From an uncultured virus (IMG/VR IMGVR_UViG_3300025120_014716) (taxonomy: Duplodnaviria > Heunggongvirae > Uroviricota > Caudoviricetes): 64,000 nucleotides of DNA. The notes under the pieces were generated by a model that searched no databases, was not told the origin of the DNA, and saw only the letters and a list, made by a program, of their open reading frames with translations. The position numbers and the translations under genes were made by a program. The stretch is from IMG/VR virus record IMGVR_UViG_3300025120_014716; one strand, given 5' to 3'. Of this stretch, positions 1 to 64,000 are shown one piece after another (positions within the stretch are counted from its first letter, which is position 1; each line of letters starts with the position of its first letter).

Positions 1-360
1 ACTTCAGCACCTGAGAGAGTTGATTATGTGGACTCTGGATTTGATGTAAATAGCGAATGGGACAATACAACTCATAGATTTACAGTTGCTGCAAGTGGTG
101 CAGGTGTTTATCAATTTACAAATCAAATTTTTATAGATAATGGTGGTGGGTGGATTCAATTATATTGTGAGAAAAATGGTGTTAAGGAAAGAATTACAGG
201 AGTAGACTTACATAGTTCTTGGGACTCGCCAATAGCAACTACAAATATTGCATTAGCAGTAGGTGATTATGTAGAGTTTTTTGTAGATTCCACTTCAAGT
301 TTTTCTGTTAGTGCAACTTGGTATGCTTTAAATAACTTTCAGATAACTAAATTAGGATAG
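1..360 (+). CDS. Partial CDS (open from window start); C1q/TNF-like beta-sandwich typical of fibre or decoration protein C-termini
   Basis: Frame is open from base 1; motif pattern RFTVA..GVYQF..I....LY..KNG...[11 protein letters not shown]. Confidence 0.55.
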
Positions 361-379
361 TAAGCATTTAATATGTAAA

Positions 380-1276
380 ATGATGGAGGGTATTAAAAAA
401 ATAGGAAAATTTTTTGGATTAGTTAAAGATAATTTAACTGATACTGAAATTCAAAAAGGAATAATTTCAGAATTAAAAAGCCAGGAGTATTTGTTGGGGT
501 CAGAAATATGTGAGTTAAACAAAAGACTGGAATTGAATGGAGAGAACTTTTCTATTTTTCAAAAAACAACCAGGGATAAAATAGAGAAAGGTTTTAAAGA
601 GGGTGAAGGGTTGTTGGCTCATGCATCAGAAAGGTACTCCAGGGTAGATGACTCAATTTTAAACCAACTTTCAGAAAAACATTTTAACCTTAAAGAGGTA
701 CAGTCAAAAATAAGTGTTATTGAAAAGGCAATTGACCCAGATGGAAAGGAAACTGGAAAAGGCAAAAAAACTTATGTCAATGCCATAATTCAAAATGAAA
801 ATAATGAGATCTTATTTTTATTAAGATCAAGCAGTGACTCATTTGAACCAAATACATGGGGTCTTCCAGGAGGAAAGGTTGAGCCAGGTGAAAACCTAAA
901 AGAGGCACTTTTAAGAGAGGTAAAAGAAGAGACAGGATTAACGGTGGTTGACTGTTTTCCAAGCAGGGTTGAAAAGTTTGATACTGGAGAAAAACACTAT
1001 TACCATACTTTTGTAAAAGAGGACTGTTCTATAATTTCATTGAGTAATGATGAGCATTCAAATTATGCATTTATGTCCATGCAAGAAATTGAAAAGAGAG
1101 ATGGGTACCTTGTAGACCTTAAGCAAAACATCCTGGAAATAATGAATCCATATGGACCTGTCAAGAAAGGTTTTGATACCCTGATTAAAGGACTTAGTGA
1201 TGGCATTGATGGAATTACAAGTGATACAGTTCAAGAAACATACCTTACCTGGTACAATAAAGTAAAAAAAGACTAA
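380..1276 (+). CDS. Nudix hydrolase with N-terminal helical extension
   Basis: Nudix box [24 protein letters not shown] preceded by WGLP. Confidence 0.9.
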
Positions 1277-1277
1277 G

Positions 1278-3128
1278 ATGAAAGATACAACTCAAAACTT
1301 CAATTTTTTTATTGATGACCTTAGAATAGAGAAGGCAAAAGATAATAAGGGTAATGATGTTATGAAAATAGGAGGTGTTGCCTCAACACAGGACCAGGAC
1401 TCAGATGGAGAGTATCTGGACCCATCAGGTTTTGATGTATCTTACTTTATGGATCATGGATATATAAATTATAACCATCAGGCAAAGTTAGATCCAGAGG
1501 CAGTCATAGGTGAGCCTACCAGTGCCAGGGTAACAAGTAAAGGTTTGGAGATAGAGGCAACCTTATATCCAGATAATCCTTTGGCTCAAAAAGTATATAG
1601 TACAACTCAGATGTTAGAGAAGTCATCCAAAAATAGAAGGATGGGTTTCTCCATTGAAGGTAAGGCAATGGAAAGGGACCTTTTGAATCCAAAAAGGATC
1701 AAGAAAGCAATGATAACTGGATGTGCAGTAACACTGAATCCAAAGAATCCAAGTACACTTGTTAATATCATGAAGGGTGACTATGGTGATGAATTACCTC
1801 AGTATGATTTTGATAACAGTTCCTCCATTTCAAAGTCCCAGGAAGATAATCTGGTAGAACTTGAGAGGGATGGTAAAAGAATAATAATTGATAAGTCCAT
1901 GAATATTAAAATAATGGACCTGGAGTCAAAAAAAGATGACAAAACAGAGAAGTCACTGTCCACAGTATCTGGTGCAGCAATTTCAAAAGAGGATGTTGAC
2001 AGGGAGACTAAAAATATAGAAGGTATAGATAAACCAAGAAAAAAAGTTAAATATTTATCAAAAAGTGAGGCTTACAATGAAATATTTGGTTATATTTATA
2101 AGTATTCTACACATGAAGATGTGGTGGAAAAGGCAAAATTAATGTATGAATTAACAGAATCTATTGTAAGAAGTAACAACATGGGAACTAACTTGGAGAA
2201 CATAAAAGTAACAAAAGAAGACATCAGTAAGGCTATTGAATTAATAAATGCAGTACCTGGATCAGAGTCAAAAGAACTTGAAACTGAAGAGATTGAAAAG
2301 TCAGTTGTGTCAAAACAAGCCATGGCTAAAAGCAAGGTGATGAAGGCAGATGAGGATGAAGGTACTGAAGATGGTCCAGAGAAAATGGACCAAAAGGAAT
2401 CTTATGATGATGAGGAGGTTGAGAAAGCATTGTGTGATGACAAAGAGTACATGAAAATGAAAAAGGCATGTGATGACTATAAAAAGTCATACAAGTCAAG
2501 AATGTACAAAGGAGAAATTGCAGGTTACCCTGCATGCAAAGATGCAAACATGGAATCTGATGAGAACGGTGCCTCTCTTGGTAAGGAGGGTGAGTTCATC
2601 AAAAAGACTATGGGATCAATGGGATCAGGATCAGGATCTTTAAATAAAGGATTAGTTGATGAGTTAGTTAAAGGAATATCTTCAACTATTGAGGCAGGTC
2701 AAAGTAAAAATAATGAAATACTTAAGTCTTTAGGAGTAATTGCCCAGGGTACACTTGAGCAAACTGAAAAACTTACAGGTGAAAATGCTGAGTTAAAGAA
2801 GTCCCTGGAGGATGCAATGGGAAGACTTCAAAGAGTTGAGGAGACTCCTATTCCATCAAGAACTGTACAAACTCAGTCTTTCAGAGAAAAGGAATCATTT
2901 GCTAAGTCACATGATGCAGCAAGAGGATCAAATGTATTACATGGAAAGTCTGACAGAGGACAGATAATGGACATCATAGAATCAAGATGTGGTTTTGATG
3001 GAGGAGAGCCAAATAAAAAGTTCATGAAATCACTACAAACATTTGAGTCTGAGAATGCAATAGAAAAGTCAGTACTTGGTGATTTGTCAAGAGAAGGAAT
3101 TAATATTGAAGGTGTAAATATCCTTTAA
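1278..3128 (+). CDS. Prohead protease fused to scaffold-like C-terminal region
   Basis: IGGVAST..QDSDGE, INYNHQ, GFSIEG and AVTLNPKNP motifs; acidic coiled-coil tail; directly upstream of the capsid gene. Confidence 0.85.
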   Translation: MKDTTQNFNFFIDDLRIEKAKDNKGNDVMKIGGVASTQDQDSDGEYLDPSGFDVSYFMDHGYINYNHQAKLDPEAVIGEPTSARVTSKGLEIEATLYPDNPLAQKVYSTTQMLEKSSKNRRMGFSIEGKAMERDLLNPKRIKKAMITGCAVTLNPKNPSTLVNIMKGDYGDELPQYDFDNSSSISKSQEDNLVELERDGKRIIIDKSMNIKIMDLESKKDDKTEKSLSTVSGAAISKEDVDRETKNIEGIDKPRKKVKYLSKSEAYNEIFGYIYKYSTHEDVVEKAKLMYELTESIVRSNNMGTNLENIKVTKEDISKAIELINAVPGSESKELETEEIEKSVVSKQAMAKSKVMKADEDEGTEDGPEKMDQKESYDDEEVEKALCDDKEYMKMKKACDDYKKSYKSRMYKGEIAGYPACKDANMESDENGASLGKEGEFIKKTMGSMGSGSGSLNKGLVDELVKGISSTIEAGQSKNNEILKSLGVIAQGTLEQTEKLTGENAELKKSLEDAMGRLQRVEETPIPSRTVQTQSFREKESFAKSHDAARGSNVLHGKSDRGQIMDIIESRCGFDGGEPNKKFMKSLQTFESENAIEKSVLGDLSREGINIEGVNIL

Positions 3129-3214
3129 TAAAAAAATAATACAGACCGTTGAAGTAGGTGTTTCTACACTGATAGAGATCGTGAAAAATAATAACAATCC
3201 AAAAATTAAAGGAC

Positions 3215-4708
3215 ATGAGCAATGTTAGCGTAGATTTGGCTCAGTACGGTCATGGTGCAGGATTAGGGGATGATGCAATGGCATCAGTACCTCAGTCAGC
3301 AGAGGCAGTACATGAGTTATCAAAGGCACTTGAGGCAAGATCAATCACAGGTAGAGAAACTACTGGTTTGACAAATGCATCAGGAGCACCACTTAAGGTA
3401 GAATCTTTAGAGAAAAACTTAAAGGTTTTAACTTTTACAGAAAATGACATCAGAACCTGGAAAAGGATTCCAAAGGCACCTGCATTCAACACAGTTGAGG
3501 AATACTTGCAGTTACAGTCTTATGGAGCAGACAGAGGAGGTTTTAATAATGAAGGTGAATTACCTGAAGAGGAGGATGCAACTTACGTTAGAAAGGCTGA
3601 GTTAGTAAAATTCTTAGGAGTTACTAAGTCTGTTACTCATCCAATGACTCTTACAAAAACGTACATCGGAAACGCAGTACAAAGAGAAGTTACAAATGGT
3701 ATCCAGTGGATCCTTAGAAAAGCAAATAAAGGTTTGTTTTATGCAAATGCATCTTTGGTTCCTCAAGAATGGAATGGTTTATATACTCAGCATTATGTAA
3801 ATGGTGGTTATGCTAATTTAGATGCATACCAGGCAAACAATGAGTTGGTAGTTGATTTAAGAGGTAAGAGACTTAAGGAAGAGAATATTGAAACTGGAGC
3901 AGAGGCAATCGTGAGAGCGTTTGGTCAAGCAAATGTTTTAATTGCACCTCCAGTAGTTCACTCAAACTTTGTAAAGAACTTCCATGACAAAAAGTTAATC
4001 AATCCATCTTCAATTCAGGTAACTGGAGCGACAATGGGTCAAAAGGTTAATAAATTTGCATCTCAGTATGGTGAAATTGACCTTGAGTATGATATTTTTG
4101 CATCAAAGTCAGCACCAAAAGTATTAGGTGATGGAGCAACAAGCACAAAGGCACCTACAGCAGTTACATCAAACAGTGGGGCAACTCCTGTGGCAGCTAA
4201 CTCTCAGTTTGCAGCAGCAGATGCAGGTAACTACGTTTATGCAGTTACAGCTAAGAATAGATACGGTGAGGCAGCACCAGTGAGAATCACAGGTGGAGCA
4301 ATTGCAGTGGCAGCAGGTGATGGTACAGACTTGGAATTTACAGCAGGTGGTGGTACTTATGCAGCAACTTCATTTGTAGTTTACAGATCTAAAATTGGTG
4401 ATACAGGAGCAGCAGCTAAATTATACCCTATCATTGAGGTATCTGTAGCAGAAAAAGCAGCAGGTTTTGATGGAGCAGCAGCAACAAAGGTAAGGGACAT
4501 TAACAGATACCTTCCTGGAACTGAGGAGGCTTTATTGTTACAAGATTCATCAGACATTTATGAGTTCAAGCAATTGGCACCATTAATGAAAATGCCTCTT
4601 GCACAATTAAGTCCTGCACAAAGATTTATGGTCTTACTTTATGGTACTCCAATTATGTACCAACCTAAAAAGGTTGTAAGGTTCATTAATATCGGAACTG
4701 CATCTTAA
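3215..4708 (+). CDS. Major capsid protein (SPO1/Twort/A511-like)
   Basis: LKVESLEKNLKVLTF...AFNTVEEY and C-terminal LMKMPLAQ...VLLYGTP..YQPKK resemble Herelleviridae-type capsids; follows the protease and is followed by a terminator. Confidence 0.9.
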   Translation: MSNVSVDLAQYGHGAGLGDDAMASVPQSAEAVHELSKALEARSITGRETTGLTNASGAPLKVESLEKNLKVLTFTENDIRTWKRIPKAPAFNTVEEYLQLQSYGADRGGFNNEGELPEEEDATYVRKAELVKFLGVTKSVTHPMTLTKTYIGNAVQREVTNGIQWILRKANKGLFYANASLVPQEWNGLYTQHYVNGGYANLDAYQANNELVVDLRGKRLKEENIETGAEAIVRAFGQANVLIAPPVVHSNFVKNFHDKKLINPSSIQVTGATMGQKVNKFASQYGEIDLEYDIFASKSAPKVLGDGATSTKAPTAVTSNSGATPVAANSQFAAADAGNYVYAVTAKNRYGEAAPVRITGGAIAVAAGDGTDLEFTAGGGTYAATSFVVYRSKIGDTGAAAKLYPIIEVSVAEKAAGFDGAAATKVRDINRYLPGTEEALLLQDSSDIYEFKQLAPLMKMPLAQLSPAQRFMVLLYGTPIMYQPKKVVRFINIGTAS

Positions 4709-4732
4709 GAGTAGAATTTAATATTCACATAT

Positions 4733-4764
4733 AAAGGGAGGAGATCTATTCTCCTCCCTTTTTT
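4733..4764 (+). terminator. Intrinsic terminator after the capsid gene
   Basis: AAAGGGAGGAGA-5nt-TCTCCTCCCTTT followed by a T run. Confidence 0.85.
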
Positions 4765-4820
4765 GTTTTAATCATTTTTGCTACATTAGATGAAGTAAAA
4801 ATTTAAAAATAAATTAGACC

Positions 4821-5171
4821 ATGGTATTAATTAAGTCAAGTGTAAAAGGTCAGGTGGACTGTAAGGTTCAAATTTGCAATGAAGTAGTCACTTTTGATAG
4901 TAAAGGTATTGCAGAGGTTGGATCAAAAGAGAAGGCAAATGAAATTGTAAAAAAGTGGTCACCTTTAATTGTAATTATCAAAGGTGAGGTTAAGTCAAAA
5001 ATTGAGGATCCAATTGATGGTCCAGATGAGTCAGGTCAAGAAATTGATTTAAGTGAGAAAACAGTTGATGAACTAAGAGATGTTTGCAAAGCAATTGATC
5101 TACCTTCAAAAGAATGGAAGAGTCTTAAAAAGTCAGAACTTATAGAGTACATTGAGGAAAAAATAAAGTAA
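4821..5171 (+). CDS. Virion-module protein with C-terminal Rho-N/HeH-like helical motif
   Basis: DLSEKTVDELRDVCKAIDL...LKKSELIEYI; position after capsid gene. Confidence 0.55.
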   Translation: MVLIKSSVKGQVDCKVQICNEVVTFDSKGIAEVGSKEKANEIVKKWSPLIVIIKGEVKSKIEDPIDGPDESGQEIDLSEKTVDELRDVCKAIDLPSKEWKSLKKSELIEYIEEKIK

Positions 5172-5175
5172 GAAC

Positions 5176-5958
5176 ATGCCAAGTATAACACTAAGGGCAC
5201 CATATAAAAGAAACCAGGGAGTTATGTCTCCATCAGAAATGATAGAAACATATTTTTTTGGTATTAGTTTATGTGATCCAAATGGAGATAAGATGAGTTC
5301 TGATGTTATCCAGTTGTATCTGGATTCAGCAACAGATGAAATAGAAAATTATCTTGACATAAGGATCAAAAAGCAGATCATAGAAGAGGACCTTGGTTTT
5401 TGGATGGATGACTGGAAAAATTGGGGTTACATAAGAACTTCATATCCAGTGGTCAAACCTCACTTAATTGAGGGATTTATAAATGATGTTAGGCAGGTTA
5501 CATATCCTCAGTCCTGGCTCAGTGCCAGAAAGACAAATGATGGAAGGACCTATTTTAGGACCGTAAACCTGGTACCAACAAATGGAACTACAGGAACAAA
5601 TTCTCAAATTTACAGTGGAGTAACTCCACATTTGGGTTTTTATGGGAACAAACATATACCAAACTACTGGCAAATTACCTATTGTACAGGTTTTGATAAG
5701 GTCCCAGGTGACCTGTTAAATGCCATAGGTAAATTGGCAGCTATAAATGTCTTCCATATTATGGGAGATTTGATCCTGGGAGCAGGTATTGCATCTCAGT
5801 CTATTGGAATAGATGGACTTAGCCAGAGTATTGCAACAACATCATCAGCAACAAATGCAGGTTATGGTGCAAGGGTTTCAGGATACATTGCAGACTTAAA
5901 ATTGTCAATGCCAAAACTCAGAGCATTCTATAAAGGAATGAACTTAACCAGTGCTTAA
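5176..5958 (+). CDS. Head-tail adaptor (neck) protein
   Basis: YLDSATDEIENYLD, ITYCTGF..VP.DL..AI, SQSIGIDGLSQS; synteny. Confidence 0.75.
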   Translation: MPSITLRAPYKRNQGVMSPSEMIETYFFGISLCDPNGDKMSSDVIQLYLDSATDEIENYLDIRIKKQIIEEDLGFWMDDWKNWGYIRTSYPVVKPHLIEGFINDVRQVTYPQSWLSARKTNDGRTYFRTVNLVPTNGTTGTNSQIYSGVTPHLGFYGNKHIPNYWQITYCTGFDKVPGDLLNAIGKLAAINVFHIMGDLILGAGIASQSIGIDGLSQSIATTSSATNAGYGARVSGYIADLKLSMPKLRAFYKGMNLTSA

Positions 5959-5963
5959 ATGAT

Positions 5964-6755
5964 ATGCCAAATAAACCAATAACAATAACTCCTCCTCCAA
6001 GTTTGGTAGGAAAGCCAAGTGTTAACTTGGAGAAGTCAGACTTTGAGGCACTAATAGAGCAAAAGGGTTATGATGTTTATCATGACAGGGCATTAAAGTG
6101 TCCATGTAAGCCAAGATCAGGTGGAGATGCACAGTCAACCTGTAAAAATTGTGGAGGTTCTGGATGGATATATATAAATAGACATGAGACCAGGATGGTT
6201 ATCCAGTCCATGAATATAGATACAAAATATAAAGAGTGGACCGAAGAGAGGTTGGGGTCAGCCAGGATCACAGCCAGGGATATTGATCAGTTGGCTTTTA
6301 TGGACAGGATCACATTGATTAATGCAGAGGCAGTATTTAGTCAGGTCCTACATCCAAAAAAAGAACCTGGTAATGCATATTTTTATGCAACTACCAGGTA
6401 CAATATAAAAACAATAAAGTACATATTCCTATTCAAAGGGGTTGGTTTAGTTTTACAGAGGCTAAATGAAACAACTGATTATACTTTGGTAAAGAACCAA
6501 ATAAGACTTAATGCCTCATTTAGTTCTGAAGTTAATCCAACAATTACTGTAAGATACATACATGAGCCTGAATTTACGGTCCTGGATCTTTCAAGAGATC
6601 TTATGTACTCAACAATAAAAGATAAGTGTACCACAACTGGTAAAAAAGAGATAGCATTTCCAATATCTGCAGTAGCCAGGAGAAGTCACTATATGCCAGA
6701 TAGAGGAGACTTTGAAGATGATGACTTACTTGACAATAGCTTTACAGAGGTATGA
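5964..6755 (+). CDS. Head closure/neck protein with Cys motif
   Basis: CPC...CKNCGGSGW as in Twort-like neck proteins; synteny. Confidence 0.7.
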   Translation: MPNKPITITPPPSLVGKPSVNLEKSDFEALIEQKGYDVYHDRALKCPCKPRSGGDAQSTCKNCGGSGWIYINRHETRMVIQSMNIDTKYKEWTEERLGSARITARDIDQLAFMDRITLINAEAVFSQVLHPKKEPGNAYFYATTRYNIKTIKYIFLFKGVGLVLQRLNETTDYTLVKNQIRLNASFSSEVNPTITVRYIHEPEFTVLDLSRDLMYSTIKDKCTTTGKKEIAFPISAVARRSHYMPDRGDFEDDDLLDNSFTEV

Positions 6756-7531
6756 TATTACCAATACAAATAGATACTCAGTCCCTTGGTGATGAATTTC
6801 AACTGGGACAAAGTGATGTAGATAGTTTATTGGAGGCAGTTACTGCCCAGGCAAGAGCAGCAATTGCAATTGAATGGAGAAACCAGGCAAAAGGTGAACT
6901 TGGTAGTACCAGGAGTCGCTATATGAATAGTATCATAGAGGGGCAAGAGGGAAGGTTTACAGGTACTATTACTTTGGTTGGTCAACTTCCAAACATGATA
7001 GAAAATGGAGCCAGTGCCTTTGACATGAAAAATGGTTTTGCTAATAGTGATAAGAGAAAAACTGTACAAAGAAAAGATGGCAAACTGGGTTGGTATTTAA
7101 CAATACCATTCACTTATGCCAGACCAGGATCTTTGGGAGAAAGTGAAAAGTTCTCTGGAGTACTTCCAATTGATGTAAATAAGGCACTATTAAAAGTAAC
7201 AGAGGAAGATCCAGATGCATCTTTGGGTGCCAGTGACATACCAGGTGAGTATGCTATTCCAAAGATAAGAAAGGAGATAAAACTATTTGATGGATCACTT
7301 GCACCTGAGTATCAAAACAAGTCAAGTATATATTCAGGACTTAAGGTCCAAAAGAATCCATCAGGAGGAAGTCAGGTGATCTCCTTTAGAAGAGTTTCTG
7401 ACAATAGTGATGACAATTCCTGGATACATACTGGCATAGAGGCAAGAAATTTAGCTGACAAGGCTTTAAGAGAGGTTAAACTTGATGAGGTTGTGGGTGA
7501 TGTTATTGATGTATTTTTAAACGAACTATAA
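6752..7531 (+). CDS. Neck/tail completion protein
   Basis: MIENGASAFDMK, WYLTIPF, FRRVSDNSD..SWIH motifs; synteny. Confidence 0.65.
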   Translation: MILPIQIDTQSLGDEFQLGQSDVDSLLEAVTAQARAAIAIEWRNQAKGELGSTRSRYMNSIIEGQEGRFTGTITLVGQLPNMIENGASAFDMKNGFANSDKRKTVQRKDGKLGWYLTIPFTYARPGSLGESEKFSGVLPIDVNKALLKVTEEDPDASLGASDIPGEYAIPKIRKEIKLFDGSLAPEYQNKSSIYSGLKVQKNPSGGSQVISFRRVSDNSDDNSWIHTGIEARNLADKALREVKLDEVVGDVIDVFLNEL

Positions 7532-7533
7532 AA

Positions 7534-8199
7534 ATGATACCAGAAATAGAACTACAGAGAGTTATTGATGTTGCCTTAAAAATAATAAGGAATGACATAA
7601 CTCAAAACGGTGGGACTCCATCAGATACAATCCTACACTATTTATTGAACCAGGTAGGATCATTTGAGGGAAAGTATAATTTTTATGATCAGGCAGTTGA
7701 CATTTTTTCAACTAAAAACAAACATAATCCAAGATTCCTGGAAACCAGGTTGTTTTTTGATAAAGAGAGAGCCTCCATTCCAACAATTCATGTGATGGCA
7801 AATGGAGAAAATGATAACAATAATGGAATAGGAGTTGACCAGGGTTACATGGATCAGCAGACAAATGGACTTGGGACTGCAATTAGACCAGTTTACAACA
7901 GGCACTTTAATGCAAACTTTAGTATTGTTATTACTTCAGACAATAGTATGGAGACCATATTGATATTTTATGTGTTAAAAGCTATGTTAATCTCAGCCTT
8001 TGATCACATACAACTTTCAGGATTTGTTAATCCTACAATAAGTGGTAGAGATATTAATATAAGTCAGGACCTGGTTCCAAATGGAGTATTTGCCAGGTCA
8101 CTTGATCTTAAGGCAGGTTATGAGTTATCAGTTCCTGCAAATACATTTAAGTCAATAATTACTCAATTTTCAAATATTCTTAATCCAGTAATAAATTAA
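7534..8199 (+). CDS. Tail terminator/completion protein
   Basis: Position before the sheath; size and predicted beta-rich C-terminal half. Confidence 0.55.
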   Translation: MIPEIELQRVIDVALKIIRNDITQNGGTPSDTILHYLLNQVGSFEGKYNFYDQAVDIFSTKNKHNPRFLETRLFFDKERASIPTIHVMANGENDNNNGIGVDQGYMDQQTNGLGTAIRPVYNRHFNANFSIVITSDNSMETILIFYVLKAMLISAFDHIQLSGFVNPTISGRDINISQDLVPNGVFARSLDLKAGYELSVPANTFKSIITQFSNILNPVIN

Positions 8200-8210
8200 A
8201 AAAAAATAAA

Positions 8211-8438
8211 ATGGCAGCTAAAAAAACAACAAAAAAAACCTCAACAAAAAAAACTGAGATAAAAAAAGACGAACCTAAAAAGGAAAAGGTTAAAACTTTA
8301 TTTAGTCATATAGAGTATTGTAATTTAACAGCAGGTGATGGTGCAATTGCCTTTGTTGCAAATTTAAAGTTTAAGGGGTACGGTAAAAAAACAAAAGAAG
8401 AGTGGAAAAAGTTATTTGAAACAGAGGGTTTAATATGA
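8211..8438 (+). CDS. Small basic hypothetical protein
   Basis: Clean ORF, Lys-rich N-terminus, immediately before the sheath gene. Confidence 0.6.
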   Translation: MAAKKTTKKTSTKKTEIKKDEPKKEKVKTLFSHIEYCNLTAGDGAIAFVANLKFKGYGKKTKEEWKKLFETEGLI

Positions 8439-8488
8439 TAAATTTTCATTATATTTAATAAATAGATACATAAGATATTAAAATTATT

Positions 8489-10486
8489 ATGGCAACAAAA
8501 TTCAACTTCAATAATAGTGTGGCATCATTGCCAGGAACATACTCACAGTTTACAGCAAGTGTTAACAATCCTGCATCAGCAAATGCATTTGGAAATGTAT
8601 TGATTATAGATACTGGTAGTGGTTCAGGTTTTGGAGCAGGATCAGGTATCTCAGGTACACTTGCATCAGGAACAAATGCAATATACTCTTCCTCTACACT
8701 AAAAGAATTTAGGGATGCAGTTGGAGGTGGTATTCTTTGGGACATTTCTGAGAAGATATTTCAACCAAATGGTCCTGGAGTAAGTCCAGGGGCATCATCT
8801 TTGCTATATGCAAGAGCAGCAACAACCGTAGCTGCAGAGGCAACCATAACTTATTCAGGAGGTGGTTCAAATGGTGGTACTGCAGTAATCCAGTATAAAA
8901 ATGAAGGTATTTCAGGAAATGGAGTTGAAGGTAATGAAATCCTTTCAACCACTACTACAGCATTTATAGTGACTGCAGTTGGAGCAACTGGAAACACACA
9001 TACATTAACTGTAACAGATCCAAAAAATGGATCAACAGACATATTTGCTTACACAGTTCCTGCAACTCCACTGTCTATAAGTTTAACAGCATCAGCAATT
9101 GCAGATGGAATTAATGCAGGATCTTCAGGGTACACTGCAGTGGCATCAGGTGCAAACATAACAGTTACATCAAGACAGCCAGTGGCACTTGAGGGTGCAT
9201 CAGACTTCAATGGTATTTCTACAGCATATACTGTAACAGGTTCAGCTACAGGAACAGCAGCAACATTTGCAGGAGGAGTTGATGGTACAAAACTTACAAG
9301 AGGAGCAGGTATTGTTATGTCAGTTGGCATTAATGATGCTACAAAATTTCAAGTAAAATTATTCAGAGGATCTTATAAGGGTGCAGATGAAAATGGATAC
9401 CACTATGATGGTATTGAAGAGTCTAAGACAGCAGCCATTTTACTGGCAACATCTCCAGAGTTCAACAATATTGCAACATTGCATGCCTGGATGGAAACAA
9501 ATGTGGTGTTTGGTGCATTTTTTAAATTAAAGTCCAAAACGGTTGTAGGTACTGGAGTAGTAACCACAGCAGATAATACTGCAAATGCAGGAATAAATAA
9601 GTTTTCTGGAGGTACTGAAGTGTACAGTACAACAAAATTGGATGAGGTATTATTGGCAGCACAGTCATTAAATTATTCTTGGATCTTGGCTGATCAGTAT
9701 GAAGACAATGCCAAGAGTACTGACAATGGTAAATTGGCAGCACATATTGTTAACCAGGATACGTTTGGTTATAAGATGATAGTTGTAGGTGGTGGTAGAA
9801 AGGCAGATAAATTTGCACCTGGAGTTGTAAATGGATCAATTGACATAGCACAGTATTATGACAATGATAGAGTGGTAGTGGTCCATGGAGGAGTTAAGAA
9901 AAACACAACATCATCTCCAGATGGATTCATAGAAAAAACATCTTTACATAAAGCAGCAGCAACACTTGGAAGGATTGCAGGTTTATCACCTCAGATTCCA
10001 ATTACTTTCAAAACTATAGCATTTGATGGAGACTTACATGTTCTTAATATTAAAGAACAGAACCAGTCACTTGACAATGGAGTTTTGGTTACCATAAATG
10101 ATGGAGCCAGACTTGAGGTACTTCAGGGTATAAACTCTTTACAAGATAACCAGTTCTTGCTTAATCCAGATGCAACATCTCACTCAATACAATTTAAGAG
10201 ACTTATTTCTCAATTAAATACTGAGATAGTTATTAATTCAAAAAGGTTACTTAAGAATCCTCTTGGATCAAATAGAAACACAATATCTGCAGGAGATGTA
10301 ACAGCGTTTGTTACTTCATATTTGCAGGACAGAACTGCAGAACCTTCAGCAGACAATTTAATACTTGGATTTAGAAATGTAGTTACGGTTATTGACCAGG
10401 ATGCATATAAGACTACATATGATGTGGTATTAAATACTGAGATAACTAAATTGTTCTTTACTGGTACGGTTTACTTAGGATTTTAA
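8489..10486 (+). CDS. Contractile tail sheath protein
   Basis: N-terminal LPGTYS, C-terminal PQIPITFK...LDNGVL...QGINSLQ; 665 aa, upstream of tube. Confidence 0.9.
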   Translation: MATKFNFNNSVASLPGTYSQFTASVNNPASANAFGNVLIIDTGSGSGFGAGSGISGTLASGTNAIYSSSTLKEFRDAVGGGILWDISEKIFQPNGPGVSPGASSLLYARAATTVAAEATITYSGGGSNGGTAVIQYKNEGISGNGVEGNEILSTTTTAFIVTAVGATGNTHTLTVTDPKNGSTDIFAYTVPATPLSISLTASAIADGINAGSSGYTAVASGANITVTSRQPVALEGASDFNGISTAYTVTGSATGTAATFAGGVDGTKLTRGAGIVMSVGINDATKFQVKLFRGSYKGADENGYHYDGIEESKTAAILLATSPEFNNIATLHAWMETNVVFGAFFKLKSKTVVGTGVVTTADNTANAGINKFSGGTEVYSTTKLDEVLLAAQSLNYSWILADQYEDNAKSTDNGKLAAHIVNQDTFGYKMIVVGGGRKADKFAPGVVNGSIDIAQYYDNDRVVVVHGGVKKNTTSSPDGFIEKTSLHKAAATLGRIAGLSPQIPITFKTIAFDGDLHVLNIKEQNQSLDNGVLVTINDGARLEVLQGINSLQDNQFLLNPDATSHSIQFKRLISQLNTEIVINSKRLLKNPLGSNRNTISAGDVTAFVTSYLQDRTAEPSADNLILGFRNVVTVIDQDAYKTTYDVVLNTEITKLFFTGTVYLGF

Positions 10487-10523
10487 AAAAGATAGTTAAG
10501 TTTAAATTTAAAATAATTACAAG

Positions 10524-11069
10524 ATGGCTCAAGTATTAACAGGTGCACTGGCAATCATAAAACTAAACGGTTCAGTGATTGGTAAGATGAAAAATATAAG
10601 TGTAAATGAAAACATAAGTAGGGGTAAGGTCCAAGGTATTGGAAGGTTACATCCTTCAGAACTTCCTGCATTGGAGTGGAGTGGAACAGTATCATGTGCA
10701 TTCTATTCAATAGATTTTGAGTCTGATGGTGTGGCAGGTATCTTTGATAATACTGCAGCTACAGCAGGGATAGGATCTGGACCAACAACTGGTGGTAACC
10801 AGGGTGTTATTAGAAGGGTTACTTCAGTTAATGCATTAATGGAGCACATAGCCTTAGAGGGAGAGGGTATAACTCTTGATATTTATAAAAAAATACATGA
10901 CTTTACTGATGCAACAACAGGTCAAAAGGAGTCAGATGTAAATACTCAACCAATGTTTGCTCAGGTTAAGGGTGTTCATTTAGAGAGAGACTCATTTGAA
11001 ATAACAGAGAACGGTCTTTCTGGTAGAAACCAAGAATTTGCCTACACTCAACCAATTATCTTCACATAA
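10524..11069 (+). CDS. Tail tube protein
   Basis: VLTGA...IGKMKNISVNE....VQGIGRLHPSE; follows sheath. Confidence 0.85.
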   Translation: MAQVLTGALAIIKLNGSVIGKMKNISVNENISRGKVQGIGRLHPSELPALEWSGTVSCAFYSIDFESDGVAGIFDNTAATAGIGSGPTTGGNQGVIRRVTSVNALMEHIALEGEGITLDIYKKIHDFTDATTGQKESDVNTQPMFAQVKGVHLERDSFEITENGLSGRNQEFAYTQPIIFT

Positions 11070-11112
11070 AAAGAAGGCATCAAGTGAGAAATACAAAAAA
11101 ATAGTTATCTTT

Positions 11113-11149
11113 AAATGGCATTCAAAATATGGATGCCATTTATTTTTTT
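11113..11149 (+). terminator. Probable intrinsic terminator after the tube gene
   Basis: AAATGGCATTCA-5nt-TGGATGCCATTT followed by a T-rich tract. Confidence 0.65.
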
Positions 11150-11174
11150 ATAGCAAATAGTAAAATAGAACAAG

Positions 11175-11585
11175 ATGGATTTAGGAATTGAAAGATCAAC
11201 AAAATTAAAGATCAAAAAAAACAGTTATGAGGTTAACTTTCCAACAGTAGGTGAGTTAATTCAAATAGAAAGTTTGAAAATTACACTGTCAAACGGAAAG
11301 TATGGAGACATGCTACAGTCAAATATGGTTAGTATGCTAAGAGCACTGGACTATATTGATATGATAGCTTACTTTTCAACTCTTTGCCCAAACATATTAA
11401 AGGATGCAAAGGTTGACTTAACAAAAATAGATGCAATAGATGCAATAGAATTATTGTCTGTGTATAAGGATCAGTTTATTCCTTTTTGGAAAAAATATGA
11501 GAACCTGGCACAGGGAAACTTTGAGGAGGAAGAGGTGGAACCTGAAACAGTCAAAGCTAAAAGTAAAAAAATTAGTAAGGTATAG
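11175..11585 (+). CDS. Tail assembly chaperone
   Basis: Position between tube and tape measure; size. Confidence 0.6.
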   Translation: MDLGIERSTKLKIKKNSYEVNFPTVGELIQIESLKITLSNGKYGDMLQSNMVSMLRALDYIDMIAYFSTLCPNILKDAKVDLTKIDAIDAIELLSVYKDQFIPFWKKYENLAQGNFEEEEVEPETVKAKSKKISKV

Positions 11586-11596
11586 AGATCGTAAAT

Positions 11597-11944
11597 ATGA
11601 CAAAGGGAAACTTCTTAGATGTAATAAAGAAGTGGAATCTTGATCATCCTTATGATCATGCCTGGAGAGAAAGGCATAAGGTTTCTTTATTTTCACCAGA
11701 GCACAGAAAAATGTGTCCTGTGGATATGGTCCTGGAGATTGAAGAGTTCAAATTTTTTGCAGAACTTCAGAAAGATCTGGAAAAAGAAAAAGAGGACTTG
11801 GATAACCACTTTGTAAAAACAATATCAGACAATCCAGGGATTGATGATAAGTATGTGCCTGGTGGTGGAAACTTTTTATCTGATTCAGAGGATAGTTTAT
11901 CAAGTGAGGAGTTTGATGATTTGTTTGACAACATAAAGGTTTAA
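11597..11944 (+). CDS. Second tail assembly chaperone-like protein
   Basis: Position directly before the tape measure gene; acidic C-terminus. Confidence 0.5.
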   Translation: MTKGNFLDVIKKWNLDHPYDHAWRERHKVSLFSPEHRKMCPVDMVLEIEEFKFFAELQKDLEKEKEDLDNHFVKTISDNPGIDDKYVPGGGNFLSDSEDSLSSEEFDDLFDNIKV

Positions 11945-11945
11945 T

Positions 11946-13733
11946 ATGTCTACAGTAGAAAGGAAAATAAAAGTTAGTGCTGAGGGAAACGGTGTAAGAA
12001 GTGAGTTCTCAAGAGTAAGGTCAGATGCCAAAGAGTTGGCAAGAGACATGATCAGAGATGCCCAGGAGTACTCAGCAAACTCAAAGGAACTTATAAGAAA
12101 CTTAAATGAGCAGGTCTCAGCACTTGAAAGGAGAAACAGGCTTGAAAGAGAAGGTGCCCAAATTGCAGCAGAAAGAAAGCTAAGTACTGCCTCCACAGAG
12201 GAGGGAAAGGAATCTGCAAAAGGTGAACTTAGGGATATAGCCTCAGCAGATAAGGAAAACAAACAGCAGGTTGATCTTCTAAAAGACATATACCTTGCAA
12301 TACTTCAGTCTTCAAGAGAAGAGATTGGAGCCAATAAAGAAAATGTTCAAGAAAATTTATCGAGGTTACAGGGTATAGTAGGTACTAAGGATGATGGCAG
12401 AGATGCATTTGAGGTCCTTAGTTCATCTTATCAAAACGAACAACTGTCAGGTAGAGATGTTGATGGATCAGGTGGTGGAGGTTTCATGAGGGATGCTATG
12501 TCTTCTTTTAAAGAGGACAATTTTGTAAGAATGGGTGCAGACTTTGGTGGAAAGCAGGCAGCAAAGCAAGCAGCCAGAGCCAGAGCAAGGGGTGCAGCTA
12601 AACTCGCAAAGGGTATGACCATTGCAGGTATTATTGCAGGTCTTGTATCCATGGTTGCTGATCCTGCAAGAGATGAAAACTTGGGAAACTTATCCAGATT
12701 AACAGGATCACCAGTTGAGAATGTAAAGGGGAGAAAGGGTATAAACGCAAGGTTGGGTCAGTCAGGAGCAGGTAACATGGCTCTTAGTGGGTTTGATGTT
12801 AGTCTTGATGAGGCAATTGAGCAAATGCTACTTCCTGCAATTAGGGAAGGTGGTTCCAGGTATCTTAATAAACAAGGAATAAATGATGCAGTAGCCATTG
12901 ACAGAGGACTGGGTATGGAGGGTGCCACATTTGCAGGTTTTGGTAGAATGCAAGGTGGTGGTGGTATGATTGAAATTGCTGACCAACTATTCAAGGGAGG
13001 TAGAGCAGCAGGGACCGAAGAGGCATTCATGTCAGAATTTATTGAACTTCAAAAAACACTTGCACAAAAACAATTTCAAGTATTAGGGAGTATTGATACT
13101 GGAGTAAATACCAAAATTGTACAGCAAATAGCAGCCTCAGACAAAGCGTTTTCAGATCCAAGAATCCTGGGTCAAATAGTACAGTCAGTTGATCAGGCAA
13201 TGAGGCAGTCAACAACTCAAGAGTCAGAGGCATTTTCTATGTTAAACCTTAGACAGTTGTTTCCAGATATGTCACCACTGGAACTTTTGAAAGAAAAAGA
13301 AAAAGGTCTGGCAGCAGGTGATGGAGAACTTTATGAGAAGACTATAAATAAGGTAAAAGGAATGGGTGGTGGTAGACTTAACCAGGTTAGGAGCATCCAG
13401 TCATTATTTGGAATAGAGAGTGTTACAATGGCAGAAAAGCTACTAAACAATGAAATGTCTCCACAAGAGGCTGAGAATGAAGTTAATAGGCAAATGGGAT
13501 CTGATGCAAAAAACAGGGCAAAGAGTGCTGACTTTGGTTTAAATGAATTAAAAAGACAAAACGCAAATGTTTCTGAAGGTATGAAGGATTTGGGGAAAAA
13601 TATAAGTGACCTTATTACAACAATGAAAGATTTTGGTGAAACTATGTCAACTATTAAGATACCAGACTGGTTAAAAACAGGACTATCTGCAGCAGGAGGG
13701 GCAGGACCTCTTTTTCCATATGTACCATTTTAA
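11946..13733 (+). CDS. Tape measure protein
   Basis: Ala/Gly-rich helical sequence with a hydrophobic segment; canonical position. Confidence 0.75.
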   Translation: MSTVERKIKVSAEGNGVRSEFSRVRSDAKELARDMIRDAQEYSANSKELIRNLNEQVSALERRNRLEREGAQIAAERKLSTASTEEGKESAKGELRDIASADKENKQQVDLLKDIYLAILQSSREEIGANKENVQENLSRLQGIVGTKDDGRDAFEVLSSSYQNEQLSGRDVDGSGGGGFMRDAMSSFKEDNFVRMGADFGGKQAAKQAARARARGAAKLAKGMTIAGIIAGLVSMVADPARDENLGNLSRLTGSPVENVKGRKGINARLGQSGAGNMALSGFDVSLDEAIEQMLLPAIREGGSRYLNKQGINDAVAIDRGLGMEGATFAGFGRMQGGGGMIEIADQLFKGGRAAGTEEAFMSEFIELQKTLAQKQFQVLGSIDTGVNTKIVQQIAASDKAFSDPRILGQIVQSVDQAMRQSTTQESEAFSMLNLRQLFPDMSPLELLKEKEKGLAAGDGELYEKTINKVKGMGGGRLNQVRSIQSLFGIESVTMAEKLLNNEMSPQEAENEVNRQMGSDAKNRAKSADFGLNELKRQNANVSEGMKDLGKNISDLITTMKDFGETMSTIKIPDWLKTGLSAAGGAGPLFPYVPF

Positions 13734-13758
13734 AAATATAATAAAATAAAAAAAATAA

Positions 13759-16587
13759 ATGCCAGACTTAACAAGTAAATATGTTCTTTATGTTCACTAT
13801 GAATCTGATTTAAAAACGGTATCTGAGTTCCTTGATGGTCCAAAAGCCATAACTGGAATGCCAGAAAGTGATTTTTTAAAGTACACTCCTACAGATTTGG
13901 AGAGAAGGAGAACAGAGGGAGATAGGAATGTCACTGTAACCGTTAACAGTCAGACTGGAACTGTTACAGTTCCTGGCAGGGAAAACAATGCCAAAGATTT
14001 TGAGCAGTGTAATCTGGAAAGAATATACAGCATGTATGACTCAGATGAAAGGAGAGAGTACAAGAATGAGTTTGGTGATGCCATGGTTATCATTCTAAAT
14101 GGATTTGCTACTGAGGTTAAATGGTCAGGTCCCTTAAAGGTAAACACTGTATTGGCAGTTCCAAGCGAAAAGCTAAGAAGAGAAATTGTTGCAATGAAAG
14201 GTAAGAATACTGTTTCTCAGGAAAGGAGCACAACTGCCTTTGTTGGTAATCAACTATCCTCTCTGTTAAGAGATCCAGGTTACCAAAAGTATTCAGATCC
14301 AAATAGAGGGGCAGTAAAAAAAGAACATCCAACAATTTCAGTATGGATCTGGCTAAGGGCAATGTCAGATGGACCTCTGGACCAGGACCTGGAGGGAACT
14401 ATACTTGACATATCAAAATTTGTAGAGACATGTCAAACCAGTGTGGGACCTACAGGTGGTACTTTTACAATAACACTTCCTCCAATAATGACAAATTATA
14501 ATGGAGATATGTGGGGTGTTGATGAGGATTCAATTATTAGAAAGCCAAATGGTAATTATGTAAGTAAGGGGTCCTTAAATAAAGTTGAAAGGGGAGAGTT
14601 GAGGAGAAACTCATTCTTTTTTCATACAGCAATAAACAGCAATGATGTGGTCTGGATTAGGATGGAAACACTTGATTCAGAAATTGACTCCAGGTCTCAG
14701 GAGGCTGCAAGAGGGTCAGATATTGTATCTCCATATGAGTTACCAGGAAATGTTTACGACATGATAGGGTTGGTTGATAATTGTTCTCAGGTTTCAAATT
14801 TTGAGGCTACAGATGTTTTGACCACAATTAATGGAAGAGATTTATCAAAACTTATCATTGATGATGGTGCATACTTACAGCCTTTGTTATTCTTTAAAGA
14901 AAACTTTTTAGGAGAAGAGGGTCAGATAATTCAAAGAAATGCATTCAATGGTGCCTATGCTGACCTTTCTTTTGCCAGGTACAATACTATAGAGGATGCA
15001 CTTACTTTTTTAATAAATGTTGTATCAAATATAGAAGTAACTCCAGATAAATTATTTTCTGCAGGGTATGGATCAGATGCCAGTTTAGGTTTGGGTGTCA
15101 CAAATACTACAGCTAAGGATAACCGTAAACCAGGTAACCTAAAAAAATTGGAGTTGAAGATTTATGGTCTCTTAGCTGAGGCAGGCATCCTCAGAGCAAT
15201 ACCAGTTATCCACAATGCTGCAACTCAGCTAAAAAACTTTAATAATATCATTGACTTTGCAACCGAAATAATTGACCTTGAGAAAAAATTTGTATCCTGG
15301 GACAGTTACAAGGTTAGAGGTGAACTAAGTAATCTTGCTGATCCTTCAAGAATAAATTCACAACCTCAAACCAAAGTAAGTTCAACTGGAATAAGGGTTG
15401 AAAGTACTACTAATTTTGAAATTTCAGGTTCTTCCCTTTTTATAAAAGGACTTACTAAAGCACAGAGGGAAACCTATCCACAGTCACCTTATCTTGCCAG
15501 GGCAATTTGTGCTGCAATAGACTATGTGACTTTACAAAAAACTACAGACCAGGTAGCAATCATAAAACCGAATCCAAAAGGTATATGGCAAATAGTAGAG
15601 TTGGTAATTGATGAAGGGGTAAGGCACAGGACAATTGCAGATTCAAGCATGTCTCAGCCAGATGGGTCCCTTATTAATCAGTTCTTTAAGTTCTGCCAGA
15701 AACCTTTTGTTGAGTTTTATACAGATACCTATGGAGATAAGTTTAATTTTATAGTGAGAGAGCCTCCATTTGACCAGGCTAAAATACGGGACTTTATTAA
15801 TACTGGTTTGTTGGGTCAGATGGTAATTGATGATGTGGATGTAATTAATGAAAATTTGTCATTTTCAACAGAGGCTTACAGTTGGTATGAAATAGATCCA
15901 CAGTCAGTAAATTTTGGAAATACAAACTCCTTATTTTCAAAAATTCCAATAGTGCTCTTTGAGGAGTATGCAAAAATATTTGGAAGTAATAAGTTCACAG
16001 TGGTTTCAAATTACATATCATGGATGGGCAGGATACATGAAAAAGAAGGGGATGATGCTAATTATCTACTGGAGCAAGTCCTACTGGACCTTAAATACTT
16101 AATTGACTCACATGCATACCTTCCTTTTACAAGAGAGGGAACTATTGTTATAAATGGTGACCGTAGGTTTAAAAGAGGCACCTGGATAAGGTACTTACCT
16201 ACAAGAGAAATTTTTTATGTAGACGAAGTAACAAATGACTTCATGCATACAGGGGCAACAATTGACAGGGTTACTATGTTAAAGGTAAGCAGGGGTATGG
16301 TTGAAAAATATGTAAGTGGAGAGGTTGAAATAGAAATAAGTGATGGTAGTATAGTCCCTCTTACATACTTTAACATAATTGATACAGATCTTATAATGGA
16401 GTTTGCAAGAGAACAACTGGCAATAGATGGAAAGAAAAAACCAACAATTAATCCAAAAACAGTAAATAAGGTAATTAAAGAAGTATTTAATTTTTTTATG
16501 AAAAGGCAACAATTTTCAGGAGTTGATCCAATGCAACCTTATATTGGACCAATAGAGGATGGGTCAAAGTTTAATAATTTTGTATAG
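13759..16587 (+). CDS. Baseplate hub (gp27/gpD-like) protein with insertions
   Basis: TTINGRDLSKL, KPFVEFYTD...FIVREPPFD, GTIVINGDRRFKRG...FYVDEVT; after tape measure. Confidence 0.7.
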   Translation: MPDLTSKYVLYVHYESDLKTVSEFLDGPKAITGMPESDFLKYTPTDLERRRTEGDRNVTVTVNSQTGTVTVPGRENNAKDFEQCNLERIYSMYDSDERREYKNEFGDAMVIILNGFATEVKWSGPLKVNTVLAVPSEKLRREIVAMKGKNTVSQERSTTAFVGNQLSSLLRDPGYQKYSDPNRGAVKKEHPTISVWIWLRAMSDGPLDQDLEGTILDISKFVETCQTSVGPTGGTFTITLPPIMTNYNGDMWGVDEDSIIRKPNGNYVSKGSLNKVERGELRRNSFFFHTAINSNDVVWIRMETLDSEIDSRSQEAARGSDIVSPYELPGNVYDMIGLVDNCSQVSNFEATDVLTTINGRDLSKLIIDDGAYLQPLLFFKENFLGEEGQIIQRNAFNGAYADLSFARYNTIEDALTFLINVVSNIEVTPDKLFSAGYGSDASLGLGVTNTTAKDNRKPGNLKKLELKIYGLLAEAGILRAIPVIHNAATQLKNFNNIIDFATEIIDLEKKFVSWDSYKVRGELSNLADPSRINSQPQTKVSSTGIRVESTTNFEISGSSLFIKGLTKAQRETYPQSPYLARAICAAIDYVTLQKTTDQVAIIKPNPKGIWQIVELVIDEGVRHRTIADSSMSQPDGSLINQFFKFCQKPFVEFYTDTYGDKFNFIVREPPFDQAKIRDFINTGLLGQMVIDDVDVINENLSFSTEAYSWYEIDPQSVNFGNTNSLFSKIPIVLFEEYAKIFGSNKFTVVSNYISWMGRIHEKEGDDANYLLEQVLLDLKYLIDSHAYLPFTREGTIVINGDRRFKRGTWIRYLPTREIFYVDEVTNDFMHTGATIDRVTMLKVSRGMVEKYVSGEVEIEISDGSIVPLTYFNIIDTDLIMEFAREQLAIDGKKKPTINPKTVNKVIKEVFNFFMKRQQFSGVDPMQPYIGPIEDGSKFNNFV

Positions 16588-17493
16588 ATGAAAGATAATT
16601 ATTATAAGTTTAGTACAGATCCAGGGACTTTCCCACAGAAAAGAGTTGGTATATCTAATACCAGGTACTATTGTGGAACTGGAAGGGTTATAATTCCATC
16701 AAATGTTGAGGATCGAGATGCATTTGTAGAGTCATGTTATAGAACAACCTCTGTAAGTATAATGGGGAGAGGAAACCTGGACATAATGCATAATGTAGAT
16801 GTTGACTCAGAGGTTATGGAAAGACTTAAATTTCCAGAAACTTCAGATACTTTAGGGTCATCAGTTTTTTGGGTAAATGTTCCAGTTTACAATAAGGCAG
16901 TAATTGTTTCAAAGTTGAATAATCCAGAGGAAATTCCTCTCATATCAGAGAATGAGTTTTCTTTTATTAGAGAGGGTAAAAAAGGTGTGGTTTCAATAGT
17001 TGGAACTGGTAAAAGAGGTGAAATTTTAATAAACGTAACAGGATTTGAAAGGGAGTCTGGCAAGTTACTTATTAATGTTGGAAACGCATTGGATCAAGGA
17101 GAGTTTAAAGTGACCGTTAGTGGCTCATTTGACCTAAATGTATCAGATGCCATATCTACAAAGTCATTTGTATCAGACAGGAGGGTAGTTAAGGATGCTA
17201 TTGAAAATATAGAGACTTTCTCTGACATGACCTTTGAAACTATAGAGTCCAGGATTAAAGAGGGTACAAGTGGCTACAAAATAGAGGAGGAGAGTTTTGA
17301 GATGGGTGATGCTACAGTTACAGCTACAATAGCAGAGGAGACAGAGGCAATGTTTCATTCTATCCTGGATGAACTTGGGAAAACTACAGTTACAACTTCA
17401 ATAGGTCCAAGTCCATTGCTAAATGCAGCACAATTGCTTGCATTAAAAACAAACACAACAAAAATATTTAGTAAATACTTAAAAATACAATAA
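16588..17493 (+). CDS. Baseplate central spike-like protein
   Basis: Follows the hub; repetitive beta-strand C-terminal half. Confidence 0.55.
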   Translation: MKDNYYKFSTDPGTFPQKRVGISNTRYYCGTGRVIIPSNVEDRDAFVESCYRTTSVSIMGRGNLDIMHNVDVDSEVMERLKFPETSDTLGSSVFWVNVPVYNKAVIVSKLNNPEEIPLISENEFSFIREGKKGVVSIVGTGKRGEILINVTGFERESGKLLINVGNALDQGEFKVTVSGSFDLNVSDAISTKSFVSDRRVVKDAIENIETFSDMTFETIESRIKEGTSGYKIEEESFEMGDATVTATIAEETEAMFHSILDELGKTTVTTSIGPSPLLNAAQLLALKTNTTKIFSKYLKIQ

Positions 17494-17494
17494 C

Positions 17495-17746
17495 ATGCCA
17501 ATAATAAAAGCAGCAATAGCTGCACAAATAGAGGCTTTTATGGTAGAAACAACTGGATCTGACATAACAGATGAGTCTCAAAAGCAAATAAGTGACTTTG
17601 CAAATAATCTTGCAGGAGTTATTGAAACAGCAATAAAGTCAGCAACAGTTACTGTGACTCCAGGAATACCAGTTACAACTGCAGTTACTCCTGCATTTGT
17701 AGGATCAGGAGTAACAACTGGACCAGGGACTGGGACCTTAAGTTAA
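17495..17746 (+). CDS. Small baseplate/spike-associated protein
   Basis: Follows spike-like gene; Thr/Gly/Pro-rich C-terminus. Confidence 0.45.
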   Translation: MPIIKAAIAAQIEAFMVETTGSDITDESQKQISDFANNLAGVIETAIKSATVTVTPGIPVTTAVTPAFVGSGVTTGPGTGTLS

Positions 17747-17767
17747 AAATTATTAAATTTAGTAATT

Positions 17768-18259
17768 ATGAAAATTGAAATATTAAGGTTTGCAGACAAT
17801 GGTAATGCATCCATGAGTATAATGCAGATTGATGGGGTATCAAAGTGTTTTGGTATAGAAGATGAAGAGAGAAAAGAAAAGGTAATGAGTGAGACCAGAG
17901 TTCCTGAAGGAACTTACAAACTATCTCTGAGATCAGAGGGTGGTTACCATGCCAGAGAAACTGCAAGGTATAAGGATAAAAAGCCTGGATGGTATAAGGG
18001 TATGTTATGTGTTCACAACTCTCCAAATTGGAAGGTTGTAACTCCAAATATGTCTTTTCAGTATATATTAATTCATCCAGGAAATACAGAAAAACACACT
18101 GCAGGATGTTATCTGCCCAATACCTCAGCAAGTTTTGCAACCTATTCAGGAGGAGCAAGTAGGGTTGCATATGAAAAAATATATCCAGTTATTAGGGATG
18201 CCATACTATCTGGAGAGGAGGTGACAATTACATACAGGGACATAGAACCAATAATTTAA
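17768..18259 (+). CDS. DUF5675-like protein (L,D-transpeptidase-like; candidate lysin)
   Basis: TRVPEGTY and YILIHPGNT..HTAGC.LP motifs. Confidence 0.75.
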   Translation: MKIEILRFADNGNASMSIMQIDGVSKCFGIEDEERKEKVMSETRVPEGTYKLSLRSEGGYHARETARYKDKKPGWYKGMLCVHNSPNWKVVTPNMSFQYILIHPGNTEKHTAGCYLPNTSASFATYSGGASRVAYEKIYPVIRDAILSGEEVTITYRDIEPII

Positions 18260-18265
18260 AATAAG

Positions 18266-19108
18266 ATGACCAAAGAGGAGGCAAATAGAAGGTATAGAAA
18301 CTTTATTGATAACATAGGTAGGGAGGCTCTTGGAGCATTATTTCCAAAGGACTTTGAGGTTTACATGATGGGTTTGGAGTTAGTTGATTCTGATGGTGAT
18401 ACTGTAGATTATTTTTTATTTCCTGTTATGCCTCAAAATATATCCAAGTCAGAGCCAGAACTTACAAACATAAAGAAAACTGCAGGTGGTATTTCAATAC
18501 TTTCTACAAATAACTTTATACCTGAGACAGTATCAATAAATGGTGACTTTGGTAGAACATTTAAGGTCCTTATAGGAAGTGCATTGGTAGACTTTAAGGC
18601 ACTGGGTATAAAGTTACTTAAAAATTCCAAAGGTATTACAGCAGGAACGGTTGCAAGGGCATTAATTCCTTTCAGTAGGTCAGTAAAAACTGGTTATGGC
18701 TGCACAAAAATAATGCAGGGTATTTTAAAAAAGTCAGTAACTGTAGATTATAAGGGTCAACCACATAGGCTTTACTTTCATAATCCAACACTTGGAGAGG
18801 CACACTTAGTTGAGAAGGAAAGTTTTTCTTTGACTATGGATGAAGGTAGTAGCAATAGGGTTTGGCAGTATAGCCTTAGCTTAACAACAATTGCTACAAT
18901 TGGAGATGTCAGACCAAAAAAGAGAATAAGTTCACTTCAGACAATGCTTGTCCTATCAAAGTTACAGCAGGGAGCAAACATCTTTGCCAAAGGAGCAAAA
19001 GTGGCTATAAGTGAAAATAGTGCAAAAAATATAAATACTCTTGCCTCCAAGACCAGGGATTTTTTCAAGGATACAGTAAACTCAGTAACATCATTTAGAA
19101 TTTCATAG
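18266..19108 (+). CDS. Baseplate/tail tube initiator-like protein
   Basis: FPVMPQNISKSE...KTAGG...VSINGDFG; within the baseplate cluster. Confidence 0.55.
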   Translation: MTKEEANRRYRNFIDNIGREALGALFPKDFEVYMMGLELVDSDGDTVDYFLFPVMPQNISKSEPELTNIKKTAGGISILSTNNFIPETVSINGDFGRTFKVLIGSALVDFKALGIKLLKNSKGITAGTVARALIPFSRSVKTGYGCTKIMQGILKKSVTVDYKGQPHRLYFHNPTLGEAHLVEKESFSLTMDEGSSNRVWQYSLSLTTIATIGDVRPKKRISSLQTMLVLSKLQQGANIFAKGAKVAISENSAKNINTLASKTRDFFKDTVNSVTSFRIS

Positions 19109-19110
19109 CC

Positions 19111-20037
19111 ATGGTTGATAGCAATTTATTAGAAAAGTTTAAAGACATAACAAGGTATGATTTGGAAAAATACCTCCTGGCATATGACATATTTATTTCA
19201 GATAATTTAAGTCCCATAATAGGGTACTACTCTGGAACTTCACCAATGGTGCCTTCATCTCAATTAAAGTTTTTAAACAATTTGATAAATGAGTCCCAGG
19301 TTCTTGATCAGGTTATAAATTCAAACAGAAATGGTTTTAAAACCAATGACTTTTGGGACCTACTTGAACTGGTTGATAATATAAAATTAACACTTGTAAC
19401 AATTTTAAATACTCCAAAGTGGTCCAGGAGTTCAACAACAAATGGTCATGCTATCTCAAAAGTTGAAACTGATGTAATTCTTAAACAAAGGCAAACCATT
19501 GAAATGATGACAGGATCAACTTTAGGGTTTGCAGATGAGCATCAAAGTTGGTATGACATAGCAATAAGGAATGACTTAAGGGAGGAGGCATATACTCCTG
19601 AAGGAGGCACAAAGCTAAATGTAACTACTTCAAACTCCCAGTCCTTTGAGGTTAACTCAGTGGTTGACATACTGAGTAGAGAGACAATTAAGGGTAAGGA
19701 TGTTTTAAAAAAAATAACCTGGGATGACAATGATCTTAAAGTTTTGTCTGGTGATGATGCATTCATGCAGACAGTAAATATCCTGGTAAATTTAAAAAAA
19801 GGAGACAATCCTGAATTTATTGAGGATGGACTTAACAAAAACTTGGCTGCAGGTCAAAATATAAATTCTGTATCTTATCCTATTTTAATAAGACAATTAA
19901 CTGAGATTTTTAATGGTGATGATACTATTTCAGACTGGAATCTAACTTCAATAGAAAAGGTCCAGGATGGAGTGTTTGTTGAGTTGGAAATCACCTCAAA
20001 AAGTGGTGAGTTATTTAATTTAGATACGGTGTTTTAA
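19111..20037 (+). CDS. Baseplate wedge/sheath initiator (gp25-like C-terminus)
   Basis: W.DIAIRNDL segment, then DL.VLSG...Q.....L..KKG..PE...G; upstream of baseplate J. Confidence 0.55.
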   Translation: MVDSNLLEKFKDITRYDLEKYLLAYDIFISDNLSPIIGYYSGTSPMVPSSQLKFLNNLINESQVLDQVINSNRNGFKTNDFWDLLELVDNIKLTLVTILNTPKWSRSSTTNGHAISKVETDVILKQRQTIEMMTGSTLGFADEHQSWYDIAIRNDLREEAYTPEGGTKLNVTTSNSQSFEVNSVVDILSRETIKGKDVLKKITWDDNDLKVLSGDDAFMQTVNILVNLKKGDNPEFIEDGLNKNLAAGQNINSVSYPILIRQLTEIFNGDDTISDWNLTSIEKVQDGVFVELEITSKSGELFNLDTVF

Positions 20038-20073
20038 TCTTGTAATTGGATTATTTTTCATATATTTAGTCTT

Positions 20074-21273
20074 ATGAATGTAAGACTGTCAACTATAAGT
20101 GAACTTAAACAAATTGCAGCAGAGACTATACTTAACAACACAACCAAAGTAAATAAGATCTCTGACAATAGCGTATTGAGTGGAATAACCTTTGCTATGG
20201 CAAAGATTGGTCAGAAAGCAATAAAAGACATTGCCTTGGTTGAGGCACATATTTTAGTTGATTCTGCATATGGCATACAGTTAGATCAAATTGCACAATC
20301 AAGAGGGGTGTCAGCCAGGTTTGGTTCATCTCAGAGTTCAACTTTTGTGAGAGTGGTTGGTCTTCCTGGTACAACATATACTGCAGGACTAAATACTTTT
20401 ACAGGAAGGGATGGAATAGTATTTGACATAGAGTCTACAGTGGTGATTGGTGTAAACGGGTATGCATATGTTAAAATTAGAAGTCAGACCAGTGGATCAA
20501 ATACAAACGTAGATCCATTATCTATTGACTCAGTTTCTCCAACTCCAACAGGTCACAGCTATACTGTTAATGAGTATGGGTGTTTTGGTGGTAGGGACAA
20601 TGAGGCTGATGATACCTTCAAGAAAAGAATAAAAGAGGGGTCCAATTTAGCAGCTACAGGTACAATTTCAAAATTAACTCAAGTATTTGGTAAGATAAAC
20701 AATAATGTTCTTAGAGTTTTTTACCAGGGAACCAATGCACACAGCCAGGTTGTTTTGGCAATAGCAACTCAAAACGGAATAGGACTAACAACCTCAGAGT
20801 TAAACGACATTGAAACCAGAGCATCCAAATATCTATCAATTTCAGATCTTAAACCATACGGTACAACATCCTCTCTTATTGAGTTGAGAAACATGGACTT
20901 TCAACCTATAGATATTACTTTTAGGGTTGAGTTACTTCCATCATTTAATCCAGATGACATAAGAAAAGAAATTCAGATCAGATTTAGTAAATATCTTGAT
21001 TTTAGATTCTGGACTGCAGACAAAAAAGTTGAGTGGGATGAATTGCTATCAATAGCAAAAAATACAACAGGTGTCAAAGCAGTTCCAGATACAAAGTTTA
21101 TTCCAGGGAAAGATGTTATAATTGCCAAAAATAAACTTCCAAGAATTAGAAGTTTTCTTATGTTGGATCTATCTGGAAATGTAATAAGTAATGTAGCAGG
21201 ATCATTGAATCCAAACTTTTTTCCAAGTGATCCAGACTCATCATTTCAGCAAACAATATTAAAGACTATATAA
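20074..21273 (+). CDS. Baseplate J-like wedge protein
   Basis: AYGIQLDQIA..RGV..R, GSNTNV, GGRDNEADDTFKKRI. Confidence 0.85.
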   Translation: MNVRLSTISELKQIAAETILNNTTKVNKISDNSVLSGITFAMAKIGQKAIKDIALVEAHILVDSAYGIQLDQIAQSRGVSARFGSSQSSTFVRVVGLPGTTYTAGLNTFTGRDGIVFDIESTVVIGVNGYAYVKIRSQTSGSNTNVDPLSIDSVSPTPTGHSYTVNEYGCFGGRDNEADDTFKKRIKEGSNLAATGTISKLTQVFGKINNNVLRVFYQGTNAHSQVVLAIATQNGIGLTTSELNDIETRASKYLSISDLKPYGTTSSLIELRNMDFQPIDITFRVELLPSFNPDDIRKEIQIRFSKYLDFRFWTADKKVEWDELLSIAKNTTGVKAVPDTKFIPGKDVIIAKNKLPRIRSFLMLDLSGNVISNVAGSLNPNFFPSDPDSSFQQTILKTI

Positions 21274-21274
21274 T

Positions 21275-21580
21275 ATGGCAGTTGAGACTAAAATAATACC
21301 AACTTACACTACTTCATCAGTTACAGGATCTTTAATCACAATAACGACAACCTACATTGATGGTTCACTGTCCTCTGGTGTTATATTAGCCTTCATTTCA
21401 GAAAGCATTCAGACAGTTGAGACCGTTGGTTTTATAGAGGGAGAGGGTGGTATAAAACAAGATGCAACCTCAACAATGAACTTTTATTTAGACAGTGATG
21501 GAAACCTTATTGCAGATGGTCCAGGAGCATCAGGTTTTGCCATAGATAATTCAACAGGACAATTACAGTTTACTACTTGA
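21275..21580 (+). CDS. Hypothetical structural protein
   Basis: Clean ORF between baseplate J and the large fibre gene. Confidence 0.5.
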   Translation: MAVETKIIPTYTTSSVTGSLITITTTYIDGSLSSGVILAFISESIQTVETVGFIEGEGGIKQDATSTMNFYLDSDGNLIADGPGASGFAIDNSTGQLQFTT

Positions 21581-21593
21581 TAAAAATATAGAC

Positions 21594-24500
21594 ATGCCAA
21601 CAACTAATTTAGGACAAATTTCAGCAATACACATTGGAACTACTGCACCATCAAATACAAAAATGATGTGGTATGATGACAATGTTGGTCAAAAAATATT
21701 AAAGTACTATGACATTGGAACAACAACCTGGAAGTCATTTGATGGAGTAGGTGTCTATTTGCCAATTGCAGGTGGAACGGTAACAGGTTTTGTTACATTG
21801 CATGCAAATCCAACAGCAAATTTACATGCAGCTACAAAGCAGTATGTTGATTCTGCAGTATCAGGAGCAGGAGGAACATTGGCAGGAGTACTTACAGGAG
21901 CAAATATTACTGGAGGAACTGACATTGTTATTAGTAATGGTGATACTTTAAATTTTTCTGTAGGGTCTGGAGGTAATTTAACTTCAGCAAGCACAACTGG
22001 GTCCAGGACCTGGACATTGCCAGATGTAAGTGGAACTTTATTGTTGGGTACTGGTACAGCAGGAAGGGTTGTAAGATGGGGTGCAGGAAATTCCTTGACT
22101 GAGGGAGTTCTACTTGACAGTGGAACTACAGCAGGTGCAGGTGTAATAAATGGATCAGTTCTATTTAATTCAGAGGGAACAAAAGCAGTGGCACTATCTG
22201 GTAAGTCAGCAAATACTACAAGTGGTATTGGTGTATATGGTGAGGCAAATGGAACTGCATCAGGCATAAATTATGGAAGTAGTTTTGGAGCCAGTGGAGG
22301 TGCAAGTAACTATTCTGCATATGGTATTGCAGATGGAGGATCAGTATCAAAAAATGCATATGGTGCCTACTTTGAAAGTAAAAACAGTGAAGGTATCCAG
22401 GTAGGTTCCTGGGGAGCAGTAACTGCATCATCAGCAACTCCAACAAAAGCAATTGGGGTAATGGGTTCATCCACTGTGGCTGCAGATGTAGCAGGTGCTA
22501 ACATTGCAGGTGCTTTTATATTACAGTCAAATGGGGGCACAGTAACTCCTGCAGACTTTATACAAAACAGGTCTGCAGTACAGGCTTATGTTAAGGGTAC
22601 TGGTATAACTACAGATCAGTATGCAGGTACTTTTTACAACCTTGCAACAAACTCAGCAACAAACACAGGTTTAATTGTATCTGCACAGAATGGAACAACA
22701 GCCAACTATGCAATACTTACAGCAGGAGGAAAGTCAGGTTTTGGGGTGCAGACTCCTACAAAAATGGTTGAGATCAGCAATGATCCTATTTCATCAGGTT
22801 TCATAACCTTTAATACTGCAGCTACATCCAATTACAATTTTGATATTTCTGTAAGTAATTCAGGTGCCAGGTTAAGTACAAGTCTTGTAGGTAGAAACAT
22901 TGAAATATCTTCTAACTCTGTAAGACTTTCAACATTTTTATCTACAGGAGGTGGTTTGGCAGTTGGTCCACATACATCAGTAAGTTCTCACTTACATGTT
23001 AAGTATGGTGGAGGTTTGGCAAATGCAGATGGGTCCATAAGAGGTACCATGAGCAATAACACTCCATATGTTTATGCAACTCCTGCACTAAATAATTCCC
23101 TGGTACTTGAAAATGAAGACTTAACTGCAAATAACAGTTCAGTTGTTGTTTTTAGAGGAAAAGATACAGGTGGTACTGTAAAGAATTTGGCATACATGGG
23201 TGCTTTATACCATACCAGAGTAGGTTCAAGTGCATCAGCAGATTTAATATTTGGTACTGCAGCAGCAAATACCATTTCTGAGGCAATGAGAATACATTCC
23301 ACTGGAAATGTAAGTATTGGTGCAGAGACAAGTACAGACAGACTTCATGTACTTTCAGATGTCGATGCACAAAAGGGTATTGTAGCCAGACAAGACAATA
23401 CAGGAACAAATGCCAAGTCATTTATACAAGTGGCATCCTTAGACTCTGGTACTGATTATACAATAGGGAGTTTAATCTCATCAGCAACAGGATCAGTTGG
23501 ATCTGGTACCTGGGCAGGAGAGCAAAAATACTTTGAAAAAGCAGTACATCTTATTTCAGATGGTGTACCAGGAGCAATAAATATATATGCAAGGGGAACA
23601 ACCTCTCCATTTAGGTTATTTACTGGAGGTCTTAGCTATAGTGAGTCAAACTTAAGGCTTACCGTTGATCAAGCAGGTAAGTTTGGATTTAACCTTGCTA
23701 AGGCAGGGTACACAGGTACAGCAGTTGATACTCAGTTAAGTGACTTTCATGTTGGTACAGGGGCATTATTCCAAACAACTGGAACCACTGCAGGTGATAG
23801 CTTTATAGTTCAATCACATGAGTCAGTGTCAAACCAGGGAGGTCTTGTTATTACAAACTCATCATTATTTGGTACAGGACTAACTAATATTGGAGGTTTT
23901 AAATTTGTTGCAAAAAATAATTCAGCAACTGGAGGTTTTTCAGATGATGAGTTAACCTTTGGTTTGGTTGATGCCTCTGCACCAAGTACTTTCATAAACT
24001 CACTATTGTATTTTAATGGTGGTAAAGTTGGTGTTGGTGAGACAGTGGCAAATGAAACACTCACCGTTGGAGGGGCAATGTCATTAAAAAGCATAGGTTC
24101 TACAGTTACAGCTACCTCAACTTATGGAAAGGTATTTGTGAAACCAGACAATGACATATACTTTCTTAAGTCAGATGGGACTGAATATAAATTAAACCAG
24201 GACCCAGGACTTACAGGAGCAGGTGTCGAGAACCAGGTAGCAGTGTATAGTGGTGTTTCTACTACTCAACTTGAAGGTGATGCAAATTTTACCTGGGATG
24301 GTACAACTCTTACAGTAACTGGGGACTTGGTTGTAGGTGGAACAACAACAACAGTAAATAGTACTACAGTAACCGTAAAGGATCCAGTTTTTACTATAGG
24401 TGATGATGCAGTAAATGATGCCAAGGACAGAGGTGTTGAGTTTAAATATAATTCAGGAGGAGCAAAAGTTGGCTTTTTTGGTCATGATGACTCACTTGGA

Positions 24501-27431
24501 AGGTTTACCTATATAAAAGAGGCAACAAACACAGCAGAGGTGTTTTCAGGGACTCCAGGTGATGCAATGTTTGGAACTGCATATTTAAGTGGACTTAACC
24601 TGGGAACAGGATCTGTGGCTACATACTTTATGACTACAGATGGATCTGGAGCAGGATCATGGGGAACTATAAATGATTTAGTAATAGACTCAACTCCAGT
24701 TGGAACCACTGACTTTGTAATGGTGTGGGATGCATCAGCAAATGACCATAAAAAAGTACTCCTTTCAGTAATATCTGCAGGAGCATCACATAACTTACTT
24801 GATGGTGTAACACATCCAGATACTCAAGCAGCAGTGGTCCAAAGAGGTGATCTTATTGTTGGTAAGGGAAGTACTGCAAAATGGGATAGGTTAGCAAAAG
24901 GAACAGCAAGTCAATACCTTAAGTCAGATGGTACTGACTTACTTTGGGGAACAATAGACATATCTGAGGTTGCAAATGCAATTGATGGGTCTGGTACTTT
25001 AAACCAGGTGGCTTATTGGTCAGATTCAGATACACTTACTTCAAGTGCCAACTTCATTTTTGATGGCTCAAATGCATCATTATTTGGTGCAACTGTAGCA
25101 GGATCAGGACTACATATAAATGATCCAGGATCATCAAAAACAACAGCCTTAAGCGTTAACAATTTTGCAAATAGTGCAGGATCAGAAAACTATGGGGTGT
25201 TATCATCAGTAGGAAGTGGAGGTGCATATGATGCAATAGGTATTTATGGTCTTGTTACCACAGGGGGAAGTACAACTCAAAGCATTGGTATTTACGGTAA
25301 GGCAGTAGCCTCATCAGCAGGTGTCAATATTGGAGGTAAGTTTCAAGTGTCAAACTCAGGATCTGGAGCACACTACTCTTTACAGTTGATTGATGGAAAT
25401 GAAGGTACTACAGGAAGATTTTTCAAGAATGTTACTACAGTAGGTCAGGGTCAGTGGGCAGATGTTGTTTTGGCAGATGTAACAGATGTGACAGCTACAG
25501 CAGCAGAGGTTAACTTGTTAGACTTAGCAGGATTAACTACAGGACATGTATTAGCAGCAGATTCAGCAACAACAGCATCCTGGAGAAAATTACTTGGATC
25601 TGAGATCACAAATGATGTAAACTTTGTAAATGGATCAGGATCAGCAAATCAATTAGCATACTTTACTGACTCAGATACACTGGCATCAAGTTCAAGTGTT
25701 ACTTGGAATGGAGCCAAGTTCCAAGTTTTAAAAGCTACTCAAAATGACATTGTACAATTTGAAGAGACAGGAGGTAAGTTGATTTTTGGTGGAGCAACTG
25801 GAACAGGAAATGGAGGCTCAAACCTTATACAACAAACTAAATTCAATACTGGTTCATCTACAGTTAGTGAGCACAGAGATTTTGGTGGAAATATTGGTCT
25901 TCAATTTGTAAACTTTACTACCACAGGTGGACTTAATAGCTATGGGGTTATTGAATACAAAAAAACAGATGGTACTTTGTATATTCATTCAGGTGATGAC
26001 ATACTTGTTGGTGGAAAAGATACTCTTACCTTGGGTCATGGTTTGGCAACTGCCAGTACAAGAAGACTCTTTGAAAATATAAGACTAAACACTACAGATG
26101 AAATAAAATTAACATCAGGAGCAGGAATTTTTAAAATTACAGGGGTAACTGGAACAAATGGGTCCACTACTTTTGAAGATACCTCAAGTGTAACTGAAGG
26201 TATTCAATATGCTGCAAATTATGGTGGATCTTTTACAGATAGATCTCTTATTGATAAAGGTTTTGCAGATGGAAGGTATGCCTTAACAGCATCAGGTTTA
26301 GCCAATGGAGATAAGGGAGATATTACAGTGTCTGGTACAGGTTCAGATACCTGGACAATAGACAATGATGTAGTTACTTTTGCTAAAATGCAAAATGTAA
26401 ATACTTCGAGTATTCTTGGAAGATATAGTGCAAGTTCTGGAGATGTAGAGCAATTAAGTATTGGCACAGGTCTTAACTTAAGTGGAGGAGGTGATTTAAC
26501 TGCAGATCTTAGTGGAAGTGGTGCATCAGGAAGGTCTGCAAGGTTTACAGGAACAAATGTATTGGGAACTGGATCTTTTTATGACAATGGAACAAAAGTG
26601 TCTATAGGTGCTGCACTATCAGGATCAAATGATGCAGCAATTATGGTTACAGGAACTACAAATAGTGGCTCACTTTATGCAACAAATACAAATACAAGTG
26701 GACTTTCTAATGCAATTCAGGCATTAGTAAATAGTAACAATAACAATAATTCAAACTATGGTATTTGGTCAAGGACAACAAATCCTTCAGCAAATGGAGT
26801 GGCATATGCATTTGTTGGAGAGGCACAGGATGTGTCTTCAAATACATTGACAGTATTAAACGGAAGTACATCATTAAAGAATGCAGGAGGTATCTTCAGG
26901 GCAAATATTACTGGTACAAATACAGCATACGGTGTCGTAGGTGTAGCAGAGTCATTAGCTGCCCAGAGTAATGCAACTTATGTTGGTGGTAGGTTTATTG
27001 CAAAGAGAGCAGGTGCAAATTATGCCTTACAATTAGACGATTCAAGCCAGGCAGTAGGTAAGTATCTTAGGTGTGTTTCTACCACTGGTTATGCCTTATG
27101 GCAAGATGGTGATGAACTTACAAAGTCTTTATACCTGGAAGATCCTACAGCTACAGATGACATAGGTATGTGGGAACCAGGTGTGGCAATTACAATAACC
27201 AAAGTAGTGGTTGAAATAATTGGGTCAGGAACAATTGACTTTAATATTGGACATAGTAGTAACCAGGCAACTGACTTGTTTACAAGTGATGTACAGGCAA
27301 CAACAACAAAACAAACACTAACAAGTTTTGCTGATGCATCATGTAATGCAGCTAACTACATACATTTTCAGGCAAGTGCTAAGGGAGGGTCTCCATCAGC
27401 TATAAAAATGACAATAACTTATACAGAATAA
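21594..27431 (+). CDS. Large modular tail fibre (1945 aa)
   Basis: Gly/Ser/Thr/Ala-rich; YLPIAGGTVTG...HAATKQYVD; repeated GxxNQxAYxxDSDTL linkers. Confidence 0.8.
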   Translation: MPTTNLGQISAIHIGTTAPSNTKMMWYDDNVGQKILKYYDIGTTTWKSFDGVGVYLPIAGGTVTGFVTLHANPTANLHAATKQYVDSAVSGAGGTLAGVLTGANITGGTDIVISNGDTLNFSVGSGGNLTSASTTGSRTWTLPDVSGTLLLGTGTAGRVVRWGAGNSLTEGVLLDSGTTAGAGVINGSVLFNSEGTKAVALSGKSANTTSGIGVYGEANGTASGINYGSSFGASGGASNYSAYGIADGGSVSKNAYGAYFESKNSEGIQVGSWGAVTASSATPTKAIGVMGSSTVAADVAGANIAGAFILQSNGGTVTPADFIQNRSAVQAYVKGTGITTDQYAGTFYNLATNSATNTGLIVSAQNGTTANYAILTAGGKSGFGVQTPTKMVEISNDPISSGFITFNTAATSNYNFDISVSNSGARLSTSLVGRNIEISSNSVRLSTFLSTGGGLAVGPHTSVSSHLHVKYGGGLANADGSIRGTMSNNTPYVYATPALNNSLVLENEDLTANNSSVVVFRGKDTGGTVKNLAYMGALYHTRVGSSASADLIFGTAAANTISEAMRIHSTGNVSIGAETSTDRLHVLSDVDAQKGIVARQDNTGTNAKSFIQVASLDSGTDYTIGSLISSATGSVGSGTWAGEQKYFEKAVHLISDGVPGAINIYARGTTSPFRLFTGGLSYSESNLRLTVDQAGKFGFNLAKAGYTGTAVDTQLSDFHVGTGALFQTTGTTAGDSFIVQSHESVSNQGGLVITNSSLFGTGLTNIGGFKFVAKNNSATGGFSDDELTFGLVDASAPSTFINSLLYFNGGKVGVGETVANETLTVGGAMSLKSIGSTVTATSTYGKVFVKPDNDIYFLKSDGTEYKLNQDPGLTGAGVENQVAVYSGVSTTQLEGDANFTWDGTTLTVTGDLVVGGTTTTVNSTTVTVKDPVFTIGDDAVNDAKDRGVEFKYNSGGAKVGFFGHDDSLGRFTYIKEATNTAEVFSGTPGDAMFGTAYLSGLNLGTGSVATYFMTTDGSGAGSWGTINDLVIDSTPVGTTDFVMVWDASANDHKKVLLSVISAGASHNLLDGVTHPDTQAAVVQRGDLIVGKGSTAKWDRLAKGTASQYLKSDGTDLLWGTIDISEVANAIDGSGTLNQVAYWSDSDTLTSSANFIFDGSNASLFGATVAGSGLHINDPGSSKTTALSVNNFANSAGSENYGVLSSVGSGGAYDAIGIYGLVTTGGSTTQSIGIYGKAVASSAGVNIGGKFQVSNSGSGAHYSLQLIDGNEGTTGRFFKNVTTVGQGQWADVVLADVTDVTATAAEVNLLDLAGLTTGHVLAADSATTASWRKLLGSEITNDVNFVNGSGSANQLAYFTDSDTLASSSSVTWNGAKFQVLKATQNDIVQFEETGGKLIFGGATGTGNGGSNLIQQTKFNTGSSTVSEHRDFGGNIGLQFVNFTTTGGLNSYGVIEYKKTDGTLYIHSGDDILVGGKDTLTLGHGLATASTRRLFENIRLNTTDEIKLTSGAGIFKITGVTGTNGSTTFEDTSSVTEGIQYAANYGGSFTDRSLIDKGFADGRYALTASGLANGDKGDITVSGTGSDTWTIDNDVVTFAKMQNVNTSSILGRYSASSGDVEQLSIGTGLNLSGGGDLTADLSGSGASGRSARFTGTNVLGTGSFYDNGTKVSIGAALSGSNDAAIMVTGTTNSGSLYATNTNTSGLSNAIQALVNSNNNNNSNYGIWSRTTNPSANGVAYAFVGEAQDVSSNTLTVLNGSTSLKNAGGIFRANITGTNTAYGVVGVAESLAAQSNATYVGGRFIAKRAGANYALQLDDSSQAVGKYLRCVSTTGYALWQDGDELTKSLYLEDPTATDDIGMWEPGVAITITKVVVEIIGSGTIDFNIGHSSNQATDLFTSDVQATTTKQTLTSFADASCNAANYIHFQASAKGGSPSAIKMTITYTE

Positions 27432-27432
27432 T

Positions 27433-27723
27433 ATGTATGCAGTAATAAATAAAATAACATTGGGTCCTGGTCCAGGAGAATATCAATTTACTGAAGTTGG
27501 TTATACAGTAGATTTTTCTTTGAAAGATGAAATAAATGATACATATGATTCATCTATGGGTGCTTATATTGAAAGCAACATAGAGGGTTTGGTGTCAGGT
27601 GAAATTGACATTTCAACATTTTTTATTGAAAATAATCTTGAGTATGTATATATAGCCAATACAGAGGTTTATGATGAGGAGGACCTTAAAGGAGTAGAGG
27701 TAACAAATATAAACCAATTATAA
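27433..27723 (+). CDS. Small acidic hypothetical protein (possible fibre chaperone)
   Basis: Clean ORF directly after the fibre gene. Confidence 0.45.
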   Translation: MYAVINKITLGPGPGEYQFTEVGYTVDFSLKDEINDTYDSSMGAYIESNIEGLVSGEIDISTFFIENNLEYVYIANTEVYDEEDLKGVEVTNINQL

Positions 27724-27724
27724 T

Positions 27725-28738
27725 ATGGCACTTTTTGCAGGTCAAAAAACAATAAATAAAACAACTGCAGGTAACAGTGGAATAGTTACTTTTAATCATA
27801 GTCAAAATACTGGATCTAATGGATTCCTTGTTATAGCAGTGGCTCATAATAAGTCTAATCAGATAAGTAACATTAAGTATAATAATGTTCAGCTAACTGC
27901 AAGTTTGTACTATAATGGAGGTACTAACAAATATGGATACTTTGTATTAGCCAATCCTGCCACAGGATCAAACCAGGTTAAGGTAACCTTTACAGGACAG
28001 GCATGGAATCCATTGGCAACACATGTTTATTCATTCACAGGAGCACAGCCTTCTCCTGGGCAAATTGGAAACAATGATGTGGCAAATGTACCTCACTCAA
28101 GAACAAGAACAGGAATAGCAGCAAACTCAAGAATGCTATTAATGGGAGTTACTACTACAAACATAACTCAGTCAGGTTGGACAATAGGTGGTCAGGCTTT
28201 AACTAAAAGAAATGTTCAATCAATTACTGGTAAAGTAGGGGTTGGTCTTTCTACTCAGTCATTATCTGCAGGATCTGTAGTGGCAATTACAACTGCACAA
28301 ACAGGAGTAGGAAATAAACTTAGTAACACTACTTTAGAGGTGCTTGAGTTTGTGGCAACAACTCCATCATTTTCAGTTAGTCCTTCTTCAGTAAGTGGAA
28401 TGTCTTATGTATTTGGGAATGGACCTTCTGCAGAGTCAACTACTACTTTTACTATTAATGGATCAGACTTAACTGCAAATGTAGTTTTTACCATTCCAAG
28501 TTCATTTGAGGCAACTTTAACTTCTGGTAGTTCTTATAGCAATAGCTTAACTTTACCTCAAAGTCCTTCAGGAACAATAACAAATTTAACTGTTTATGTT
28601 AGGGCAAAAAATGGTTTAAGTCAAGGTACTACTAATGAAACAGGAAGTGTTGCAACTACAGGGGCAGCAACTCAAAATTTCCAATTTACAGTTAGTGTAA
28701 CTGCACCTGCAGCTAACAGGAGAATAATAATAGTTTAA
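27725..28738 (+). CDS. Beta-rich virion accessory/receptor-binding-like protein with Ig-like C-terminal domain
   Basis: Thr/Ser/Gly/Asn-rich; FTINGSDLTANV...LTVYVR Ig-like pattern. Confidence 0.55.
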   Translation: MALFAGQKTINKTTAGNSGIVTFNHSQNTGSNGFLVIAVAHNKSNQISNIKYNNVQLTASLYYNGGTNKYGYFVLANPATGSNQVKVTFTGQAWNPLATHVYSFTGAQPSPGQIGNNDVANVPHSRTRTGIAANSRMLLMGVTTTNITQSGWTIGGQALTKRNVQSITGKVGVGLSTQSLSAGSVVAITTAQTGVGNKLSNTTLEVLEFVATTPSFSVSPSSVSGMSYVFGNGPSAESTTTFTINGSDLTANVVFTIPSSFEATLTSGSSYSNSLTLPQSPSGTITNLTVYVRAKNGLSQGTTNETGSVATTGAATQNFQFTVSVTAPAANRRIIIV

Positions 28739-28815
28739 AAATATAAGTTTAAGCGTTATACTCAATTTACTTTTGTATATTAGCAAAAACAATTAATTTT
28801 TAATAGAAAAATAGT

Positions 28816-29337
28816 ATGGTAGAAATGGTACAAAAGATCGAAAAAGAAGGGTTCCCAAATGTTCAATTGTCTGGGTGTGTTAATTTGTTAGCACAGTTAC
28901 AGGAAATGAATCCAATTTCATTTGAAATATCCAGGGCACATAAAAAGTTTGACATTGCACTAACTGAGTTTTCAGAGTCTGAGCAGCAACTTTTCAATGA
29001 GTACTTGGTGGTTGATGAAAAAGGAAAGTTTGAGTTAAAGAAAGAAACTGCAGATAAAATTGTAGAGGCTCAGTCAAAAGGATTGCAGGTTTCTCCTACA
29101 ATAGAGGGGTTTGTCATGAAACCAGATTTGGACTTTTCAGAGTTTAGTGAAAAGCATCAAGAGTTGAGGTTAACTAAAATTGACATAAAGGTAATGGCAG
29201 TAAATGCCAGGACTAAGATTGTAAGTGTAGAGGGGGAAGGACAAAAACCTTTATTTGAGGTTTTATCTAAGTACTTTACATCAGGACAGATCCTTGCATT
29301 GGAGGAAATGGGCATACTTACAAACTTAGATGATTAA
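28816..29337 (+). CDS. Hypothetical protein
   Basis: Clean acidic ORF with a promoter-like box upstream. Confidence 0.55.
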   Translation: MVEMVQKIEKEGFPNVQLSGCVNLLAQLQEMNPISFEISRAHKKFDIALTEFSESEQQLFNEYLVVDEKGKFELKKETADKIVEAQSKGLQVSPTIEGFVMKPDLDFSEFSEKHQELRLTKIDIKVMAVNARTKIVSVEGEGQKPLFEVLSKYFTSGQILALEEMGILTNLDD

Positions 29338-31304
29338 TGGCAATAGTTGAAAATAGGGCATCAGAAATTGGGGATATAATAGTAATTAAGGCAGGGGTAC
29401 CAATCATTGGATTGGTCACCTTAGCCTCATTTACAGATACTTTAATTGGGGTAACTGGTACTCGATTTTTTGAAAAAGAGTTTAGGTATTCAGTTGATGG
29501 AGTTAACTACTCTCCCTGGGTTCCTTTAACAAACTCAAATATATCATCCATATCAGTAACTCCCACAATTACTTTTTTAATAGAGTATAGGTACAAAAGG
29601 ATTGGATCAGATACAACAGGTGACCTTGAGTTCAAAGAGGTTGAGGTAAATGGGTCCTATTCAGATGTAAATTGTGGTCAGGCATTTAATAATTCAGTGT
29701 TTGCTCAGTTAGGAATAAAGTGTACAGACTTATGTGTACTATCCTGGATGATAAATGTCCTGGAGAAAATATATAAAGAGGGCATACTTCCAAGATACTT
29801 TGATAGGGGTGATGATGGAAATCAAAACAACCAGGACCAGGACTTTGTTGAGTTCTGGAAGTCAATAACTCAATATTTTGCATATATTGTGTGCTATGCC
29901 AGGAAGTTTGAACTTTCAGATGTTACTTCAAATTATGAAATACTTAAGCAGTATCTGGAGACTCAAACATTTTATTTTTGTGGATCTGAGACTATAGGTG
30001 AACTTACATACATCATGAATAATACCTATGATGAAATGAGGCACAGAGGTACCTATGAGATCATAAAGGATAAGGTTCTGGACAGTAGAAGTGTTGATGG
30101 GGAGTTATTAAGACTCCTTTGCTATAATTCTACAAAGTGTGGTGACTTTTATTTTTCAAAGGTGTTTAATTACAAACATGGTTGGGTTGTAAACCAGGCA
30201 TCTCCAATGTACAGGGGTAATTATTCAGACTCTAATCTTACAAAGGCATATGAGAAAACAGAGGATGTTGTTGATTTGGCAAAGTATCCATTGACATCTC
30301 CAGGTAACATTTCAATTGTAACAGATTCAGCTAAAAAAGTAATGCAGATTAATGCAATACCTGCAGGACAAGTTGGTGGAATACAGTATGACTCAAACTT
30401 TTCAAAATTAATAAAAGTAGATAAAAAATGGGATTATGAAATAACCTTCCAGGTTAAGCAGGAGGACCTTGATGATCTCCTTACATTTGGTATTGTTGGT
30501 TATGACATAAATGGCAATGTGGTAACAAATTCATTTAAGCAGGTGTTTCATGAGTTTGACTACAACTATTTTTTTACAAAGCATAAGTTAGGTAGAAATG
30601 ATAAATATTACCTGGTAAGAGGTATAATTTATGGAACTGAGTACAAAAAGCCATCTCATGCAGCAATGGCTGATTATAGGGTTGAGGTAACAAAGGATTT
30701 TAACTTTTTAGTTGTCTTTCCTCCTCCAGGACTTCCAAACTTCAACAACCTACCTCCTCAACATTTACAATTTAATGAAAAGGATGTGTGTTACATTTCT
30801 CCAATTGTTTTATTGGATAATGGAAGTGAGAGTGATGTTTCTGGGGCAATAAAAATTTATGATTTTAAAGTGAGACCATTGAGTACTTGCTACAGTACTG
30901 GATTTGTCCAGGGATCTAATTTCATAAAAACAAAAGGTACCAACAATAATCAGAATTATGACAATGACAAGGTGGTTGATGTGACCAGAGAGTTTCTCAT
31001 ACCATATAACACAGCACTTGACTTCAGGTTTACAAATCCATGTGAACCTACAAATGTGGAGGACTCAACAGCACTTAAGTTAACCTCAGATGACATAATA
31101 ACATCTCCTTTGACATCAAATCTTAATATTGGAGATAGGTACTTATTTTTAAACCAGGTTACAAAAAATATAACACTTAAAGAATATACAGCATTAAGTA
31201 CATGGACAGATACTGACAATTCTCAAGGAAATGTTACCTATGTAACTATGGGTAAAAATACTTATATTTATGAAGGAGGTACCTGGATATTCAACTGTAA
31301 ATAA
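29337..31304 (+). CDS. Baseplate wedge-like structural protein
   Basis: ILPRYF...DFVEFW...YDEMRHRGT..II (gpI-like) plus beta domains; tail cluster. Confidence 0.5.
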   Translation: MAIVENRASEIGDIIVIKAGVPIIGLVTLASFTDTLIGVTGTRFFEKEFRYSVDGVNYSPWVPLTNSNISSISVTPTITFLIEYRYKRIGSDTTGDLEFKEVEVNGSYSDVNCGQAFNNSVFAQLGIKCTDLCVLSWMINVLEKIYKEGILPRYFDRGDDGNQNNQDQDFVEFWKSITQYFAYIVCYARKFELSDVTSNYEILKQYLETQTFYFCGSETIGELTYIMNNTYDEMRHRGTYEIIKDKVLDSRSVDGELLRLLCYNSTKCGDFYFSKVFNYKHGWVVNQASPMYRGNYSDSNLTKAYEKTEDVVDLAKYPLTSPGNISIVTDSAKKVMQINAIPAGQVGGIQYDSNFSKLIKVDKKWDYEITFQVKQEDLDDLLTFGIVGYDINGNVVTNSFKQVFHEFDYNYFFTKHKLGRNDKYYLVRGIIYGTEYKKPSHAAMADYRVEVTKDFNFLVVFPPPGLPNFNNLPPQHLQFNEKDVCYISPIVLLDNGSESDVSGAIKIYDFKVRPLSTCYSTGFVQGSNFIKTKGTNNNQNYDNDKVVDVTREFLIPYNTALDFRFTNPCEPTNVEDSTALKLTSDDIITSPLTSNLNIGDRYLFLNQVTKNITLKEYTALSTWTDTDNSQGNVTYVTMGKNTYIYEGGTWIFNCK

Positions 31305-31313
31305 AAATATAAA

Positions 31314-33833
31314 ATGGCAATATTAAATAATAACACTGATCTATTTCTTGGAAAAGCAGAACTTAATAGGCTTATAAAATTCCTGGACCAGGATGGGTTT
31401 AGAGAACTTATGGTCAAAAACTCAGGATCATTTGGTGTTTTGAGGTATGAGGCAGATGCTAATGGTAGCAATTTTAGGGTAGAGCAGGATGTCCTTGGGT
31501 CAGGAAAAATAAAGATAGCAACCAAGTCATTTGCTATTAATAATGCTGCACAGATAATTGTTCAGGATGTTGTGGGTGATGTTGTAGTTCCAAATGACAG
31601 TGCTTTTTACTGGGTAAAAATTTCCCACAGTTATAAAACAAATGAAATTGGTACTGTCAGTGTAGATGCAAACGGAAATCTAACTGGATCAGGTACTGTT
31701 TTTACAGATGTCCTAAGAGGGGCACCAAACTTTGCAAGTAAGATCTCATTTCCAGGGTCATCAGTGAATCCACTGGAGTATGAGGTTGTAGAGGTCCTTA
31801 ATGATAGCACAGTATTGTTGGATGGATCCTTTATTGCAGAAACTAACTTAACATACCAGGTAGTTGGAACATTCACTCCTGGAGCAGTTCCACTGGCAAG
31901 TGAAAAGTATCCTTTTAAATATGATGGTTGCACCTTATCACTGGTAGCAGAGCCATCTTTAAACACTGCACCTACCAAGTCAGATGGTTTGGAGTTTTTT
32001 ATAGCCAGGTGTCAAAATGTAGGTGGTACGGTATCCATTGAAGATAAAAGAACAGAGTTCTGGAAGTCTTCAGCAGAGTTTAAGTTAAATAATATAATAA
32101 AAGCAGCCAATCCTTTAATTGGGGTTGAGTGGGTAAAGTATTCTGAAAAGTCTACAGCCAGGGATAAAAATATTGTAAATGTTGGTTGGGGTTTAAGAAG
32201 TAATGTTTGGACCTCAGATTCACAGGCAAGGACTATAACATTTTCAGGATCAATAGATTCAGGTAAGTATAAAACTACAAGTCAATTTTCAGATGATGAG
32301 TTAAATGGTTGGAGGGTTTATTATAAGGATGGGTCATATAGTGAAATATACGATTCCACACTTGTAGGATCAGATATTAAGTGTTTTCTTAAGTCACATG
32401 ATCCAAGCAAACTAACCGTTGGTGATGAGTTGACTATTTCTCCCTCAGTTGATGAGGTGGAAATTAAGGCTATAGGTGATGGAGGTGTTGTTAATGTAGT
32501 AGACTTGCAGGTTTCTTTTCCATCTTCATGTGGTTATGGTCACCTAAATTTACCAGTCCCATCAAATGGATACAAGTATGTTATACAATACAGGTACCAT
32601 AAGTCTGGTGAGTCAACTCAGTGGTTAGACATTCCATCAGATACTGCAAATGGTTTTTACAATGAGGTACAGTTTGATGATAACGGTGACCTTATTTCAA
32701 GTCCAGTAAGGTCTGTTTATACAAGTTCAAATCCTGCAGGGTTTATTCCAGTACTGCAAGATGCAAGTTCTTACAAATTATTCACTGCATCTCTTAAAAC
32801 AGGTGATGTGTTTGGGTATGGAACTTTTGAGTTGGATAATGGGGCACCAGGAAACACGTTTGAGGTTGGTCTTGATCAGTCAGTACAAAGATGTAAAGGT
32901 GTCAGAGGTGGTGGTGGAATGACAGTAAACCACATAATAGGTCTTAAAAAAGCAGGGGCACTAATTGGAAACTCATTCACTTTTATATTTGATGTAGGTA
33001 TTAATGATGCAGGTTTCAGTCTCACTGTAAATGATGACTTTACTGCCTACTTTACTCCAGGTACTGTAATTAGAACCTTTTCTGTAGATGAGATGGACTT
33101 TCCTCATTTGACAGGTAAATCAATTGTTCTTAGGTGTACATTTAATGGTTCAGCCTGGGAGGTTTATGAGGTAAATGGCTTGACAGATAAGTTGGGAGAC
33201 ATAAAGATGCTATCTAATGTTGATATGGCAGACTTTTCTTCAGGTAAAGCAATATTAGGTACCAGGCACCAAGGTTGGGCACTTTGTAATGGGTCAAATG
33301 GGACTCAGGACTTAAGGCAAAGGTTTATTGGAGGTGCAAATTATGGTACTCCAAGAGGTTCAAGTTATGGAACTTATCTGACAGCAGAGTTTGATAATGT
33401 TGGAGATACCTTTGGAACACATTCTGTATTACTAACAGGTAAACAGTCAGGTATTCAAAGGCACAGGCACCAAGCAGGTTCATTGCAGGGTCCTGACCAC
33501 AAACATAATTTTTCAGGTGTAACTACAAATGATACCAAGTCAGAGCATACCCATCCAGGTTTTGATGTTTCAAAAAACTCTGGAGGTGATAGTCGGGTTT
33601 TTGTAAAAGGAGAGAACTATGATACAACAACCGATAACTTTACAGGAAGTGCAGGATCAAGTCATCAGCATAACTATGCAGGAAAGACAGACTTTGGAGA
33701 TACCAGAATTATAAGTGGTAAAACAGAGTTTGAACCATTGGTACAACTTGATGGGAAAGATGCAATAGATCACCATGAAAGTAGACCAGAGTATATGGTT
33801 TTAGGGTTTGTTCAAAGAATTAAACAGTCATAA
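31314..33833 (+). CDS. Tail fibre/baseplate protein with tail-collar domain and HxH tip
   Basis: GWALCNGSNGTQDLRQRFIGGA collar motif; HRH/HKH/HTH/HQH; C-terminal HESRPEYMVLGFVQRI. Confidence 0.8.
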   Translation: MAILNNNTDLFLGKAELNRLIKFLDQDGFRELMVKNSGSFGVLRYEADANGSNFRVEQDVLGSGKIKIATKSFAINNAAQIIVQDVVGDVVVPNDSAFYWVKISHSYKTNEIGTVSVDANGNLTGSGTVFTDVLRGAPNFASKISFPGSSVNPLEYEVVEVLNDSTVLLDGSFIAETNLTYQVVGTFTPGAVPLASEKYPFKYDGCTLSLVAEPSLNTAPTKSDGLEFFIARCQNVGGTVSIEDKRTEFWKSSAEFKLNNIIKAANPLIGVEWVKYSEKSTARDKNIVNVGWGLRSNVWTSDSQARTITFSGSIDSGKYKTTSQFSDDELNGWRVYYKDGSYSEIYDSTLVGSDIKCFLKSHDPSKLTVGDELTISPSVDEVEIKAIGDGGVVNVVDLQVSFPSSCGYGHLNLPVPSNGYKYVIQYRYHKSGESTQWLDIPSDTANGFYNEVQFDDNGDLISSPVRSVYTSSNPAGFIPVLQDASSYKLFTASLKTGDVFGYGTFELDNGAPGNTFEVGLDQSVQRCKGVRGGGGMTVNHIIGLKKAGALIGNSFTFIFDVGINDAGFSLTVNDDFTAYFTPGTVIRTFSVDEMDFPHLTGKSIVLRCTFNGSAWEVYEVNGLTDKLGDIKMLSNVDMADFSSGKAILGTRHQGWALCNGSNGTQDLRQRFIGGANYGTPRGSSYGTYLTAEFDNVGDTFGTHSVLLTGKQSGIQRHRHQAGSLQGPDHKHNFSGVTTNDTKSEHTHPGFDVSKNSGGDSRVFVKGENYDTTTDNFTGSAGSSHQHNYAGKTDFGDTRIISGKTEFEPLVQLDGKDAIDHHESRPEYMVLGFVQRIKQS

Positions 33834-33836
33834 AAA

Positions 33837-34388
33837 ATGAAAATATACTATACAGGAGCAAATGAAAATAATGAGGCACAGCCAGATCCAGAAAAGTCTC
33901 TGGGAGGTTTTATCTCTTCAACAGCAACTCCAAACGATTTGGCTAATAACTTATTTGGTGACATTTCAAAATATACCATTGATAAAAAGTTAAGAGAGAC
34001 CAAGGCATTGATACTTAAAAATGATACAGGTAGTACAGTAACAAATCTTAATTTATACTTTACTATTCCTGCAGGAACTTATTGCAAGTTTGAGGTAGCT
34101 GCAGTAACGGTTACTCCAGATGCAAGTGGTCATGTCTATATGGAAAAAATAACTTCATTTAGAGGTACTCCATATTCAGGTGCATTTACAGAGGCAGATG
34201 GAGTGTCAAACCAGGTGTTACTTTCATCATCATTTACAAATAACTCCTACCTTGGTTTATGGTTTAGAAGGACTATTTTAGACAATGTTAAAGATAACTT
34301 TTCATGTGATCAGTTATACACAGATCACCAGGCATCCACAGAACTTCCATCAAGTGGTCATGTTGATATAGTCCTGGACTGGACATAA
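33837..34388 (+). CDS. Structural protein at end of tail module
   Basis: QPDPEKSLGGFISST...NLFGDIS...GLWFRRT; precedes a terminator. Confidence 0.55.
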   Translation: MKIYYTGANENNEAQPDPEKSLGGFISSTATPNDLANNLFGDISKYTIDKKLRETKALILKNDTGSTVTNLNLYFTIPAGTYCKFEVAAVTVTPDASGHVYMEKITSFRGTPYSGAFTEADGVSNQVLLSSSFTNNSYLGLWFRRTILDNVKDNFSCDQLYTDHQASTELPSSGHVDIVLDWT

Positions 34389-34414
34389 GCAATATTTAAA
34401 ATAATGTTTTTTAT

Positions 34415-34445
34415 AATAGGTCAATTTAGTTGACCTATTTTTTTT
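34415..34445 (+). terminator. Terminator at the end of the virion module
   Basis: AATAGGTCAA-5nt-TTGACCTATT followed by a T run. Confidence 0.75.
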
Positions 34446-34491
34446 GATGTACGTTTTTTATGCTTACATTTAAGGTCTAAACTTATAAATT

Positions 34492-35100
34492 TTGAAAATA
34501 AATTCAGAAATATACAAGTTATATGAAATTTTTACAAAAGCATTCTATGGTATTGATAGGTTCAATTATAAAAAAACAACCTCTTCAGATAAAACTATAG
34601 ATAAATTTTTATGTCTCTTTGAAAAGAAAGGCATAAGAAGACAGTCCTTGGGTTTAAATTTTCTATACGATTATTTTTGCTACACTTACAATTACTACCT
34701 GACTATGGAAATAACCAGGAAGACAGTTCCTTTAAATTGGATAATTGGAAAGAAAATGGTGTGCAGGTGGAATGATAAAATTGACCAATATAGATTTTTA
34801 TACGGTAGTGAATTATTAAAGCAAAGAAGTATTCCAAGTTTATTCCAAGTTATGGAAATCCTGGAAGGACCTACTGAAATTGAGGAGACTCCATACCATG
34901 AGGAGGTTGAGAGAAAACGGTTTTATAATACTCCAGATGGATTTTTAAACTGTATTCTTTCTACAACTCTGTGTGATGAAAAAAGCAAACTATGCATGTC
35001 ATGTGACAGTAAGGATGAATGTATTGATGAGTTAAAGCAAAGGAATAGGACTCTTTATATAAAGAGGTTTGTTAATTTTAGTAAAGGGCAGGCATTTTGA
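34492..35100 (+). CDS. Hypothetical protein with Cys-rich C-terminus (TTG start)
   Basis: 202-aa ORF; C..STTLC...LCMSC....C. Confidence 0.6.
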   Translation: MKINSEIYKLYEIFTKAFYGIDRFNYKKTTSSDKTIDKFLCLFEKKGIRRQSLGLNFLYDYFCYTYNYYLTMEITRKTVPLNWIIGKKMVCRWNDKIDQYRFLYGSELLKQRSIPSLFQVMEILEGPTEIEETPYHEEVERKRFYNTPDGFLNCILSTTLCDEKSKLCMSCDSKDECIDELKQRNRTLYIKRFVNFSKGQAF

Positions 35101-35537
35101 AAAAAGGAAAACAGTTGGTTTCAAAGGTTTCACTTAAGTCAAATACTGCACTTAAGTCTTCAGGTCCACTGAGTCCAGGAACCTCTACTTTAAAAAAAAG
35201 CAAATTAAATCCTGTGAGTGTAAAGATGAAGGCAACTTTGTCTGAGTACATCCAGGTAAAGCGTAACAAGGTTAAAAATGAGAGTTCAGAGTGTAGGGGT
35301 TGTGGATCTACAGGGGCATCTCCAAACTCACATATAATTCCCAGGTCCAAAAGAGAGGATCTTATTTCAGATCCAGAAAACATAACCTGGCACTGTAGAA
35401 AGTGTCATGATATATGGGATGGTTCTGACTGGAAAAAAAAGAAATTAATGAATGACTTTAATTCAAATATGAAGTACATAATGGATGAAGATCCAGAGTA
35501 TTACAATTTGTTAATTAACAAATCAGAAAATAAATGA
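35097..35537 (+). CDS. HNH-type nuclease domain protein
   Basis: CRGCG...SHIIPRS...NITWHCRKCH. Confidence 0.75.
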   Translation: MKKGKQLVSKVSLKSNTALKSSGPLSPGTSTLKKSKLNPVSVKMKATLSEYIQVKRNKVKNESSECRGCGSTGASPNSHIIPRSKREDLISDPENITWHCRKCHDIWDGSDWKKKKLMNDFNSNMKYIMDEDPEYYNLLINKSENK

Positions 35538-36028
35538 AAGGCTTAAAAGAGAGTTCAGAGTGTTATGATCTAATTAGTGAAGGTGGAATATACCCTATTT
35601 CAAGTGTAGATGCCAAAATAATCAAGAGTTTAATAGAGATCCTAAAAGATATGGATGTCAACTCTAAATTGATTAAGGTTATTAAGGGGTGGAAAAATAT
35701 GCCAGATGAAGATCTTATTCAGGAACTTTCTCAACTGTCTGATGACCTGGAACAGAATCCTGACAAAAATAAGTCAGCAAAAATTGACTTTGTTAGAGTT
35801 AATGGATCCAGTTTAAAAGTACAGACTCTTTTTAGTTTTGAGACAATTGATGACTATAATTATGAAAGGGTTAGACCTGAGTATAAGATTATAGTCAATA
35901 AGACAGACAATACAAGTCTTATCAATGGGAACAAGGAACTAACATATTGTAATCCTATTGATAGAGACCTGGACCTTCAAGTTTTGGAGGATAAACTAAA
36001 GGAGTTCACTAACATAAGATTTTTGTAA
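35534..36028 (+). CDS. Hypothetical protein
   Basis: ORF with overlapping start/stop coupling on both sides. Confidence 0.6.
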   Translation: MKGLKESSECYDLISEGGIYPISSVDAKIIKSLIEILKDMDVNSKLIKVIKGWKNMPDEDLIQELSQLSDDLEQNPDKNKSAKIDFVRVNGSSLKVQTLFSFETIDDYNYERVRPEYKIIVNKTDNTSLINGNKELTYCNPIDRDLDLQVLEDKLKEFTNIRFL

Positions 36029-36267
36029 TGAAAAATAAAATAGAATTAACAGAAGGGAAAGACATGACCTTGGATAAATTTGTGGGTTGGCTAAATGAAA
36101 AATTTGGTAGTAAGGAAAGTGGTAAGGAGTTCACAGCACAGGATGCATATGGATATGTAAAAAGAGGCTCAATACCACTATCTTATGGCTTATTTAAGTT
36201 AAGGCAGGTTGACTATCCAAAGGTTGGTATTAAATTGATTAGAATAATAGAGTTATCTGAAAATTAG
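36028..36267 (+). CDS. Small putative HTH DNA-binding protein
   Basis: TLDKFVGWLNE...FTAQDAYGYVKRGSIP resembles MerR/Xis-type HTH. Confidence 0.4.
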   Translation: MKNKIELTEGKDMTLDKFVGWLNEKFGSKESGKEFTAQDAYGYVKRGSIPLSYGLFKLRQVDYPKVGIKLIRIIELSEN

Positions 36268-36270
36268 AAA

Positions 36271-36906
36271 ATGAATAAAAAGATAGTAAACGGTCAAAAT
36301 TATATAATTTTTGACCTTGAGACAGGTGGGTTAGACTCTTCTAAGCATGCAATAACAGAGGTAGCTATGCTTGCAATAGATGGGGTTACCCTGGAAGAGA
36401 TTGACAGGTACAGTACATTTGTTCAACCATATGGATTGGAGTATGAGCAGGAGGCATTTGACATAACAGGAATAACCATGGACATGATTAATACTGGTAA
36501 AGCAGCCAGGCAGGTTTGTAATGAAATGGTGAAGTTTTTTAAGTCAATAGGAACTGGTAGAAAGAAACCAATTTTATGTGGACATAACATAATTTCATTT
36601 GACATACCATTCTTGGATAATTTGTTTAAAACATATAAGAAGGACCTATTTAAAACTGTCAATGAGCATGAGTTTATGGATACAATGTGGATGTCCAGGC
36701 ACATATGGACAGATCCTTCTATGAAACACAATTTAACCGTTGCCTGTGAAAGGGAGGGGGTTGAGATCATAGATGCACATAGGGCAATAAATGATGTTGC
36801 TGCAAACACTGAATTGCTCAAGTCTTACTTAAAAAGGCTCAGGGGTGCAGGTGAAATATCTACAAATAATGATCAACATAACTACAGAGATACGTTTAAT
36901 TTTTAA
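36271..36906 (+). CDS. dnaQ: DEDDh 3'-5' exonuclease (Pol III epsilon-like)
   Basis: FDLETGG, GHNIISFDIPFL, MDT, AHRAIND. Confidence 0.9.
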   Translation: MNKKIVNGQNYIIFDLETGGLDSSKHAITEVAMLAIDGVTLEEIDRYSTFVQPYGLEYEQEAFDITGITMDMINTGKAARQVCNEMVKFFKSIGTGRKKPILCGHNIISFDIPFLDNLFKTYKKDLFKTVNEHEFMDTMWMSRHIWTDPSMKHNLTVACEREGVEIIDAHRAINDVAANTELLKSYLKRLRGAGEISTNNDQHNYRDTFNF

Positions 36907-36908
36907 TT

Positions 36909-37223
36909 ATGAAAGAGGACTTAAGAAATGATGAACTGACAGAGTTTTTCAAAAAGAAAGAGAACCAGGAGACAGTCCTGGAGATAGTAAGGCAAATGAG
37001 AGGTGTGTTTGGCAGAGAGTGGTTTACATTTAATCAGTTGAGTGGTGTTTTCAAAAATGACTCCACTGAAAAGTTAATATACATTGTAAGAATTTTATTT
37101 TTGTGTAAGTTTATCAGGTCAAAAACTATTAAGGGTATAGAAAGGTATAGGGTTTCAATGGCTGAGATAGAAAAAGTTTTTAAACAAATAGAACAAGATA
37201 AGGAAGAGGATGTTGCTAAGTGA
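36909..37223 (+). CDS. Hypothetical winged-helix-like protein upstream of terminase
   Basis: WFTFNQL...helix...FIRSK....RYRV; overlaps terL start. Confidence 0.5.
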   Translation: MKEDLRNDELTEFFKKKENQETVLEIVRQMRGVFGREWFTFNQLSGVFKNDSTEKLIYIVRILFLCKFIRSKTIKGIERYRVSMAEIEKVFKQIEQDKEEDVAK

Positions 37224-38862
37224 TAAGTACACAGTAAAGCAGGCAGAGGACATAATATCATTTAATGAGGACATAATATCAAACATGGATGAACATGCCA
37301 TGAAGATATTGATGTCTGGTGATGAGGCTGATGTTGATAGAATACTTAAGATAATGTTTGAGGAGGCACATTCTATTTTGAATATGCCAAACAGGAGAGT
37401 GGATCCATCAAAAATAGAAAGTCTTGATCCACTGGTTGAGGTTTTGGAGGATACCTTAAGAAAAGCAAGTTTGAGTTATTTTATTCTTGCAACAATGCCA
37501 GACTTTGATATTAACTGGCATCATTTAGAGTGGGGGAACCTGGCACAAATATATCCTCATCTTGGAATAGAGGCAGCCAGGGGTCATGGTAAGTCTTTCT
37601 ACTTTTCAAAAGTATTTCCTCTCTGGAAAATGTACAGGTACATGAAAAACACTTCCCTTAAAAAGGCACCAAAGGACCTGGCTTTTTGTAAAGAAGGTAT
37701 GATCATAACCAATGAATACAAACTTGCAAATCACCTTTTGGGAAAGGTAAAGGAAGAGATAGAGGAGAATGATATTCTTAGGTCAGTACTCATGCCAGAT
37801 AAAAGAAGTGATGGATGGGCAGCAGAGGGCATAAAGTGTAAAAATGGTGCCATTCTTTCTGCAAAGTCAGTTGGTAGTAAGATGAGGGGTTTTCATCCAA
37901 ATTACATAATATGTGATGACTACCTTAATGATCAGGTCCTTTACTCAATGGAGCAAAACAAAAAGTACATAGATCATTTTTTCTCAGTAACAATGAACTT
38001 ACTGGAACCAGGAGGTCAAATTGTGGTTGTAGGTACTCCATTCAGAAAAGATGATCTATATGCTGAGTTGAAAAAGTCAAGTCTGTTCAGGATGTTTGAG
38101 TATCCAGGAATATTTCCAAACGGTAGGGCACTATGGCAGGAAAGGCACTCATTTGAATCTTTGTTGGAAAAAAGACAAATGTATGGAAGTGTTGTTTTCT
38201 CAAGAGAGATACTGGTTAGACCCATTTCTACAGCATCATCATTATTTCCATACCCAGTGATTAAAGAATGTTTTAATCACAATACCAGTATAATTAAAAA
38301 CATACACTCTTCCAGAGAAAAATTTAAGAAGGTTGTTATAGGTTGTGATTTTGCTATATCAGCAAATATTGGTGCTGACTTTTCAGTATTCACAGCAGTA
38401 GGTTTGGATGAGAGGGACCACTATCACATCCTGGACATTTGGAGAAGGCAGGGTGCCACATATGATGAGCAAGTTGGGGCAATTAAAAAAATGTACCAGG
38501 ACTTCAAGCCAGATGTATTGTTGGTTGAGGATAATGGTATGCAGAAAATATTTGTCCAAATGTTAAATGATCAAGGTGTTCCTGCCCAGGGGCAAACAAC
38601 CTCATCAAAAAACAAATATGATCTTCACCAGGGTATTCCAAACTTAGCAGCATTATTTGAACAAGGAAGGATTCATATACCAAGAGGTAACAAGATGAGT
38701 GAGGATCTTACAGACATCCTGGTACAGGAACTGTCTACTTTTACATGGGATGACAGTAAGGGTAAGATCCAGGGTGTTGGAGCACATGATGACTGTCCAA
38801 TGAGTTTGTGGATTGCAATAAAAGCTACAAAAATTGGATCTTTTAATTGGTCATTCCTTTAA
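37210..38862 (+). CDS. terL: Terminase large subunit
   Basis: Walker A AARGHGKS, Walker B IICDD, VVGTP, nuclease IGCDFA and HDDCPMS. Confidence 0.92.
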   Translation: MLLSDKYTVKQAEDIISFNEDIISNMDEHAMKILMSGDEADVDRILKIMFEEAHSILNMPNRRVDPSKIESLDPLVEVLEDTLRKASLSYFILATMPDFDINWHHLEWGNLAQIYPHLGIEAARGHGKSFYFSKVFPLWKMYRYMKNTSLKKAPKDLAFCKEGMIITNEYKLANHLLGKVKEEIEENDILRSVLMPDKRSDGWAAEGIKCKNGAILSAKSVGSKMRGFHPNYIICDDYLNDQVLYSMEQNKKYIDHFFSVTMNLLEPGGQIVVVGTPFRKDDLYAELKKSSLFRMFEYPGIFPNGRALWQERHSFESLLEKRQMYGSVVFSREILVRPISTASSLFPYPVIKECFNHNTSIIKNIHSSREKFKKVVIGCDFAISANIGADFSVFTAVGLDERDHYHILDIWRRQGATYDEQVGAIKKMYQDFKPDVLLVEDNGMQKIFVQMLNDQGVPAQGQTTSSKNKYDLHQGIPNLAALFEQGRIHIPRGNKMSEDLTDILVQELSTFTWDDSKGKIQGVGAHDDCPMSLWIAIKATKIGSFNWSFL

Positions 38863-38900
38863 AAAAATATATTTTTACCAAAATTGAAAAAAGATTGTAA

Positions 38901-40247
38901 ATGTCAAGATTGTTAAATGAAGACTTCTTATTGGAGTTTTTCAAAAGTTGTTTGGCAAGTAGTTCTGTCCTGGAGACAGGAATTGCTCACTTAAAGCCAA
39001 CATATTTGCCAAGTAAGCACTATAAGTCACTTTGGCAAGGTATCCAGAACCATTATAAGGTACATACAGCACTTCCAACAATAGGAATATTGGGTCAGAT
39101 GTTTGCTGACAGTGCAGAGGTGCTCAACCTTCTTTCAAACATGAAAGATGTTGGAATGCCAGAAAGAGATCCTTTAATAGATCAGTTGGAGAAGTACATC
39201 AAAAATGCTAAGTTTAGAACAGCATATGATGAGTTGTACCAGATCTTTTCCTCTGGTGAGGAGGATAAGGCTTATAAAGCCATGGAAGAGTTTGCAGAGG
39301 ACCTTACAGGGTTTTCAATTAAATCACATTACTTTGATAAGGTGTTTGGAGACTTTGAGAAAAGGATGATCTCCAGGGTTCCAAGAGATGAGTCAGCAAA
39401 TGTAAATAATTTTAGGATTCCGTTTGGAATTGATGAGTTGGACTATAGAACCAGGGGAGGCATATCTGCAGGTGATATTGCATGTTTATTGTCACAGTCT
39501 GGAGTTGGTAAATCAAAAGTATTAAAATGGATAGGAGTTAATGCAGCCAGATTAGGGTATAGGGTTGCACATTTCCAGGCAGAGGGAACCAAAAGTGAGG
39601 CACTGGACTTATATGATGCAACCTGGTCTGGAGTACTATTGCATTCTTTAGAAGAGGGTGCAGTTACTGACATACAAAAGGTAAGGATAGACAAAACAAT
39701 AAGTAACCTTAAGCATTTGGGTGGTGAAATATATGTTGAGGCATATGAGCAGTTTGGAACTGCATCCATGTCAGATGTAAGAGAGTCAATAATCGAGTTG
39801 GAAAAGACAAATGGTAAAATTGACTTGGTTTTAATAGATTATTTGGAAAAATTAGATCCTGGAGATGGTAGGTCATATAAGGTTGAGCAGGAAAAAGCCA
39901 GGAGAGAGGCAATAGCACAAAAAATGAAAAACATTGCAGTTGAGTTTGATACCAGGATAGTAACCTGTACCCAGGCACATGGTATTGATCAGTCACTACT
40001 TGATAAACCAGAGTACTACATGACAAGATTCAATACATCTCAAGGTAAGAACCTGGTGGACCCATTTTCATTTTTTATTACAATGAACCAGACTCCAGAT
40101 GAAAAGAAGAAAGGCATAATGAGATTGTATATGGATAAGATCAGAAAATATAAATCTGGTCAGTTAATTCATATATATCAAAACTATGACTATGAGAAAT
40201 TTTATGACAGGCTAAAAACAACAAAGGAGTTTTATAAACCTAAATAA
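38901..40247 (+). CDS. dnaB: DnaB-like (SF4) replicative helicase
   Basis: GIDELD...GG, SQSGVGKS, LVLIDYLE, MKNIAVE...TCTQ. Confidence 0.88.
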   Translation: MSRLLNEDFLLEFFKSCLASSSVLETGIAHLKPTYLPSKHYKSLWQGIQNHYKVHTALPTIGILGQMFADSAEVLNLLSNMKDVGMPERDPLIDQLEKYIKNAKFRTAYDELYQIFSSGEEDKAYKAMEEFAEDLTGFSIKSHYFDKVFGDFEKRMISRVPRDESANVNNFRIPFGIDELDYRTRGGISAGDIACLLSQSGVGKSKVLKWIGVNAARLGYRVAHFQAEGTKSEALDLYDATWSGVLLHSLEEGAVTDIQKVRIDKTISNLKHLGGEIYVEAYEQFGTASMSDVRESIIELEKTNGKIDLVLIDYLEKLDPGDGRSYKVEQEKARREAIAQKMKNIAVEFDTRIVTCTQAHGIDQSLLDKPEYYMTRFNTSQGKNLVDPFSFFITMNQTPDEKKKGIMRLYMDKIRKYKSGQLIHIYQNYDYEKFYDRLKTTKEFYKPK

Positions 40248-40254
40248 TTTATAG

Positions 40255-41283
40255 TTGAAGTTTTCACAGGAAATAATAGAGTCACTGATTGACAATTGTC
40301 AACCTGATCATAAAGGTAAGAATCTTTATGGTACATGTCCCTGGTGTGGTGAGGATGAGTTTGGGATCTCCCTGGAAGAGAATCACCTTTATGGGTGTTT
40401 TAGGGGAAAGCATTGTGGTGAGTCTGGCAATATATTTAAGTTACTTGCATTTCTTGACAGAACTGATCTAATAAAGGACAAAGATGGTTGGAAGGAAACA
40501 GATGTTTTTGAAAATATCACAAATCCATTTATGGAGTTAGACAGTGAAGAGTATGAGGAGTTGCCAAAAATTTCACCTCCTGCAGGTTGGAGGAGAATAG
40601 AGAGTCATGATTATTTAAAGGGTAGAGGCTTTACTGATGCCCAGTTTAAAAAGTATCCAATTGGAATAACAAAGCTAACTAAAAAATTTAAGGACTATAT
40701 AGTATTTAAAATAGTAGTGGCAGGAGAGTCCAGAGGCTATGTATCCAGGAGTTTAAAGGAAAAGTCTGAAATTGATATTCTAAATAAAAATATTAAGTCA
40801 AAAAATAGTAAAAATGGCACCAAGACTCCTCTTGTATTGAGGTATATAAACTCAGCAGATACTGACTTCAGTAAAATACTTTATGGCATAGAGGACCATT
40901 TCCCAGGAATACATAAAGGTATAATCATAGTTGAGGGACTTTTTGATAAGATAAACATTGAGATTCAAATGGGGAGTCTTATAAGTGATTTGGGTTTGGT
41001 TGTGTGTTGCACTTGGGGTAAAAAATTTAGTCCAGAGCAAGTTGATGCAGCCAAGGATAGAGGTGTGAAAACTATAATGATAATGTATGATCCAGATGCA
41101 GTTGACAGCAGTTCAAAATATGGACTGGACCTGGAGTTTACATTTGATAAAATAGGTGTGTGTTCATGTCCTGAAGACAAGGACCCAGGAGACATGACTC
41201 AGGAGGAAATATTGGACAGTTTAATTAATTATAAGTCCCCTGTACAATTTTCCCAAAGTAAAATTCAAAAAAGAGACTTATAA
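40255..41283 (+). CDS. dnaG: DNA primase (Zn finger + TOPRIM; TTG start)
   Basis: CPWC...CF...CGESGN, IIVEGLFD, YDPDA, KDPGD. Confidence 0.88.
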   Translation: MKFSQEIIESLIDNCQPDHKGKNLYGTCPWCGEDEFGISLEENHLYGCFRGKHCGESGNIFKLLAFLDRTDLIKDKDGWKETDVFENITNPFMELDSEEYEELPKISPPAGWRRIESHDYLKGRGFTDAQFKKYPIGITKLTKKFKDYIVFKIVVAGESRGYVSRSLKEKSEIDILNKNIKSKNSKNGTKTPLVLRYINSADTDFSKILYGIEDHFPGIHKGIIIVEGLFDKINIEIQMGSLISDLGLVVCCTWGKKFSPEQVDAAKDRGVKTIMIMYDPDAVDSSSKYGLDLEFTFDKIGVCSCPEDKDPGDMTQEEILDSLINYKSPVQFSQSKIQKRDL

Positions 41284-41320
41284 TTATTATTTTTAACAAA
41301 TACAATAAATAAGGATTGGG

Positions 41321-41800
41321 ATGACAAATGGAAAAAAGACAGGCAGGCTATCAAGACTTGAGTACCTGGATGTATTGCAAACAGAGTATGTGGTTGCTGA
41401 GTTAAGAAAGAAAATTTATCCAAAAAAGAAAGACAGGGATTATTTACTAAGGGTCCTGGAGGGAAAAAAAGATAAGATCCAAAATATTTGCATGAAAGAT
41501 GGACTTCCTTCCCTTTTTACAAATGACCTGGTAAGATTGTCATTTTATAAAAGCGTTTATGGTGATATAGGTTATCCTGACTTTCACTATAAAGATGCAG
41601 ACAATAAGGAGGAGTTTTATGAAAGGGATTTTCACTATTATTATTGGAGTGGCACTGACTTTAAGGTTAATGAAAATGGAGAGATAAAGGTGGGAAAACT
41701 ATCCTCAATAGACAGGGATAACTCCATTGTTCACATTAAAATAAAAGGAGACTCTGAGACCAGGCAATTTAAGATGGAGTCAGCCTCAAGGGTAGTTTAG
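41321..41800 (+). CDS. Hypothetical protein
   Basis: Clean ORF between primase and polymerase. Confidence 0.6.
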   Translation: MTNGKKTGRLSRLEYLDVLQTEYVVAELRKKIYPKKKDRDYLLRVLEGKKDKIQNICMKDGLPSLFTNDLVRLSFYKSVYGDIGYPDFHYKDADNKEEFYERDFHYYYWSGTDFKVNENGEIKVGKLSSIDRDNSIVHIKIKGDSETRQFKMESASRVV

Positions 41801-41835
41801 TCACATTTAAAGTTTTTACTTACAGATATAAATCT

Positions 41836-41843
41836 TATATTTG
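41836..41843 (+). promoter_or_regulatory. Bacteroidota-type -7 promoter box upstream of dnaE
   Basis: TATATTTG matches TAnnTTTG, 40 nt before ATG. Confidence 0.55.
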
Positions 41844-41875
41844 TAAGATATTTTTTACCACAAACTTAAACATTA

Positions 41876-44800
41876 ATGAATACACAACTACTTCACCAGT
41901 GGATAGACAACAATGGACTAAACGCAAATTTTCTTGATGATAGGCTGTTTACTATAGGAGAGGATCAGTTTTATTTTTTAGATCCTGGAGATAGGGTTAT
42001 AACAGGTGACTTCAACCTTAATGTAACTAATAGTGAATTTCAATTTGTTTCTAAAATAAACTGTAAAAATTTCTGTTTTAAGTTTGGTAATAATTTTTAC
42101 TATACCTCCATAGAAAAATTTGAAAGTCCAGATTTTAATTTACTTAAATATATAGGTGCCAGGAAGTCTGAACTTGGAGAGGTTGACTTTTCTTTTTTAG
42201 GATTAAGGGGTAGGTATGAGATATGTAATGGATCAGGAGAGTATAGTGACTGGATTAAAAAGGCAAAATTTAATGGCTTTAATTCACTGGGTATATGTGA
42301 GCACAATACCCTGGCAGGCACACTTCCTTTTCAACAGGAGTGTAAGGGTGCAGGAATTGATTTTATTCTTGGAGAAAGTATATCTGTAGAGGATGACTCT
42401 TTTTACCAGTACAATGCAAAGCTATATGTACTGAGTGAAGAGGGTTGGTTTAATTTACTGTATATAAACAAGATTATAAATGTTGACAATGAAACCAATA
42501 AGAAAATATCAGAAAGTGAACTTACTGAGTATAGCAAAGGATTGGTTTTTGTTTTTGGACCAGATACATATTTGAGCAGTGACAGAGTTAAACTTATTAA
42601 AGGATCATTTGATAAAGTTTTTTACCAATTTGATACCACTAAGTTTAAGGGTTATGAAAAGGACAAAGCCAGGCTATTATCATTAAAAAATTATATAGAC
42701 AATTTTACAGAACATATAGATCCAATACTTATAAATGATGCATTTTACCTTGACCAGGAGTACTCACATGTAAAAAAGATACTTAATACCATTGGAGGAG
42801 TAAAGTTCCAGAGTCAGTCAAAGGATCAGCACATGAAGTCCCTGGATGAAGTATTTATGCAGTGGGCAAATTTATTTGGAGAGGAGGATGAAAGACTTTT
42901 TGATATTTTTTATACTGGCATTGACTCATCCATGTGGATCTCTGACAATGCTGAGTTTGAGATAGAAACAGGAGCCAGACATCTTCCCTTATTTGAGCAT
43001 GATGGCAAAGAGTCAAATGATGAGTTGTTCTTAAGGTTATTAGAGGAGGGCATGGAAAGGAAGGGTTTGTCCAATAAAGATGACTACTGGGATAGATTAG
43101 GTAACGAAATTGAGGTTATCTCAAAGGGTGGAGTAATTGATTATTTTTTGATCCTATGGGACATTGTTGAGTGGTGTAAGTCTAAAAATATACTGACAGG
43201 CATAGGTAGAGGTTCTGCAGCAGGATGTTTAGTTTCATACTTATTAGATGTAACAGGAGTTGATCCAATTGAATATGGTTTGTTATTTGAAAGATTCCTA
43301 AATGAGGGTAGGGTTCAGACATCTCTTCCAGATATTGATACTGATTTTGAGGGGGAGAGAAGAGATGAGGTTAAGAGATATATGGAGCAAAAGTATGGGT
43401 TGGAGTATGTCTGTTCAGTTGGTACATATGGTACTTTTAAGCTAAAGTCAGCACTTCAGGAGATAGGTAAAAAATTTCACCTGGATGGCAAAGCACTTAA
43501 TTACATTTCAAACATGTTGGAGTTGGGTCCTGGTATGGATACTGACATAACTCAAATATTTAAGCAGGCATTGGAGAAACCTCAATTAAAAAAGTTTGTA
43601 AATGATAATCCACATATTATAGATACTATTCCAATTATTCTCAAAAATGTCAGAAACCAATCTGTACATGCATGTGCTACATTGATACTTCCAAAAAAGG
43701 ATCAGTATGGTAGGGACAGAAATATATATAACTGGATGCCAGTTAAGATAATTGATGGAGTTTTGGTCAGTGAGTGGGAGGGTGGTTATTTAGAAGATGC
43801 AGGTTTTTTAAAAGAGGACATCCTGGGTATTGCTCAATTAGATAAATTTAGGGGTGTATTTGATAAAGTTAAAAAGAATAAAGGAATTGACTTATCATTT
43901 GACAGCCTGGACCTTGAAGACATAAATATGTATGACTTATTTCAAAAGGGTCATTCATCAGATGTATTCCATTTTGGTTCCAGAGGTCTAACTGGTTATT
44001 CTCAGGAGGTTTGTCCCACAAATATAAATGAGATGATAGATATGATCTCTTTATATAGACCAGGAGCCATGGAATCTCAGGCACACAATGATTATGTAAA
44101 GTTTAAATTTGGAGTGAAGGAGCCAGAGTTTGACTATATGTTGGAAGATGTTACCAAAGATACCTATGGTTTGTATATTTACCAGGAGCAGGTTATGAAG
44201 GCAGTCCAGGTTTTGGGTGGGTTTGACCTGGTTGTTGCTGATGACATCAGGAAAGCAATGGGAAAGAAAAAGATGAAGTTGATCAGGGAGTACCAGAGCA
44301 AGTTTGTTGAGGGAGCCATGGAAAGGGGTTGTGGAGAGTCAGATGCCATTGTTATATGGAATAAACTTGAGGCATTTGCAGGGTATGGGTTTAATAAGTC
44401 CCATGCAGCAGCCTATTCAATAACTGGCTGCATGTCACAGTGGTTGAAGGTAAACCATCCATTGGAATTTTGGACCACAGCGTTTGAGTGGGCAAAGCAA
44501 GATGAAATCCAAAGGTATATATCAGAGTTATCAAAATTAGAAAATGGGGTATCAATTGTTCCTCCATGTGTGAATAAGTCATCCACTGAGTTTATTTCAG
44601 ATCCAGGAGTGAATGAGATATATTGGGCAATTAACAAAATATCATTTGTTGGTGTTACAGCAACAAAGGCAATTGTAGACTCAAGAAATGACCTTGGTGA
44701 CTTTACATCATTAGAAAATTTTTGTGATAGAATTGAAAAAAGATCTGTAAATAAAAGGGTTATGGAAAACTTAATCCTGGGAGGTTGTTTTGATAAAATT

Positions 44801-45316
44801 TGCAATGTTGTTTCTATAGTTGACAGGAGGGCAGTTTTAAGTAGATATTATGACCTTGAGTCTATAAAAGATCATGCAAGAATTAAACTACCAACTGAGG
44901 CAAAGTTTGCCTGGTTCTGGGTACTTAAACAAAAAGAAGTTTCAAAGTTTGGACATTTTGATTTTCATACCATGATTCTTAGAAGTAAGTTAGGTAGTAT
45001 AATATCTTTATATGACCATCCAGAAAACATGTTGTTGGAAAAAAGTTTGGACAAGTCATTTATTCAGGCAGGTACTATAAAGGATCTGGTTCTAAGGAAA
45101 ACTAAAAAGAAAGAAGAGTTTGCCTCTATACTGTTAGAGTGCAATGATGAGGAGATATATGTGTTAATATGGGCAAAGCAATGGTATAAGTTTAAAGAAA
45201 TGGTTGAGGGTGCTACATTGGGTATATTGATAATTTCAGGAACAGTTAGGTTTGATGGGTTTAAAAAAGTAAATGTTTTACAGTCCAACAATAGTACTAA
45301 AATTGATGTTTTTTAA
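41876..45316 (+). CDS. dnaE: DNA polymerase III alpha subunit (family C)
   Basis: PHP domain, GRGSAAG, LFERFLN, PDIDTD, IYQEQVM, YGFNKSHAAAY, C-terminal OB fold. Confidence 0.95.
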   Translation: MNTQLLHQWIDNNGLNANFLDDRLFTIGEDQFYFLDPGDRVITGDFNLNVTNSEFQFVSKINCKNFCFKFGNNFYYTSIEKFESPDFNLLKYIGARKSELGEVDFSFLGLRGRYEICNGSGEYSDWIKKAKFNGFNSLGICEHNTLAGTLPFQQECKGAGIDFILGESISVEDDSFYQYNAKLYVLSEEGWFNLLYINKIINVDNETNKKISESELTEYSKGLVFVFGPDTYLSSDRVKLIKGSFDKVFYQFDTTKFKGYEKDKARLLSLKNYIDNFTEHIDPILINDAFYLDQEYSHVKKILNTIGGVKFQSQSKDQHMKSLDEVFMQWANLFGEEDERLFDIFYTGIDSSMWISDNAEFEIETGARHLPLFEHDGKESNDELFLRLLEEGMERKGLSNKDDYWDRLGNEIEVISKGGVIDYFLILWDIVEWCKSKNILTGIGRGSAAGCLVSYLLDVTGVDPIEYGLLFERFLNEGRVQTSLPDIDTDFEGERRDEVKRYMEQKYGLEYVCSVGTYGTFKLKSALQEIGKKFHLDGKALNYISNMLELGPGMDTDITQIFKQALEKPQLKKFVNDNPHIIDTIPIILKNVRNQSVHACATLILPKKDQYGRDRNIYNWMPVKIIDGVLVSEWEGGYLEDAGFLKEDILGIAQLDKFRGVFDKVKKNKGIDLSFDSLDLEDINMYDLFQKGHSSDVFHFGSRGLTGYSQEVCPTNINEMIDMISLYRPGAMESQAHNDYVKFKFGVKEPEFDYMLEDVTKDTYGLYIYQEQVMKAVQVLGGFDLVVADDIRKAMGKKKMKLIREYQSKFVEGAMERGCGESDAIVIWNKLEAFAGYGFNKSHAAAYSITGCMSQWLKVNHPLEFWTTAFEWAKQDEIQRYISELSKLENGVSIVPPCVNKSSTEFISDPGVNEIYWAINKISFVGVTATKAIVDSRNDLGDFTSLENFCDRIEKRSVNKRVMENLILGGCFDKICNVVSIVDRRAVLSRYYDLESIKDHARIKLPTEAKFAWFWVLKQKEVSKFGHFDFHTMILRSKLGSIISLYDHPENMLLEKSLDKSFIQAGTIKDLVLRKTKKKEEFASILLECNDEEIYVLIWAKQWYKFKEMVEGATLGILIISGTVRFDGFKKVNVLQSNNSTKIDVF

Positions 45317-45326
45317 ATAAATAACT

Positions 45327-45355
45327 TAAATTTTTAAGTTTATTTATTATATTTA
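45327..45355 (+). promoter_or_regulatory. Degenerate palindromic operator plus -7-like box
   Basis: TAAATTTTTAAGTTTA (2 mismatches to TAAACTTTAAAGTTTA), 5 nt, TATATTTA. Confidence 0.45.
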
Positions 45356-45395
45356 AAAATAAAAGCGTTACATTAGTAGAAATTTACAAGATATT

Positions 45396-45926
45396 ATGGA
45401 AAAGCAAACTCATTTCATTGAGGTAGGTAAAAATATCTACCATTTAAAAAGTACTCCATTTGATCCAGAGATTGACATGGATGATTTGACCAGGATACAC
45501 TATGACAACCTGGTAGGAGAGGTATTAACAATAGCAACCTTAATGAATAAGGTTGGTCTACTTAAGGCAGATGTAGACAATGAATACAGAGAGCAAGCCT
45601 TAAAAGTTAAAATACTGGAGGCAGAAAGGTCAGAGTATTACAGAGAGGGACTTTCAACAAATGATGGTAAGAAGACAAAGAAACCTACCATTGCAGAGGT
45701 TGACAATGCAGTTATAACAGATCCAGAGGTCCAGTCACACAAAAGGCAATTATTTAAGTCTCAAAAACAGTCAGAGCAAATTGACTCATTATATTGGGCA
45801 GTTAAGTCTAAGGAAATGAAGTTAAATAAGTTTGCAGACAATTTAACTCCAGATGACTTCCAGGGAGAAATACTTGAGGGTTCTATAAATAGTGTAATGA
45901 TCAAAAGATCAGAAAAAAAATTCTAA
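45396..45926 (+). CDS. UvsY-like recombination mediator
   Basis: All-helical; LEAERSEYY...EVDNAVITDPEV...AVKSK pattern resembles UvsY; adjacent to the SSB-like gene. Confidence 0.5.
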   Translation: MEKQTHFIEVGKNIYHLKSTPFDPEIDMDDLTRIHYDNLVGEVLTIATLMNKVGLLKADVDNEYREQALKVKILEAERSEYYREGLSTNDGKKTKKPTIAEVDNAVITDPEVQSHKRQLFKSQKQSEQIDSLYWAVKSKEMKLNKFADNLTPDDFQGEILEGSINSVMIKRSEKKF

Positions 45927-45993
45927 AAAATTTTTGGGGATGGTCCTCAAGGATAATCAATTAATAATTATATATATAAAAACAGCTATTATT

Positions 45994-47145
45994 ATGGCAA
46001 AATTTGACAGATCAGCGTTCAAGACAAGTAAATCATTAGCAGAACAGGATAAGGAACTGGCTAAAAAACTACCATCGTCTTCAAAAGGATCAACAGACAA
46101 AATTGAAATTGTGGAAGGTGAAAACTATGTAAGGTTTTACCCAGTACATCCAGGTGTAGACTCTTATTTCATTTTACCAAGAATGGTACACTTCCTGGAC
46201 ATAGAAGGTCCAAAATGGGAAGATGGTGAAATGATAAAGGACTCTGATGACAAACCTGTTATGGAGGTGAGGAAAAGGACAGTTTATAACTCCAGGATAC
46301 ATGGAGGTACTGAAAAGGACATTTGTGATGAGTACATAAAATTTGTACAGAAAATTGCTGATGAAACACATGGCAATGACAAAAAGAAAAAGAGGGAGTT
46401 CATGAAACACATCTTTGGTTATAATGAAAAGGGAAAATTTCATGGAGGAATAAAAGGTACCCTGGACTATGTTGGGTATGCAGGTGAAATAAACAAGGAT
46501 ACTCTTAAAGAGACAAAGTTTGGCTTAGTTAGCCTTAAGAAGTCAGTAAGAGAGGGTATGCTGTTTAAGTCAAACACTGAGGCATCAGATGAAGGAATAC
46601 AGACAGATCCATTTACAGATCCAGATGAAGGTTTTATCACATTAATTACAAAGGATAGTAAAGCAGGTGCAAGTGATCCTGGAAAGTATTATTCAGTAGA
46701 TTTTTACACTAAAAACTACATTCCTGTAAAATTACCTTTGCCAGAAGGATTTGAAAATAAATATGAGGATCTTAAACCACTAACTGAACTTTTTGAAAAT
46801 GTATATACAGGAAAAACATTTGAAAAGGCTATGGATGGACTTCAAAGGTTTGACTCAGAGCATGGGTATGGTGTTTTTGAATATGATGACTTTCTTGATA
46901 CATGTGAGCAGATTGCAGCATACTATCCAGAGGAAGGAGAGGAGCCAGAGGTAAAAAAGAAAGAGGTTGTTAAAGAGGTTGTTAAAAAAGTTGTGGTACC
47001 TAAGAAGGTCATAGCAGTAGCCTCAGAGGATGATGTGGCAGACTTACCCTGGGAGGGACCAGGAGAGGAGCCAGAAAAGCAAGAGGCAGTGATGTCAGCT
47101 AAAGAGAAAATGGCAAAGCTAAGGTCCAGAATAAATAAAGGATAA
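45994..47145 (+). CDS. gp32-like single-stranded DNA-binding protein (ATG at 45994 preferred to TTG at 45934)
   Basis: EGENYVRFYP...HF, DPFTDPDEG..I.K...YSV; acidic tail; followed by a terminator. Confidence 0.7.
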   Translation: MAKFDRSAFKTSKSLAEQDKELAKKLPSSSKGSTDKIEIVEGENYVRFYPVHPGVDSYFILPRMVHFLDIEGPKWEDGEMIKDSDDKPVMEVRKRTVYNSRIHGGTEKDICDEYIKFVQKIADETHGNDKKKKREFMKHIFGYNEKGKFHGGIKGTLDYVGYAGEINKDTLKETKFGLVSLKKSVREGMLFKSNTEASDEGIQTDPFTDPDEGFITLITKDSKAGASDPGKYYSVDFYTKNYIPVKLPLPEGFENKYEDLKPLTELFENVYTGKTFEKAMDGLQRFDSEHGYGVFEYDDFLDTCEQIAAYYPEEGEEPEVKKKEVVKEVVKKVVVPKKVIAVASEDDVADLPWEGPGEEPEKQEAVMSAKEKMAKLRSRINKG

Positions 47146-47149
47146 TCAC

Positions 47150-47178
47150 AAAGGGAGGTTAAGTCCTCCCTTTTTTTT
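47150..47178 (+). terminator. Intrinsic terminator
   Basis: AAAGGGAGG-6nt-CCTCCC followed by T8. Confidence 0.85.
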
Positions 47179-47187
47179 ACATAAACT

Positions 47188-48243
47188 ATGAATAATTATT
47201 GTGATCTATTAATGGACCTCTTAATGAAGGGACATTCAAAAAAAAGTGTGACTGTAGGAAAGCCAGGTACACTTTCTATTTTTGGCTATCAGCTAAGACA
47301 TGATCTTTCCAAAAGTTTTCCTCTTTTCACCACATCAGAAAAAATGTCTTTCAGGGAAACCATAATTGAGTTTTTATGGTCAATGAGGGGTGGCAATAAT
47401 ATAATGTATCTTAATACTTTTGGTATAAAGGTGTGGAATTATCATGCCTATAAATACTATGCAAAACTGTATTCAGAGGAGGGTGATGATCCAATGGATA
47501 TGTTAAGTTATTCAGAGTTTATGGACCAGGCTAAGTCCAAAGATAAACTTCCAGTTTTTGTTTCAGGAGAGTACCACTATGGAGACTTGGGTTACAATTG
47601 CCCAAAAGTTTGGAGAAACTGGGGAGGTTATAACCTGGAGTCATTGGATCAAATTAGAAATTTAATTCATGGACTTAAAGATAATCCAATAACAAAAAGA
47701 CATATTTTAACATCTATGGATCCAGAAAATTTTCATGATGTTGGTGAACATTTGAGTAACTCAATGGTTCAATTTAGGTGCAGACCGTTAACAGTTCAGG
47801 AGAGATCCAATCACAGAATTTGGAATGATGATGACATTACGTTTGAGACAGATGAAGACTTAATGGAAATGGCAAATAAGATTGGAATACCAGAGTATCA
47901 CCTGGACTGCCAGGTGTATCAGAACTATGCAATTGTTGGAGATGAGACAAATGATAATAGGTGTACAAGTGTATCATTTAACATTGCATCTTATGCTTTA
48001 TTGGCAAGTGTAATTGCAGAGATATGCAATATGGTTCCTGGTGAATACATACATACATTTGGAGAGATTGACTTGTATAAGGATCAGATAAAATTTGTGG
48101 AGCAGGAGTTGGAGGAGGGACCAGTAGACCTGCCAAAACTTATAATAGGCTCAGAGTTTTGGATGGCTGACAGTGTGGGTGATCCTGGGTCAGTTGAATT
48201 TTTTAAAAACATAGAGGTTGATGACTTTGATTGGTTTAATTAA
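47188..48243 (+). CDS. thyA: Thymidylate synthase homologue, apparently catalytically degenerate
   Basis: SIFGYQLRHDLSKSFPL, DQI..LI..LK.NP..KRHI and FNIASYALL retained; PCH, QRS.D and D.H.Y motifs replaced. Confidence 0.8.
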   Translation: MNNYCDLLMDLLMKGHSKKSVTVGKPGTLSIFGYQLRHDLSKSFPLFTTSEKMSFRETIIEFLWSMRGGNNIMYLNTFGIKVWNYHAYKYYAKLYSEEGDDPMDMLSYSEFMDQAKSKDKLPVFVSGEYHYGDLGYNCPKVWRNWGGYNLESLDQIRNLIHGLKDNPITKRHILTSMDPENFHDVGEHLSNSMVQFRCRPLTVQERSNHRIWNDDDITFETDEDLMEMANKIGIPEYHLDCQVYQNYAIVGDETNDNRCTSVSFNIASYALLASVIAEICNMVPGEYIHTFGEIDLYKDQIKFVEQELEEGPVDLPKLIIGSEFWMADSVGDPGSVEFFKNIEVDDFDWFN

Positions 48244-48319
48244 AAATAATATTAAATGTAAATTATATATATATAAATATAATCCTTACATTTAAAGAAA
48301 AATAAAATATTGTATAAAG

Positions 48320-48649
48320 ATGGCAAAGGTTGTGTTTACAAAAAGAGGTAAGGTGTTAAGGGAAATTACACTGTATGGATTTGATTATAATGGTATCCAG
48401 GATACAGATACTATTCAAATTTTATTTAAAAATTTCATAATGACCGAAAGAAAGTATTTCAAAAGGTTCATATCAAATAAACTGCAAAGGTTACAGTTTA
48501 GATTTTCTAAAACACAGTATGGTGAAAAATTTCACTTTGCAGCAGTTAATCATAGGTTGGTCAACCGTATTACTGACTCTCCATATGGATCATTTATTGT
48601 GATCACCAAGTACTTTCAAAAAACTATTGAATATAAAATTTACAATTGA
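48320..48649 (+). CDS. Hypothetical basic protein
   Basis: ORF with TACATTTA box upstream. Confidence 0.55.
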   Translation: MAKVVFTKRGKVLREITLYGFDYNGIQDTDTIQILFKNFIMTERKYFKRFISNKLQRLQFRFSKTQYGEKFHFAAVNHRLVNRITDSPYGSFIVITKYFQKTIEYKIYN

Positions 48650-48960
48650 TGGATAACGGTGATTTGGGTACAGTACACATACCTTTGGAAAGCTATAATG
48701 CCATGAGAGATGAGTTGGACCAGTTACTGGCAACAACAAAAACACATGAGGAGTTTATACAGGCATTCAGAGCATCATTCAAAATTATTACAAAAATGAT
48801 GAGTGCTCATGGTATAGACATGACCCAGGTTTATGACTATTATAAAAACCTGGACTTTGAAGTAATAGAAAATTTGGACATTCAAAAAAAGTCTGGCAAA
48901 AGTATAGTGGTTATTTCCACAAAAAAAAGTGAAAATATAAAGTTTGAAAAGTATGGTTGA
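48646..48960 (+). CDS. Hypothetical protein
   Basis: Coupled ORF. Confidence 0.55.
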   Translation: MMDNGDLGTVHIPLESYNAMRDELDQLLATTKTHEEFIQAFRASFKIITKMMSAHGIDMTQVYDYYKNLDFEVIENLDIQKKSGKSIVVISTKKSENIKFEKYG

Positions 48961-49261
48961 AAAGAAGATGTTGTTGATGTTGGTTTTAGCACAGTTAATG
49001 AATGAGACCCTGGATGAAATAAAAGAAACGGAATATGATAGAGGGCATTTCAAAAAGTTGCTTAACCAGATAGAGTTTCACATTGCTAAAAATTTTAATA
49101 AAAAGATTGACAAAATTTTTAGTGGTCATGAGTCCCAGATGAATGAATTGATGAGAAACATAGAGGAGGCAGTAAGTTGCATGTCAACACTTAAAATAGA
49201 AGAGTTGGCTTATTTTGGAGAGGCAGTTAAAAAATATAAAAGACAATTAGAAAATGAATAA
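48944..49261 (+). CDS. Hypothetical protein
   Basis: Coupled helical ORF; start may be ATG at 48953. Confidence 0.55.
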   Translation: MKSMVEKKMLLMLVLAQLMNETLDEIKETEYDRGHFKKLLNQIEFHIAKNFNKKIDKIFSGHESQMNELMRNIEEAVSCMSTLKIEELAYFGEAVKKYKRQLENE

Positions 49262-49309
49262 GGAACATTTAAGTACAAATAAGGAACAAACAGGTACAAA
49301 TAAGGAACA
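49257..49309 (+). repeat. Three direct repeats of AATAAGGAACA at 21-bp period
   Basis: Copies at 49257, 49278 and 49299; both spacers end in GTACA. Confidence 0.9.
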
Positions 49310-49315
49310 ATAGTT

Positions 49316-50377
49316 ATGAATAAGAAAGAAGTAAAAGACATAGGACTTGTAATAACAGATACCCATCTTAGTGAAGGTACTGAAAAGGTCAACATTAGTA
49401 TTTTTAGGCAGGCAATAGCAACATGTTTGGAGAGAGGTATTAAGAAAATATACCATATGGGAGATGCAATGGAGAGCAGAAAGGCACAAAGCCTCCAGGT
49501 CCTTAAGACATTTGGTAAGATATTGATGGAAATTCGTGAGGCAGGATTGGAAATTGATTTTATTCCAGGTAACCATGATAAGACAGACTACCAGTCTGAA
49601 AATTCATTCTTAGATCCATTTTCTTACCATCCAGGAGTAAATATATGGTCCAAGGGTACGGTCAATAGGGTAGGAGATAATTTGTCACTATTCCAGGTAC
49701 CTTTCTTTGATGAAAAGTCAGGTATGTATGGGGAAATGATAAAGCCATACCTGGACATTGCTGCACAGGAGAAAAAGCAAGGAATGACAAATATCCTTCT
49801 AACTCACATTGGAGTTAATGAGGCAGTGATGAATGGAGGATCTGTTATTGAAGGTCACCTGGATGGCAGCCTTTTTGATGCATTTGATAATGTTTATGTT
49901 GGTCACTATCATGACTACCAGGAGTTAAAAAAGGGTAAGATAGTATATGTAGGATCTGCATACCAGTCTAATTTTGGTGAGGATGATCGAAAGGGGTACC
50001 ATATCCTTAATTCAAAGGGTGGTATGGAGTTCATCCAGGCACACTTTCCAAAGTATATAAAGATCTCTATTGACATGGAAAAGGAAAAGGATTTTGATCT
50101 TACAGAAATTAAAAAGGAGTATGAGGGGTCTACTGACAATATCAGAATTGAGTTCACTGGGACTAAGGAGATGCTTGCTAAGGTTGACAAAAGAGAGTTT
50201 GAGGCACTTGGTATGGATGTAAAAAAGAAAGAGGAGTCAGTTGATGTATTGGATTATGATGACTCTGAGTCAACATTTACTAAAGAGTCTATAAAAGATG
50301 AGTGGGAAGTCTTTTCAAAAGATAGTATTGAAATAAAGTCAAAAGGTTTGGAATATATTGAGCCATTATTTATATAA
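49316..50377 (+). CDS. sbcD: SbcD/Mre11/gp47-like metallophosphoesterase nuclease
   Basis: TDTHL, MGD, PGNHD, LTH, GHYH, YVGSAYQSNFGED. Confidence 0.9.
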   Translation: MNKKEVKDIGLVITDTHLSEGTEKVNISIFRQAIATCLERGIKKIYHMGDAMESRKAQSLQVLKTFGKILMEIREAGLEIDFIPGNHDKTDYQSENSFLDPFSYHPGVNIWSKGTVNRVGDNLSLFQVPFFDEKSGMYGEMIKPYLDIAAQEKKQGMTNILLTHIGVNEAVMNGGSVIEGHLDGSLFDAFDNVYVGHYHDYQELKKGKIVYVGSAYQSNFGEDDRKGYHILNSKGGMEFIQAHFPKYIKISIDMEKEKDFDLTEIKKEYEGSTDNIRIEFTGTKEMLAKVDKREFEALGMDVKKKEESVDVLDYDDSESTFTKESIKDEWEVFSKDSIEIKSKGLEYIEPLFI

Positions 50378-50392
50378 ACAGTTAAGTTATTT

Positions 50393-51373
50393 ATGGGAAA
50401 ATTAGAGGATGTTTTTAAGAAAATAAACAAGACATACGGTGCAGGATCAGTTGGTAATTTGAATGACATGCCATTGCATGACATTGATACTATTTCATCA
50501 GGATCACTTGTATTAAATGATGCACTTGGAGTAGGTGGATGGGCAAAAGGTAGGATCACTGAAATATATGGTCCAGAGTCATCAGGAAAAACTACTTTGT
50601 GTATTCATGCCATTGCAGAATGCCAAAAGAAAGGAGGTAAGGCAGCCTTTATTGATATGGAGCATGCATTTGATAAAGAGTATGCAGAAAACCTGGGAGT
50701 TGATACAGATGCACTTATATTTGCTCAACCAGATTATGGAGAGCAGGCACTGGAGATGATAGACATGCTTATTGAGACAGGTGAGGTTGATCTATTAATT
50801 GTTGATTCTGTAGCTGCCATGATACCTAAAAGAGAACTTGAGGGGGAAATGGGAGATGCCAATGTTGGAGTCCTGGCAAAAATGATGTCACAGGCAATGA
50901 GAAAGTTGGTTGGAAAAGTTAGTAAGACAAATACTGCAATGATATTTATAAACCAACTGAGAGAAAAAATTGGAGTTATGTTTGGATCTCCTGAAGTTAC
51001 AACAGGAGGTAGAGCCTTAAAGTTTGCAGCCTCAGTAAGAGTTGACATCAGGAGAACTGGGAGCCTTAAAAAGGGAGAGGAGGTTATTGCAAATACTGTA
51101 AAGGTTAAGATCACCAAAAATAAAGTAGCACCTCCTTTTAAAATAGCATTACTGGAAATAGCATTTGGTGTTGGAGTTGACCTGGTTGCTGAGGTTTTAA
51201 CAATATGCATTGATGCTGATGTTGTTAAAAGAAATGGATCCTGGTATAGTTATGGTGACATAAAATTGGGTCAGGGGTTACCTGCAGTTAAAGAATTGCT
51301 AAGAGATAACCAGGAACTGTTTTGTGAGTTGAAAGATCTTGCTGAGATGGCATTTGAAGAGGCAAAAAAATAA
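50393..51373 (+). CDS. recA: RecA recombinase
   Basis: EIYGPESSGKTT, FIDMEHA, VDSVAA, FINQLREKIGVMFGSPE.TTGG.ALKF. Confidence 0.97.
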   Translation: MGKLEDVFKKINKTYGAGSVGNLNDMPLHDIDTISSGSLVLNDALGVGGWAKGRITEIYGPESSGKTTLCIHAIAECQKKGGKAAFIDMEHAFDKEYAENLGVDTDALIFAQPDYGEQALEMIDMLIETGEVDLLIVDSVAAMIPKRELEGEMGDANVGVLAKMMSQAMRKLVGKVSKTNTAMIFINQLREKIGVMFGSPEVTTGGRALKFAASVRVDIRRTGSLKKGEEVIANTVKVKITKNKVAPPFKIALLEIAFGVGVDLVAEVLTICIDADVVKRNGSWYSYGDIKLGQGLPAVKELLRDNQELFCELKDLAEMAFEEAKK

Positions 51374-51380
51374 TTAAAAT

Positions 51381-51585
51381 AAACTCTCCAAGCTAATGGA
51401 TAAGCGAGTGAATAGGCACATCAACTTAGAAAGATTTAACTCAAAAGTATCTTTAAAGAAAACTATGAGGGAAGTACGTTCACAACACTTCCAAGAGTGT
51501 TAGCTTGCCTGAAAAGGCTTTATGAAGTTAGGTGGCACTGCGTTGTCCGTTACTGTCAATCCTACTTGGAGGACTTGGAGAGTTT
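51381..51585 (+). ncRNA. Candidate ~205-nt structured RNA of unknown class
   Basis: 12-bp terminal stem AAACTCTCCAAG/CTTGGAGAGTTT enclosing nested helices with G-U pairs, a GAAA-tetraloop hairpin and two complementary loops; terminator follows. Confidence 0.7.
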
Positions 51586-51589
51586 TTAT

Positions 51590-51626
51590 AAAGGAATTAA
51601 CTGAAAAGTTTTTTCCTTTTTTTTTT
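51590..51626 (+). terminator. Terminator after the structured RNA
   Basis: AAAGGAA..AACT-GAAA-AGTT..TTCC followed by T10. Confidence 0.65.
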
Positions 51627-51633
51627 CATATTA

Positions 51634-51664
51634 TTTGGTGGTTAAACAAATTTGTTTATCTTTG
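51634..51664 (+). promoter_or_regulatory. Bacteroidota primary-sigma promoter
   Basis: TTTG (-33), 19 nt, TATCTTTG (-7). Confidence 0.75.
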
Positions 51665-51711
51665 TAGAGGTGATGGGGGTGAGAGGTGAGTGAGTTCTTT
51701 GAGAAATTATC

Positions 51712-51853
51712 TGGTTAGTGATGGTGGGTTGTTGATTGTCGGAGGTCTGTAGAGGAGTAATTGCCTTTCCTTGTAGTTGCAAATGCAAGAGAACTAAAAA
51801 ACAATTTTCAATTTGCTTGGTTTTCACAAGAGGGTTCGATTCCCTCATAACCA
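51712..51853 (+). ncRNA. Expanded tRNA-like RNA (not a canonical tRNA)
   Basis: T-arm GAGGG-TTCGATT-CCCTC; TGGTTA/TAACCA acceptor-like stem; ~110-nt multi-arm interior. Confidence 0.6.
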
Positions 51854-51894
51854 ACTATTTTATATTATTATTAACAATTTAAAATTTAATTATT

Positions 51895-52281
51895 ATGTCA
51901 TTTATTTTTGTAAAAAGTCAACAGCAGCAAATTTTTGAAAAACTTCAGTTGATAGTTGATTTGGGACTGGACAAAATTGTTAAGGTTCCTAAAAAATTCC
52001 AGGATTTTAAATTTGAGATCAAAATGGTTACTGGAGGTATTCAAATCAGTTTTAGATTTGATCATGTTTACTTTCACTACAAACACTTTATTGGTGATGA
52101 CTTCTTTCTTTTTGAGGAAAGCTACAGCCAGGCAAGTGGTAGACAGTGCAAGAGTTACAGAGAGGGTCAAAAAGGTTTGGCAAAGGCAGAGGCATTTATT
52201 GAAGAGGTTGCTAAAAAGATTCAAAAGTCTGAAAGGTCTGAGAGTTTCCAAATTCAAAAAGCCATTGAAGAGTTGGTGTAA
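51895..52281 (+). CDS. Hypothetical protein
   Basis: ORF with AT-rich leader downstream of the promoter. Confidence 0.6.
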   Translation: MSFIFVKSQQQQIFEKLQLIVDLGLDKIVKVPKKFQDFKFEIKMVTGGIQISFRFDHVYFHYKHFIGDDFFLFEESYSQASGRQCKSYREGQKGLAKAEAFIEEVAKKIQKSERSESFQIQKAIEELV

Positions 52282-52304
52282 AAAAATTGTTTAAATTTAT
52301 TCAC

Positions 52305-52333
52305 TAAACTTTAAAGTTTATTTATTACATTTA
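52305..52333 (+). promoter_or_regulatory. Perfect 16-bp palindrome plus -7-like box
   Basis: TAAACTTTAAAGTTTA, 5 nt, TACATTTA. Confidence 0.6.
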
Positions 52334-52358
52334 CAAAACAGATTGAAAAAAGATAGTT

Positions 52359-52673
52359 ATGAAAGCAAAAGTTTTAATTTACCCAGATGTTCAAGAAAAA
52401 GGAAGGTTGGTTGTAAAGGTTGAAGAGAAAAAGCCAGAGTTGCCTTCTATGGGTTATGGTTTGATAAAGCATGATCCTCTTCAGATTGCAATTGATGTCT
52501 CCAGGTTACCAGAGCAGGATGATCCTGGTGCAAAATTCACTGCATACACTTTGAAAAGCAGTGGTAAAAGAGTCAACATTGGAGGTGATGTTGAGGTTAT
52601 TTATTCCTGTGGAGGTTCTGCAGTTTTAGATGGTGGTTACTTCCCATCAGTCCAAGAGTTAAAATTATCCTAA
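52359..52673 (+). CDS. Hypothetical protein
   Basis: Clean ORF after promoter-like element. Confidence 0.6.
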   Translation: MKAKVLIYPDVQEKGRLVVKVEEKKPELPSMGYGLIKHDPLQIAIDVSRLPEQDDPGAKFTAYTLKSSGKRVNIGGDVEVIYSCGGSAVLDGGYFPSVQELKLS

Positions 52674-52742
52674 AAATTACAAATAAAAATGCACTGTACA
52701 TTTTGTATGGTGCATTTAACTATAATTAATAAATACATAAAG

Positions 52743-53273
52743 ATGGTAAGTCCAAATAAAACAAAAGATCCATATGCAGTTGAGAATTTATTCTGCAAAC
52801 CAATGGACAAAATTAAAAAAGTTAAGTTAACAAGTGATCAACGTAGTTTAGTAGTCAGTTTATTAATGGCAAAGGTTACCAAAGACTCCACAGTTGATCG
52901 TATATCAAAGGCTGCAGAATCTTCAGGCATTTGGTACTATCCAGTGTTCAGGGGTAGAATTGAGGCAATGGGTTACCAGGTTGATAGGGAGACAGAGGCA
53001 ATGGTAAATATTGGACTTACAAAAAGTGTAGGTGATGCAGTAATGTATGCCAATTACCTGGCATATAAAGCAAAAAAATGTGGTGTGTCAAAAATTGGAC
53101 TTGTAAAGGAGTTATGTGAGTGGTTTCAGGATGGGTTCCCAAAACACTCTGAGTTAGATAAGGTGTGGTCATTTCAAAAAGTACATACAGATATACCAGG
53201 AACCTCAGACAATTTACTGGATTATCCAGAGGCATCAAAAAGTATTTATTGTAAAAAAGAAAAGCAGTCATAA
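52743..53273 (+). CDS. Hypothetical protein (ATG at 52743 preferred to 52689)
   Basis: ORF coupled to sbcC; A-rich leader before 52743. Confidence 0.6.
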   Translation: MVSPNKTKDPYAVENLFCKPMDKIKKVKLTSDQRSLVVSLLMAKVTKDSTVDRISKAAESSGIWYYPVFRGRIEAMGYQVDRETEAMVNIGLTKSVGDAVMYANYLAYKAKKCGVSKIGLVKELCEWFQDGFPKHSELDKVWSFQKVHTDIPGTSDNLLDYPEASKSIYCKKEKQS

Positions 53274-53274
53274 T

Positions 53275-55236
53275 ATGTGGAAGTTAAAAGAGTTAAGATT
53301 GACCAATTTCATGAGTCACAAAGATTCAGTTTTAAATATGCCATCAAATGATGCCCATATGATTATTGGGATAAATAATGATGATGATGGTCAGGAAAGC
53401 AATGGATCAGGAAAGTCAGTTTGTAATGAGGCAGTGGCACTTGCTCTTACAGGATCTGCATTAAGAAAGGTTAAAGATTGTGATCTCATTCATTATGGAG
53501 AGGATGAGGCTCAGGTTACTCAAACACTTGAAAATAAGTCACAGGATAAAACCATGGCTATCACCAGGACTCTTTTTGCTAAAAAAAGCAAGTCAAGTAC
53601 TCTTTATGTAGAGGTGAATGGAGTTGAGGTAACTACATTTCCAACTGTAAAGGATGGTAATTTATGGATCCTGGATCAAATTGGAGTATCCAGAGAAGAC
53701 TTATTGAATTATTACCTGGTAAGTGAAAAGTCATCATCATTTTTCACTGCATCAGATACTATTAAAAAGCAAATTGTTGCCAGGTTTAGTAACACTGACA
53801 TATTAATACCTATAAAAGAAAAAGTTGTAAATGATACCAAGTCCCTGGTCCAGGTAAGGGAGGCATTGGATTTACAGTTGGTAAAGTTACAGGAAAGGTG
53901 TGATGTCTACAGGGAGCAGTTGACCAATGCCTCAAATCAAGATGCTGAGAGAATTAAGCAGGGAAGGATTGACATGATCCAAAGATCTATTGATGACTAT
54001 GCCAAAAAAGTAAAAGAAAATGAGGATAGTATAATTGCCCATGAAAAGCAGATGCCCATTCATAACCAGGAGATGGACCTACTAAAAAAGGAATTGTCCC
54101 AGGTCCCAGAACCTGCAGATCATAGTGCAGACATTAAAGAAATTGAAGATGTTTTGAGCCAGGCACAAAATGAGGCAGAGGTGTCTATACTGGCAATAAA
54201 AGAGGCAAGGTCTAATCTGAGAGATGTTGAAGGGTTTAAGTCAGATGCAGAGGCAAAAATAAAGTCATCCATCCAATGTCCAAAGTGTGATCATAGTTTT
54301 ATACTCAGAGACAAAAACTTTAATATTCATGAGACAAGGGAGTCTTTATTTGAAATGGACTCACTTATTAATTCATTTGAAAATGAGATCCAGGACCATG
54401 ATACTAAAAGAGTTGAGTCAGAGGGACTGGTTGATGAGGCAAGGTCCAGTATAAAAGGTTTAAGATCAGATATGCAGCAGCATGAGGTTGCCAGGAATAA
54501 AGTAAACAGAAAAATAAGGCAGTTACAATTTACCATTGATGACATAAATGATCAAATAAAAAGATGTACTTCAATTATCCTGGAGTCTAAAAATAAAAGC
54601 CTGGAAGGTTTTGACAGCATAGATAGAGTAAGGTCTGAAAAGATTGAGGATCCTCAAATTGAGATAAACAAATCAATTAAAGTAGTTGAGGTCCAGATCC
54701 AGGATAAGGTGGATGAGATTGACATAGCCAAAAATAACATTGTTAAGGCTAATGAATTTCAGGCTATATTTACAAAGTTTATGACTCACCTATCAAATAA
54801 AGCAATAAAGTCAATTGAGTCCAGGGTAAATAGTTACCTGGAGTCTATGGGTAGTAATTTAATGGTACAATTTGAAGGGTATAAGGTTTTATCAACTGGT
54901 AAGATCAAAGAAAATATATCAATTGTTGTATTAAGAAATGGTATGCCAGAGTCATTTTTTGACAGTTACTCAAAAGGTGAGAGAGGTAGAATTAATGTAG
55001 CAGGTATCCTGGCATTAAATGATCTTTTAAACTCAAGTTCAAGTCCAGGATGTGGTTTAGATTTCGTTTGTCTTGATGAGGCTATGGATGGAATTGATAG
55101 CCTGGGAGTAGGATCTGTTATGAATGCCTTAAATACTTTGGGACAGCCAATTTTAGCAGTATCACACATAGAACCAAAGGAGCCATATAGAAACACAATT
55201 TATTGTACAAAAGACAAAGGGGTATCAACTATTTAA
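53275..55236 (+). CDS. sbcC: SbcC/Rad50/gp46-like SMC ATPase
   Basis: NFMSH, SNGSGKS, coiled coil with CPKC hook, YSKGE signature, CLDEAMDGID, VSH. Confidence 0.92.
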   Translation: MWKLKELRLTNFMSHKDSVLNMPSNDAHMIIGINNDDDGQESNGSGKSVCNEAVALALTGSALRKVKDCDLIHYGEDEAQVTQTLENKSQDKTMAITRTLFAKKSKSSTLYVEVNGVEVTTFPTVKDGNLWILDQIGVSREDLLNYYLVSEKSSSFFTASDTIKKQIVARFSNTDILIPIKEKVVNDTKSLVQVREALDLQLVKLQERCDVYREQLTNASNQDAERIKQGRIDMIQRSIDDYAKKVKENEDSIIAHEKQMPIHNQEMDLLKKELSQVPEPADHSADIKEIEDVLSQAQNEAEVSILAIKEARSNLRDVEGFKSDAEAKIKSSIQCPKCDHSFILRDKNFNIHETRESLFEMDSLINSFENEIQDHDTKRVESEGLVDEARSSIKGLRSDMQQHEVARNKVNRKIRQLQFTIDDINDQIKRCTSIILESKNKSLEGFDSIDRVRSEKIEDPQIEINKSIKVVEVQIQDKVDEIDIAKNNIVKANEFQAIFTKFMTHLSNKAIKSIESRVNSYLESMGSNLMVQFEGYKVLSTGKIKENISIVVLRNGMPESFFDSYSKGERGRINVAGILALNDLLNSSSSPGCGLDFVCLDEAMDGIDSLGVGSVMNALNTLGQPILAVSHIEPKEPYRNTIYCTKDKGVSTI

Positions 55237-55245
55237 AATAAAAAC

Positions 55246-55398
55246 ATGATAGATACAAAAGAAGGTTGGACCGATTTTAAAAAAGTTTACAAAAAAGCAG
55301 TTGAAGATAAAAAGGTGGTGTTCCTGTACCACAATCAGGAAATATTAACAAATTTTGCTAAATATTTAATAGAGCATCATGATCAAAAAGAAAAGTAA
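55246..55398 (+). CDS. Small hypothetical protein (50 aa; not in ORF track)
   Basis: MIDTKEGW...FAKYLIEHHDQKEK; A-rich leader; fills the intergenic gap. Confidence 0.55.
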   Translation: MIDTKEGWTDFKKVYKKAVEDKKVVFLYHNQEILTNFAKYLIEHHDQKEK

Positions 55399-55485
55399 AT
55401 GGGGTTTATGATATTAATATTTTGTTCCTGGGTTATATTAGAATTAGCCTGGAACTTTTCAAAAGATAAAAAAGATAAAAAATAA
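55399..55485 (+). CDS. Possible 28-aa membrane peptide
   Basis: TAA-ATG coupling; hydrophobic segment then basic tail. Confidence 0.35.
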   Translation: MGFMILIFCSWVILELAWNFSKDKKDKK

Positions 55486-55488
55486 ATT

Positions 55489-55869
55489 ATGAATAATAGT
55501 AAATTTATGGAGGAATTTCCTCCTTTGACAAGGAAAGAAGTACATGCTCTTTTAAAAAATAAGGAAGAGTATAACCAATTAGAGGCTATTCCAGGATGGG
55601 TTCATAAAGAGGGTATTTTATGTAAGTCAGATGCTGAGATGTCCTTATACTTTGCAGAAAATGAACTTTCAGAGGTTGAGACTTTTTGTGAGGTTGATAA
55701 GAAAATCGAAAGGCTAAGGCACATATTAAGTTTGCCATTTCAATCAAAAATTGAAGTTGAGATATTGACTGATGAGTTAATTGAGCCAGGAATAAAAATG
55801 TTAGCACTGGTTAAAAGAATAGAAGTTTTAAAAGAAATACTTTCAGCATGTCAGAAAAGCAATACATAG
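55489..55869 (+). CDS. Hypothetical protein
   Basis: Clean ORF. Confidence 0.6.
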   Translation: MNNSKFMEEFPPLTRKEVHALLKNKEEYNQLEAIPGWVHKEGILCKSDAEMSLYFAENELSEVETFCEVDKKIERLRHILSLPFQSKIEVEILTDELIEPGIKMLALVKRIEVLKEILSACQKSNT

Positions 55870-56450
55870 GTATTGATCCTGGTAAGTCAGGTCACCTGGT
55901 AATAATACAAGGGAGAGAAGTTATCAAATACCCATTTCCTAAAATAGGAAAAGAGTATGACTACAGGGGTATGTTGGATTTGTTCCTGAAACTTGAAGAG
56001 AACAACTGTCACATTGTTATTGAAGATGTCAAGGCTCTCCAGGGAAACATGAAGGCAGGTAACTGGTCCTTAAGTGAGGGTAAAACAATACTTATTATGT
56101 GTTGTGTTGCATTAGGCTTGAGACATACCCTGGTACACTCAAAGACATGGCAAAAAGAGGTTTGGCAAGGTGTCCCTCTCCAGAAAAAAGCAGATGGTAA
56201 GGGTAAGGATGGTAAGATCAAATATAAAACAGATACAAAGGCAATGACATTGATTGCAGTTAAAAGGTTATTTCCAGGTGTGGACCTGAGAGTGGACCAG
56301 GAGGCTAAATATTATGCAGACTCAGCAACCAACAGAAAAAAAGGAATAGCAGGCACTGAAATTCCAAGAAAAGGAAATAAACCAGATGATGGAGTTTGTG
56401 ATGCACTGGCAATGGCATATTATTGTAAACTAAAATTTGGAAAGTCATGA
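55848..56450 (+). CDS. ruvC: RuvC-like Holliday junction resolvase
   Basis: YIGIDPGKSG, VIEDV, WQK, DDGVCDALAMA. Confidence 0.85.
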   Translation: MSEKQYIGIDPGKSGHLVIIQGREVIKYPFPKIGKEYDYRGMLDLFLKLEENNCHIVIEDVKALQGNMKAGNWSLSEGKTILIMCCVALGLRHTLVHSKTWQKEVWQGVPLQKKADGKGKDGKIKYKTDTKAMTLIAVKRLFPGVDLRVDQEAKYYADSATNRKKGIAGTEIPRKGNKPDDGVCDALAMAYYCKLKFGKS

Positions 56451-56713
56451 GTAATGTAAGTAGATTGAATTTAAAAAATGTTATTGATAAACCATTTTTG
56501 AAAAAAAGACTGAGGCAAATAATGATCAACTCAGGTAGGCATCAGATGTTGGAGTCCCTGGACAACAAATCAATTGCCAGGGTTATGTATTTCCTTAAAG
56601 GATACCTAAAATGTATTGAGTACCATGGAATACAACCAATTAATACAAGTGAACTGCAGGATCTCCTGGTAAGGGAGGCATATGATTTCATTGAGGAATA
56701 TACAACACATTAA
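56447..56713 (+). CDS. Hypothetical protein
   Basis: ATGA overlap with ruvC. Confidence 0.55.
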   Translation: MSNVSRLNLKNVIDKPFLKKRLRQIMINSGRHQMLESLDNKSIARVMYFLKGYLKCIEYHGIQPINTSELQDLLVREAYDFIEEYTTH

Positions 56714-56717
56714 AAAC

Positions 56718-56747
56718 AAAAGGGAACCTTAAACAGTTCCCTTTTTT
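56718..56747. terminator. Bidirectional terminator between convergent genes
   Basis: AAAAGGGAAC-8nt-GTTCCCTTTT with A and T tracts on either side. Confidence 0.8.
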
Positions 56748-56761
56748 ATTTGTGTATTCTA

Positions 56762-57256
56762 TTACTTTCCAAGGTTTGCATCCTTAAACTCCTTTAATTT
56801 AGCATCCTTTATTTCTTTTACTTCATGAGATTTAGTGTTGGCTCTTGCAGCAAAGTGATTTTTTATTCTCTCTCTGCCATCAGCAGTCCCTGTGTTAAAC
56901 TTTCCAATGGTATTTGTACCAAAACCTCTATCTCTTTTTATAGGGACCAGGAGAGCCTTATTTTCTAAATTTATAAGAGGTTTTTTCCATTTGTCCAGGT
57001 AAATAGTTTCAGATCCTTCAAATTTTGTAGAATACTGAGATACAAAAAATTCCTTTCCAGTCTCAGGACATTTGAAGTTATTAGAAGATGTTTTTTTGTC
57101 ATCCACATCCTCTGTTTTATAAAAAGCAGCACCACATGCAACACAACATTTTTCTTGGTGGAACCTGGTAGGAGGCTTACAGGTTAAAAACTTTGAGGTT
57201 ATAACCTTATATTCACTACATAGGTCATTCATACACACACTTTGATTCTTTTCCAT
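56762..57256 (-). CDS. Cys-rich (Zn-ribbon-like) hypothetical protein
   Basis: CMNDLC...CCVAC...CPETG; ends at the bidirectional terminator; no competing + ORF. Confidence 0.65.
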   Translation of the reverse strand: MEKNQSVCMNDLCSEYKVITSKFLTCKPPTRFHQEKCCVACGAAFYKTEDVDDKKTSSNNFKCPETGKEFFVSQYSTKFEGSETIYLDKWKKPLINLENKALLVPIKRDRGFGTNTIGKFNTGTADGRERIKNHFAARANTKSHEVKEIKDAKLKEFKDANLGK

Positions 57257-57298
57257 AGTTTTATTAGTTATTTTAATTTGTGTTAAAATGAGGTGATC

Positions 57299-57565
57299 TT
57301 ATGAACTTGTGTACCATTTCCAGGCAAAGCTAATTGATAGTTTTATATTCATTATTTCAAGTTTATCAATTTGACCTTTTACTACTCCTGCCTGGTATCC
57401 AATGTTAAGGTTGTTTTTTAAAACCTCAGTAATGTTTTTACCATTTAAGGTATGAAATTGTAAGTTTCTGTCTCCTGGTATAAACTCAAATGTAATGTAA
57501 TACTGATCATCTATAAGCAATATGCTATAGCCTTCATCATTTAATAATTTAATAATTCCCTCCAT
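57299..57565 (-). CDS. Hypothetical protein
   Basis: Co-oriented with the previous gene; no competing + ORF. Confidence 0.55.
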   Translation of the reverse strand: MEGIIKLLNDEGYSILLIDDQYYITFEFIPGDRNLQFHTLNGKNITEVLKNNLNIGYQAGVVKGQIDKLEIMNIKLSISFAWKWYTSS

Positions 57566-57731
57566 ACAAATGTATTTTATATTTAAGTGGTAAATATACT
57601 AATTTACTACTTACATTTGCAGTAAATAGGTCTATTCTTGATTTGTACTCCTATGTATTCAGGATCTATATATACATTATAATTAAATAAACATATGTAT
57701 CTATATAATTATAATTTTATGACTATTTAAT

Positions 57732-57762
57732 TTTGTAGGTTTAAATTTAAGAGTTAGATTTG
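57732..57762 (+). promoter_or_regulatory. Bacteroidota primary-sigma promoter
   Basis: TTTG, 19 nt, TAGATTTG; related boxes TACATTTG at 57612 and 57840. Confidence 0.7.
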
Positions 57763-57767
57763 CAACC

Positions 57768-57904
57768 GAAGACAAAGTTTTGAGTACAAATCATTTTAGC
57801 AAAAAATAAGAAATTAAAATACAAAGAACCAGGATCAAATACATTTGCAAAACTGTACTATTAGGTTATCACAAATACTTTGTCTTCTACCCTGGTTCTT
57901 TTTT
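57768..57904 (+). ncRNA. Structured 5' leader (long hairpin with pseudoknot or alternative pairing)
   Basis: GAAGACAAAGT/ACTTTGTCTTC, AGTACA/TGTACT, TTTT(A)GCAAA/TTTGCAAAA nested; loop AAAGAACCAGG complementary to downstream CCTGGTTCTTT. Confidence 0.65.
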
Positions 57905-57922
57905 AAATTGTAGTAGAAGGCA

Positions 57923-58786
57923 GTGATTAAAGTAGCAGAGAACACTTATAAATTGGCAAATAGTAACGGAATACTTAAAGAGTATTTGACATATTGCCAG
58001 TTGAAGTCCTACAGTAATAGTGGATGCATTAATAAAAGAGATGTAAGTTCTGCAGCAAAATTCATTAAAAAGGGTGTTTCTACTCTTAGAGATCATTTGA
58101 CAGTATTGGTAAACCAGGGACTTGTTAGAAGAGGCAAGCATCACTATAGCCTGGTTTCATATGATACAGCCTGGAGCATGCTTGGTCAGGATCTTTCTCC
58201 AAATAAAAACGGTAAGAGAAATGGTAACTTTGCCATATTTAAGTTACCATTAAAATACTTAAAAGAAAATATTGAATTTAATGAAATAGAATTGGAAGTA
58301 AAGAGGTCTGCAGTTAAGGCAAAAAGTTTTATACTGTGCAATTACAAGTCACTTTCCGACATAGAAATAAAAAGGATCAAGTCATGCTCATTAACCGATC
58401 TAAGGTCCATCCTGGATGATCTATATGTGGAGCAAATGTCAGTTGAGAAAGGAGTTAAAAATTGCATTGATAATAAAATTAAAGCCAGGTACAGTAGGGC
58501 AAAAGATAAAGAATTTAAGTACACAAAAATAACTCCATTTCCAACTTGTAGAAGGATAGCCTTAATTTTGGGTTATTCCAACTCAGTAAGGACTGGGAGT
58601 TTAATAAGAGAAAGGATTCAAAAGGCAGGGTTTGCCAAGTGGATCTCCAGGAGGGTGAATTTTTGTAAAACTGTAAGTTTTGAGGGTACAAAGACAGTCA
58701 GGGAGTTAGCCTGTAAGTATGGACCTGTAAAGGATAACGGTGCATTTGGTACGGTTGAATTAATATCTAAATTTACAGTAAAATGA
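57923..58786 (+). CDS. Basic protein with two putative winged-helix domains (Rep-initiator-like or regulator; GTG start)
   Basis: AAKFIKKGVSTLRDHLTVLVNQGLV and TCRRIALILGY....GSLIRERIQKAGFA. Confidence 0.55.
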   Translation: MIKVAENTYKLANSNGILKEYLTYCQLKSYSNSGCINKRDVSSAAKFIKKGVSTLRDHLTVLVNQGLVRRGKHHYSLVSYDTAWSMLGQDLSPNKNGKRNGNFAIFKLPLKYLKENIEFNEIELEVKRSAVKAKSFILCNYKSLSDIEIKRIKSCSLTDLRSILDDLYVEQMSVEKGVKNCIDNKIKARYSRAKDKEFKYTKITPFPTCRRIALILGYSNSVRTGSLIRERIQKAGFAKWISRRVNFCKTVSFEGTKTVRELACKYGPVKDNGAFGTVELISKFTVK

Positions 58787-59229
58787 ATACTGTTTACGTT
58801 TACACAGATGGATCTTGTAACTATAAGGATAAAAAAGGTGGCATTGGAATACACATGAGGTACCAGGATCATGAAAAAAACATTTCAAAGGGTTACAGTA
58901 ATACCACTACAGGTAGAATGGAGTTAAGAGCAGTCCTTACAGCACTTAAAACAATAAATAACAAGTCAGTTAAGGTTGAGGTACATTCAGACTCACAGTA
59001 TGTTGTTAATACAGTCAATACCTGGATGTATTCCTGGGAGAAAGAAAATTATTCAGGTAAGAAAAATGTTGACCTTGTAAAGGCTATTATGGCTGAGGTT
59101 AAAAAATTCTCACCTGGTAGTGTTATTCTCACCTGGGTAAAGGGTCACAGTGGGGTCCCTGGTAATGAATTAGCAGACTTATTGGCAAATGAAGGTAGAC
59201 TATCAGAAAATTTAGAATTATGTCAGTAG
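58783..59229 (+). CDS. rnhA: Ribonuclease HI
   Basis: YTDGSC, TT.RMELRA, SDSQY, KNVDL, WVKGHSG..GNELAD.LA. Confidence 0.95.
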   Translation: MNTVYVYTDGSCNYKDKKGGIGIHMRYQDHEKNISKGYSNTTTGRMELRAVLTALKTINNKSVKVEVHSDSQYVVNTVNTWMYSWEKENYSGKKNVDLVKAIMAEVKKFSPGSVILTWVKGHSGVPGNELADLLANEGRLSENLELCQ

Positions 59230-59459
59230 TACCAGGTAACACAGTCTTGATAATTACAAAAATAAATGGAGAGGTTGAGTATGGGGTTTATAAAAATGAA
59301 ATGTTTTTTATATTTCAGAAAATAATAAGCAAACCATGCAATTGTGTAACAGGTCACAACTGTTTAGAGTTACCAGGTGATCAATTAAAAAATTGGTCCC
59401 TTCCAGGTAATAGTTATTCTGAAAGTCTTAACTATATTTATTCAGAATACTTAATTTAA
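59220..59459 (+). CDS. Hypothetical protein
   Basis: Coupled ORF. Confidence 0.45.
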   Translation: MSVVPGNTVLIITKINGEVEYGVYKNEMFFIFQKIISKPCNCVTGHNCLELPGDQLKNWSLPGNSYSESLNYIYSEYLI

Positions 59460-59464
59460 TAAAA

Positions 59465-59809
59465 ATGATAACAAATTTACTATTGGGTGACATTGGTTTC
59501 ACAGAGTCTGAAAAAATATGTAAAAACTTATTTACAAAAAGTCTTGAGTATGAAAGTTGGCAGTTAATATACTTTCAAGGTTGGATTTTTTTAAATAAGG
59601 GTTTGGATTTGGACTATATGGCTTATGCATATCCAGATGAAGATGTATGGATGGACTCCTTGGAAAAAATGCAAAAAATTCCTACTTCTAATTTGACAGA
59701 GGATGACTTCATTAAAATAATGAACAAAATAACTCAAACCTTTGTTGATCTTGAGATGTCAATAGATTTGATTTTTGCATCAAATACTAACCTTGGTAAT
59801 TACAACTAA
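59465..59809 (+). CDS. Hypothetical protein
   Basis: Clean ORF. Confidence 0.55.
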   Translation: MITNLLLGDIGFTESEKICKNLFTKSLEYESWQLIYFQGWIFLNKGLDLDYMAYAYPDEDVWMDSLEKMQKIPTSNLTEDDFIKIMNKITQTFVDLEMSIDLIFASNTNLGNYN

Positions 59810-59823
59810 ACTAAAATAATCCA

Positions 59824-60027
59824 ATGTATGAAAATATAGTAAATGCAAAAGTATCCTCTGAAATTAAAGATACTTACTTTGGCATAAGATACTCTGCCTG
59901 CATCCTGGTAGGGAGGTTAAATAAACAACAGGAAATGGAAGGAGAGGTGGACAAAAGTGATGTTGCAATCCTGGACATATATAATTTAATTCTTACTGAC
60001 TTTAAATATCAAATTTTAAAAAAATGA
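59824..60027 (+). CDS. Hypothetical protein
   Basis: Clean ORF. Confidence 0.5.
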   Translation: MYENIVNAKVSSEIKDTYFGIRYSACILVGRLNKQQEMEGEVDKSDVAILDIYNLILTDFKYQILKK

Positions 60028-60317
60028 AGTGGTTTATAGCATCATATTGTGTATTTATATTCTTTTCAACAGGCATTGAGGTTCCTTTTTACAATGTAGG
60101 GGTAAAAGAAGATGTCCAGGAGGTTTACAATCCAATGCCAAGGCTAAAAAAGATGGTTGGTATTCCAGACAGTGCAAATTTCCAGGATCATAGGTATTGT
60201 ACAATAGGATGGGAAAAGAGAGTAAAATTTGTTTTAGATAGTTTGCAAAAAAATATTGATAAAAGGAGAAAAATTAAAAGAGATTTATTAAATTTAAAGA
60301 GCAAAGATCCAATCTAA
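60024..60317 (+). CDS. Hypothetical protein with N-terminal signal/TM segment
   Basis: MKWFIASYCVFIFFSTG. Confidence 0.5.
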   Translation: MKWFIASYCVFIFFSTGIEVPFYNVGVKEDVQEVYNPMPRLKKMVGIPDSANFQDHRYCTIGWEKRVKFVLDSLQKNIDKRRKIKRDLLNLKSKDPI

Positions 60318-60319
60318 AA

Positions 60320-60568
60320 ATGACCAGAGAATTATTCAAATTAGACTCTACTATCTCATGGGGAAAACATGAGGGTCAAACCATAAAATACATAATAGAT
60401 AACGAAATAAGCTACATTAAATTGTTAGTTGAGGATGTTACATGGTTTGAATTGGACCGTAAGTCATGGGAGTGCTATATTAAAAAGAGTAGGGACCTGG
60501 ACAAATTTAACAGATCTAAAAATATTGAAAAACAAAAAAGGAGCATAAATTATGGAGAAGGATATTAA
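60320..60568 (+). CDS. Small protein with FGK[HY]xG-type motif (ExoX C-terminal/DUF3820-like)
   Basis: ISWGKHEGQTIKYIIDNEISYIKLL. Confidence 0.55.
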   Translation: MTRELFKLDSTISWGKHEGQTIKYIIDNEISYIKLLVEDVTWFELDRKSWECYIKKSRDLDKFNRSKNIEKQKRSINYGEGY

Positions 60569-60710
60569 TGGTACAGAACTTATGACAGAAAACTCAAGTT
60601 TTATAAAAGGTTTTCCATGCCTGGAAGTAAGTGTTGGGCATGTGCCAGATTATAATGAAGAGGAAGAGTCTGAGGTTCCAGGAAATTGGTACCATCCTTT
60701 GAAGGATTAA
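60552..60710 (+). CDS. Small acidic hypothetical protein (52 aa; not in ORF track)
   Basis: Open frame overlapping the previous gene end. Confidence 0.4.
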   Translation: MEKDINGTELMTENSSFIKGFPCLEVSVGHVPDYNEEEESEVPGNWYHPLKD

Positions 60711-60811
60711 ATAATATTACATAATATAGTTTTAACTGCAAATGCTTAACGGTGTATGTTAGTAATGGGAGAGTAACTCAAAAAGTTTCTTGTTTTGTTT
60801 GTTTATAGTTT

Positions 60812-60845
60812 AGAGGGGCATTATGTTTGGTGCCTCTCTTTTTTT
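60812..60845 (+). terminator. Intrinsic terminator
   Basis: AGAGGGGCA-10nt-TGCCTCTCT followed by a T run. Confidence 0.75.
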
Positions 60846-60869
60846 ATTAAATAATTACCATTTAATGCT

Positions 60870-60898
60870 TAAACTTTAAAGTTTATTATTTATATTTG
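60870..60898 (+). promoter_or_regulatory. Perfect 16-bp palindrome plus Bacteroidota -7 box
   Basis: TAAACTTTAAAGTTTA, 5 nt, TATATTTG. Confidence 0.65.
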
Positions 60899-60927
60899 AT
60901 GTTATTATACACATAAGATCTAAAGGT

Positions 60928-62379
60928 ATGAGTAAAAGCTATCCAAAGTATGTGGACCAGGACAACAAAGAAATGGTTCAAATTTATAATTCATTGGAAG
61001 ATGGGAGTGAAAGCATCTTATTATTGGGAAAGGCAGGGTCAGGTAAGACAACCTTTTTGCAAAATTACATAAAAGATAAGTTTTCAAAAAGCATAGTTAC
61101 AATTGCACCAACAGGAATTGCTGCATTAAATGCAGGAGGTCAAACCATACATAAGTTTTTTGGATTTTCGTTTGAACCAAAGGTTCCAAATGACAGTGCA
61201 TCACTTGGAAGGGTTAAGGGTTCAAATGTTGGAGTTATTGAGGGCATGGACATCCTGGTAATTGATGAGGTAAGTATGGTAAGGGCAGACTTGCTTGATG
61301 CAATAGATTATACAATGAGGTCAATAAGGATCAATGATTCACCATTTGGAGGTGTTAAGGTATTGATGGTTGGTGATCCTTACCAACTTTCACCAGTGTA
61401 TAAGTTTGAGGAAAAGAAGGTTTTGTCAAAGCATTATAAGGATCTTAACTTTTTTGATGCAAAAGTATTCCAGGGTGACATAAAGTGTATAGAGTTAAAA
61501 AAAGTTTACAGGCAAAATGACCAGGAGTTTCTGGACATATTAAACAACATAAGATTAAATAGGGATGTGTTTAAAAGCGTAACTAAATTAAACAAAACTT
61601 GCATACATAGGGAGTTGGAAGGTGCAGCCATTGAACTTGCACCAACAAACGCAGTAGCAAAGGAAATTAATTCCAGGCACTTGTATGAACTTACAACAAA
61701 CGAGTATGATTTTTCAGGATCATTCCAGGGAGAGTTTGATAAAAATTCACTTCCAACAGATGAGGTGTTAAAGTTAAAGGTAGGCTCTCAGGTTATGTTT
61801 GTTAAAAATGACCAGGAGGAAAGATATGTTAATGGAACTATAGGAATAGTAAAAGAAATATCCAATGGTATTGATCCATACATTAAGGTCCAGGTCTCAG
61901 ATGATAAGGAATTGATTAAGGTGGGAAGGCATATGTGGGAGAACTTTCAATATAAGTCAGTAAAAGGAAGGGTTGAGAAAAAAATAACAGGATCATTCAC
62001 TCAAATACCTTTAAAATTAGCCTGGGCAGTTACCATACATAAAAGCCAGGGTTTGACCTTTGATAAAATGAGGCTAAACATGGGTAAGGGTATGTTTAAT
62101 GCAGGGCAATTGTATGTGGCATTATCCAGGTGTAAAACATTAGAGGGACTTTCTATCATTGGAAGGATCAGACCATCAGATGTCAAGTCAGTAGATGTAA
62201 TAAATGAATTTATTGTAAAGACAAAGAGAGGTGAAATAAACCTGGCTAAGATGTCAGAGGAGGAAAGAGTGGTCCAGGAGTTTATTGATGAAACACAGCC
62301 ATCAGAATGGGCATTAGAAAACGGTGTTATGATTGAGCACTTAGTTGATTTTTATAAATATATAAATTCAAGATTATGA
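60928..62379 (+). CDS. Pif1/RecD-like SF1B helicase
   Basis: GKAGSGKT, APTGIAALN.GGQTIH, IDEVSM, GDPYQL, YRQ, AWAVTIHKSQGLT, YVALSR. Confidence 0.92.
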   Translation: MSKSYPKYVDQDNKEMVQIYNSLEDGSESILLLGKAGSGKTTFLQNYIKDKFSKSIVTIAPTGIAALNAGGQTIHKFFGFSFEPKVPNDSASLGRVKGSNVGVIEGMDILVIDEVSMVRADLLDAIDYTMRSIRINDSPFGGVKVLMVGDPYQLSPVYKFEEKKVLSKHYKDLNFFDAKVFQGDIKCIELKKVYRQNDQEFLDILNNIRLNRDVFKSVTKLNKTCIHRELEGAAIELAPTNAVAKEINSRHLYELTTNEYDFSGSFQGEFDKNSLPTDEVLKLKVGSQVMFVKNDQEERYVNGTIGIVKEISNGIDPYIKVQVSDDKELIKVGRHMWENFQYKSVKGRVEKKITGSFTQIPLKLAWAVTIHKSQGLTFDKMRLNMGKGMFNAGQLYVALSRCKTLEGLSIIGRIRPSDVKSVDVINEFIVKTKRGEINLAKMSEEERVVQEFIDETQPSEWALENGVMIEHLVDFYKYINSRL

Positions 62380-62777
62380 TTATTGAGGAAAATGGTATTT
62401 TAGCAGTGTCTATTGCATCACTTGTAGGATTATCAATTGGAGTATTTTTGGTAGAAAGGGAAAGGTACCTGGAGAAAAAATACTATGTGTCAAATTGGAA
62501 GGTTGCATACAACCATGAGGGTAGGTCCTTTAAGGATGCACTTTATAGGGCAGATGTCCATGTACCAGTGCATACTGTTAAAATAGAGTTAACTTATATT
62601 TACAATAAGGAAGAGGTTTCTGGAGTGTTTGTAAAAGCCAGAGATACAGGTTTATGGATGGACCACTATACAGGAGATCCAGTAAGAGCAGATGATGAAA
62701 ATTTATCAGATATTCTTGATTATATTACTCACAGCAGCAGTGGAGATTTTAACGGAAACAAGGAATTTAACTTTTAA
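62376..62777 (+). CDS. Hypothetical membrane-anchored protein
   Basis: N-terminal hydrophobic helix ILAVSIASLVGLSIGVFLV. Confidence 0.55.
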   Translation: MIIEENGILAVSIASLVGLSIGVFLVERERYLEKKYYVSNWKVAYNHEGRSFKDALYRADVHVPVHTVKIELTYIYNKEEVSGVFVKARDTGLWMDHYTGDPVRADDENLSDILDYITHSSSGDFNGNKEFNF

Positions 62778-62789
62778 TAATTTAACTTT

Positions 62790-63296
62790 ATGGTTTTAGA
62801 ATTAGAAAATTTGGAAAAGACAATATCTGCAATATTGGAGGCAGATCCAGGTTGTATAAAAAATGATCAGATGCTACACATAGCAGTATGGGCAGAGCAA
62901 AATAATTCTCTGACAGATGAAGGTAGGTTGTCAATTGACTTTATAAGAGATTATACAGGTGGTTTTTATGTTAGTACTGAGGTAATTAATAAAGTTAAAA
63001 AAAGACTTGTAAGCAAGGGAAGGCTAAAAGAGAACAGTCACTTTCATGGTCATACATATGATAAGAATAGAGATCATGTGAGGTTAACTAAAAAGATAAA
63101 AGAGTTGTATGATTTGATGAAGGATGGCACCTGGAGAACAGTTGCTGAGATCCATGAAATATTGGGTCATAAACATTCAACAATAGATGCAAACCTTAGA
63201 AATTTGAGAAGGGAGGACAAAGGCTATCACCAGACTCCAGGTAGAAAAAGGAATGGAATAGGTGACTTTGAATACAAATTAATTCCAAATGAGTGA
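62790..63296 (+). CDS. Protein with C-terminal winged-helix domain
   Basis: LMKDGTWRTVAEI..ILG...STIDANLRNLRR...EYKL. Confidence 0.6.
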   Translation: MVLELENLEKTISAILEADPGCIKNDQMLHIAVWAEQNNSLTDEGRLSIDFIRDYTGGFYVSTEVINKVKKRLVSKGRLKENSHFHGHTYDKNRDHVRLTKKIKELYDLMKDGTWRTVAEIHEILGHKHSTIDANLRNLRREDKGYHQTPGRKRNGIGDFEYKLIPNE

Positions 63297-63385
63297 GACA
63301 GAGAAGAGAGTGATGAACAGGTGTATATATTTATTAATCCTGGTTGCCATGATCGTAAGACTGAGTATAGTTTAATTAGTAGTGA

Positions 63386-63976
63386 ATGAAATTTTTGAGA
63401 AAGACAAAATACTATGATGGAATAGTATTTGAGTGGAATTTACCAAGTGGATCTTCATGTCCATCAGCATTAGAGTGTTTGGTAAAAGTGGACAGGAAAA
63501 CAGGAAAGTTCAACAACAAAAGTAAGGCATACAGGTGCTATTCAGCTATGCAGGAGAGGTTCCCTGCAGTAAGAGAGCACAGGTGGAAAAACTTTGACTA
63601 CCTGAGAGCAGGTGGTATTCCAGAAATACCTGCAAAGGCAAAACACATAAGGATCCATATGAGTGGAGATTTTTATTCCCAGGATTATTTTGACATGTGG
63701 TTAAAATTGTGTGCAGAGCATCCAGATGTGGAGTTTTGGGCATATACTAAAAGTCTTAACTATTGGATAAAAAGCATAAACAATGTACCAGATAATTTGA
63801 CAATTACAGCAAGTAAGGGAGGAAAGCATGATCACCTTATTGATGAACATAACCTTAAGTATGTTGAAATAATAAAAAAACCTGAACAGGCAAAAGGTAG
63901 ACCAATTGATGAAAAGGACAGAGAGGCAAGAAAGCCAGATGTAAACTTTTGCTTATTAGATAATTTTGCAAAATAA
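63386..63976 (+). CDS. GP88-like (radical-SAM-related) protein
   Basis: WNLP.G.SCP....C...CY, RIHMSGDFYS..Y...W, FWAYTKS. Confidence 0.7.
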   Translation: MKFLRKTKYYDGIVFEWNLPSGSSCPSALECLVKVDRKTGKFNNKSKAYRCYSAMQERFPAVREHRWKNFDYLRAGGIPEIPAKAKHIRIHMSGDFYSQDYFDMWLKLCAEHPDVEFWAYTKSLNYWIKSINNVPDNLTITASKGGKHDHLIDEHNLKYVEIIKKPEQAKGRPIDEKDREARKPDVNFCLLDNFAK

Positions 63977-64000
63977 TTTAAAACATAAGATAGTAATGGA

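Follow-up and report, generated by a model that had tools for sequence, protein, structure and literature searches.

In the present study, we show that a marine phage genome carries a member of a conserved, strand-specific and single-copy structured RNA family that occurs in diverse marine phages. The analysed stretch of DNA, 64,000 nucleotides from an uncultured virus (hereafter the window), contains the RNA element at positions 51380-51588 of the + strand (209 nt), where it matches R1, the covariance model of the family, over positions 1-201 of 201 (136.2 bits, E 3e-28). Pattern scans of IMG/VR yielded 19 further distinct relatives, giving 20 sequences with the window, and the lengths of the family RNAs range from 162 to 240 nt. 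A preliminary description of this DNA had proposed that the phage makes a functional non-coding RNA, and had assigned it to no known class. This proposal is supported by the lack of an Rfam match, by compensatory changes in the 19 other viral contigs, by the absence of a conserved open reading frame (ORF), and by a complementarity between two loops that is kept throughout the family.

The window derives from a marine phage in which all of the long ORFs lie on the + strand; these include ORFs for a head protease, a major head protein, tail proteins, a large terminase, a DnaB-like helicase and DNA polymerase, as well as thymidylate synthase, SbcD-like and SbcC-like nuclease subunits and a Dda-like helicase. 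The viral record G001 is 100% identical to the window over 51300-51900, and the sequencing runs listed as containing this stretch are marine or seawater metagenomes, with no RNA run among them. The gene directly upstream of the RNA was expected to be recA, and the ORF at 50393-51373 (+ strand), which lies outside the RNA family, indeed matches Pfam RecA at 1.2e-117. The RNA element starts 6 nt after recA, in a 520-nt gap that extends to the next ORF at 51895. In the region 49316-55236, recA, the RNA region and three small ORFs split the SbcD-like gene (49316-50374, before recA) from the SbcC-like gene (53275-55233, after recA and the RNA region). The same order of SbcD-like and SbcC-like genes was seen in contig L001, where a tRNA island occupies the site of the RNA.

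By comparison, the members share a common layout. Helix P1 (12-13 bp) links the two ends of the RNA around a domain of 140-220 nt and leads into a U-rich tail; a U-run stands behind P1 in all members, and all 20 finish with GTTT and then T- or A-rich sequence. In the window, the 5' strand of P1, AAACTCTCCAAG (51381-51392), is a perfect 12-bp complement to 51574-51585, and the 3' strand, CTTGGAGAGTTT, together with the beginning of the tail occupies 51574-51588. Inside P1 lies a nearly invariant arm composed of a CUAAU/GUUAG helix (P2a), a purine-rich GGAU/UGAA internal loop between the two short helices, and an AAGC/GCUU helix (P2b), which leads to a three-way junction. The 5' side of this arm (CTAAT, GGAT, AAGC; 51393-51405) is a nearly invariant block in the family alignment A3, and the 3' side (GCTT, TGAA, GTTAG; 51503-51531) was placed by the same alignment. 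One branch of the junction is a hairpin with a GUGA/UCAC closing helix and an interior that is unrelated between members. This variable hairpin, V1, is closed by GTGAA/TTCAC at 51408-51483 of the window; the insert measures 11-73 nt in the family, the interior, 51412-51479 in the window, is replaced by 26 or 29 unrelated letters in other contigs, and the isolated V1 segment folds closed in 15 of 20 cases. The second branch is formed by the invariant hairpin ACACU-(U/A)(U/A/C)CCAAG-AGUGU, represented in the window by AACACT-TCCAAG-AGTGTT (51484-51501) with the loop CCAAG at 51491-51495. On the 3' side of the arm follow a second variable domain, V2 (51532-51559; 29-91 nt in the family), which cannot be aligned across the family, then a small hairpin, UCC-ACUUGGA-GGA, and finally the 3' strand of P1. 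In the window this small hairpin is TCCT-ACTTGG-AGGA (51560-51573), with a CTTGG (51565-51569) that complements the CCAAG loop.

In alignment A3, 97.1% of 747 cells are paired, vs a shuffle mean of 94.7% (reached by 0 of 500 shuffles) and 32-49% with the partners slid, and nine pairs are changed on both sides vs 2.4 in shuffles (0 of 500); since A3 was fitted to the model, such pair counts are biased towards the structure. In P1, 7 of 13 pairs covary and 98.8% of the cells are paired; this helix of the preliminary description is supported by comparison across the family. The fifth pair of the V1 closing helix also varies (UA in nine members, AU in four, CG in one). Within the arm, P2a is paired in 91% of the cells and P2b in 100%, with wobble changes and no double change. 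In the conserved hairpin, another of the helices proposed earlier, all stem pairs except the closing one are invariant in 20 of 20 members, an invariance that, like that of the other invariant blocks, was partly fixed by the search patterns. Because the arm helices and the conserved hairpin show only wobble changes or none, covariation does not prove those helices. Two candidate pairings examined by eye were rejected: a switch pairing of the 5' strand of P1 with the 3' hairpin is broken by L185, and a helix joining the first part of V2 to the TATTCC block contains uncompensated G-to-A changes. The 3' hairpin contains a segment that nearly duplicates the P1 3' strand, but this segment fails to replace that strand in L185, and there is thus no conserved alternative pairing.

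A possible kissing loop between CCAAG and CTTGG had been suggested from the window sequence. All five pairs of this predicted loop-loop contact can form in 20 of 20 members, and one of them has changed twice, from CG (18 members) to a UG wobble in L148 and, on both sides, to UA in L253; these loop variants come from members retrieved through other blocks. P1 contains a CCAAG/CUUGG segment of its own, which varies freely with compensation (for example in L127, L132, L151, L155 and L185), whereas the loop copy and its partner stay fixed. This difference fits a mutual constraint between the two loops.

All complementary segments listed in the preliminary description are present in the window, and the minimum free energy (MFE) fold of 51375-51630 includes P1, the two additional helices designated P2 and P3 there, the three internal hairpins and the 3' hairpin. 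The energy of this fold is -70.9 kcal/mol vs a shuffle mean of -53.1 (z -3.66), and none of 200 shuffles was as stable. For the exact 205 nt of the element the energy is -59.6 kcal/mol, with z scores of -3.06 on the + strand and -1.97 on the - strand. However, 6 of 1595 phage windows of 205 nt reach -59.6 kcal/mol or lower, so the element is unusual but not unique, and it has a residual of about -2.5 sd in a regression of phage windows on GC content. Mostly coding windows at about 4561-4925, 5601-5805 and 6281-6565 have residuals of -2.8 to -4.2 sd, folding as well as or better than the element for their GC content. Furthermore, the window contains 28 inverted repeats of at least 12 nt within 400 nt. 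The fold of the element is thus in the tail of the distribution without being unique in this phage, and thermodynamics alone provides modest evidence.

Not every part of the fold in this phage belongs to the family. The 3' strands of P2 and P3 lie here in the non-conserved V2, and these helices proved specific to this phage. Forcing the family structure on the window costs 11.8 kcal/mol relative to its MFE, and the corresponding cost (alignment A2) is about 10 kcal/mol for L115 and 0-6.7 kcal/mol for the other 17 members. Thus, P2 and P3 of the window may be either an alternative fold of the element or incidental complementarity. The GCCT-GAAA-AGGC hairpin (51507-51518), located within the 3' side of the arm, is present as described but is an optional insert, shared by the window and L140 and absent from the other members. 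A terminator had been placed after the element; an AT-rich hairpin followed by a T-run does appear in the MFE fold at about 51590-51626 (+ strand), but it is not a conserved part of the family, and a consensus terminator scan of 50300-52400 called none.

The variable parts V1 and V2 are distributed as a mosaic, in that members share one of them but not the other (L114/L115, L128/L131, L148/L158; L114/L122/L163, L117/L131, L151/L181). Judging from the sequences, it looks as if recombination had taken place within the conserved blocks.

The lead to the family came from seawater contigs that match the window at 51383-51411 and from 51480 onward, at a summed depth of about 40-100 vs 7.7 on the recA flank, and that differ from this phage in their upstream context. 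Relatives were sought in IMG/VR by patterns built on the conserved blocks, and chance matches were discarded after inspection. Such chance matches, in coding DNA, made up 18 of 31 loci in one scan and 1 of 6, 3 of 5, 6 of 9 and 8 of 9 new contigs in others; a 16-mer from the 5' block gave chance hits only (L094-L110). One of the chance-matched viral contigs, L196, has a CRISPR-like array at about 1360-1800, with a repeat of about 47 nt and spacers of about 30 nt. Model R1 was built from 19 family sequences and scores all 20 members at 122-174 bits. The window scores 136.2 bits on the + strand vs 18.6 on the - strand, and in five large phage records (69-172 kb) the model finds one strong match apiece; a second, weak match of 21.8 bits was seen in G004.

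Searches in other collections gave no further members. The loci around recA relatives (27 from IMG/VR and 65 from metagenomes, identity at most 60%) contain no homologue detectable by blastn, nhmmer or covariance model, and a covariance-model hit in L029 (E 0.36) was treated as noise. With 92 such loci lacking a copy, the RNA is not tied to recA. Neither the window stretch nor the element of L148 had a blastn match in a cultured-phage collection of 50,697 records, and the core 22-mer had no hit in prokaryotes represented by one genome per species (185,579 species). A degenerate core pattern hit prokaryote genomes three times, each hit matching part of the model only, and the sole one inspected (L236) looks coding.

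The comparison of members indicates at what level the element works. The alignment contains 32 G-U cells vs no A-C cells, all of the 19 copies checked run in the same direction as the flanking ORFs, and L253 runs in the same direction as its flanking tRNAs. Together, these observations point to an RNA-level structure on the sense strand. It had been noted that absent covariation, or conservation of an ORF alone, would speak against an RNA; as shown above P1 covaries, and a coding reading was rejected since no ORF is conserved in 19 members. An ORF of at least 25 codons is missing in 9 of the 19, and in the others the frame and length differ. The presence of one strong match in each of the five large records argues against a repeat or a miniature transposon; the many copies per genome expected of miniature inverted repeats were not seen in these five records. 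No reverse-transcriptase family, as expected of a retron, was among the Pfam hits of 113 flanking ORFs or 10 window ORFs.

The neighbours of the RNA differ between members. They are RecA in the window, RecT with an exonuclease and a DnaA-like HTH protein in L127, a VRR-NUC protein and a Sak annealing protein in L151, DnaB in L128, a DnaA-like HTH protein in L158, DpnD/PcfM-like proteins in L114, L140 and L163, and homing-endonuclease-type ORFs in L132 and L185. In five contigs the RNA adjoins a cassette of P-II, ammonium transporter (Amt) and BBP2-porin genes; it precedes this cassette in G002, G003 and G005 and follows it in G004 and L115. The cassette is located at 161828-164496 in G002, at 50754-53365 and again at 95569-98164 in G003, at 90558-93178 in G004, and at 84918-87468 in G005. 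The Amt proteins of the cassette-bearing phage records are about 88-90% identical. No protein cluster is common to all five large records; clusters present in four records number only five, and the P-II/Amt/porin cassette accounts for three of these. Viral P-II genes adjoining amt have already been described for ocean viruses (10.1101/053090). The position of the RNA was also inspected for that of a riboswitch, and it was not consistently upstream of functionally related genes.

The RNA is packed closely between its neighbours: 12 of 19 copies start at most 21 nt past the upstream stop codon, an ORF starts within 46 nt downstream in 9 of 18 copies, and in most copies a recognisable promoter is lacking. 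Of the 20 members, four have flanking tRNA genes, which is a tendency only; these lie downstream at a distance of 2 nt in L160 and 58 nt in L148, on both sides in L253 and upstream in L155. In L132, V2 itself contains a T-arm-like hairpin.

In the window, the RNA is followed by a tRNA-like unit (region 51634-51860). A promoter-like pair, TTTG ... TAtcTTTG, was seen at 51634-51666, and the unit has a perfect T-arm, GAGGGTTCGATTCCCTC (51829-51845). With default settings ARAGORN called no tRNA or tmRNA gene in the window; with a relaxed threshold and introns allowed, it called tRNA-Glu(ttc) at about 51726-51855 with a 51-nt insert. The tmRNA model had a single hit in the window (15.2 bits at 51789-51847), outside the RNA element, and the fold of 51634-51860 was no better than those of shuffles. 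Within the element, neither ARAGORN nor the Rfam models detected tRNA or tmRNA features. In the recA-related contigs L001 and L029, tRNA genes lie between recA and the SbcC-like gene, where the window has the RNA and then the tRNA-like unit. These tRNA islands after recA (L001 4352-4990; L029 2190-3280) include some tRNA-like genes with long inserts, such as tRNA-Arg(tcg) with a 130-nt insert at 4526-4747 of L001 (ARAGORN with introns); such genes may be intron-bearing phage tRNAs.

The phage of the window is extremely depleted in CpG, with 151 CG in 64 kb (observed/expected 0.078). GpC is 0.86 in G001, the record near-identical to the window, and CpG is 0.36-0.70 in four other phages carrying the RNA. 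The preliminary description had pointed to four CG dinucleotides in the element as retained in a CG-poor genome. The excess itself stands, as only 0.55% of 205-nt windows have at least four CG, but the positions of those CG vary among relatives. With a CpG of 0.50, the element is among the few CG-richer spots in the window, and since it is CG-richer than the CpG-depleted phage around it, it may have arrived recently in this phage.

What could such an RNA do? Our preferred reading, to which we attach about an even chance, is that it is a stable, probably trans-acting phage RNA with a predicted loop-locked invariant core that acts on a conserved partner. The single strong copy in each large record, the lack of a protein cluster common to the five, and the higher depth of the conserved blocks in seawater suggest a dedicated gene rather than a repeat, and the tRNA genes beside several members fit the company of stable RNA genes. 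The tight spacing to the upstream stop codon and downstream ORF also fits a cis-acting intergenic element. One such element would be a module at the end of messages, serving as a partial terminator or a block to 3'-exonucleases, which would stabilise the upstream message and insulate gene cassettes. The short distance from the upstream stop codon in 12 of 19 copies, the U-run behind P1, a canonical-looking hairpin with a T-run no more than about 100 nt further on (L114/L163, L132, L182 and the window itself) and the location of the RNA at either border of the P-II/Amt/porin cassette agree with this. However, many operon ends of a genome should carry a terminator or stabiliser of general use, whereas this RNA occurs once in each of five records, about 100 nt kept near-invariant in phages that share almost no proteins far exceeds the needs of a terminator, and the tRNA gene 2 nt downstream in L160 argues against efficient termination there. 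We therefore consider such a module unlikely, with an appreciable chance nonetheless. A related possibility is a ligand-sensing, riboswitch-like attenuator in which stabilisation of P1, next to the U-tail, would stop transcription before the downstream genes. P1 directly followed by the U-run resembles a terminator made of the closing helix of an aptamer, and in G002, G003 and G005 the RNA precedes the P-II/Amt/porin operon; but the cassette comes before it in G004 and L115, the genes that follow the RNA are unrelated from member to member (exonuclease, Sak, small ORFs, tRNAs, P-II), and the 3'-hairpin segment that nearly duplicates the P1 3' strand cannot substitute for that strand in L185 (by eye, A3), so that an attenuator seems very improbable.

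Small ribozymes generally have a conserved core, optional variable stems and a tertiary loop-loop contact. The present RNA shares these features, with a highly conserved core, and it has little spacer within operons, where a discrete RNA would have to be processed out; it could thus be a self-cleaving or other catalytic RNA that excises itself from polycistronic transcripts. This is improbable in our view, as no Rfam ribozyme matched at E up to 0.5-10 and the three-way junction has almost no conserved unpaired nucleotides. The terminal inverted repeats, the adjoining replication and recombination modules (RecA, RecT, Sak, DnaB, DnaA-like HTH), the mosaic exchange of variable parts and the occurrence in unrelated phages could instead indicate an element acting as DNA, such as an origin of replication, a site of recombination or integration, or a mobile element of the miniature inverted-repeat type. 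Yet duplex DNA is symmetric, whereas the G-U excess over A-C and the strong strand preference of the model are not; compensatory changes occur in an internal hairpin as well as at the ends, the element is single-copy in 5 of 5 genomes, and no integrase, transposase or reverse transcriptase was hit in the 113 flanking ORFs (Pfam). We regard a DNA-level role as highly unlikely.

Rfam 15 gave no gathering-score match in the whole window and none overlapping the element at E up to 10, and in 18 member loci two tRNAs were the only matches at E up to 0.5; the claim that the element belongs to no known class is thus supported by covariance models for the window and its relatives. Judged by Rfam 15, a search of literature text (not of sequence) and part of the supplements of PMC10690425, the family is previously unclassified. 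The latter paper, by Fremin et al. (2023), is a catalogue of candidate structured RNAs from IMG/VR with motifs of 29-151 nt. It resembles our study in its data source and in the use of covariation evidence in intergenic regions of uncultivated phages, but its motifs are shorter than the 162-240 nt of the present family. Six motif strings and six contig numbers had no match in six text files of the supplements, the two largest files being outside this search, and the catalogue might contain fragments of this family.

GOLLD and ROOL are large phage and prophage RNAs of unknown function, often located by tRNA genes, with a conserved core, a poorly conserved linker sometimes containing a tRNA, and kissing loops of importance to their architecture (10.1101/2024.12.08.627333). 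The present family is likewise phage-encoded (20 of 20 members in viral contigs), with tRNA genes nearby in 4 of 20, a variable part and candidate kissing loops; however, GOLLD and ROOL exceed about 500-800 nt vs 162-240 nt here, and there is neither sequence likeness nor a covariance-model match. In YrlA, a bacterial Y RNA and partner of Ro, an end-to-end stem closes a module able to contain tRNA-like parts. The present RNA is similar in that a stem of its two ends closes a module that can hold tRNA-like parts, but it has no Rfam match and no TROVE/Ro gene accompanies it: PF05731 was found in 0 of 5 element-bearing records (29-87% complete) and was detected in control genomes. The tRNA cluster of phage T4 encodes small stable RNAs of unknown function. 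These are also phage-encoded and co-located with tRNA genes, a likeness by description only, but the cultured-phage collection had no blastn match to the present family.

If the RNA is indeed a stable, trans-acting molecule, it would be co-transcribed with its neighbours in a region of replication, recombination and auxiliary genes, and would be trimmed or terminated at P1 and the U-tail, with tRNA-processing enzymes possibly acting in members flanked by tRNA genes. An RNA of 160-240 nt would then build up in stable form, and its invariant core, putatively locked by the loop-loop contact, would be the working surface, acting in trans on a conserved partner from the host or the phage. By analogy with the larger phage RNAs, the gene could also be a horizontally exchanged one whose CCAAG/CTTGG pair forms between molecules, producing an RNA-only oligomer, a small counterpart of ROOL and GOLLD, that captures or shields tRNAs or another host component; we give this a small chance.

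That about 100 nt of core sequence are preserved with hardly a changed letter, among phages without a protein cluster common to the five large genomes, points to strong selection, whose target would be an RNA in contact with a conserved feature of the host or of infection biology. The family is abundant in seawater metagenomes relative to this phage, and its size of 162-240 nt suits direct structural and biochemical work, for which the loop-loop pair is a ready test. Phage RNAs of unknown function that unrelated phages conserve are few, and the present family is a well-supported addition to them. Since its neighbours include genes for tRNAs, recombination and nitrogen uptake, the partner of the RNA could bring to light a novel means by which marine phages deal with host translation, RNA processing or metabolism.

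Follow-up and report, generated by a model that had tools for sequence, protein, structure and literature searches.

A tRNA-like element with an intact T-arm in a tailed phage genome, possibly a non-decoding RNA processing signal

Plant mitochondria carry t-elements, which Forner et al. (2007, PMC1920247) describe as non-canonical cloverleaves at mRNA ends with a perfectly conserved GGTTCRANYCC arm, some of them found by searching for that very motif. In their account the cuts at these mRNA ends, which were mapped experimentally, are ascribed to RNase Z and/or RNase P (PMC1920247). Bacteriophage T4 encodes RNAC (species 1 RNA; NC_000866, 70908-71046), a 139-nt RNA that ends a cluster of eight tRNAs beside rnaD and whose role is called unknown in two accounts of it (PMC3014915, PMC9697503). 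RNAC has a 10-bp hairpin directly 5' of its T-arm, long hairpins that replace the D and anticodon arms, and an imperfect seven-position acceptor (CGAUUCG/CGUUUCG, with two U.U oppositions, by reading), although its minimum free energy (MFE) fold pairs the ends somewhat differently. A further variation is provided by the Lak megaphages of Prevotella, whose tRNAs contain introns termed 'enigmatic' by Devoto et al. (2019, PMC6784885). In tmRNA, the tRNA-like domain (RF00023) stacks its T-arm on the acceptor behind a long helix, and in the Rfam model the stem before the T-arm encloses 292 positions. These we take to be the pseudoknots and the tag reading frame.

Here we describe a tRNA-like element in a 64-kb stretch of DNA, hereafter the window, from a lytic marine tailed phage whose host probably belongs to Flavobacteriia. 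The element sits on the coding strand in a 520-bp spacer, the largest in that part of the window and exceptional in a genome that is otherwise tightly packed. The preferred reading, to which we give a probability of roughly 45%, is that of a non-decoding tRNA-derived RNA signal whose upper half alone, made up of T-arm plus acceptor-like stem, is maintained by selection. Such a signal would work like a t-element: both are found on the coding strand and close to an mRNA end, here 40 nt before the ATG of ORF128, and the inferred mechanism is the same as the one given for t-elements, comprising RNase P, RNase Z and non-encoded C/A additions (PMC1920247). The comparison is one of working principle and not of membership, as t-elements are organellar rather than phage-borne, share no sequence relationship with the element and have experimentally mapped mRNA ends (PMC1920247), whereas the ends proposed here are predicted. 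The likeness to RNAC is architectural only: the sizes are close (139 versus about 142 nt) and both have a canonical 3' T-arm, but local alignment yields no more than 12 of 13 matching nt, in the T-loop (E 0.16), and a global alignment is uninformative. RNAC, moreover, belongs to a tRNA cluster while the window has no tRNA gene, and it is strongly structured (z -4.6 to -4.9, against -0.3 for the element).

The T-arm is the single strongly supported and conserved feature of the element. GAGGG-TTCGATT-CCCTC, a 5-bp stem with a loop that fits GGTTCRANYCC, is present exactly as an earlier note on this DNA had read it (51830-51846, plus strand). The ATAACCA described in the same note follows in register directly 3' of the T-arm (51847-51853) and, together with a discriminator-like A51854, makes up a 3' acceptor strand at 51847-51854 on the plus strand. 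No CCA is encoded 3' of A51854; the sequence continues with CTA instead. A strict T-arm (five Watson-Crick pairs, G53:C61, loop TTCRANY) arises in 2.0% of 300 dinucleotide-shuffled windows and a looser T-arm pattern in 53% of them, and the T-arm alone is the statistically unusual part of the element. With at most one mismatch, GGTTCGANTCC was seen once in the window against 0.75 expected. The exact 24-mer of T-arm and 3' strand occurs in no other viral contig, the corresponding 22-mer in none of 185,579 bacterial and archaeal species genomes, and a blastn search of isolate phages with the element returned T-loop-sized matches only. That the element copies the 3' end of a host tRNA as an attP site is unlikely: the 22-mer is absent from those species genomes, and no integrase was recognised when 58 window ORFs were compared with PHROGs and 11 of these with Pfam as well (away from this locus, ORFs of 100 aa or more were covered).

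Judged by its sequence, the element is real and tRNA-derived, and it is neither an ordinary tRNA nor a tmRNA. ARAGORN calls nothing at the element in its default or tmRNA mode, which bears out the earlier view that this is not a canonical tRNA, and it finds no tRNA gene in the 64-kb window or in the 69-kb record identical to it. Likewise, Rfam gives no match to the element at gathering score, and RF00005 has none in the 69-kb record at E<=1. An origin from a Y RNA or a tmRNA, as had been suggested, is not supported, given the missing Rfam match and the absence of the G3-U70 pair of tmRNA that the earlier note had remarked on; position 3:70 is G:C. For the Y RNA side, the YrlA family is without a match at gathering score or locally at E<=10, and no Ro/TROVE protein was recognised among the 58 window ORFs compared with PHROGs (11 with Pfam). 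The idea of a reduced tmRNA, or of an RNA derived from one, draws on a local alignment of RF00023 with arm 4 and the T-arm (15.2 bits, E 0.0007 for 901 bases), but this falls well short of the 47-bit gathering score and leaves the acceptor unaligned. The Rfam plastid model, like the tmRNA model, aligns to the T-arm. The tmRNA mode of ARAGORN is empty, and the frame from the resume-codon-like GCA at 51779 first meets a stop, TAA, at 51848-51850, inside the acceptor strand, so that no stop precedes the T-arm, as already noted. Furthermore, the helix that precedes the T-arm closes a 19-nt loop as a hairpin, unlike the topology of the Rfam model, and the element has neither a tag reading frame nor pseudoknots. 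The tmRNA explanation is effectively refuted.

The 5' partner of the acceptor strand is ambiguous. TGGTTA (51712-51717), which had been proposed to pair with the 3' end, is complementary to TAACCA (51848-51853) over six Watson-Crick pairs, after which G51718 faces A51847, but this pairing is not above chance. As a long-range option, the candidate 5' strand TGGTTAG (51712-51718, plus strand) would give tRNA geometry, its six pairs and G.A stacking without a spacer on the 5-bp T-stem at precisely the spacing of a tRNA (7/5 stack, 2 nt, 1 nt, 0 nt); a fold constrained to this stem reaches -34.4 kcal/mol, 0.6 above the MFE of -35.0. However, three in-register partners with at least 6 of 7 pairs exist within 420 nt (at 51639, 51653 and 51712), and a strict T-arm with such a partner occurs in 1.7% of shuffles versus 2.0% for the T-arm alone. 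Since about 85% of chance T-arms thus also find an in-register 5' partner, the acceptor pairing adds almost nothing. A local partner had been overlooked: TTGGTT (51817-51822) makes six Watson-Crick pairs with AACCAA (51849-51854), worth -10.8 kcal/mol as an isolated hairpin and having a pair probability of at most 0.15 in context; local stems of at least six pairs appear in 5.3% of shuffled upstream sequences. In these models the local and long-range partners are equally viable, the first giving a short form of about 38 nt and the second a long form of about 142 nt.

Within the long form, the four arms proposed for the interior are present as complementary segments (51720-51725/51735-51740, 51741-51746/51763-51768, 51770-51775/51784-51789 and 51789-51797/51817-51825), but the 142-nt four-arm model itself is not established, owing to the ambiguous partner, the G·U-rich arms 1 and 2, a shared G51789 and a stability at the level of shuffles. 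Mean pair probabilities over 51705-51860 are 0.81 for the T-arm, 0.74 for arm 4, 0.28 for the long acceptor, 0.26 for arm 3, 0.07 for arm 2 and 0.02 for arm 1, and almost all pairs in arms 1 and 2 are G·U. If the fold instead starts where transcription is predicted to begin (51668-51860), the T-arm, in competition with the purine-rich leader, is down to 0.21 and each of the two acceptor options to 0.00. MFE z-scores of -0.30 and -0.33 indicate an element no more stable than its shuffles. Arm 4 (GAGAACTAA/TTGGTTTTC, 51789-51825, plus strand) has nine pairs, two of them G.U, a 19-nt loop and a probability of 0.54-0.80; its 3' strand includes TTGGTT, the alternative local partner of AACCAA. Arm 3 (CTTGTA/TGCAAG, 51770-51789, plus strand) closes an 8-nt loop, GTTGCAAA, with a probability of 0.26-0.52, and as G51789 is common to both, arms 3 and 4 cannot both be complete. 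An anticodon arm with a 5-bp stem and 7-nt loop is absent: the loop of arm 3 stands on a 6-bp stem, and arm 2 (GGAGGT/GCCTTT, 51741-51768, plus strand; three G.U pairs, probability at most 0.07) has a loop of 16 nt. In place of arm 1, whose 6-bp version in the earlier note has a pair probability of 0.02, the plus strand at 51719-51740 may be read as a D-arm-like segment with a U8-G9-like TG, a weak hairpin ATGG/TTGT (one Watson-Crick and three G.U pairs) and then C51740; the 11-nt loop, TGGGTTGTTGA, holds GGG, and the spacing would be that of a tRNA (2 nt, 1 nt).

The loop of arm 2 opens with CTGTAGA, which has the anticodon-loop pattern C32-U33-NNN-R37-A38, and this detail bears on whether the RNA could act in trans as a tRNA mimic that binds or soaks up an anticodon nuclease or some other defence aimed at tRNAs, or else a modification enzyme or synthetase. 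The earlier note had proposed such a decoy, and RNAs of the RNAC type may have this role too. Natural variants are relevant here. Four sequencing runs, two from DNA and two from RNA libraries, were compared as assembled contigs only. The contig from run X4 (depth 2.6) covers 51649-51863, and over these 215 nt it differs by just two substitutions, T51750A and G51752A, which turn the start of the arm-2 loop from CTGTAGA into CTGAAAA, and by a GA inserted after 51680 in the leader. Taken together, the only independent copies (runs X3 and X4) have one or two substitutions plus a single 2-nt insertion, all of which fall outside stems, and neither acceptor option shows covariation. A mimic would be favoured by the intact pattern, CU-GUA-GA, by its retention as CU-GAA-AA through the only two substitutions of X4, and by the match to RNAC in architecture and size. 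Still, the pattern opens a 16-nt loop on a weak stem, the two substitutions come from a single depth-2.6 contig and may be one mutational event or an error, and the neighbourhood held no recognisable gene for defence or counter-defence (58 window ORFs against PHROGs, 11 against Pfam). In addition, the syntenic element of the closest relative has no clear counterpart of the arm-2 loop. The likeness of the 5' half to phage tRNA-Tyr is also unspecific (z 2.56, rank 2 of 65 tRNAs); a tRNA-Tyr origin, raised by the CUGUAGA loop and a tRNA-Tyr of phage locus L153 (1.2% of shuffles reach the score), was rejected, Ala, Phe and His being equally close. A trans-acting mimic is hence rated as quite unlikely. 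A more specific version, in which a decoy presents a strain-variable anticodon-loop surface, Tyr-like CU-GUA-GA versus Phe-like CU-GAA-AA, under diversifying selection as bait for anticodon nucleases or readers, is more doubtful still; were it true, the conserved acceptor/T-arm half would ensure maturation and stability, and RNAs of the RNAC type could share its functional class.

A RecA probe recovered 27 loci from viruses and 65 from metagenomes, all of them at 60% identity or less; among these only L002 and L029 have tRNA-like elements. Of the relatives, L002 alone shares the gene neighbourhood (its RecA is 56% identical). Downstream of its RecA, 47 nt before an SbcC-like ORF, it has GAGGG-TTCGACT-CCCTC-A-CTT-CCA (L002 el4), whose T-arm is identical to ours at 16 of 17 positions, with A-NNN-CCA at the matching place in both. 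The remainder of the window and L002 spacers can no longer be aligned, and the homology of L002 el4 depends on some 24 nt. The corresponding spacer of L029, downstream of RecA, holds an ordinary tRNA-Arg(UCU), and a decayed copy of this gene is found in L002 (el3, 4426-4477), its 3' half matching up to the T-loop and its T-stem 3' strand and acceptor lost. It had been stated beforehand that an ordinary tRNA in relatives, with a decayed copy here, would overturn the idea of a purposeful tRNA-like RNA. Such a tRNA and such decay do exist in L029 and L002, but they concern a different gene, and the counterpart in L002, el4, keeps its T-arm.

These loci bear directly on the possibility that the element is a decaying tRNA pseudogene, possibly of class II, that is, functionless debris not yet deleted. 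tRNA decay is documented in this very spacer of L002 (4426-4477), and the G.U-rich arms 1-2, the shuffle-level fold energy and the silence of RF00005 at E<=1 all suit it, as does the RNA-library result, although the lack of assembled contigs over 51606-51843 in the two RNA libraries proves nothing either way. What argues against debris is a T-arm that is perfect here and retained at 16 of 17 positions in L002 el4 despite a RecA of 56% identity and an unalignable spacer, while the truly decayed tRNA-Arg of L002 is already without an intact T-stem and acceptor. The exceptional 520-bp spacer in a tightly packed genome, and the recurrence of upper-half-only elements in other phages, some as conserved repeats, point the same way, and a pseudogene is considered unlikely. 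A chance hairpin, a coincidental stem-loop resembling a T-arm or an ordinary 5' UTR structure, could be entertained on the frequency of loose (53%) and strict (2%) T-arms in shuffles, which must produce such arms across many windows, and on the insignificance of the acceptor pairing. It is highly improbable in light of a T-stem, loop and A-NNN-CCA that recur at the matching position of L002, a tail shared with other tRNA-like genes (CCAACTA, below), and a position on the coding strand in the largest local spacer behind a promoter-like motif.

Other phages contain related designs. A Leu-like tRNA expanded to about 220 nt is present in three phages, L002, L029 and G003, with acceptor, D-arm and T-arm kept and a body that cannot be aligned; in G003, rated 100% complete, ARAGORN finds no tRNA, and this element is the only Rfam tRNA match above cut-off, at just 15.3 bits. 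At the small end, G005 has four copies of a 46-nt acceptor/T-arm minihelix, each ending 21-30 nt before an ORF start and one with a compensatory change, and L125 has three copies of the same design. In the G005 and L125 minihelices a D-loop-like linker that contains GG has no stem, which is likewise how the tRNA-like domain of tmRNA is built. CCAACTA after the stem is common to the window and 3 of 83 pattern matches, namely two G005 copies and an unannotated tRNA-like gene in the tRNA cluster of Cellulophaga phage phi38:1. A local stem of at least five pairs was found in 19 of 69 distinct pattern matches versus 18% in shuffles, which is no overall enrichment; only those whose GG-containing linker measures 11-14 nt stand out, though as a subset chosen by eye. 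MAFFT aligned the minihelix 5' strands out of register.

Insertions in otherwise regular tRNA genes raise the question of a working decoder from which extra segments are removed after transcription, as would apply to the Lak introns. Lak tRNAs, interrupted by unexplained insertions in phages of Bacteroidota, become canonical after one insert is removed and were typed by tRNAscan-SE, as reported for that set (PMC6784885), whereas the element is not made canonical; their closest parallel is L002 1566-1668 and perhaps the element. L002 1566-1668 is canonical apart from a 29-nt insertion, with perfect acceptor, D-arm and T-arm, a 35-nt anticodon loop and 46.2 bits against RF00005, and its insert contains a T-arm-like hairpin. 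ARAGORN with -i reports two intron-bearing tRNA genes in L002 at its default threshold. For the element, it reports none at the default intron threshold and, with introns and relaxed -ps, a tRNA-Glu(ttc) that spans 51726-51855 and includes a 51-nt intron. This model would support a spliced decoder, but it needs -ps and has a mismatched acceptor and a D-stem of 3-4 bp that contains wobble pairs. At least two separate removals would be required, no Rfam intron or ribozyme family matches the element or the inserts of its relatives, and no candidate RNA ligase, kinase or endonuclease was seen in the 64 kb. A spliced decoder is accordingly very improbable.

For the non-decoding signal, the perfect copy is kept only of the part seen by tRNA-trimming enzymes, and for this reason a cutting or stabilising signal is favoured over a decoder. 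The element would be transcribed from the promoter at 51634-51664 together with ORF128 and later genes. Its D, anticodon and variable parts may have been remodelled or drifted, leaving an acceptor-like stem that ends in ...CCA-A, and host tRNA-maturation enzymes would recognise the upper half. RNase P could then make its cut on the acceptor stem's 5' side, which would be either 51712-51717 (about 142 nt) or 51817-51822 (about 38 nt), and processing after A51854 would fall to RNase Z or exonucleases, possibly with the CCA-adding enzyme. The product would be a tRNA-like RNA, small and stable, with the downstream mRNA's 5' end set about 40 nt before the ATG. Both transcription and cleavage are what we infer from the layout of the locus. 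If correct, marine Bacteroidota tailed phages use tRNA look-alikes, spanning 46-nt minihelices to bodies of about 230 nt, as handles for the host tRNA-processing machinery, a use documented so far mainly for organelles. This would give a concrete role to phage RNAs that are missed by standard tRNA finders and Rfam, and a comparative entry point to T4 RNAC. For annotation there are two cautions: tRNA-derived genes can still be present in a phage genome that appears tRNA-free, as in G003, and one perfect T-arm plus a complementary strand far away does little to establish a specific long-range fold.

The flanks fit a separate transcription unit, as judged from a promoter-like motif and a terminator-like hairpin upstream of it. 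The hairpin (51590-51626, plus strand), AAAGGAA..TTCCTTT with an inner GAAA-loop hairpin and then a T run, would close the unit of RecA and RNA-1; 51586-51634 folds at -10.8 kcal/mol. Its stem has too few G-C pairs to appear in a consensus terminator scan, and the sigma-70 and terminator scan was uninformative. With this terminator and the promoter just upstream, no cut would be needed to part the element's unit from RecA. The promoter reported earlier is there as an exact match to the Bacteroidota-type TTTG-N19-TATCTTTG (51634-51664, plus strand) and implies a start near 51670, but the enrichment of this pattern is borderline: the window has 7 matches versus 2.5 expected, 5 of 100 shuffles reach 7, and the excess is suggestive only. 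When placed against ORF lists, three of the five plus-strand matches fall in spacers upstream of genes. Between the motif and the element lies a purine-rich leader (51665-51711, plus strand) that would be lost upon a cut at 51712. As a coding alternative for the spacer, a minus-strand 70-aa ORF (51642-51854) and a 55-aa ORF (51522-51689) were rejected, with no Pfam match.

Adjacent to the spacer's hairpin, at 51381-51588, lies an apparently undescribed structured RNA, RNA-1, with a predicted pseudoknot between a loop and its 3' strand, which is absent from isolate phages and species genomes; a second RNA-1 probe yielded three further loci, all unrelated GC-rich sequence. On the other side of the element, ORF128 (51895-52281, plus strand), the first downstream gene, has no family match; no relatives of it were found among viral contigs, and an SbcC probe likewise gave no related loci. 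The A/T-rich 40-nt leader to its ATG (51855-51894, plus strand) holds TTAACAATTTAAA at 51871-51883, which as a repeated motif of the window is unremarkable (11 matches with at most two mismatches versus 13 expected). The same TTAACAATTTAAA is present 3' of one minihelix copy in G005, and 51870-51909 is matched at about 85% by contigs with unlike flanks.

The stretch comes from a lytic tailed phage and has nearly all of its ORFs on the plus strand, a GC content of ~35% and a strongly positive GC skew; PHROG matches comprise head, tail, baseplate and terminase proteins together with a replication and recombination block containing DNA polymerase (41876-45316), thymidylate synthase, SbcD (49316-50377), RecA/UvsX (50393-51373), SbcC (53275-55236), a resolvase and RNase H. 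None of the window ORFs scanned was recognised as an integrase, an RNA ligase, a kinase or a tRNA enzyme. An ORF of 1945 aa in the tail/baseplate region (21594-27431, plus strand) is without a PHROG match at E<=1e-6. G001, a 69-kb virus record rated 67% complete, is 100% identical to the window over 51400-51900 and thus adds nothing independent; the stretch holding the tRNA-like element also occurs in contigs assembled from DNA runs of seawater and of marine metagenomes. We infer a host among the Flavobacteriia because the RecA gene has ~66% nucleotide identity to its counterparts in phages of Chryseobacterium and Tenacibaculum, a TAnnTTTG-type promoter motif is found in the window, and the element has a tail in common with Cellulophaga phage phi38:1.

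RecA and ORF128 (51895-52281) are 520 bp apart, an exceptional spacer for so tightly packed a genome, and the element lies within it. The earlier note had described a promoter-driven RNA of ~142 nt with about four extra arms, and each feature it named is found in the sequence at its position, including the T-arm (51830-51846) and the 3' strand (51847-51853). A terminator-like hairpin and T run (51590-51626, -10.8 kcal/mol) lies 5' of the promoter-like motif (51634-51664), which makes a separate transcription unit starting near 51670 plausible. No terminator was found between the element and ORF128, and co-transcription of both is therefore predicted. A role as a trans-acting decoy, the idea of the earlier note, or as a sponge seems to us rather unlikely. 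The ORF128 leader and first codons (ATTAACAATTTAAAATTTAATTATTATG..., 51870-51909) are ~85% identical to contigs with unrelated flanks, one of them a 91-nt contig at depth 150 from an RNA library, and may be a promoter or leader module common to marine phages.

The T-arm is the sole unusual feature of the element, a strict T-arm occurring in 2.0% of shuffled windows (n=300). The acceptor pairing carries no weight, as ~85% of chance T-arms find an in-register partner (at least 6/7 pairs, within 420 nt; the figure sets the 1.7% of shuffles with strict T-arm and partner against the 2.0% with strict T-arm alone), and the real sequence offers three, at 51639, 51653 and 51712. A local alternative stem pairs TTGGTT (51817-51822) with AACCAA (51849-51854) through six Watson-Crick pairs, leaving bulges of 7 nt and 2 nt on the 5' and 3' sides, respectively. 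Folded alone this stem reaches -10.8 kcal/mol, and local stems this long arise in 5.3% of shuffled upstream sequences. In context, the two forms exceed the MFE by 0.6 kcal/mol (long-range) and 3.2 kcal/mol (local). Stability of the whole element is at shuffle level (z -0.30 and -0.33). Arms 1 (51720-51725/51735-51740) and 2 (51741-51746/51763-51768) are almost entirely G.U, with pair probabilities of 0.02 and <=0.07, respectively, and arm 3 (51770-51775/51784-51789) overlaps at G51789 with arm 4 (51789-51797/51817-51825), which shares its bases with the local stem and has a pair probability of 0.54-0.80. We hold a chance hairpin to be highly improbable. The long form has exactly tRNA-like spacing: the 7-position acceptor stacks directly on the 5-bp T-stem, and after a UG dinucleotide come a hairpin of four pairs whose 11-nt loop contains GGG, a single base and then arm 2, whose loop start, CUGUAGA, has the pattern of an anticodon loop. 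This spacing speaks in favour of the long form; the candidate 5' boundaries are 51712 and 51817.

Natural variants of the phage were found in two sequencing runs. A contig from X3 spans 51614-51874 with one difference from the window; a contig from X4 spans 51649-51863 with T51750A, G51752A and a GA insertion behind 51680, differences that may include errors at its depth of 2.6. In the arm-2 loop, the X4 substitutions alter bases 2 and 4 following CU, turning CUGUAGA into CUGAAAA. Because the variants touch no stem, they offer no covariation test.

ARAGORN in default and tmRNA modes calls no gene in the window; allowing introns and a relaxed score, it proposes a tRNA-Glu of poor quality (51726-51855, 51-nt intron). 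We regard a spliced decoder tRNA as very unlikely; Rfam found no intron or ribozyme family in the inserts of the relatives' elements. At gathering score Rfam has no match for the element, and its tRNA model RF00005 has none in G001 at E<=1. The sole relevant match, from a local E-value search, is to tmRNA (15.2 bits; cut-off 47), covering arm 4 and the T-arm and leaving the acceptor unaligned. The tmRNA-like frame proposed earlier runs ANARELKNNFQFAWFSQEGSIPS and reaches a stop only within the acceptor strand; the chance that the element is a tmRNA-like RNA is negligible.

No close orthologue of the element was found in the collections searched (viral contigs, species genomes and RecA-, ORF128- and SbcC-based loci), and the sequence of its T-arm and 3' strand is unique to this phage among viral contigs and 185,579 species genomes. 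ORF128 and SbcC as queries retrieved no related loci; RecA retrieved 27 viral and 65 metagenome loci, every one at <=60% identity. T-arm motifs among the first 27 are confined to L002 (viral record G002, RecA identity 56%), which carries five on the coding strand without an ARAGORN tRNA call. Five elements were read from L002, with its neighbour L029 as comparison. Element (a), a tRNA between ORF408 and SbcD (L002 1566-1668; RF00005 46.2 bits), combines a perfect 7-bp acceptor and canonical D- and T-arms with a 35-nt anticodon loop, which holds a T-arm-like hairpin of its own. Element (c) (L002 4526-4748), also a tRNA, has a Leu-type D-arm, A73, a perfect acceptor and T-arm, and ~150 nt extra in its body. 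Together with its homologues (L029 3086-3280; G003, L104 1326-1557) it forms a trio in which the upper half and D-arm are common and the bodies unalignable; the discriminator is A in the two complete copies, the L029 copy being cut by the contig end, and two of the three gave unremarkable folds (z -1.65 and -0.19). Element (d) (L029 2284-2384) has 101 nt, a perfect 7-bp acceptor (AATCGTG/CACGATT) and a T-arm, and no ARAGORN call in any mode; the ~700 nt after it (L029 2385-3080) are presumed non-coding. Among the expanded or inserted tRNA genes (L002 1566-1668 and 4526-4748, L029 3086-3280, L104 1326-1557), standard finders detect just one. In viral record G003, rated 100% complete, the 229-nt element is the only tRNA-related gene: ARAGORN finds no tRNA, and the tRNA model of Rfam matches nothing else there, with a sub-cut-off score of 15.3 bits for the element.

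The counterpart of the window's element is element (e), L002 el4, GAGGG-TTCGACT-CCCTC-ACTTCCA-C, whose 3' end lies 47 nt before an SbcC-like ORF. Its T-arm agrees with that of the window at 16/17 positions and is followed by A-NNN-CCA; the two spacers are unalignable outside these ~24 nt. Its 5' strand is equally ambiguous, the candidates being TGGAAGA (193 nt) and TGTAAGT (66 nt; RF00005 18.6 bits). Functionless decay of a tRNA into a pseudogene is real at this locus: L029 has an ordinary tRNA-Arg(UCU), and element (b) (L002 4426-4477), at the same place, is its decayed version, identical to it through the T-loop, with the T-stem 3' strand and acceptor gone. The T-arm of the window's element, however, is conserved over a divergence that erased its flanks, and a pseudogene appears an unlikely explanation for it.

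A search of viral contigs with GGGTTCGAYTCCCTC-NNNN-CCA gave 103 stretches, and the 80 examined contained 83 matches, 37 in ordinary tRNAs called by ARAGORN (among them Ile, Asn, Met and Gln) and 46 uncalled. Viral record G005 (L176/L226) carries four copies, uncalled by ARAGORN, of a 46-nt unit, GGCUA-AAAGGUUCAUUG-GGAGGG-UUCGAUU-CCCUCC-UAGCC-AACUA, on the minus strand (2120-2165, 4583-4628, 4932-4977 and 5378-5423). All lie between small ORFs, each 3' end is 21-30 nt before the next ATG, and one copy has a compensatory AGCUA/UAGCU change. In this minihelix design an acceptor-like stem is stacked on a T-arm, and the place of the D-arm is taken by a linker that contains GG and has no stem. An unrelated viral contig, L125, repeats the design between small ORFs three times in GC-rich sequence (73-116, 443-486 and 770-813), and L140, L180, L188 and L121 have single minihelices. 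A CCAACTA tail after the stem, as in the window, occurs in only 3/83 matches, namely two G005 copies and an unannotated tRNA-like gene of phi38:1 (36612-36683), and a 13-mer, TTAACAATTTAAA, in the leader before the ATG is common to the window and one G005 copy. No protein is common to G005 and the window at E<=1e-3 (G005 ORFs of at least 60 aa on the element-bearing strand); what the two share is the element, not the phage. In phi38:1 itself (L107, NC_021796), two unannotated tRNA-like genes lie within an annotated tRNA cluster: one (locus 1153-1224) reads as tRNA-Ile(UAU)-like with a bulged T-stem, and the other (1561-1650) scores 36.6 bits with RF00005, over cut-off.

Across these phages, the T-arm and acceptor, and often the D-arm too, are conserved in their canonical form. 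The anticodon and variable regions depart from the tRNA norm, resist alignment and have unremarkable folding energies. The elements, single or repeated, closely precede ORFs on the coding strand, in genomes otherwise without tRNAs. This three-part pattern of conserved upper half, aberrant body and pre-ORF placement fits selection that would act on the part of a tRNA read by processing enzymes, not on decoding. We tentatively read the element as a t-element-like tRNA mimic of the upper half only (probability about 0.45), the share outside this reading and its named rivals going to something else. The documented precedent for such upper-half selection is the t-element of plant mitochondria: a GGTTCRANYCC arm is conserved in a non-canonical cloverleaf whose ends coincide with mRNA ends, the cuts are ascribed to RNase Z and RNase P, and C/A tails are non-encoded (PMC1920247). 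By architecture the nearest phage precedent is T4 RNAC, which has no sequence in common with the element except the T-loop and whose role is still termed unknown in two papers (PMC3014915, PMC9697503). Insertion-bearing tRNAs do occur in Bacteroidota phages, as the Lak megaphages of Prevotella show (PMC6784885). Among papers returned by full-text searches on phage tRNA introns and on phage tRNA-like RNase P signals, no title or abstract opening described such intergenic phage elements.

Directly 3' of the RecA stop codon lies what appears to be an undescribed family of structured RNA, RNA-1 (51381-51588, plus strand), absent from Rfam and from the isolate phages and species genomes searched. 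Its MFE is -60.1 kcal/mol (z -3.13), and 1/200 shuffles is as stable. Six distinct IMG/VR sequences are related to it (L095, L096, L097=L100, L098, L099=L101 and L102), behind different genes, with invariant blocks (AAACUCUCCAA-GCUAAUGGAUAAGC..GUGA, then UCACAACACUUCCAAGAGUGUUAGCUU, then ACUUGGAGGAC-UUGGAGAG-UUUU) set apart by hairpins of variable length. The RNAalifold consensus has 37 pairs, five with compensatory changes, all in the closing helix and all from one sequence. The hairpin loop CUUCCAAG and CUUGGAGG, both invariant, could form a pseudoknot. RNA-library contigs from two studies cover RNA-1 at 51383-51496/51506 with three differences each, DNA carry-over being possible. In G003 (L104 1088-1556), RNA-1 is separated from a conserved trailer by a 77-aa ORF and the expanded Leu-like tRNA; in L095 the trailer directly adjoins RNA-1, which suggests that the ORF and tRNA together behave as an insertion/deletion cassette.

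Follow-up and report, generated by a model that had tools for sequence, protein, structure and literature searches.

The leader, winged-helix, and RNase H locus

The window analyzed here, a 64-kb (64,000-nucleotide) stretch of DNA from an uncultured virus, carries on its + strand a Bacteroidetes-type promoter, a leader with four complementary arms, a gene for a predicted winged-helix protein, and an RNase HI-type gene (Table 1). A small divergent gene, a conserved partner of the leader/winged-helix module, forms the other boundary of the intergenic region. Leaders were compared across the window, three loci from a metagenome search (L002, L003, and L004, whose proteins are 78%, 45%, and 41% identical to that of the window, respectively), and a distant family member (L006), with full leaders available for the window, L003, and L004. 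GTG 57923 is the start codon of the winged-helix gene, as MIK(V/I)AE opens 4/4 aligned relatives at the same codon, and L002, L003, and L004, the relatives whose DNA was fetched, have ATG at that position. The winged-helix stop codon overlaps the ATG of the RNase H gene (ATGA, 58783-86), and the two genes are coupled in L002 and L003 too, which upholds the link to RNase HI made in an earlier sequence-only reading of this DNA; RNase H is predicted to be translationally coupled to the winged-helix gene.

Table 1. Features of the leader region and its genes in the 64-kb window
Feature	Coordinates	Strand	Description
Divergent small gene	57299..57565	-	Intergenic-region boundary; 33% identity to L003 equivalent, E 2e-20
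Bacteroidetes-type promoter	57732..57762	+	-33 TTTG 57732-35, 19-nt spacer, -7 TAGATTTG 57755-62; pattern match
Arm A	57768..57778	+	GAAGACAAAGT; 11-bp perfect complement of A'; at or adjoining predicted transcript 5' end
Arm B	57823..57833	+	AAAGAACCAGG; 11-bp perfect complement of B'; in A-rich apical loop of the A hairpin
Arm A'	57877..57887	+	ACTTTGTCTTC; within B..B' loop, 3 nt ahead of B'; invariant between window and L002
Arm B'	57891..57901	+	CCTGGTTCTTT; runs into T run 57899-57904
Third helix	57881-90/57913-22	+	Putative pairing of part of A' to the 10 nt upstream of the start codon; window and L002 only
Winged-helix protein	57923..58786	+	Two-domain, 287 aa, GTG start, initiator-like (predicted)
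RNase HI-type gene	58783..59229	+	PF00075, E 2.1e-37; phrog_531

The promoter conforms to the Bacteroidetes consensus given in PMC7366714, and arm A starts 5 nt after it, as the earlier reading had proposed. The window, L003, and L004 align on a TTTGTAG-N16-TAnnTTT(G/A) block, with arm A beginning 4-6 nt past the aligned -7 box in all three full leaders. Across the 64-kb window, the promoter pattern as such is not enriched (7 matches against 3.2 expected, a count reached by 7/100 shuffles), and a match at 60798-60829 that overlaps a canonical terminator was set aside as probably due to chance. The internal box at 57840 has no TTTG at the -33 distance in the window and loses its TA in L002 (CTCATTTG).

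Two interleaved pairings in the leader

Both 11-bp pairings proposed from the letters are exact reverse complements found by a repeat search, and they stand in the order A-B-A'-B' ahead of a T tract. This interleaved, H-type order is shared by the window, L003, L004, and L006. The pairings A:A' and B:B' have no nucleotides in common, and the gap between the end of A' and B' is 3 nt in the window, 8 nt in L003, and 0 nt in L004, with no overlap. From the coordinates, the pseudoknot loops would measure approximately 44/43/3 nt (window), 66/53/8 nt (L003), and 60/47/0 nt (L004), lengths at which coaxial stacking of A:A' and B:B' looks feasible. The minimum-energy fold also contains the two nested inner pairings, 57783-88 with 57854-59 (6 bp) and 57794-803 with 57844-52 (9 bp, one bulge). 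A third helix, of 10 bp with one G-U pair in the window and none in L002, was not seen in L003 or L004.

In all three full leaders the long A hairpin is the nested minimum-energy fold, and the two nested alternatives are close in energy, with forced-A and forced-B folds at -19.5 and -17.2 kcal/mol in the window, -40.3 and -34.9 in L003, and -32.1 and -28.2 in L004. The window fold is not unusually stable (z = 0.20 for 57760-57925; z = -0.78 for 57768-57906, with 46/200 shuffles equally stable). The stability excess of L003 and L004 over their shuffles is about 9-12 kcal/mol, close to the roughly -13 kcal/mol of the A:A' duplex alone, so the fold energies do not support selection on the inner hairpin helices. 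One explanation of this hairpin is that its 5' helix and long imperfect stem protect the mRNA 5' end or form an RNase III-type site, with no regulated termination. The pairing of A from the first transcribed bases and the minimum-energy status of the hairpin in 3/3 full leaders suit such a processing or stability element; we consider it very unlikely, as the conserved B:B' pairing, its compensatory changes, and the T run would be left unexplained.

Conservation of the layout in diverged relatives

The pairings of the window are kept in its relatives through both compensatory and wholesale sequence change, which sustains the proposal of a pseudoknot-capable or two-state leader. In L002, B and B' read GGAGCCAGG...CCTGGCTCC, followed by T8, and differ from the window by two compensatory changes (A57828G/T57896C and A57825G/T57899C); this locus is without an A arm because its contig ends there. 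In L003, A (3815-24) pairs with A' (3954-63) and B (3891-3900) with B' (3972-81), extended by 3884-90/3985-91, and in L004 the corresponding arms lie at 959-66/1084-91 and 1027-36/1092-1101. Both loci keep the promoter, a 5'-terminal A, B, an A' adjoining B', and a T-rich run, which in L003 falls partly within the extended helix. When the three full leaders were aligned with MAFFT, only the promoter and the region of the start codon lined up. The layout is retained in diverged relatives (45% and 41% protein identity) with different letters, which indicates that the leader is probably a real control element.

The more distant L006 belongs to a 635-kb phage and joins the family by hhalign (probability 99.7, E 2e-25). 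Immediately before its ATG stands a canonical terminator, with a 12-bp stem, a 17-nt loop, and T7, and the terminator loop pairs over 9 bp with the loop of an upstream hairpin (reached by 33/5000 shuffles). No more relatives were found in viral and genome contig collections, and in a phage collection neither a DNA search nor tblastn with the window protein, P0011, P0016, or P0013 returned a match; P0012 alone matched a record (LR745206.1). With an identity of only 23% between the window and L003 proteins, the helicase was dropped as a synteny anchor.

Shuffling tests bear on whether these complementarities are functionless products of AT-rich spacers, where short repeats are many and where, in the window, the nested fold is of ordinary stability. 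Two interleaved stems of at least 10 bp, with no more than one G-U pair, arose within the 200 nt upstream of the start in 21/2000 dinucleotide shuffles for the window, with 6/2000 shuffles for L003 and 3/2000 for L004; adding the T-rich tail reduced the window count to 1/2000. A + strand scan of all 64 kb gave no interleaved match besides this leader. In 14 (window), 13 (L003), and 223 (L004) of 5000 loop shuffles, the B..B' interior paired as well as the natural one with the initial 18 nt past the -7 box. Chance therefore appears extremely improbable as an explanation, given shuffle frequencies of 0.0015-0.01 for interleaved stems and 0.003-0.045 for targeted pairing in three lineages (0.007 for L006), together with two compensatory changes between close relatives.

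No Rfam family was recognized by covariance models over 57400-58100 (best score 20.6 bits against a gathering score of 80), and neither the rest of the 64-kb window nor the following 13.3 kb yielded a further leader of the same design. Within this range, the leader is specific to the winged-helix/RNase H operon. Taken as a whole, 57768-57904 is probably an uncatalogued cis-acting control element, a leader of about 140 bases.

A split terminator-like helix

The B:B' helix has 11 bp with a CCAGG/CCTGG core and is followed by UUCUUUUUU, so that it presents the GC-containing stem and U run of an intrinsic terminator. It is one of five terminator-like stems on the + strand of the window, the other four being canonical, and all five share an AAAG..CTTT form with an A-run, GC-core, and T-run. 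The loop between B and B' is 57 nt in the window, 71 nt in L003, and 55 nt in L004, against 5-8 nt in the canonical terminators of the window; a loop of 55-71 nt is atypical of an intrinsic terminator, in which a short loop is expected.

Strand assignment was considered in relation to a DNA-level element, such as inverted protein-binding sites or hairpins in single-stranded DNA at an origin. Folding energy does not give the strand call, with the reverse complement at -26.0 kcal/mol against -19.5 for the + strand in the window, -34.5 against -40.3 in L003, and -31.9 against -32.1 in L004, and this absence of a + strand preference is compatible with DNA-level sites, as are the extension of B:B' to 13 bp on the minus strand of the window and the fact that paired sites of one protein would also co-change. 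A DNA-level role nevertheless seems very improbable. The arms are interleaved and lie 55-140 nt apart, A stands at a fixed distance from a conserved promoter, and the corresponding position in L006 is occupied by a textbook terminator hairpin. On the + strand, B' is trailed by a T-rich run in 4/4 leaders (window, L002, L003, and L004), whereas the minus strand has no consistent T-rich run after the complement of B in these loci, and G-T pairs that fit the + strand only are present in B of L002 and in A and the B extension of L003.

Proposed mechanism

The observed pairings, their conservation, the position of the promoter, the likeness of B:B' to a terminator, and the coupling of the genes can be ordered into a putative mechanism for the operon. 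The sequence-only reading had offered an attenuation module, and this remains the best current reading of the leader: we tentatively favor, at a little short of an even chance, a leader RNA whose split terminator, by interacting with the 5' end of the transcript, controls transcription of the operon and perhaps also its translation. The winged-helix/RNase H operon would have 57768-57904 as its 5' leader RNA, and with transcription from a host-type (Bacteroidetes) promoter the RNA would begin with arm A. B:B' and its U run would constitute an intrinsic-terminator-like helix of the kind used elsewhere by the same phage, split by a 57-nt insert carrying A', which is complementary to the 5' end of the same transcript. 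Since a polymerase that has passed A' is only 3 nt short of B', capture of A' by A would decide how B' meets B. With the 5' arm free, A:A' and the rest of the 5' half would keep B at the distal end of an extended hairpin, the terminator would be delayed or prevented, and read-through into the gene would follow. With the 5' arm occupied, B:B' would form, transcription would stop, and the ribosome landing zone would be hidden. Termination itself, the direction of control, and the signal are what we infer from this arrangement, and the start, stop, and strand of the transcript are likewise predicted ones.

The two helices could instead stack as one pseudoknotted helix rather than exclude each other, a geometry made possible by the absence of shared nucleotides, the long loops, the position of A at the 5' end, and the adjoining of A' and B'. 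In such a translational pseudoknot, coexisting and coaxially stacked A:A' and B:B' would set ribosome access, as in IncI-alpha repZ, with a kissing complex in L006 and with the U run serving as an A/U-rich landing zone and helix extension. The end of B' lies 21 nt (window), 9-19 nt (L003), and 27 nt (L004) before the start codon, the L006 hairpin abuts the ATG, and the placement of A at the outermost 5' end, with A' within 0-8 nt of B', is that which coaxial stacking would require. The third helix of the window and L002 additionally pairs A' with positions -10 to -1 relative to the start, and initiation in Bacteroidetes, as described in PMC6847099, does not use Shine-Dalgarno pairing and is tuned by mRNA structure. 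We regard this arrangement as unlikely, however, because the third helix is missing from L003 and L004 and B:B' has the form of the canonical terminators in the same phage. The candidate leader-peptide frames do not correspond and vary in start codon and length (TTG with 9 codons in the window, which has no ATG frame in its leader, GTG with 15 in L003, and ATG with 46 in L004), leaving no conserved leader peptide. Visual inspection of the minus strand to the right of B' in the window showed no Bacteroidetes-type -7 box that could belong to an antisense promoter.

The winged-helix protein and its replication context

The fold of the winged-helix protein was predicted with a pLDDT of 95 from a 62-sequence alignment, compared with 43.5 from five sequences. 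The suggested tandem winged-helix architecture holds for the N-terminal part (residues 1-98), a confidently predicted winged helix with a leading strand and helix (Z up to 7.3); for the C-terminal part, a second winged helix is only probable in the model (Z 6.1 to the LexA DNA-binding domain; TM 0.30-0.38 to HTH_36-type clusters). The N-terminal domain reaches Z 7.2 to the DnaD N-terminal domain (2vn2), 6.9 to 8ojj, and 6.6 to the plasmid initiator 4pta (VIA-align). With its leading strand and helix, it resembles the DnaD N-terminal domain and lambda O-like and RepA_N-type initiators, but these initiator-type scores are tied with those of MarR/ArsR-type and other ordinary regulators, and the full two-domain fold matches uncharacterized viral proteins only (BFVD E 2e-8 to 1e-5). 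Foldseek against PDB gave no match at E <= 0.001, and a profile search of PDB sequences returned generic HTH matches only (best E 0.005).

Kinship to the tandem winged-helix plasmid Rep families, an analogy drawn in the earlier reading, was not supported. No family profile reaches its own threshold for the window protein, and neither Rep_3 nor another Rep Pfam family was matched by it or appears among the families listed for the 62 members (25 of 29). Eight of these 62 members weakly match four phage replication-initiator PHROGs, and one more matches a DnaD-like helicase loader. Iterons are also missing: no direct-repeat families lie upstream in L003 or L004, and the window has only two promoter-like duplicates.

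These data bear on whether the terminated RNA of about 135 nt is itself the product, either a stable pseudoknotted small RNA or an origin primer or R-loop RNA processed by the co-encoded RNase H beside an origin-binding winged-helix protein. The window, L002, and L003 all retain the leader, winged-helix gene, and RNase H as a module, the phage carries T4-like replication and recombination genes, and the initiator and helicase-loader PHROG matches and the DnaD and 4pta resemblances, the latter among many similar winged helices, point the same way. We consider an RNA product quite improbable, given that iteron arrays are absent upstream in L003 and L004, GC skew shows no turn at the leader site, the leader RNA is A-rich rather than G-rich, the structural matches tie with ordinary regulators, and RNase H is linked by gene neighborhood only, the basis on which a ColE1-like primer role for RNase H could be suggested by analogy. 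In its fullest form, to which we give an equally small chance, the leader would be the RNA part of a phage replication origin, with the 5' end and terminator of the ~135-nt RNA stacked in one pseudoknotted helix; the winged-helix protein would bind nearby, RNase H would trim the RNA to a primer or clear it, and initiator synthesis would thereby be coupled to origin firing. A milder version, which shares that same small chance with the origin form, would see here a new family of self-contained RNA switches, acting by the 5' end entering the terminator loop and tied to one phage protein family.

Comparison with known systems

The favored reading, a split terminator gated by the transcript 5' end, can be set beside terminator/antiterminator attenuators such as the trp and pyr leaders and riboswitch expression platforms. 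Like these, the element is a leader close to its promoter and has two alternative long-range pairings that differ little in energy, one of them a GC-core stem with a U run just before the first gene. In contrast to them, its helices are interleaved and share no nucleotides, so that no antiterminator overlaps a terminator arm, the terminator loop spans 55-71 nt, there is no conserved leader peptide or ligand-type core, and sequence is conserved at the promoter only. The T4 gene 32 mRNA also has a control element for a phage replication gene at its extreme 5' end; that element is a small pseudoknot without a U-run terminator, bound by the single-strand-binding protein that it regulates. In pT181 and pIP501, a pre-emptor pairs with the 5' arm of the terminator, and antisense RNA is the signal. 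Those plasmids resemble the present leader in having a terminator just before an initiator gene and an upstream segment that decides its formation, whereas here the 5' segment pairs within the loop of the terminator, with no sign of an antisense RNA. The review PMC8383071 describes this plasmid mechanism as countertranscript-driven attenuation of rep genes. The same review describes the IncI-alpha/IncB repZ mRNA of ColIb-P9, in which a hairpin loop pairs just upstream of the ribosome site in the A-B-A'-B' order, a likeness that extends to the initiator-type gene downstream. The present leader departs from repZ in its helices of 8-12 bp and in the U run on B'. No gene for an antisense RNA was detected, and there is no conserved coupled leader peptide, L004 alone having a frame, of 46 codons, that terminates on the main start.

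A literature search found no description of such a leader element. Its design is unusual, as a split or looped terminator-like helix would interact with the 5' end of its own transcript without conserved sequence, a leader peptide, or antisense RNA, and at about 140 nt the leader is small enough for direct testing. Little is known about which hosts these uncultured Bacteroidota-type phages infect or about their biology, and a conserved leader before an initiator-like gene would represent a control point of the phage replication program.

Interleaved pairings and a split terminator-like helix ahead of the winged-helix gene

The region of the leader (the predicted 5′ RNA, 57768-57904 on the + strand) contains every sequence feature that the sequence-only reading had described: both 11-nt pairings, the arm order A-B-A′-B′, and a promoter whose end lies 5 nt before arm A and which matches the Bacteroidetes consensus (TTTG / TAnnTTTG; PMC7366714). 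B′ enters a T run that ends at 57904. Among dinucleotide shuffles of the 200 nt before the gene start, two interleaved stems of at least 10 bp arose in 21 of 2000, and in 1 of 2000 when a T-rich tail was also required; a scan of the whole + strand of the window under the same rules returned the leader as its sole match.

When terminator-like stems were defined by at least 8 bp, at least 4 G-C pairs and a T-rich tail, five were found on the + strand of the window, namely four canonical ones and B:B′. The latter shares the AAAGGG...CCCTTT-type form of the canonical four but has a 57-nt loop, and therefore resembles, in sequence, a terminator of this phage into which a segment carrying A′ has been inserted. 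The 56718-56745 hairpin is bidirectional terminator-like and lies between convergent genes ending at 56713 (+) and 56762 (-), and the terminator at about 60811-60842 overlaps a match to the promoter pattern that is probably due to chance.

Features of the leader region, its relatives and the terminators of the window
Locus	Feature	Position	Strand	Details
Window	Small divergent gene	57299-57565	-	
Window	Spacer holding the leader	between 57299-57565 and 57923-58786		357 nt
Window	Predicted promoter, Bacteroidetes type	TTTG 57732-35; TAGATTTG 57755-62	+	19 nt between boxes; consensus match
Window	A / A′	57768-78 / 57877-87	+	11-nt exact reverse complements
Window	B / B′	57823-33 / 57891-901	+	11-nt exact reverse complements
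Window	287-aa winged-helix gene	57923-58786	+	
Window	RNase H gene	58783-59229	+	PF00075, E 2.1e-37
Window	Four canonical terminators	4733-61, 11112-42, 47150-73, 56718-45	+	loops 5-8 nt; AAAGGG...CCCTTT, then T
Window	Further canonical terminator	about 60811-60842		T7 tail; between ORF ending 60710 and Dda-like helicase gene
L003	A / A′	3815-24 / 3954-63		10 bp, 1 G-U
L003	B / B′	3891-3900 / 3972-81		10 bp; extension 3884-90 / 3985-91
L004	A / A′	959-66 / 1084-91		8 bp; continued by 973-82 / 1066-75
L004	B / B′	1027-36 / 1092-1101		10 bp, then ATTTTT
L006	Textbook terminator	stem 1443-54 / 1472-83		12 bp; 17-nt loop, then T7; immediately before ATG

A third perfect inverted repeat of 12 bp joins 57639-57650, upstream of the promoter, to 57782-57793, just 3′ of A, with counterparts in similar position (11 bp, 2 G-U each) at 3752-62 / 3845-55 of L003 and 843-53 / 992-1002 of L004; an RNA that starts further upstream might fold differently because of it, or the repeat may be a chance product of AT-rich sequence. 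About 150 nt upstream there is a second copy of a promoter-like block (57576-57621 versus 57740-57764, 80-81% identity), including a second TACATTTG box at 57612-19, and a third copy of TACATTTGCA lies within the leader at 57840-49. Each of the four leaders has TAAGAA 2-19 nt before arm B (window 57808-57813, L002 11-16, L003 3866-71, L004 1018-23). In the window, L003 and, by alignment, L002, this TAA would close a very short frame with a non-ATG start in or just after A; in L004 it would not, and no tiny frame proved conserved among the leaders. ACCWGGT, whose CCWGG core is present in B and B′, occurs 33 times in the window against 8.2 expected (sd 3.05; 33 reached in 0 of 100 shuffles), an excess that a preferred Pro-Gly codon pair or selection on the site might explain.

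Conservation of the layout in diverged relatives

Close relatives of the 287-aa protein form only five clusters; a profile search returned 122 representatives at E ≤ 0.001. Leaders were compared among the window, three metagenome contigs (L002, L003 and L004, with protein identities to the window of 78%, 45% and, for a partial gene, 41%) and the distant L006 in a 635-kb phage. One such leader was found per phage. The pairings are kept in these relatives, in L002 for B:B′ and in L006 in another form. The L002 contig begins within the leader, so that the A arm is missing, and its B:B′ (AGAGGAGCCAGG / CCTGGCTCCTTT, then more T) differs from that of the window by two two-sided changes (57828 with 57896; 57825 with 57899); from A′ onward to the start codon the two sequences hardly differ. 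Alignment of the L003 and L004 leaders to the window fails outside the promoter and start codon; both keep the same parts in the same order in other sequence, with the promoter (TTTGTAG-N16-TAnnTTTA) in the same alignment columns, the A arm 4-6 nt downstream, and an A′-to-B′ gap of 8 nt in L003 and 0 nt in L004 (3 nt in the window).

Interleaved stems arose in 6 of 2000 shuffles for L003, which is itself not scored as T-tailed under the strict tail rule of this test, and in 3 of 2000 for L004. In a targeted test, the shuffled interior from B to B′ was scored for pairing with the first 18 nt past the -7 box, and pairing as good as the real one occurred in 14 (window), 13 (L003) and 223 (L004) of 5000 shuffles. 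L004 also carries a 46-codon ATG frame (992-1131) across B, A′ and B′ that ends on the main start codon (ATGA); a counterpart is absent from the window and L003.

L006 encodes a full-length family member (tblastn with the family protein P0012, 28.7% identity, E 2e-5; hhalign against the 62-sequence family alignment, probability 99.7, E 2e-25). Nine bases of its terminator loop (1460-68) are complementary to 1375-83, within the loop of a small upstream hairpin; shuffling the 100 nt upstream reached this match length 33 times in 5000. Because this loop pairing joins those of the window, L003 and L004, a rule holds at the sequence level in four diverged lineages: an element near the 5′ end would pair inside a terminator-like hairpin preceding this gene family. 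In leaders of the window type this pairing would take the form of long interleaved helices, in L006 that of a contact between two loops.

Alternative folds and strand assignment

Under nested folding, all three full leaders take as their minimum-energy structure a long hairpin that has A:A′ as its closing stem and B close to the tip, and the forced B:B′ fold is less stable by 2.3, 5.4 and 3.9 kcal/mol (window, L003, L004). The nested fold is ordinary in the window (z = 0.20 and -0.78; 46 of 200 shuffles equally stable); in L003 (z -3.41, 0 of 200 shuffles) and L004 (z -2.85, 1 of 200) its excess stability is about that of the A:A′ duplex alone (about -13 kcal/mol), and thus lends no support to selection on the inner helices. 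A:A′ and B:B′ have no bases in common; with A at the predicted 5′ terminus, A′ next to B′ and long loops joining the arms, it is also conceivable that the two helices stack coaxially into a single pseudoknotted one.

Folding energies of the reverse complements are similar (L003 -34.5, L004 -31.9, window -26.0 kcal/mol), so the strand call rests on the conserved promoter, on the direction of the gene, on the T run that follows B′ in each of the four leaders and on G-U pairs fitting the + strand in L002 and L003; against it, one B:B′ extension in the window fits the minus strand only.

The gene module and its winged-helix protein

The window belongs to an uncultured phage, and a contig of up to 89 kb is on record with the identical 287-aa protein. 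The window carries structural and packaging genes (head protease, major head protein, baseplate wedge protein, large terminase) and replication and recombination genes (DnaB-like helicase, primase, DNA polymerase, thymidylate synthase, SbcCD-like nuclease, UvsX-like recombinase, RuvC-like resolvase, Dda-like helicase), nearly all window genes lying on the + strand; GC skew stays positive along the whole window and does not turn at the leader. The module of small divergent gene, leader, winged-helix gene and RNase H is conserved. The divergent gene is 33% identical between window and L003, and the proposed coupling to RNase H is borne out: the two genes overlap by 4 nt in the window and L002, and in L003 they are 2 nt apart. 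The RNase H of L002 (991-1632) and L003 (4873-5541) has an N-terminal extension of about 65-75 residues that is absent from the window's 148-aa protein.

A confident fold (mean pLDDT 95.2, pTM 0.90) was predicted from 62 of 126 proteins, chosen for the length of their matched stretches; fragments and proteins that match in the N-terminal part only were set aside. The tandem winged-helix claim stands for its first half, residues 1-98 being a winged helix in the model, with top matches to an archaeal regulator (2d1h, Z 7.3), the DnaD N-terminal domain (2vn2, Z 7.2; 8ojj, Z 6.9) and a plasmid initiator (4pta, Z 6.6), scores tied with many MarR/ArsR-type regulators. The C-terminal part shows a looser resemblance, aligning with the LexA DNA-binding domain (Z 6.1) and with HTH_36, HTH_20 and DnaD/replication-protein clusters at TM 0.30-0.38 only. 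As a whole, the fold has matches in three viral proteins, all of them uncharacterised (E 2e-8 to 1.4e-5). Among the 62 members, Pfam matches are to HTH_36 (9) and HTH_24 (8), and PHROG matches to 'replication initiation O-like' (3), three 'replication initiation protein' families (2, 1 and 1) and 'DnaD-like helicase loader' (1), the replication matches all at E 1e-5 or weaker. Because these are weak, the window protein itself matches none of those PHROG families and the structural matches are tied with regulators, 'initiator-like' is a lead, not a finding. The suggested kinship with Rep initiators found no support in the Pfam matches of the window protein; iteron arrays were likewise not found upstream of the gene in L003 and L004.

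A proposed variant form of leader-RNA control

The sequence-only reading had proposed an RNA-controlled replication-initiation or attenuation module. This is partly supported: we favour attenuation, initiator identity staying a lead. Tentatively, and at slightly below even likelihood, the leader would act as an attenuator in which 5′ arm A pairs with A′ and this capture delays closure of the split terminator B:B′ or keeps it from closing. The direction of control, its signal and any gating of translation are our inference; in the window and L002 the last 10 nt ahead of the start codon would be paired in a third helix (57881-90 / 57913-22).

No Rfam family came near threshold for the leader, and our literature search found no description of such an element. 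Among known systems, those that come nearest are the IncI-alpha repZ pseudoknot (PMC8383071), pT181-type rep attenuation and terminator/antiterminator attenuators; the leader departs from each in at least one defining feature, since its alternative helices have no nucleotides in common, no leader peptide is coupled to the gene and an antisense RNA is apparently absent. The leader is best read as a cis-acting RNA that gates entry into the winged-helix/RNase H operon, and it belongs with known leader-RNA control as a variant form.
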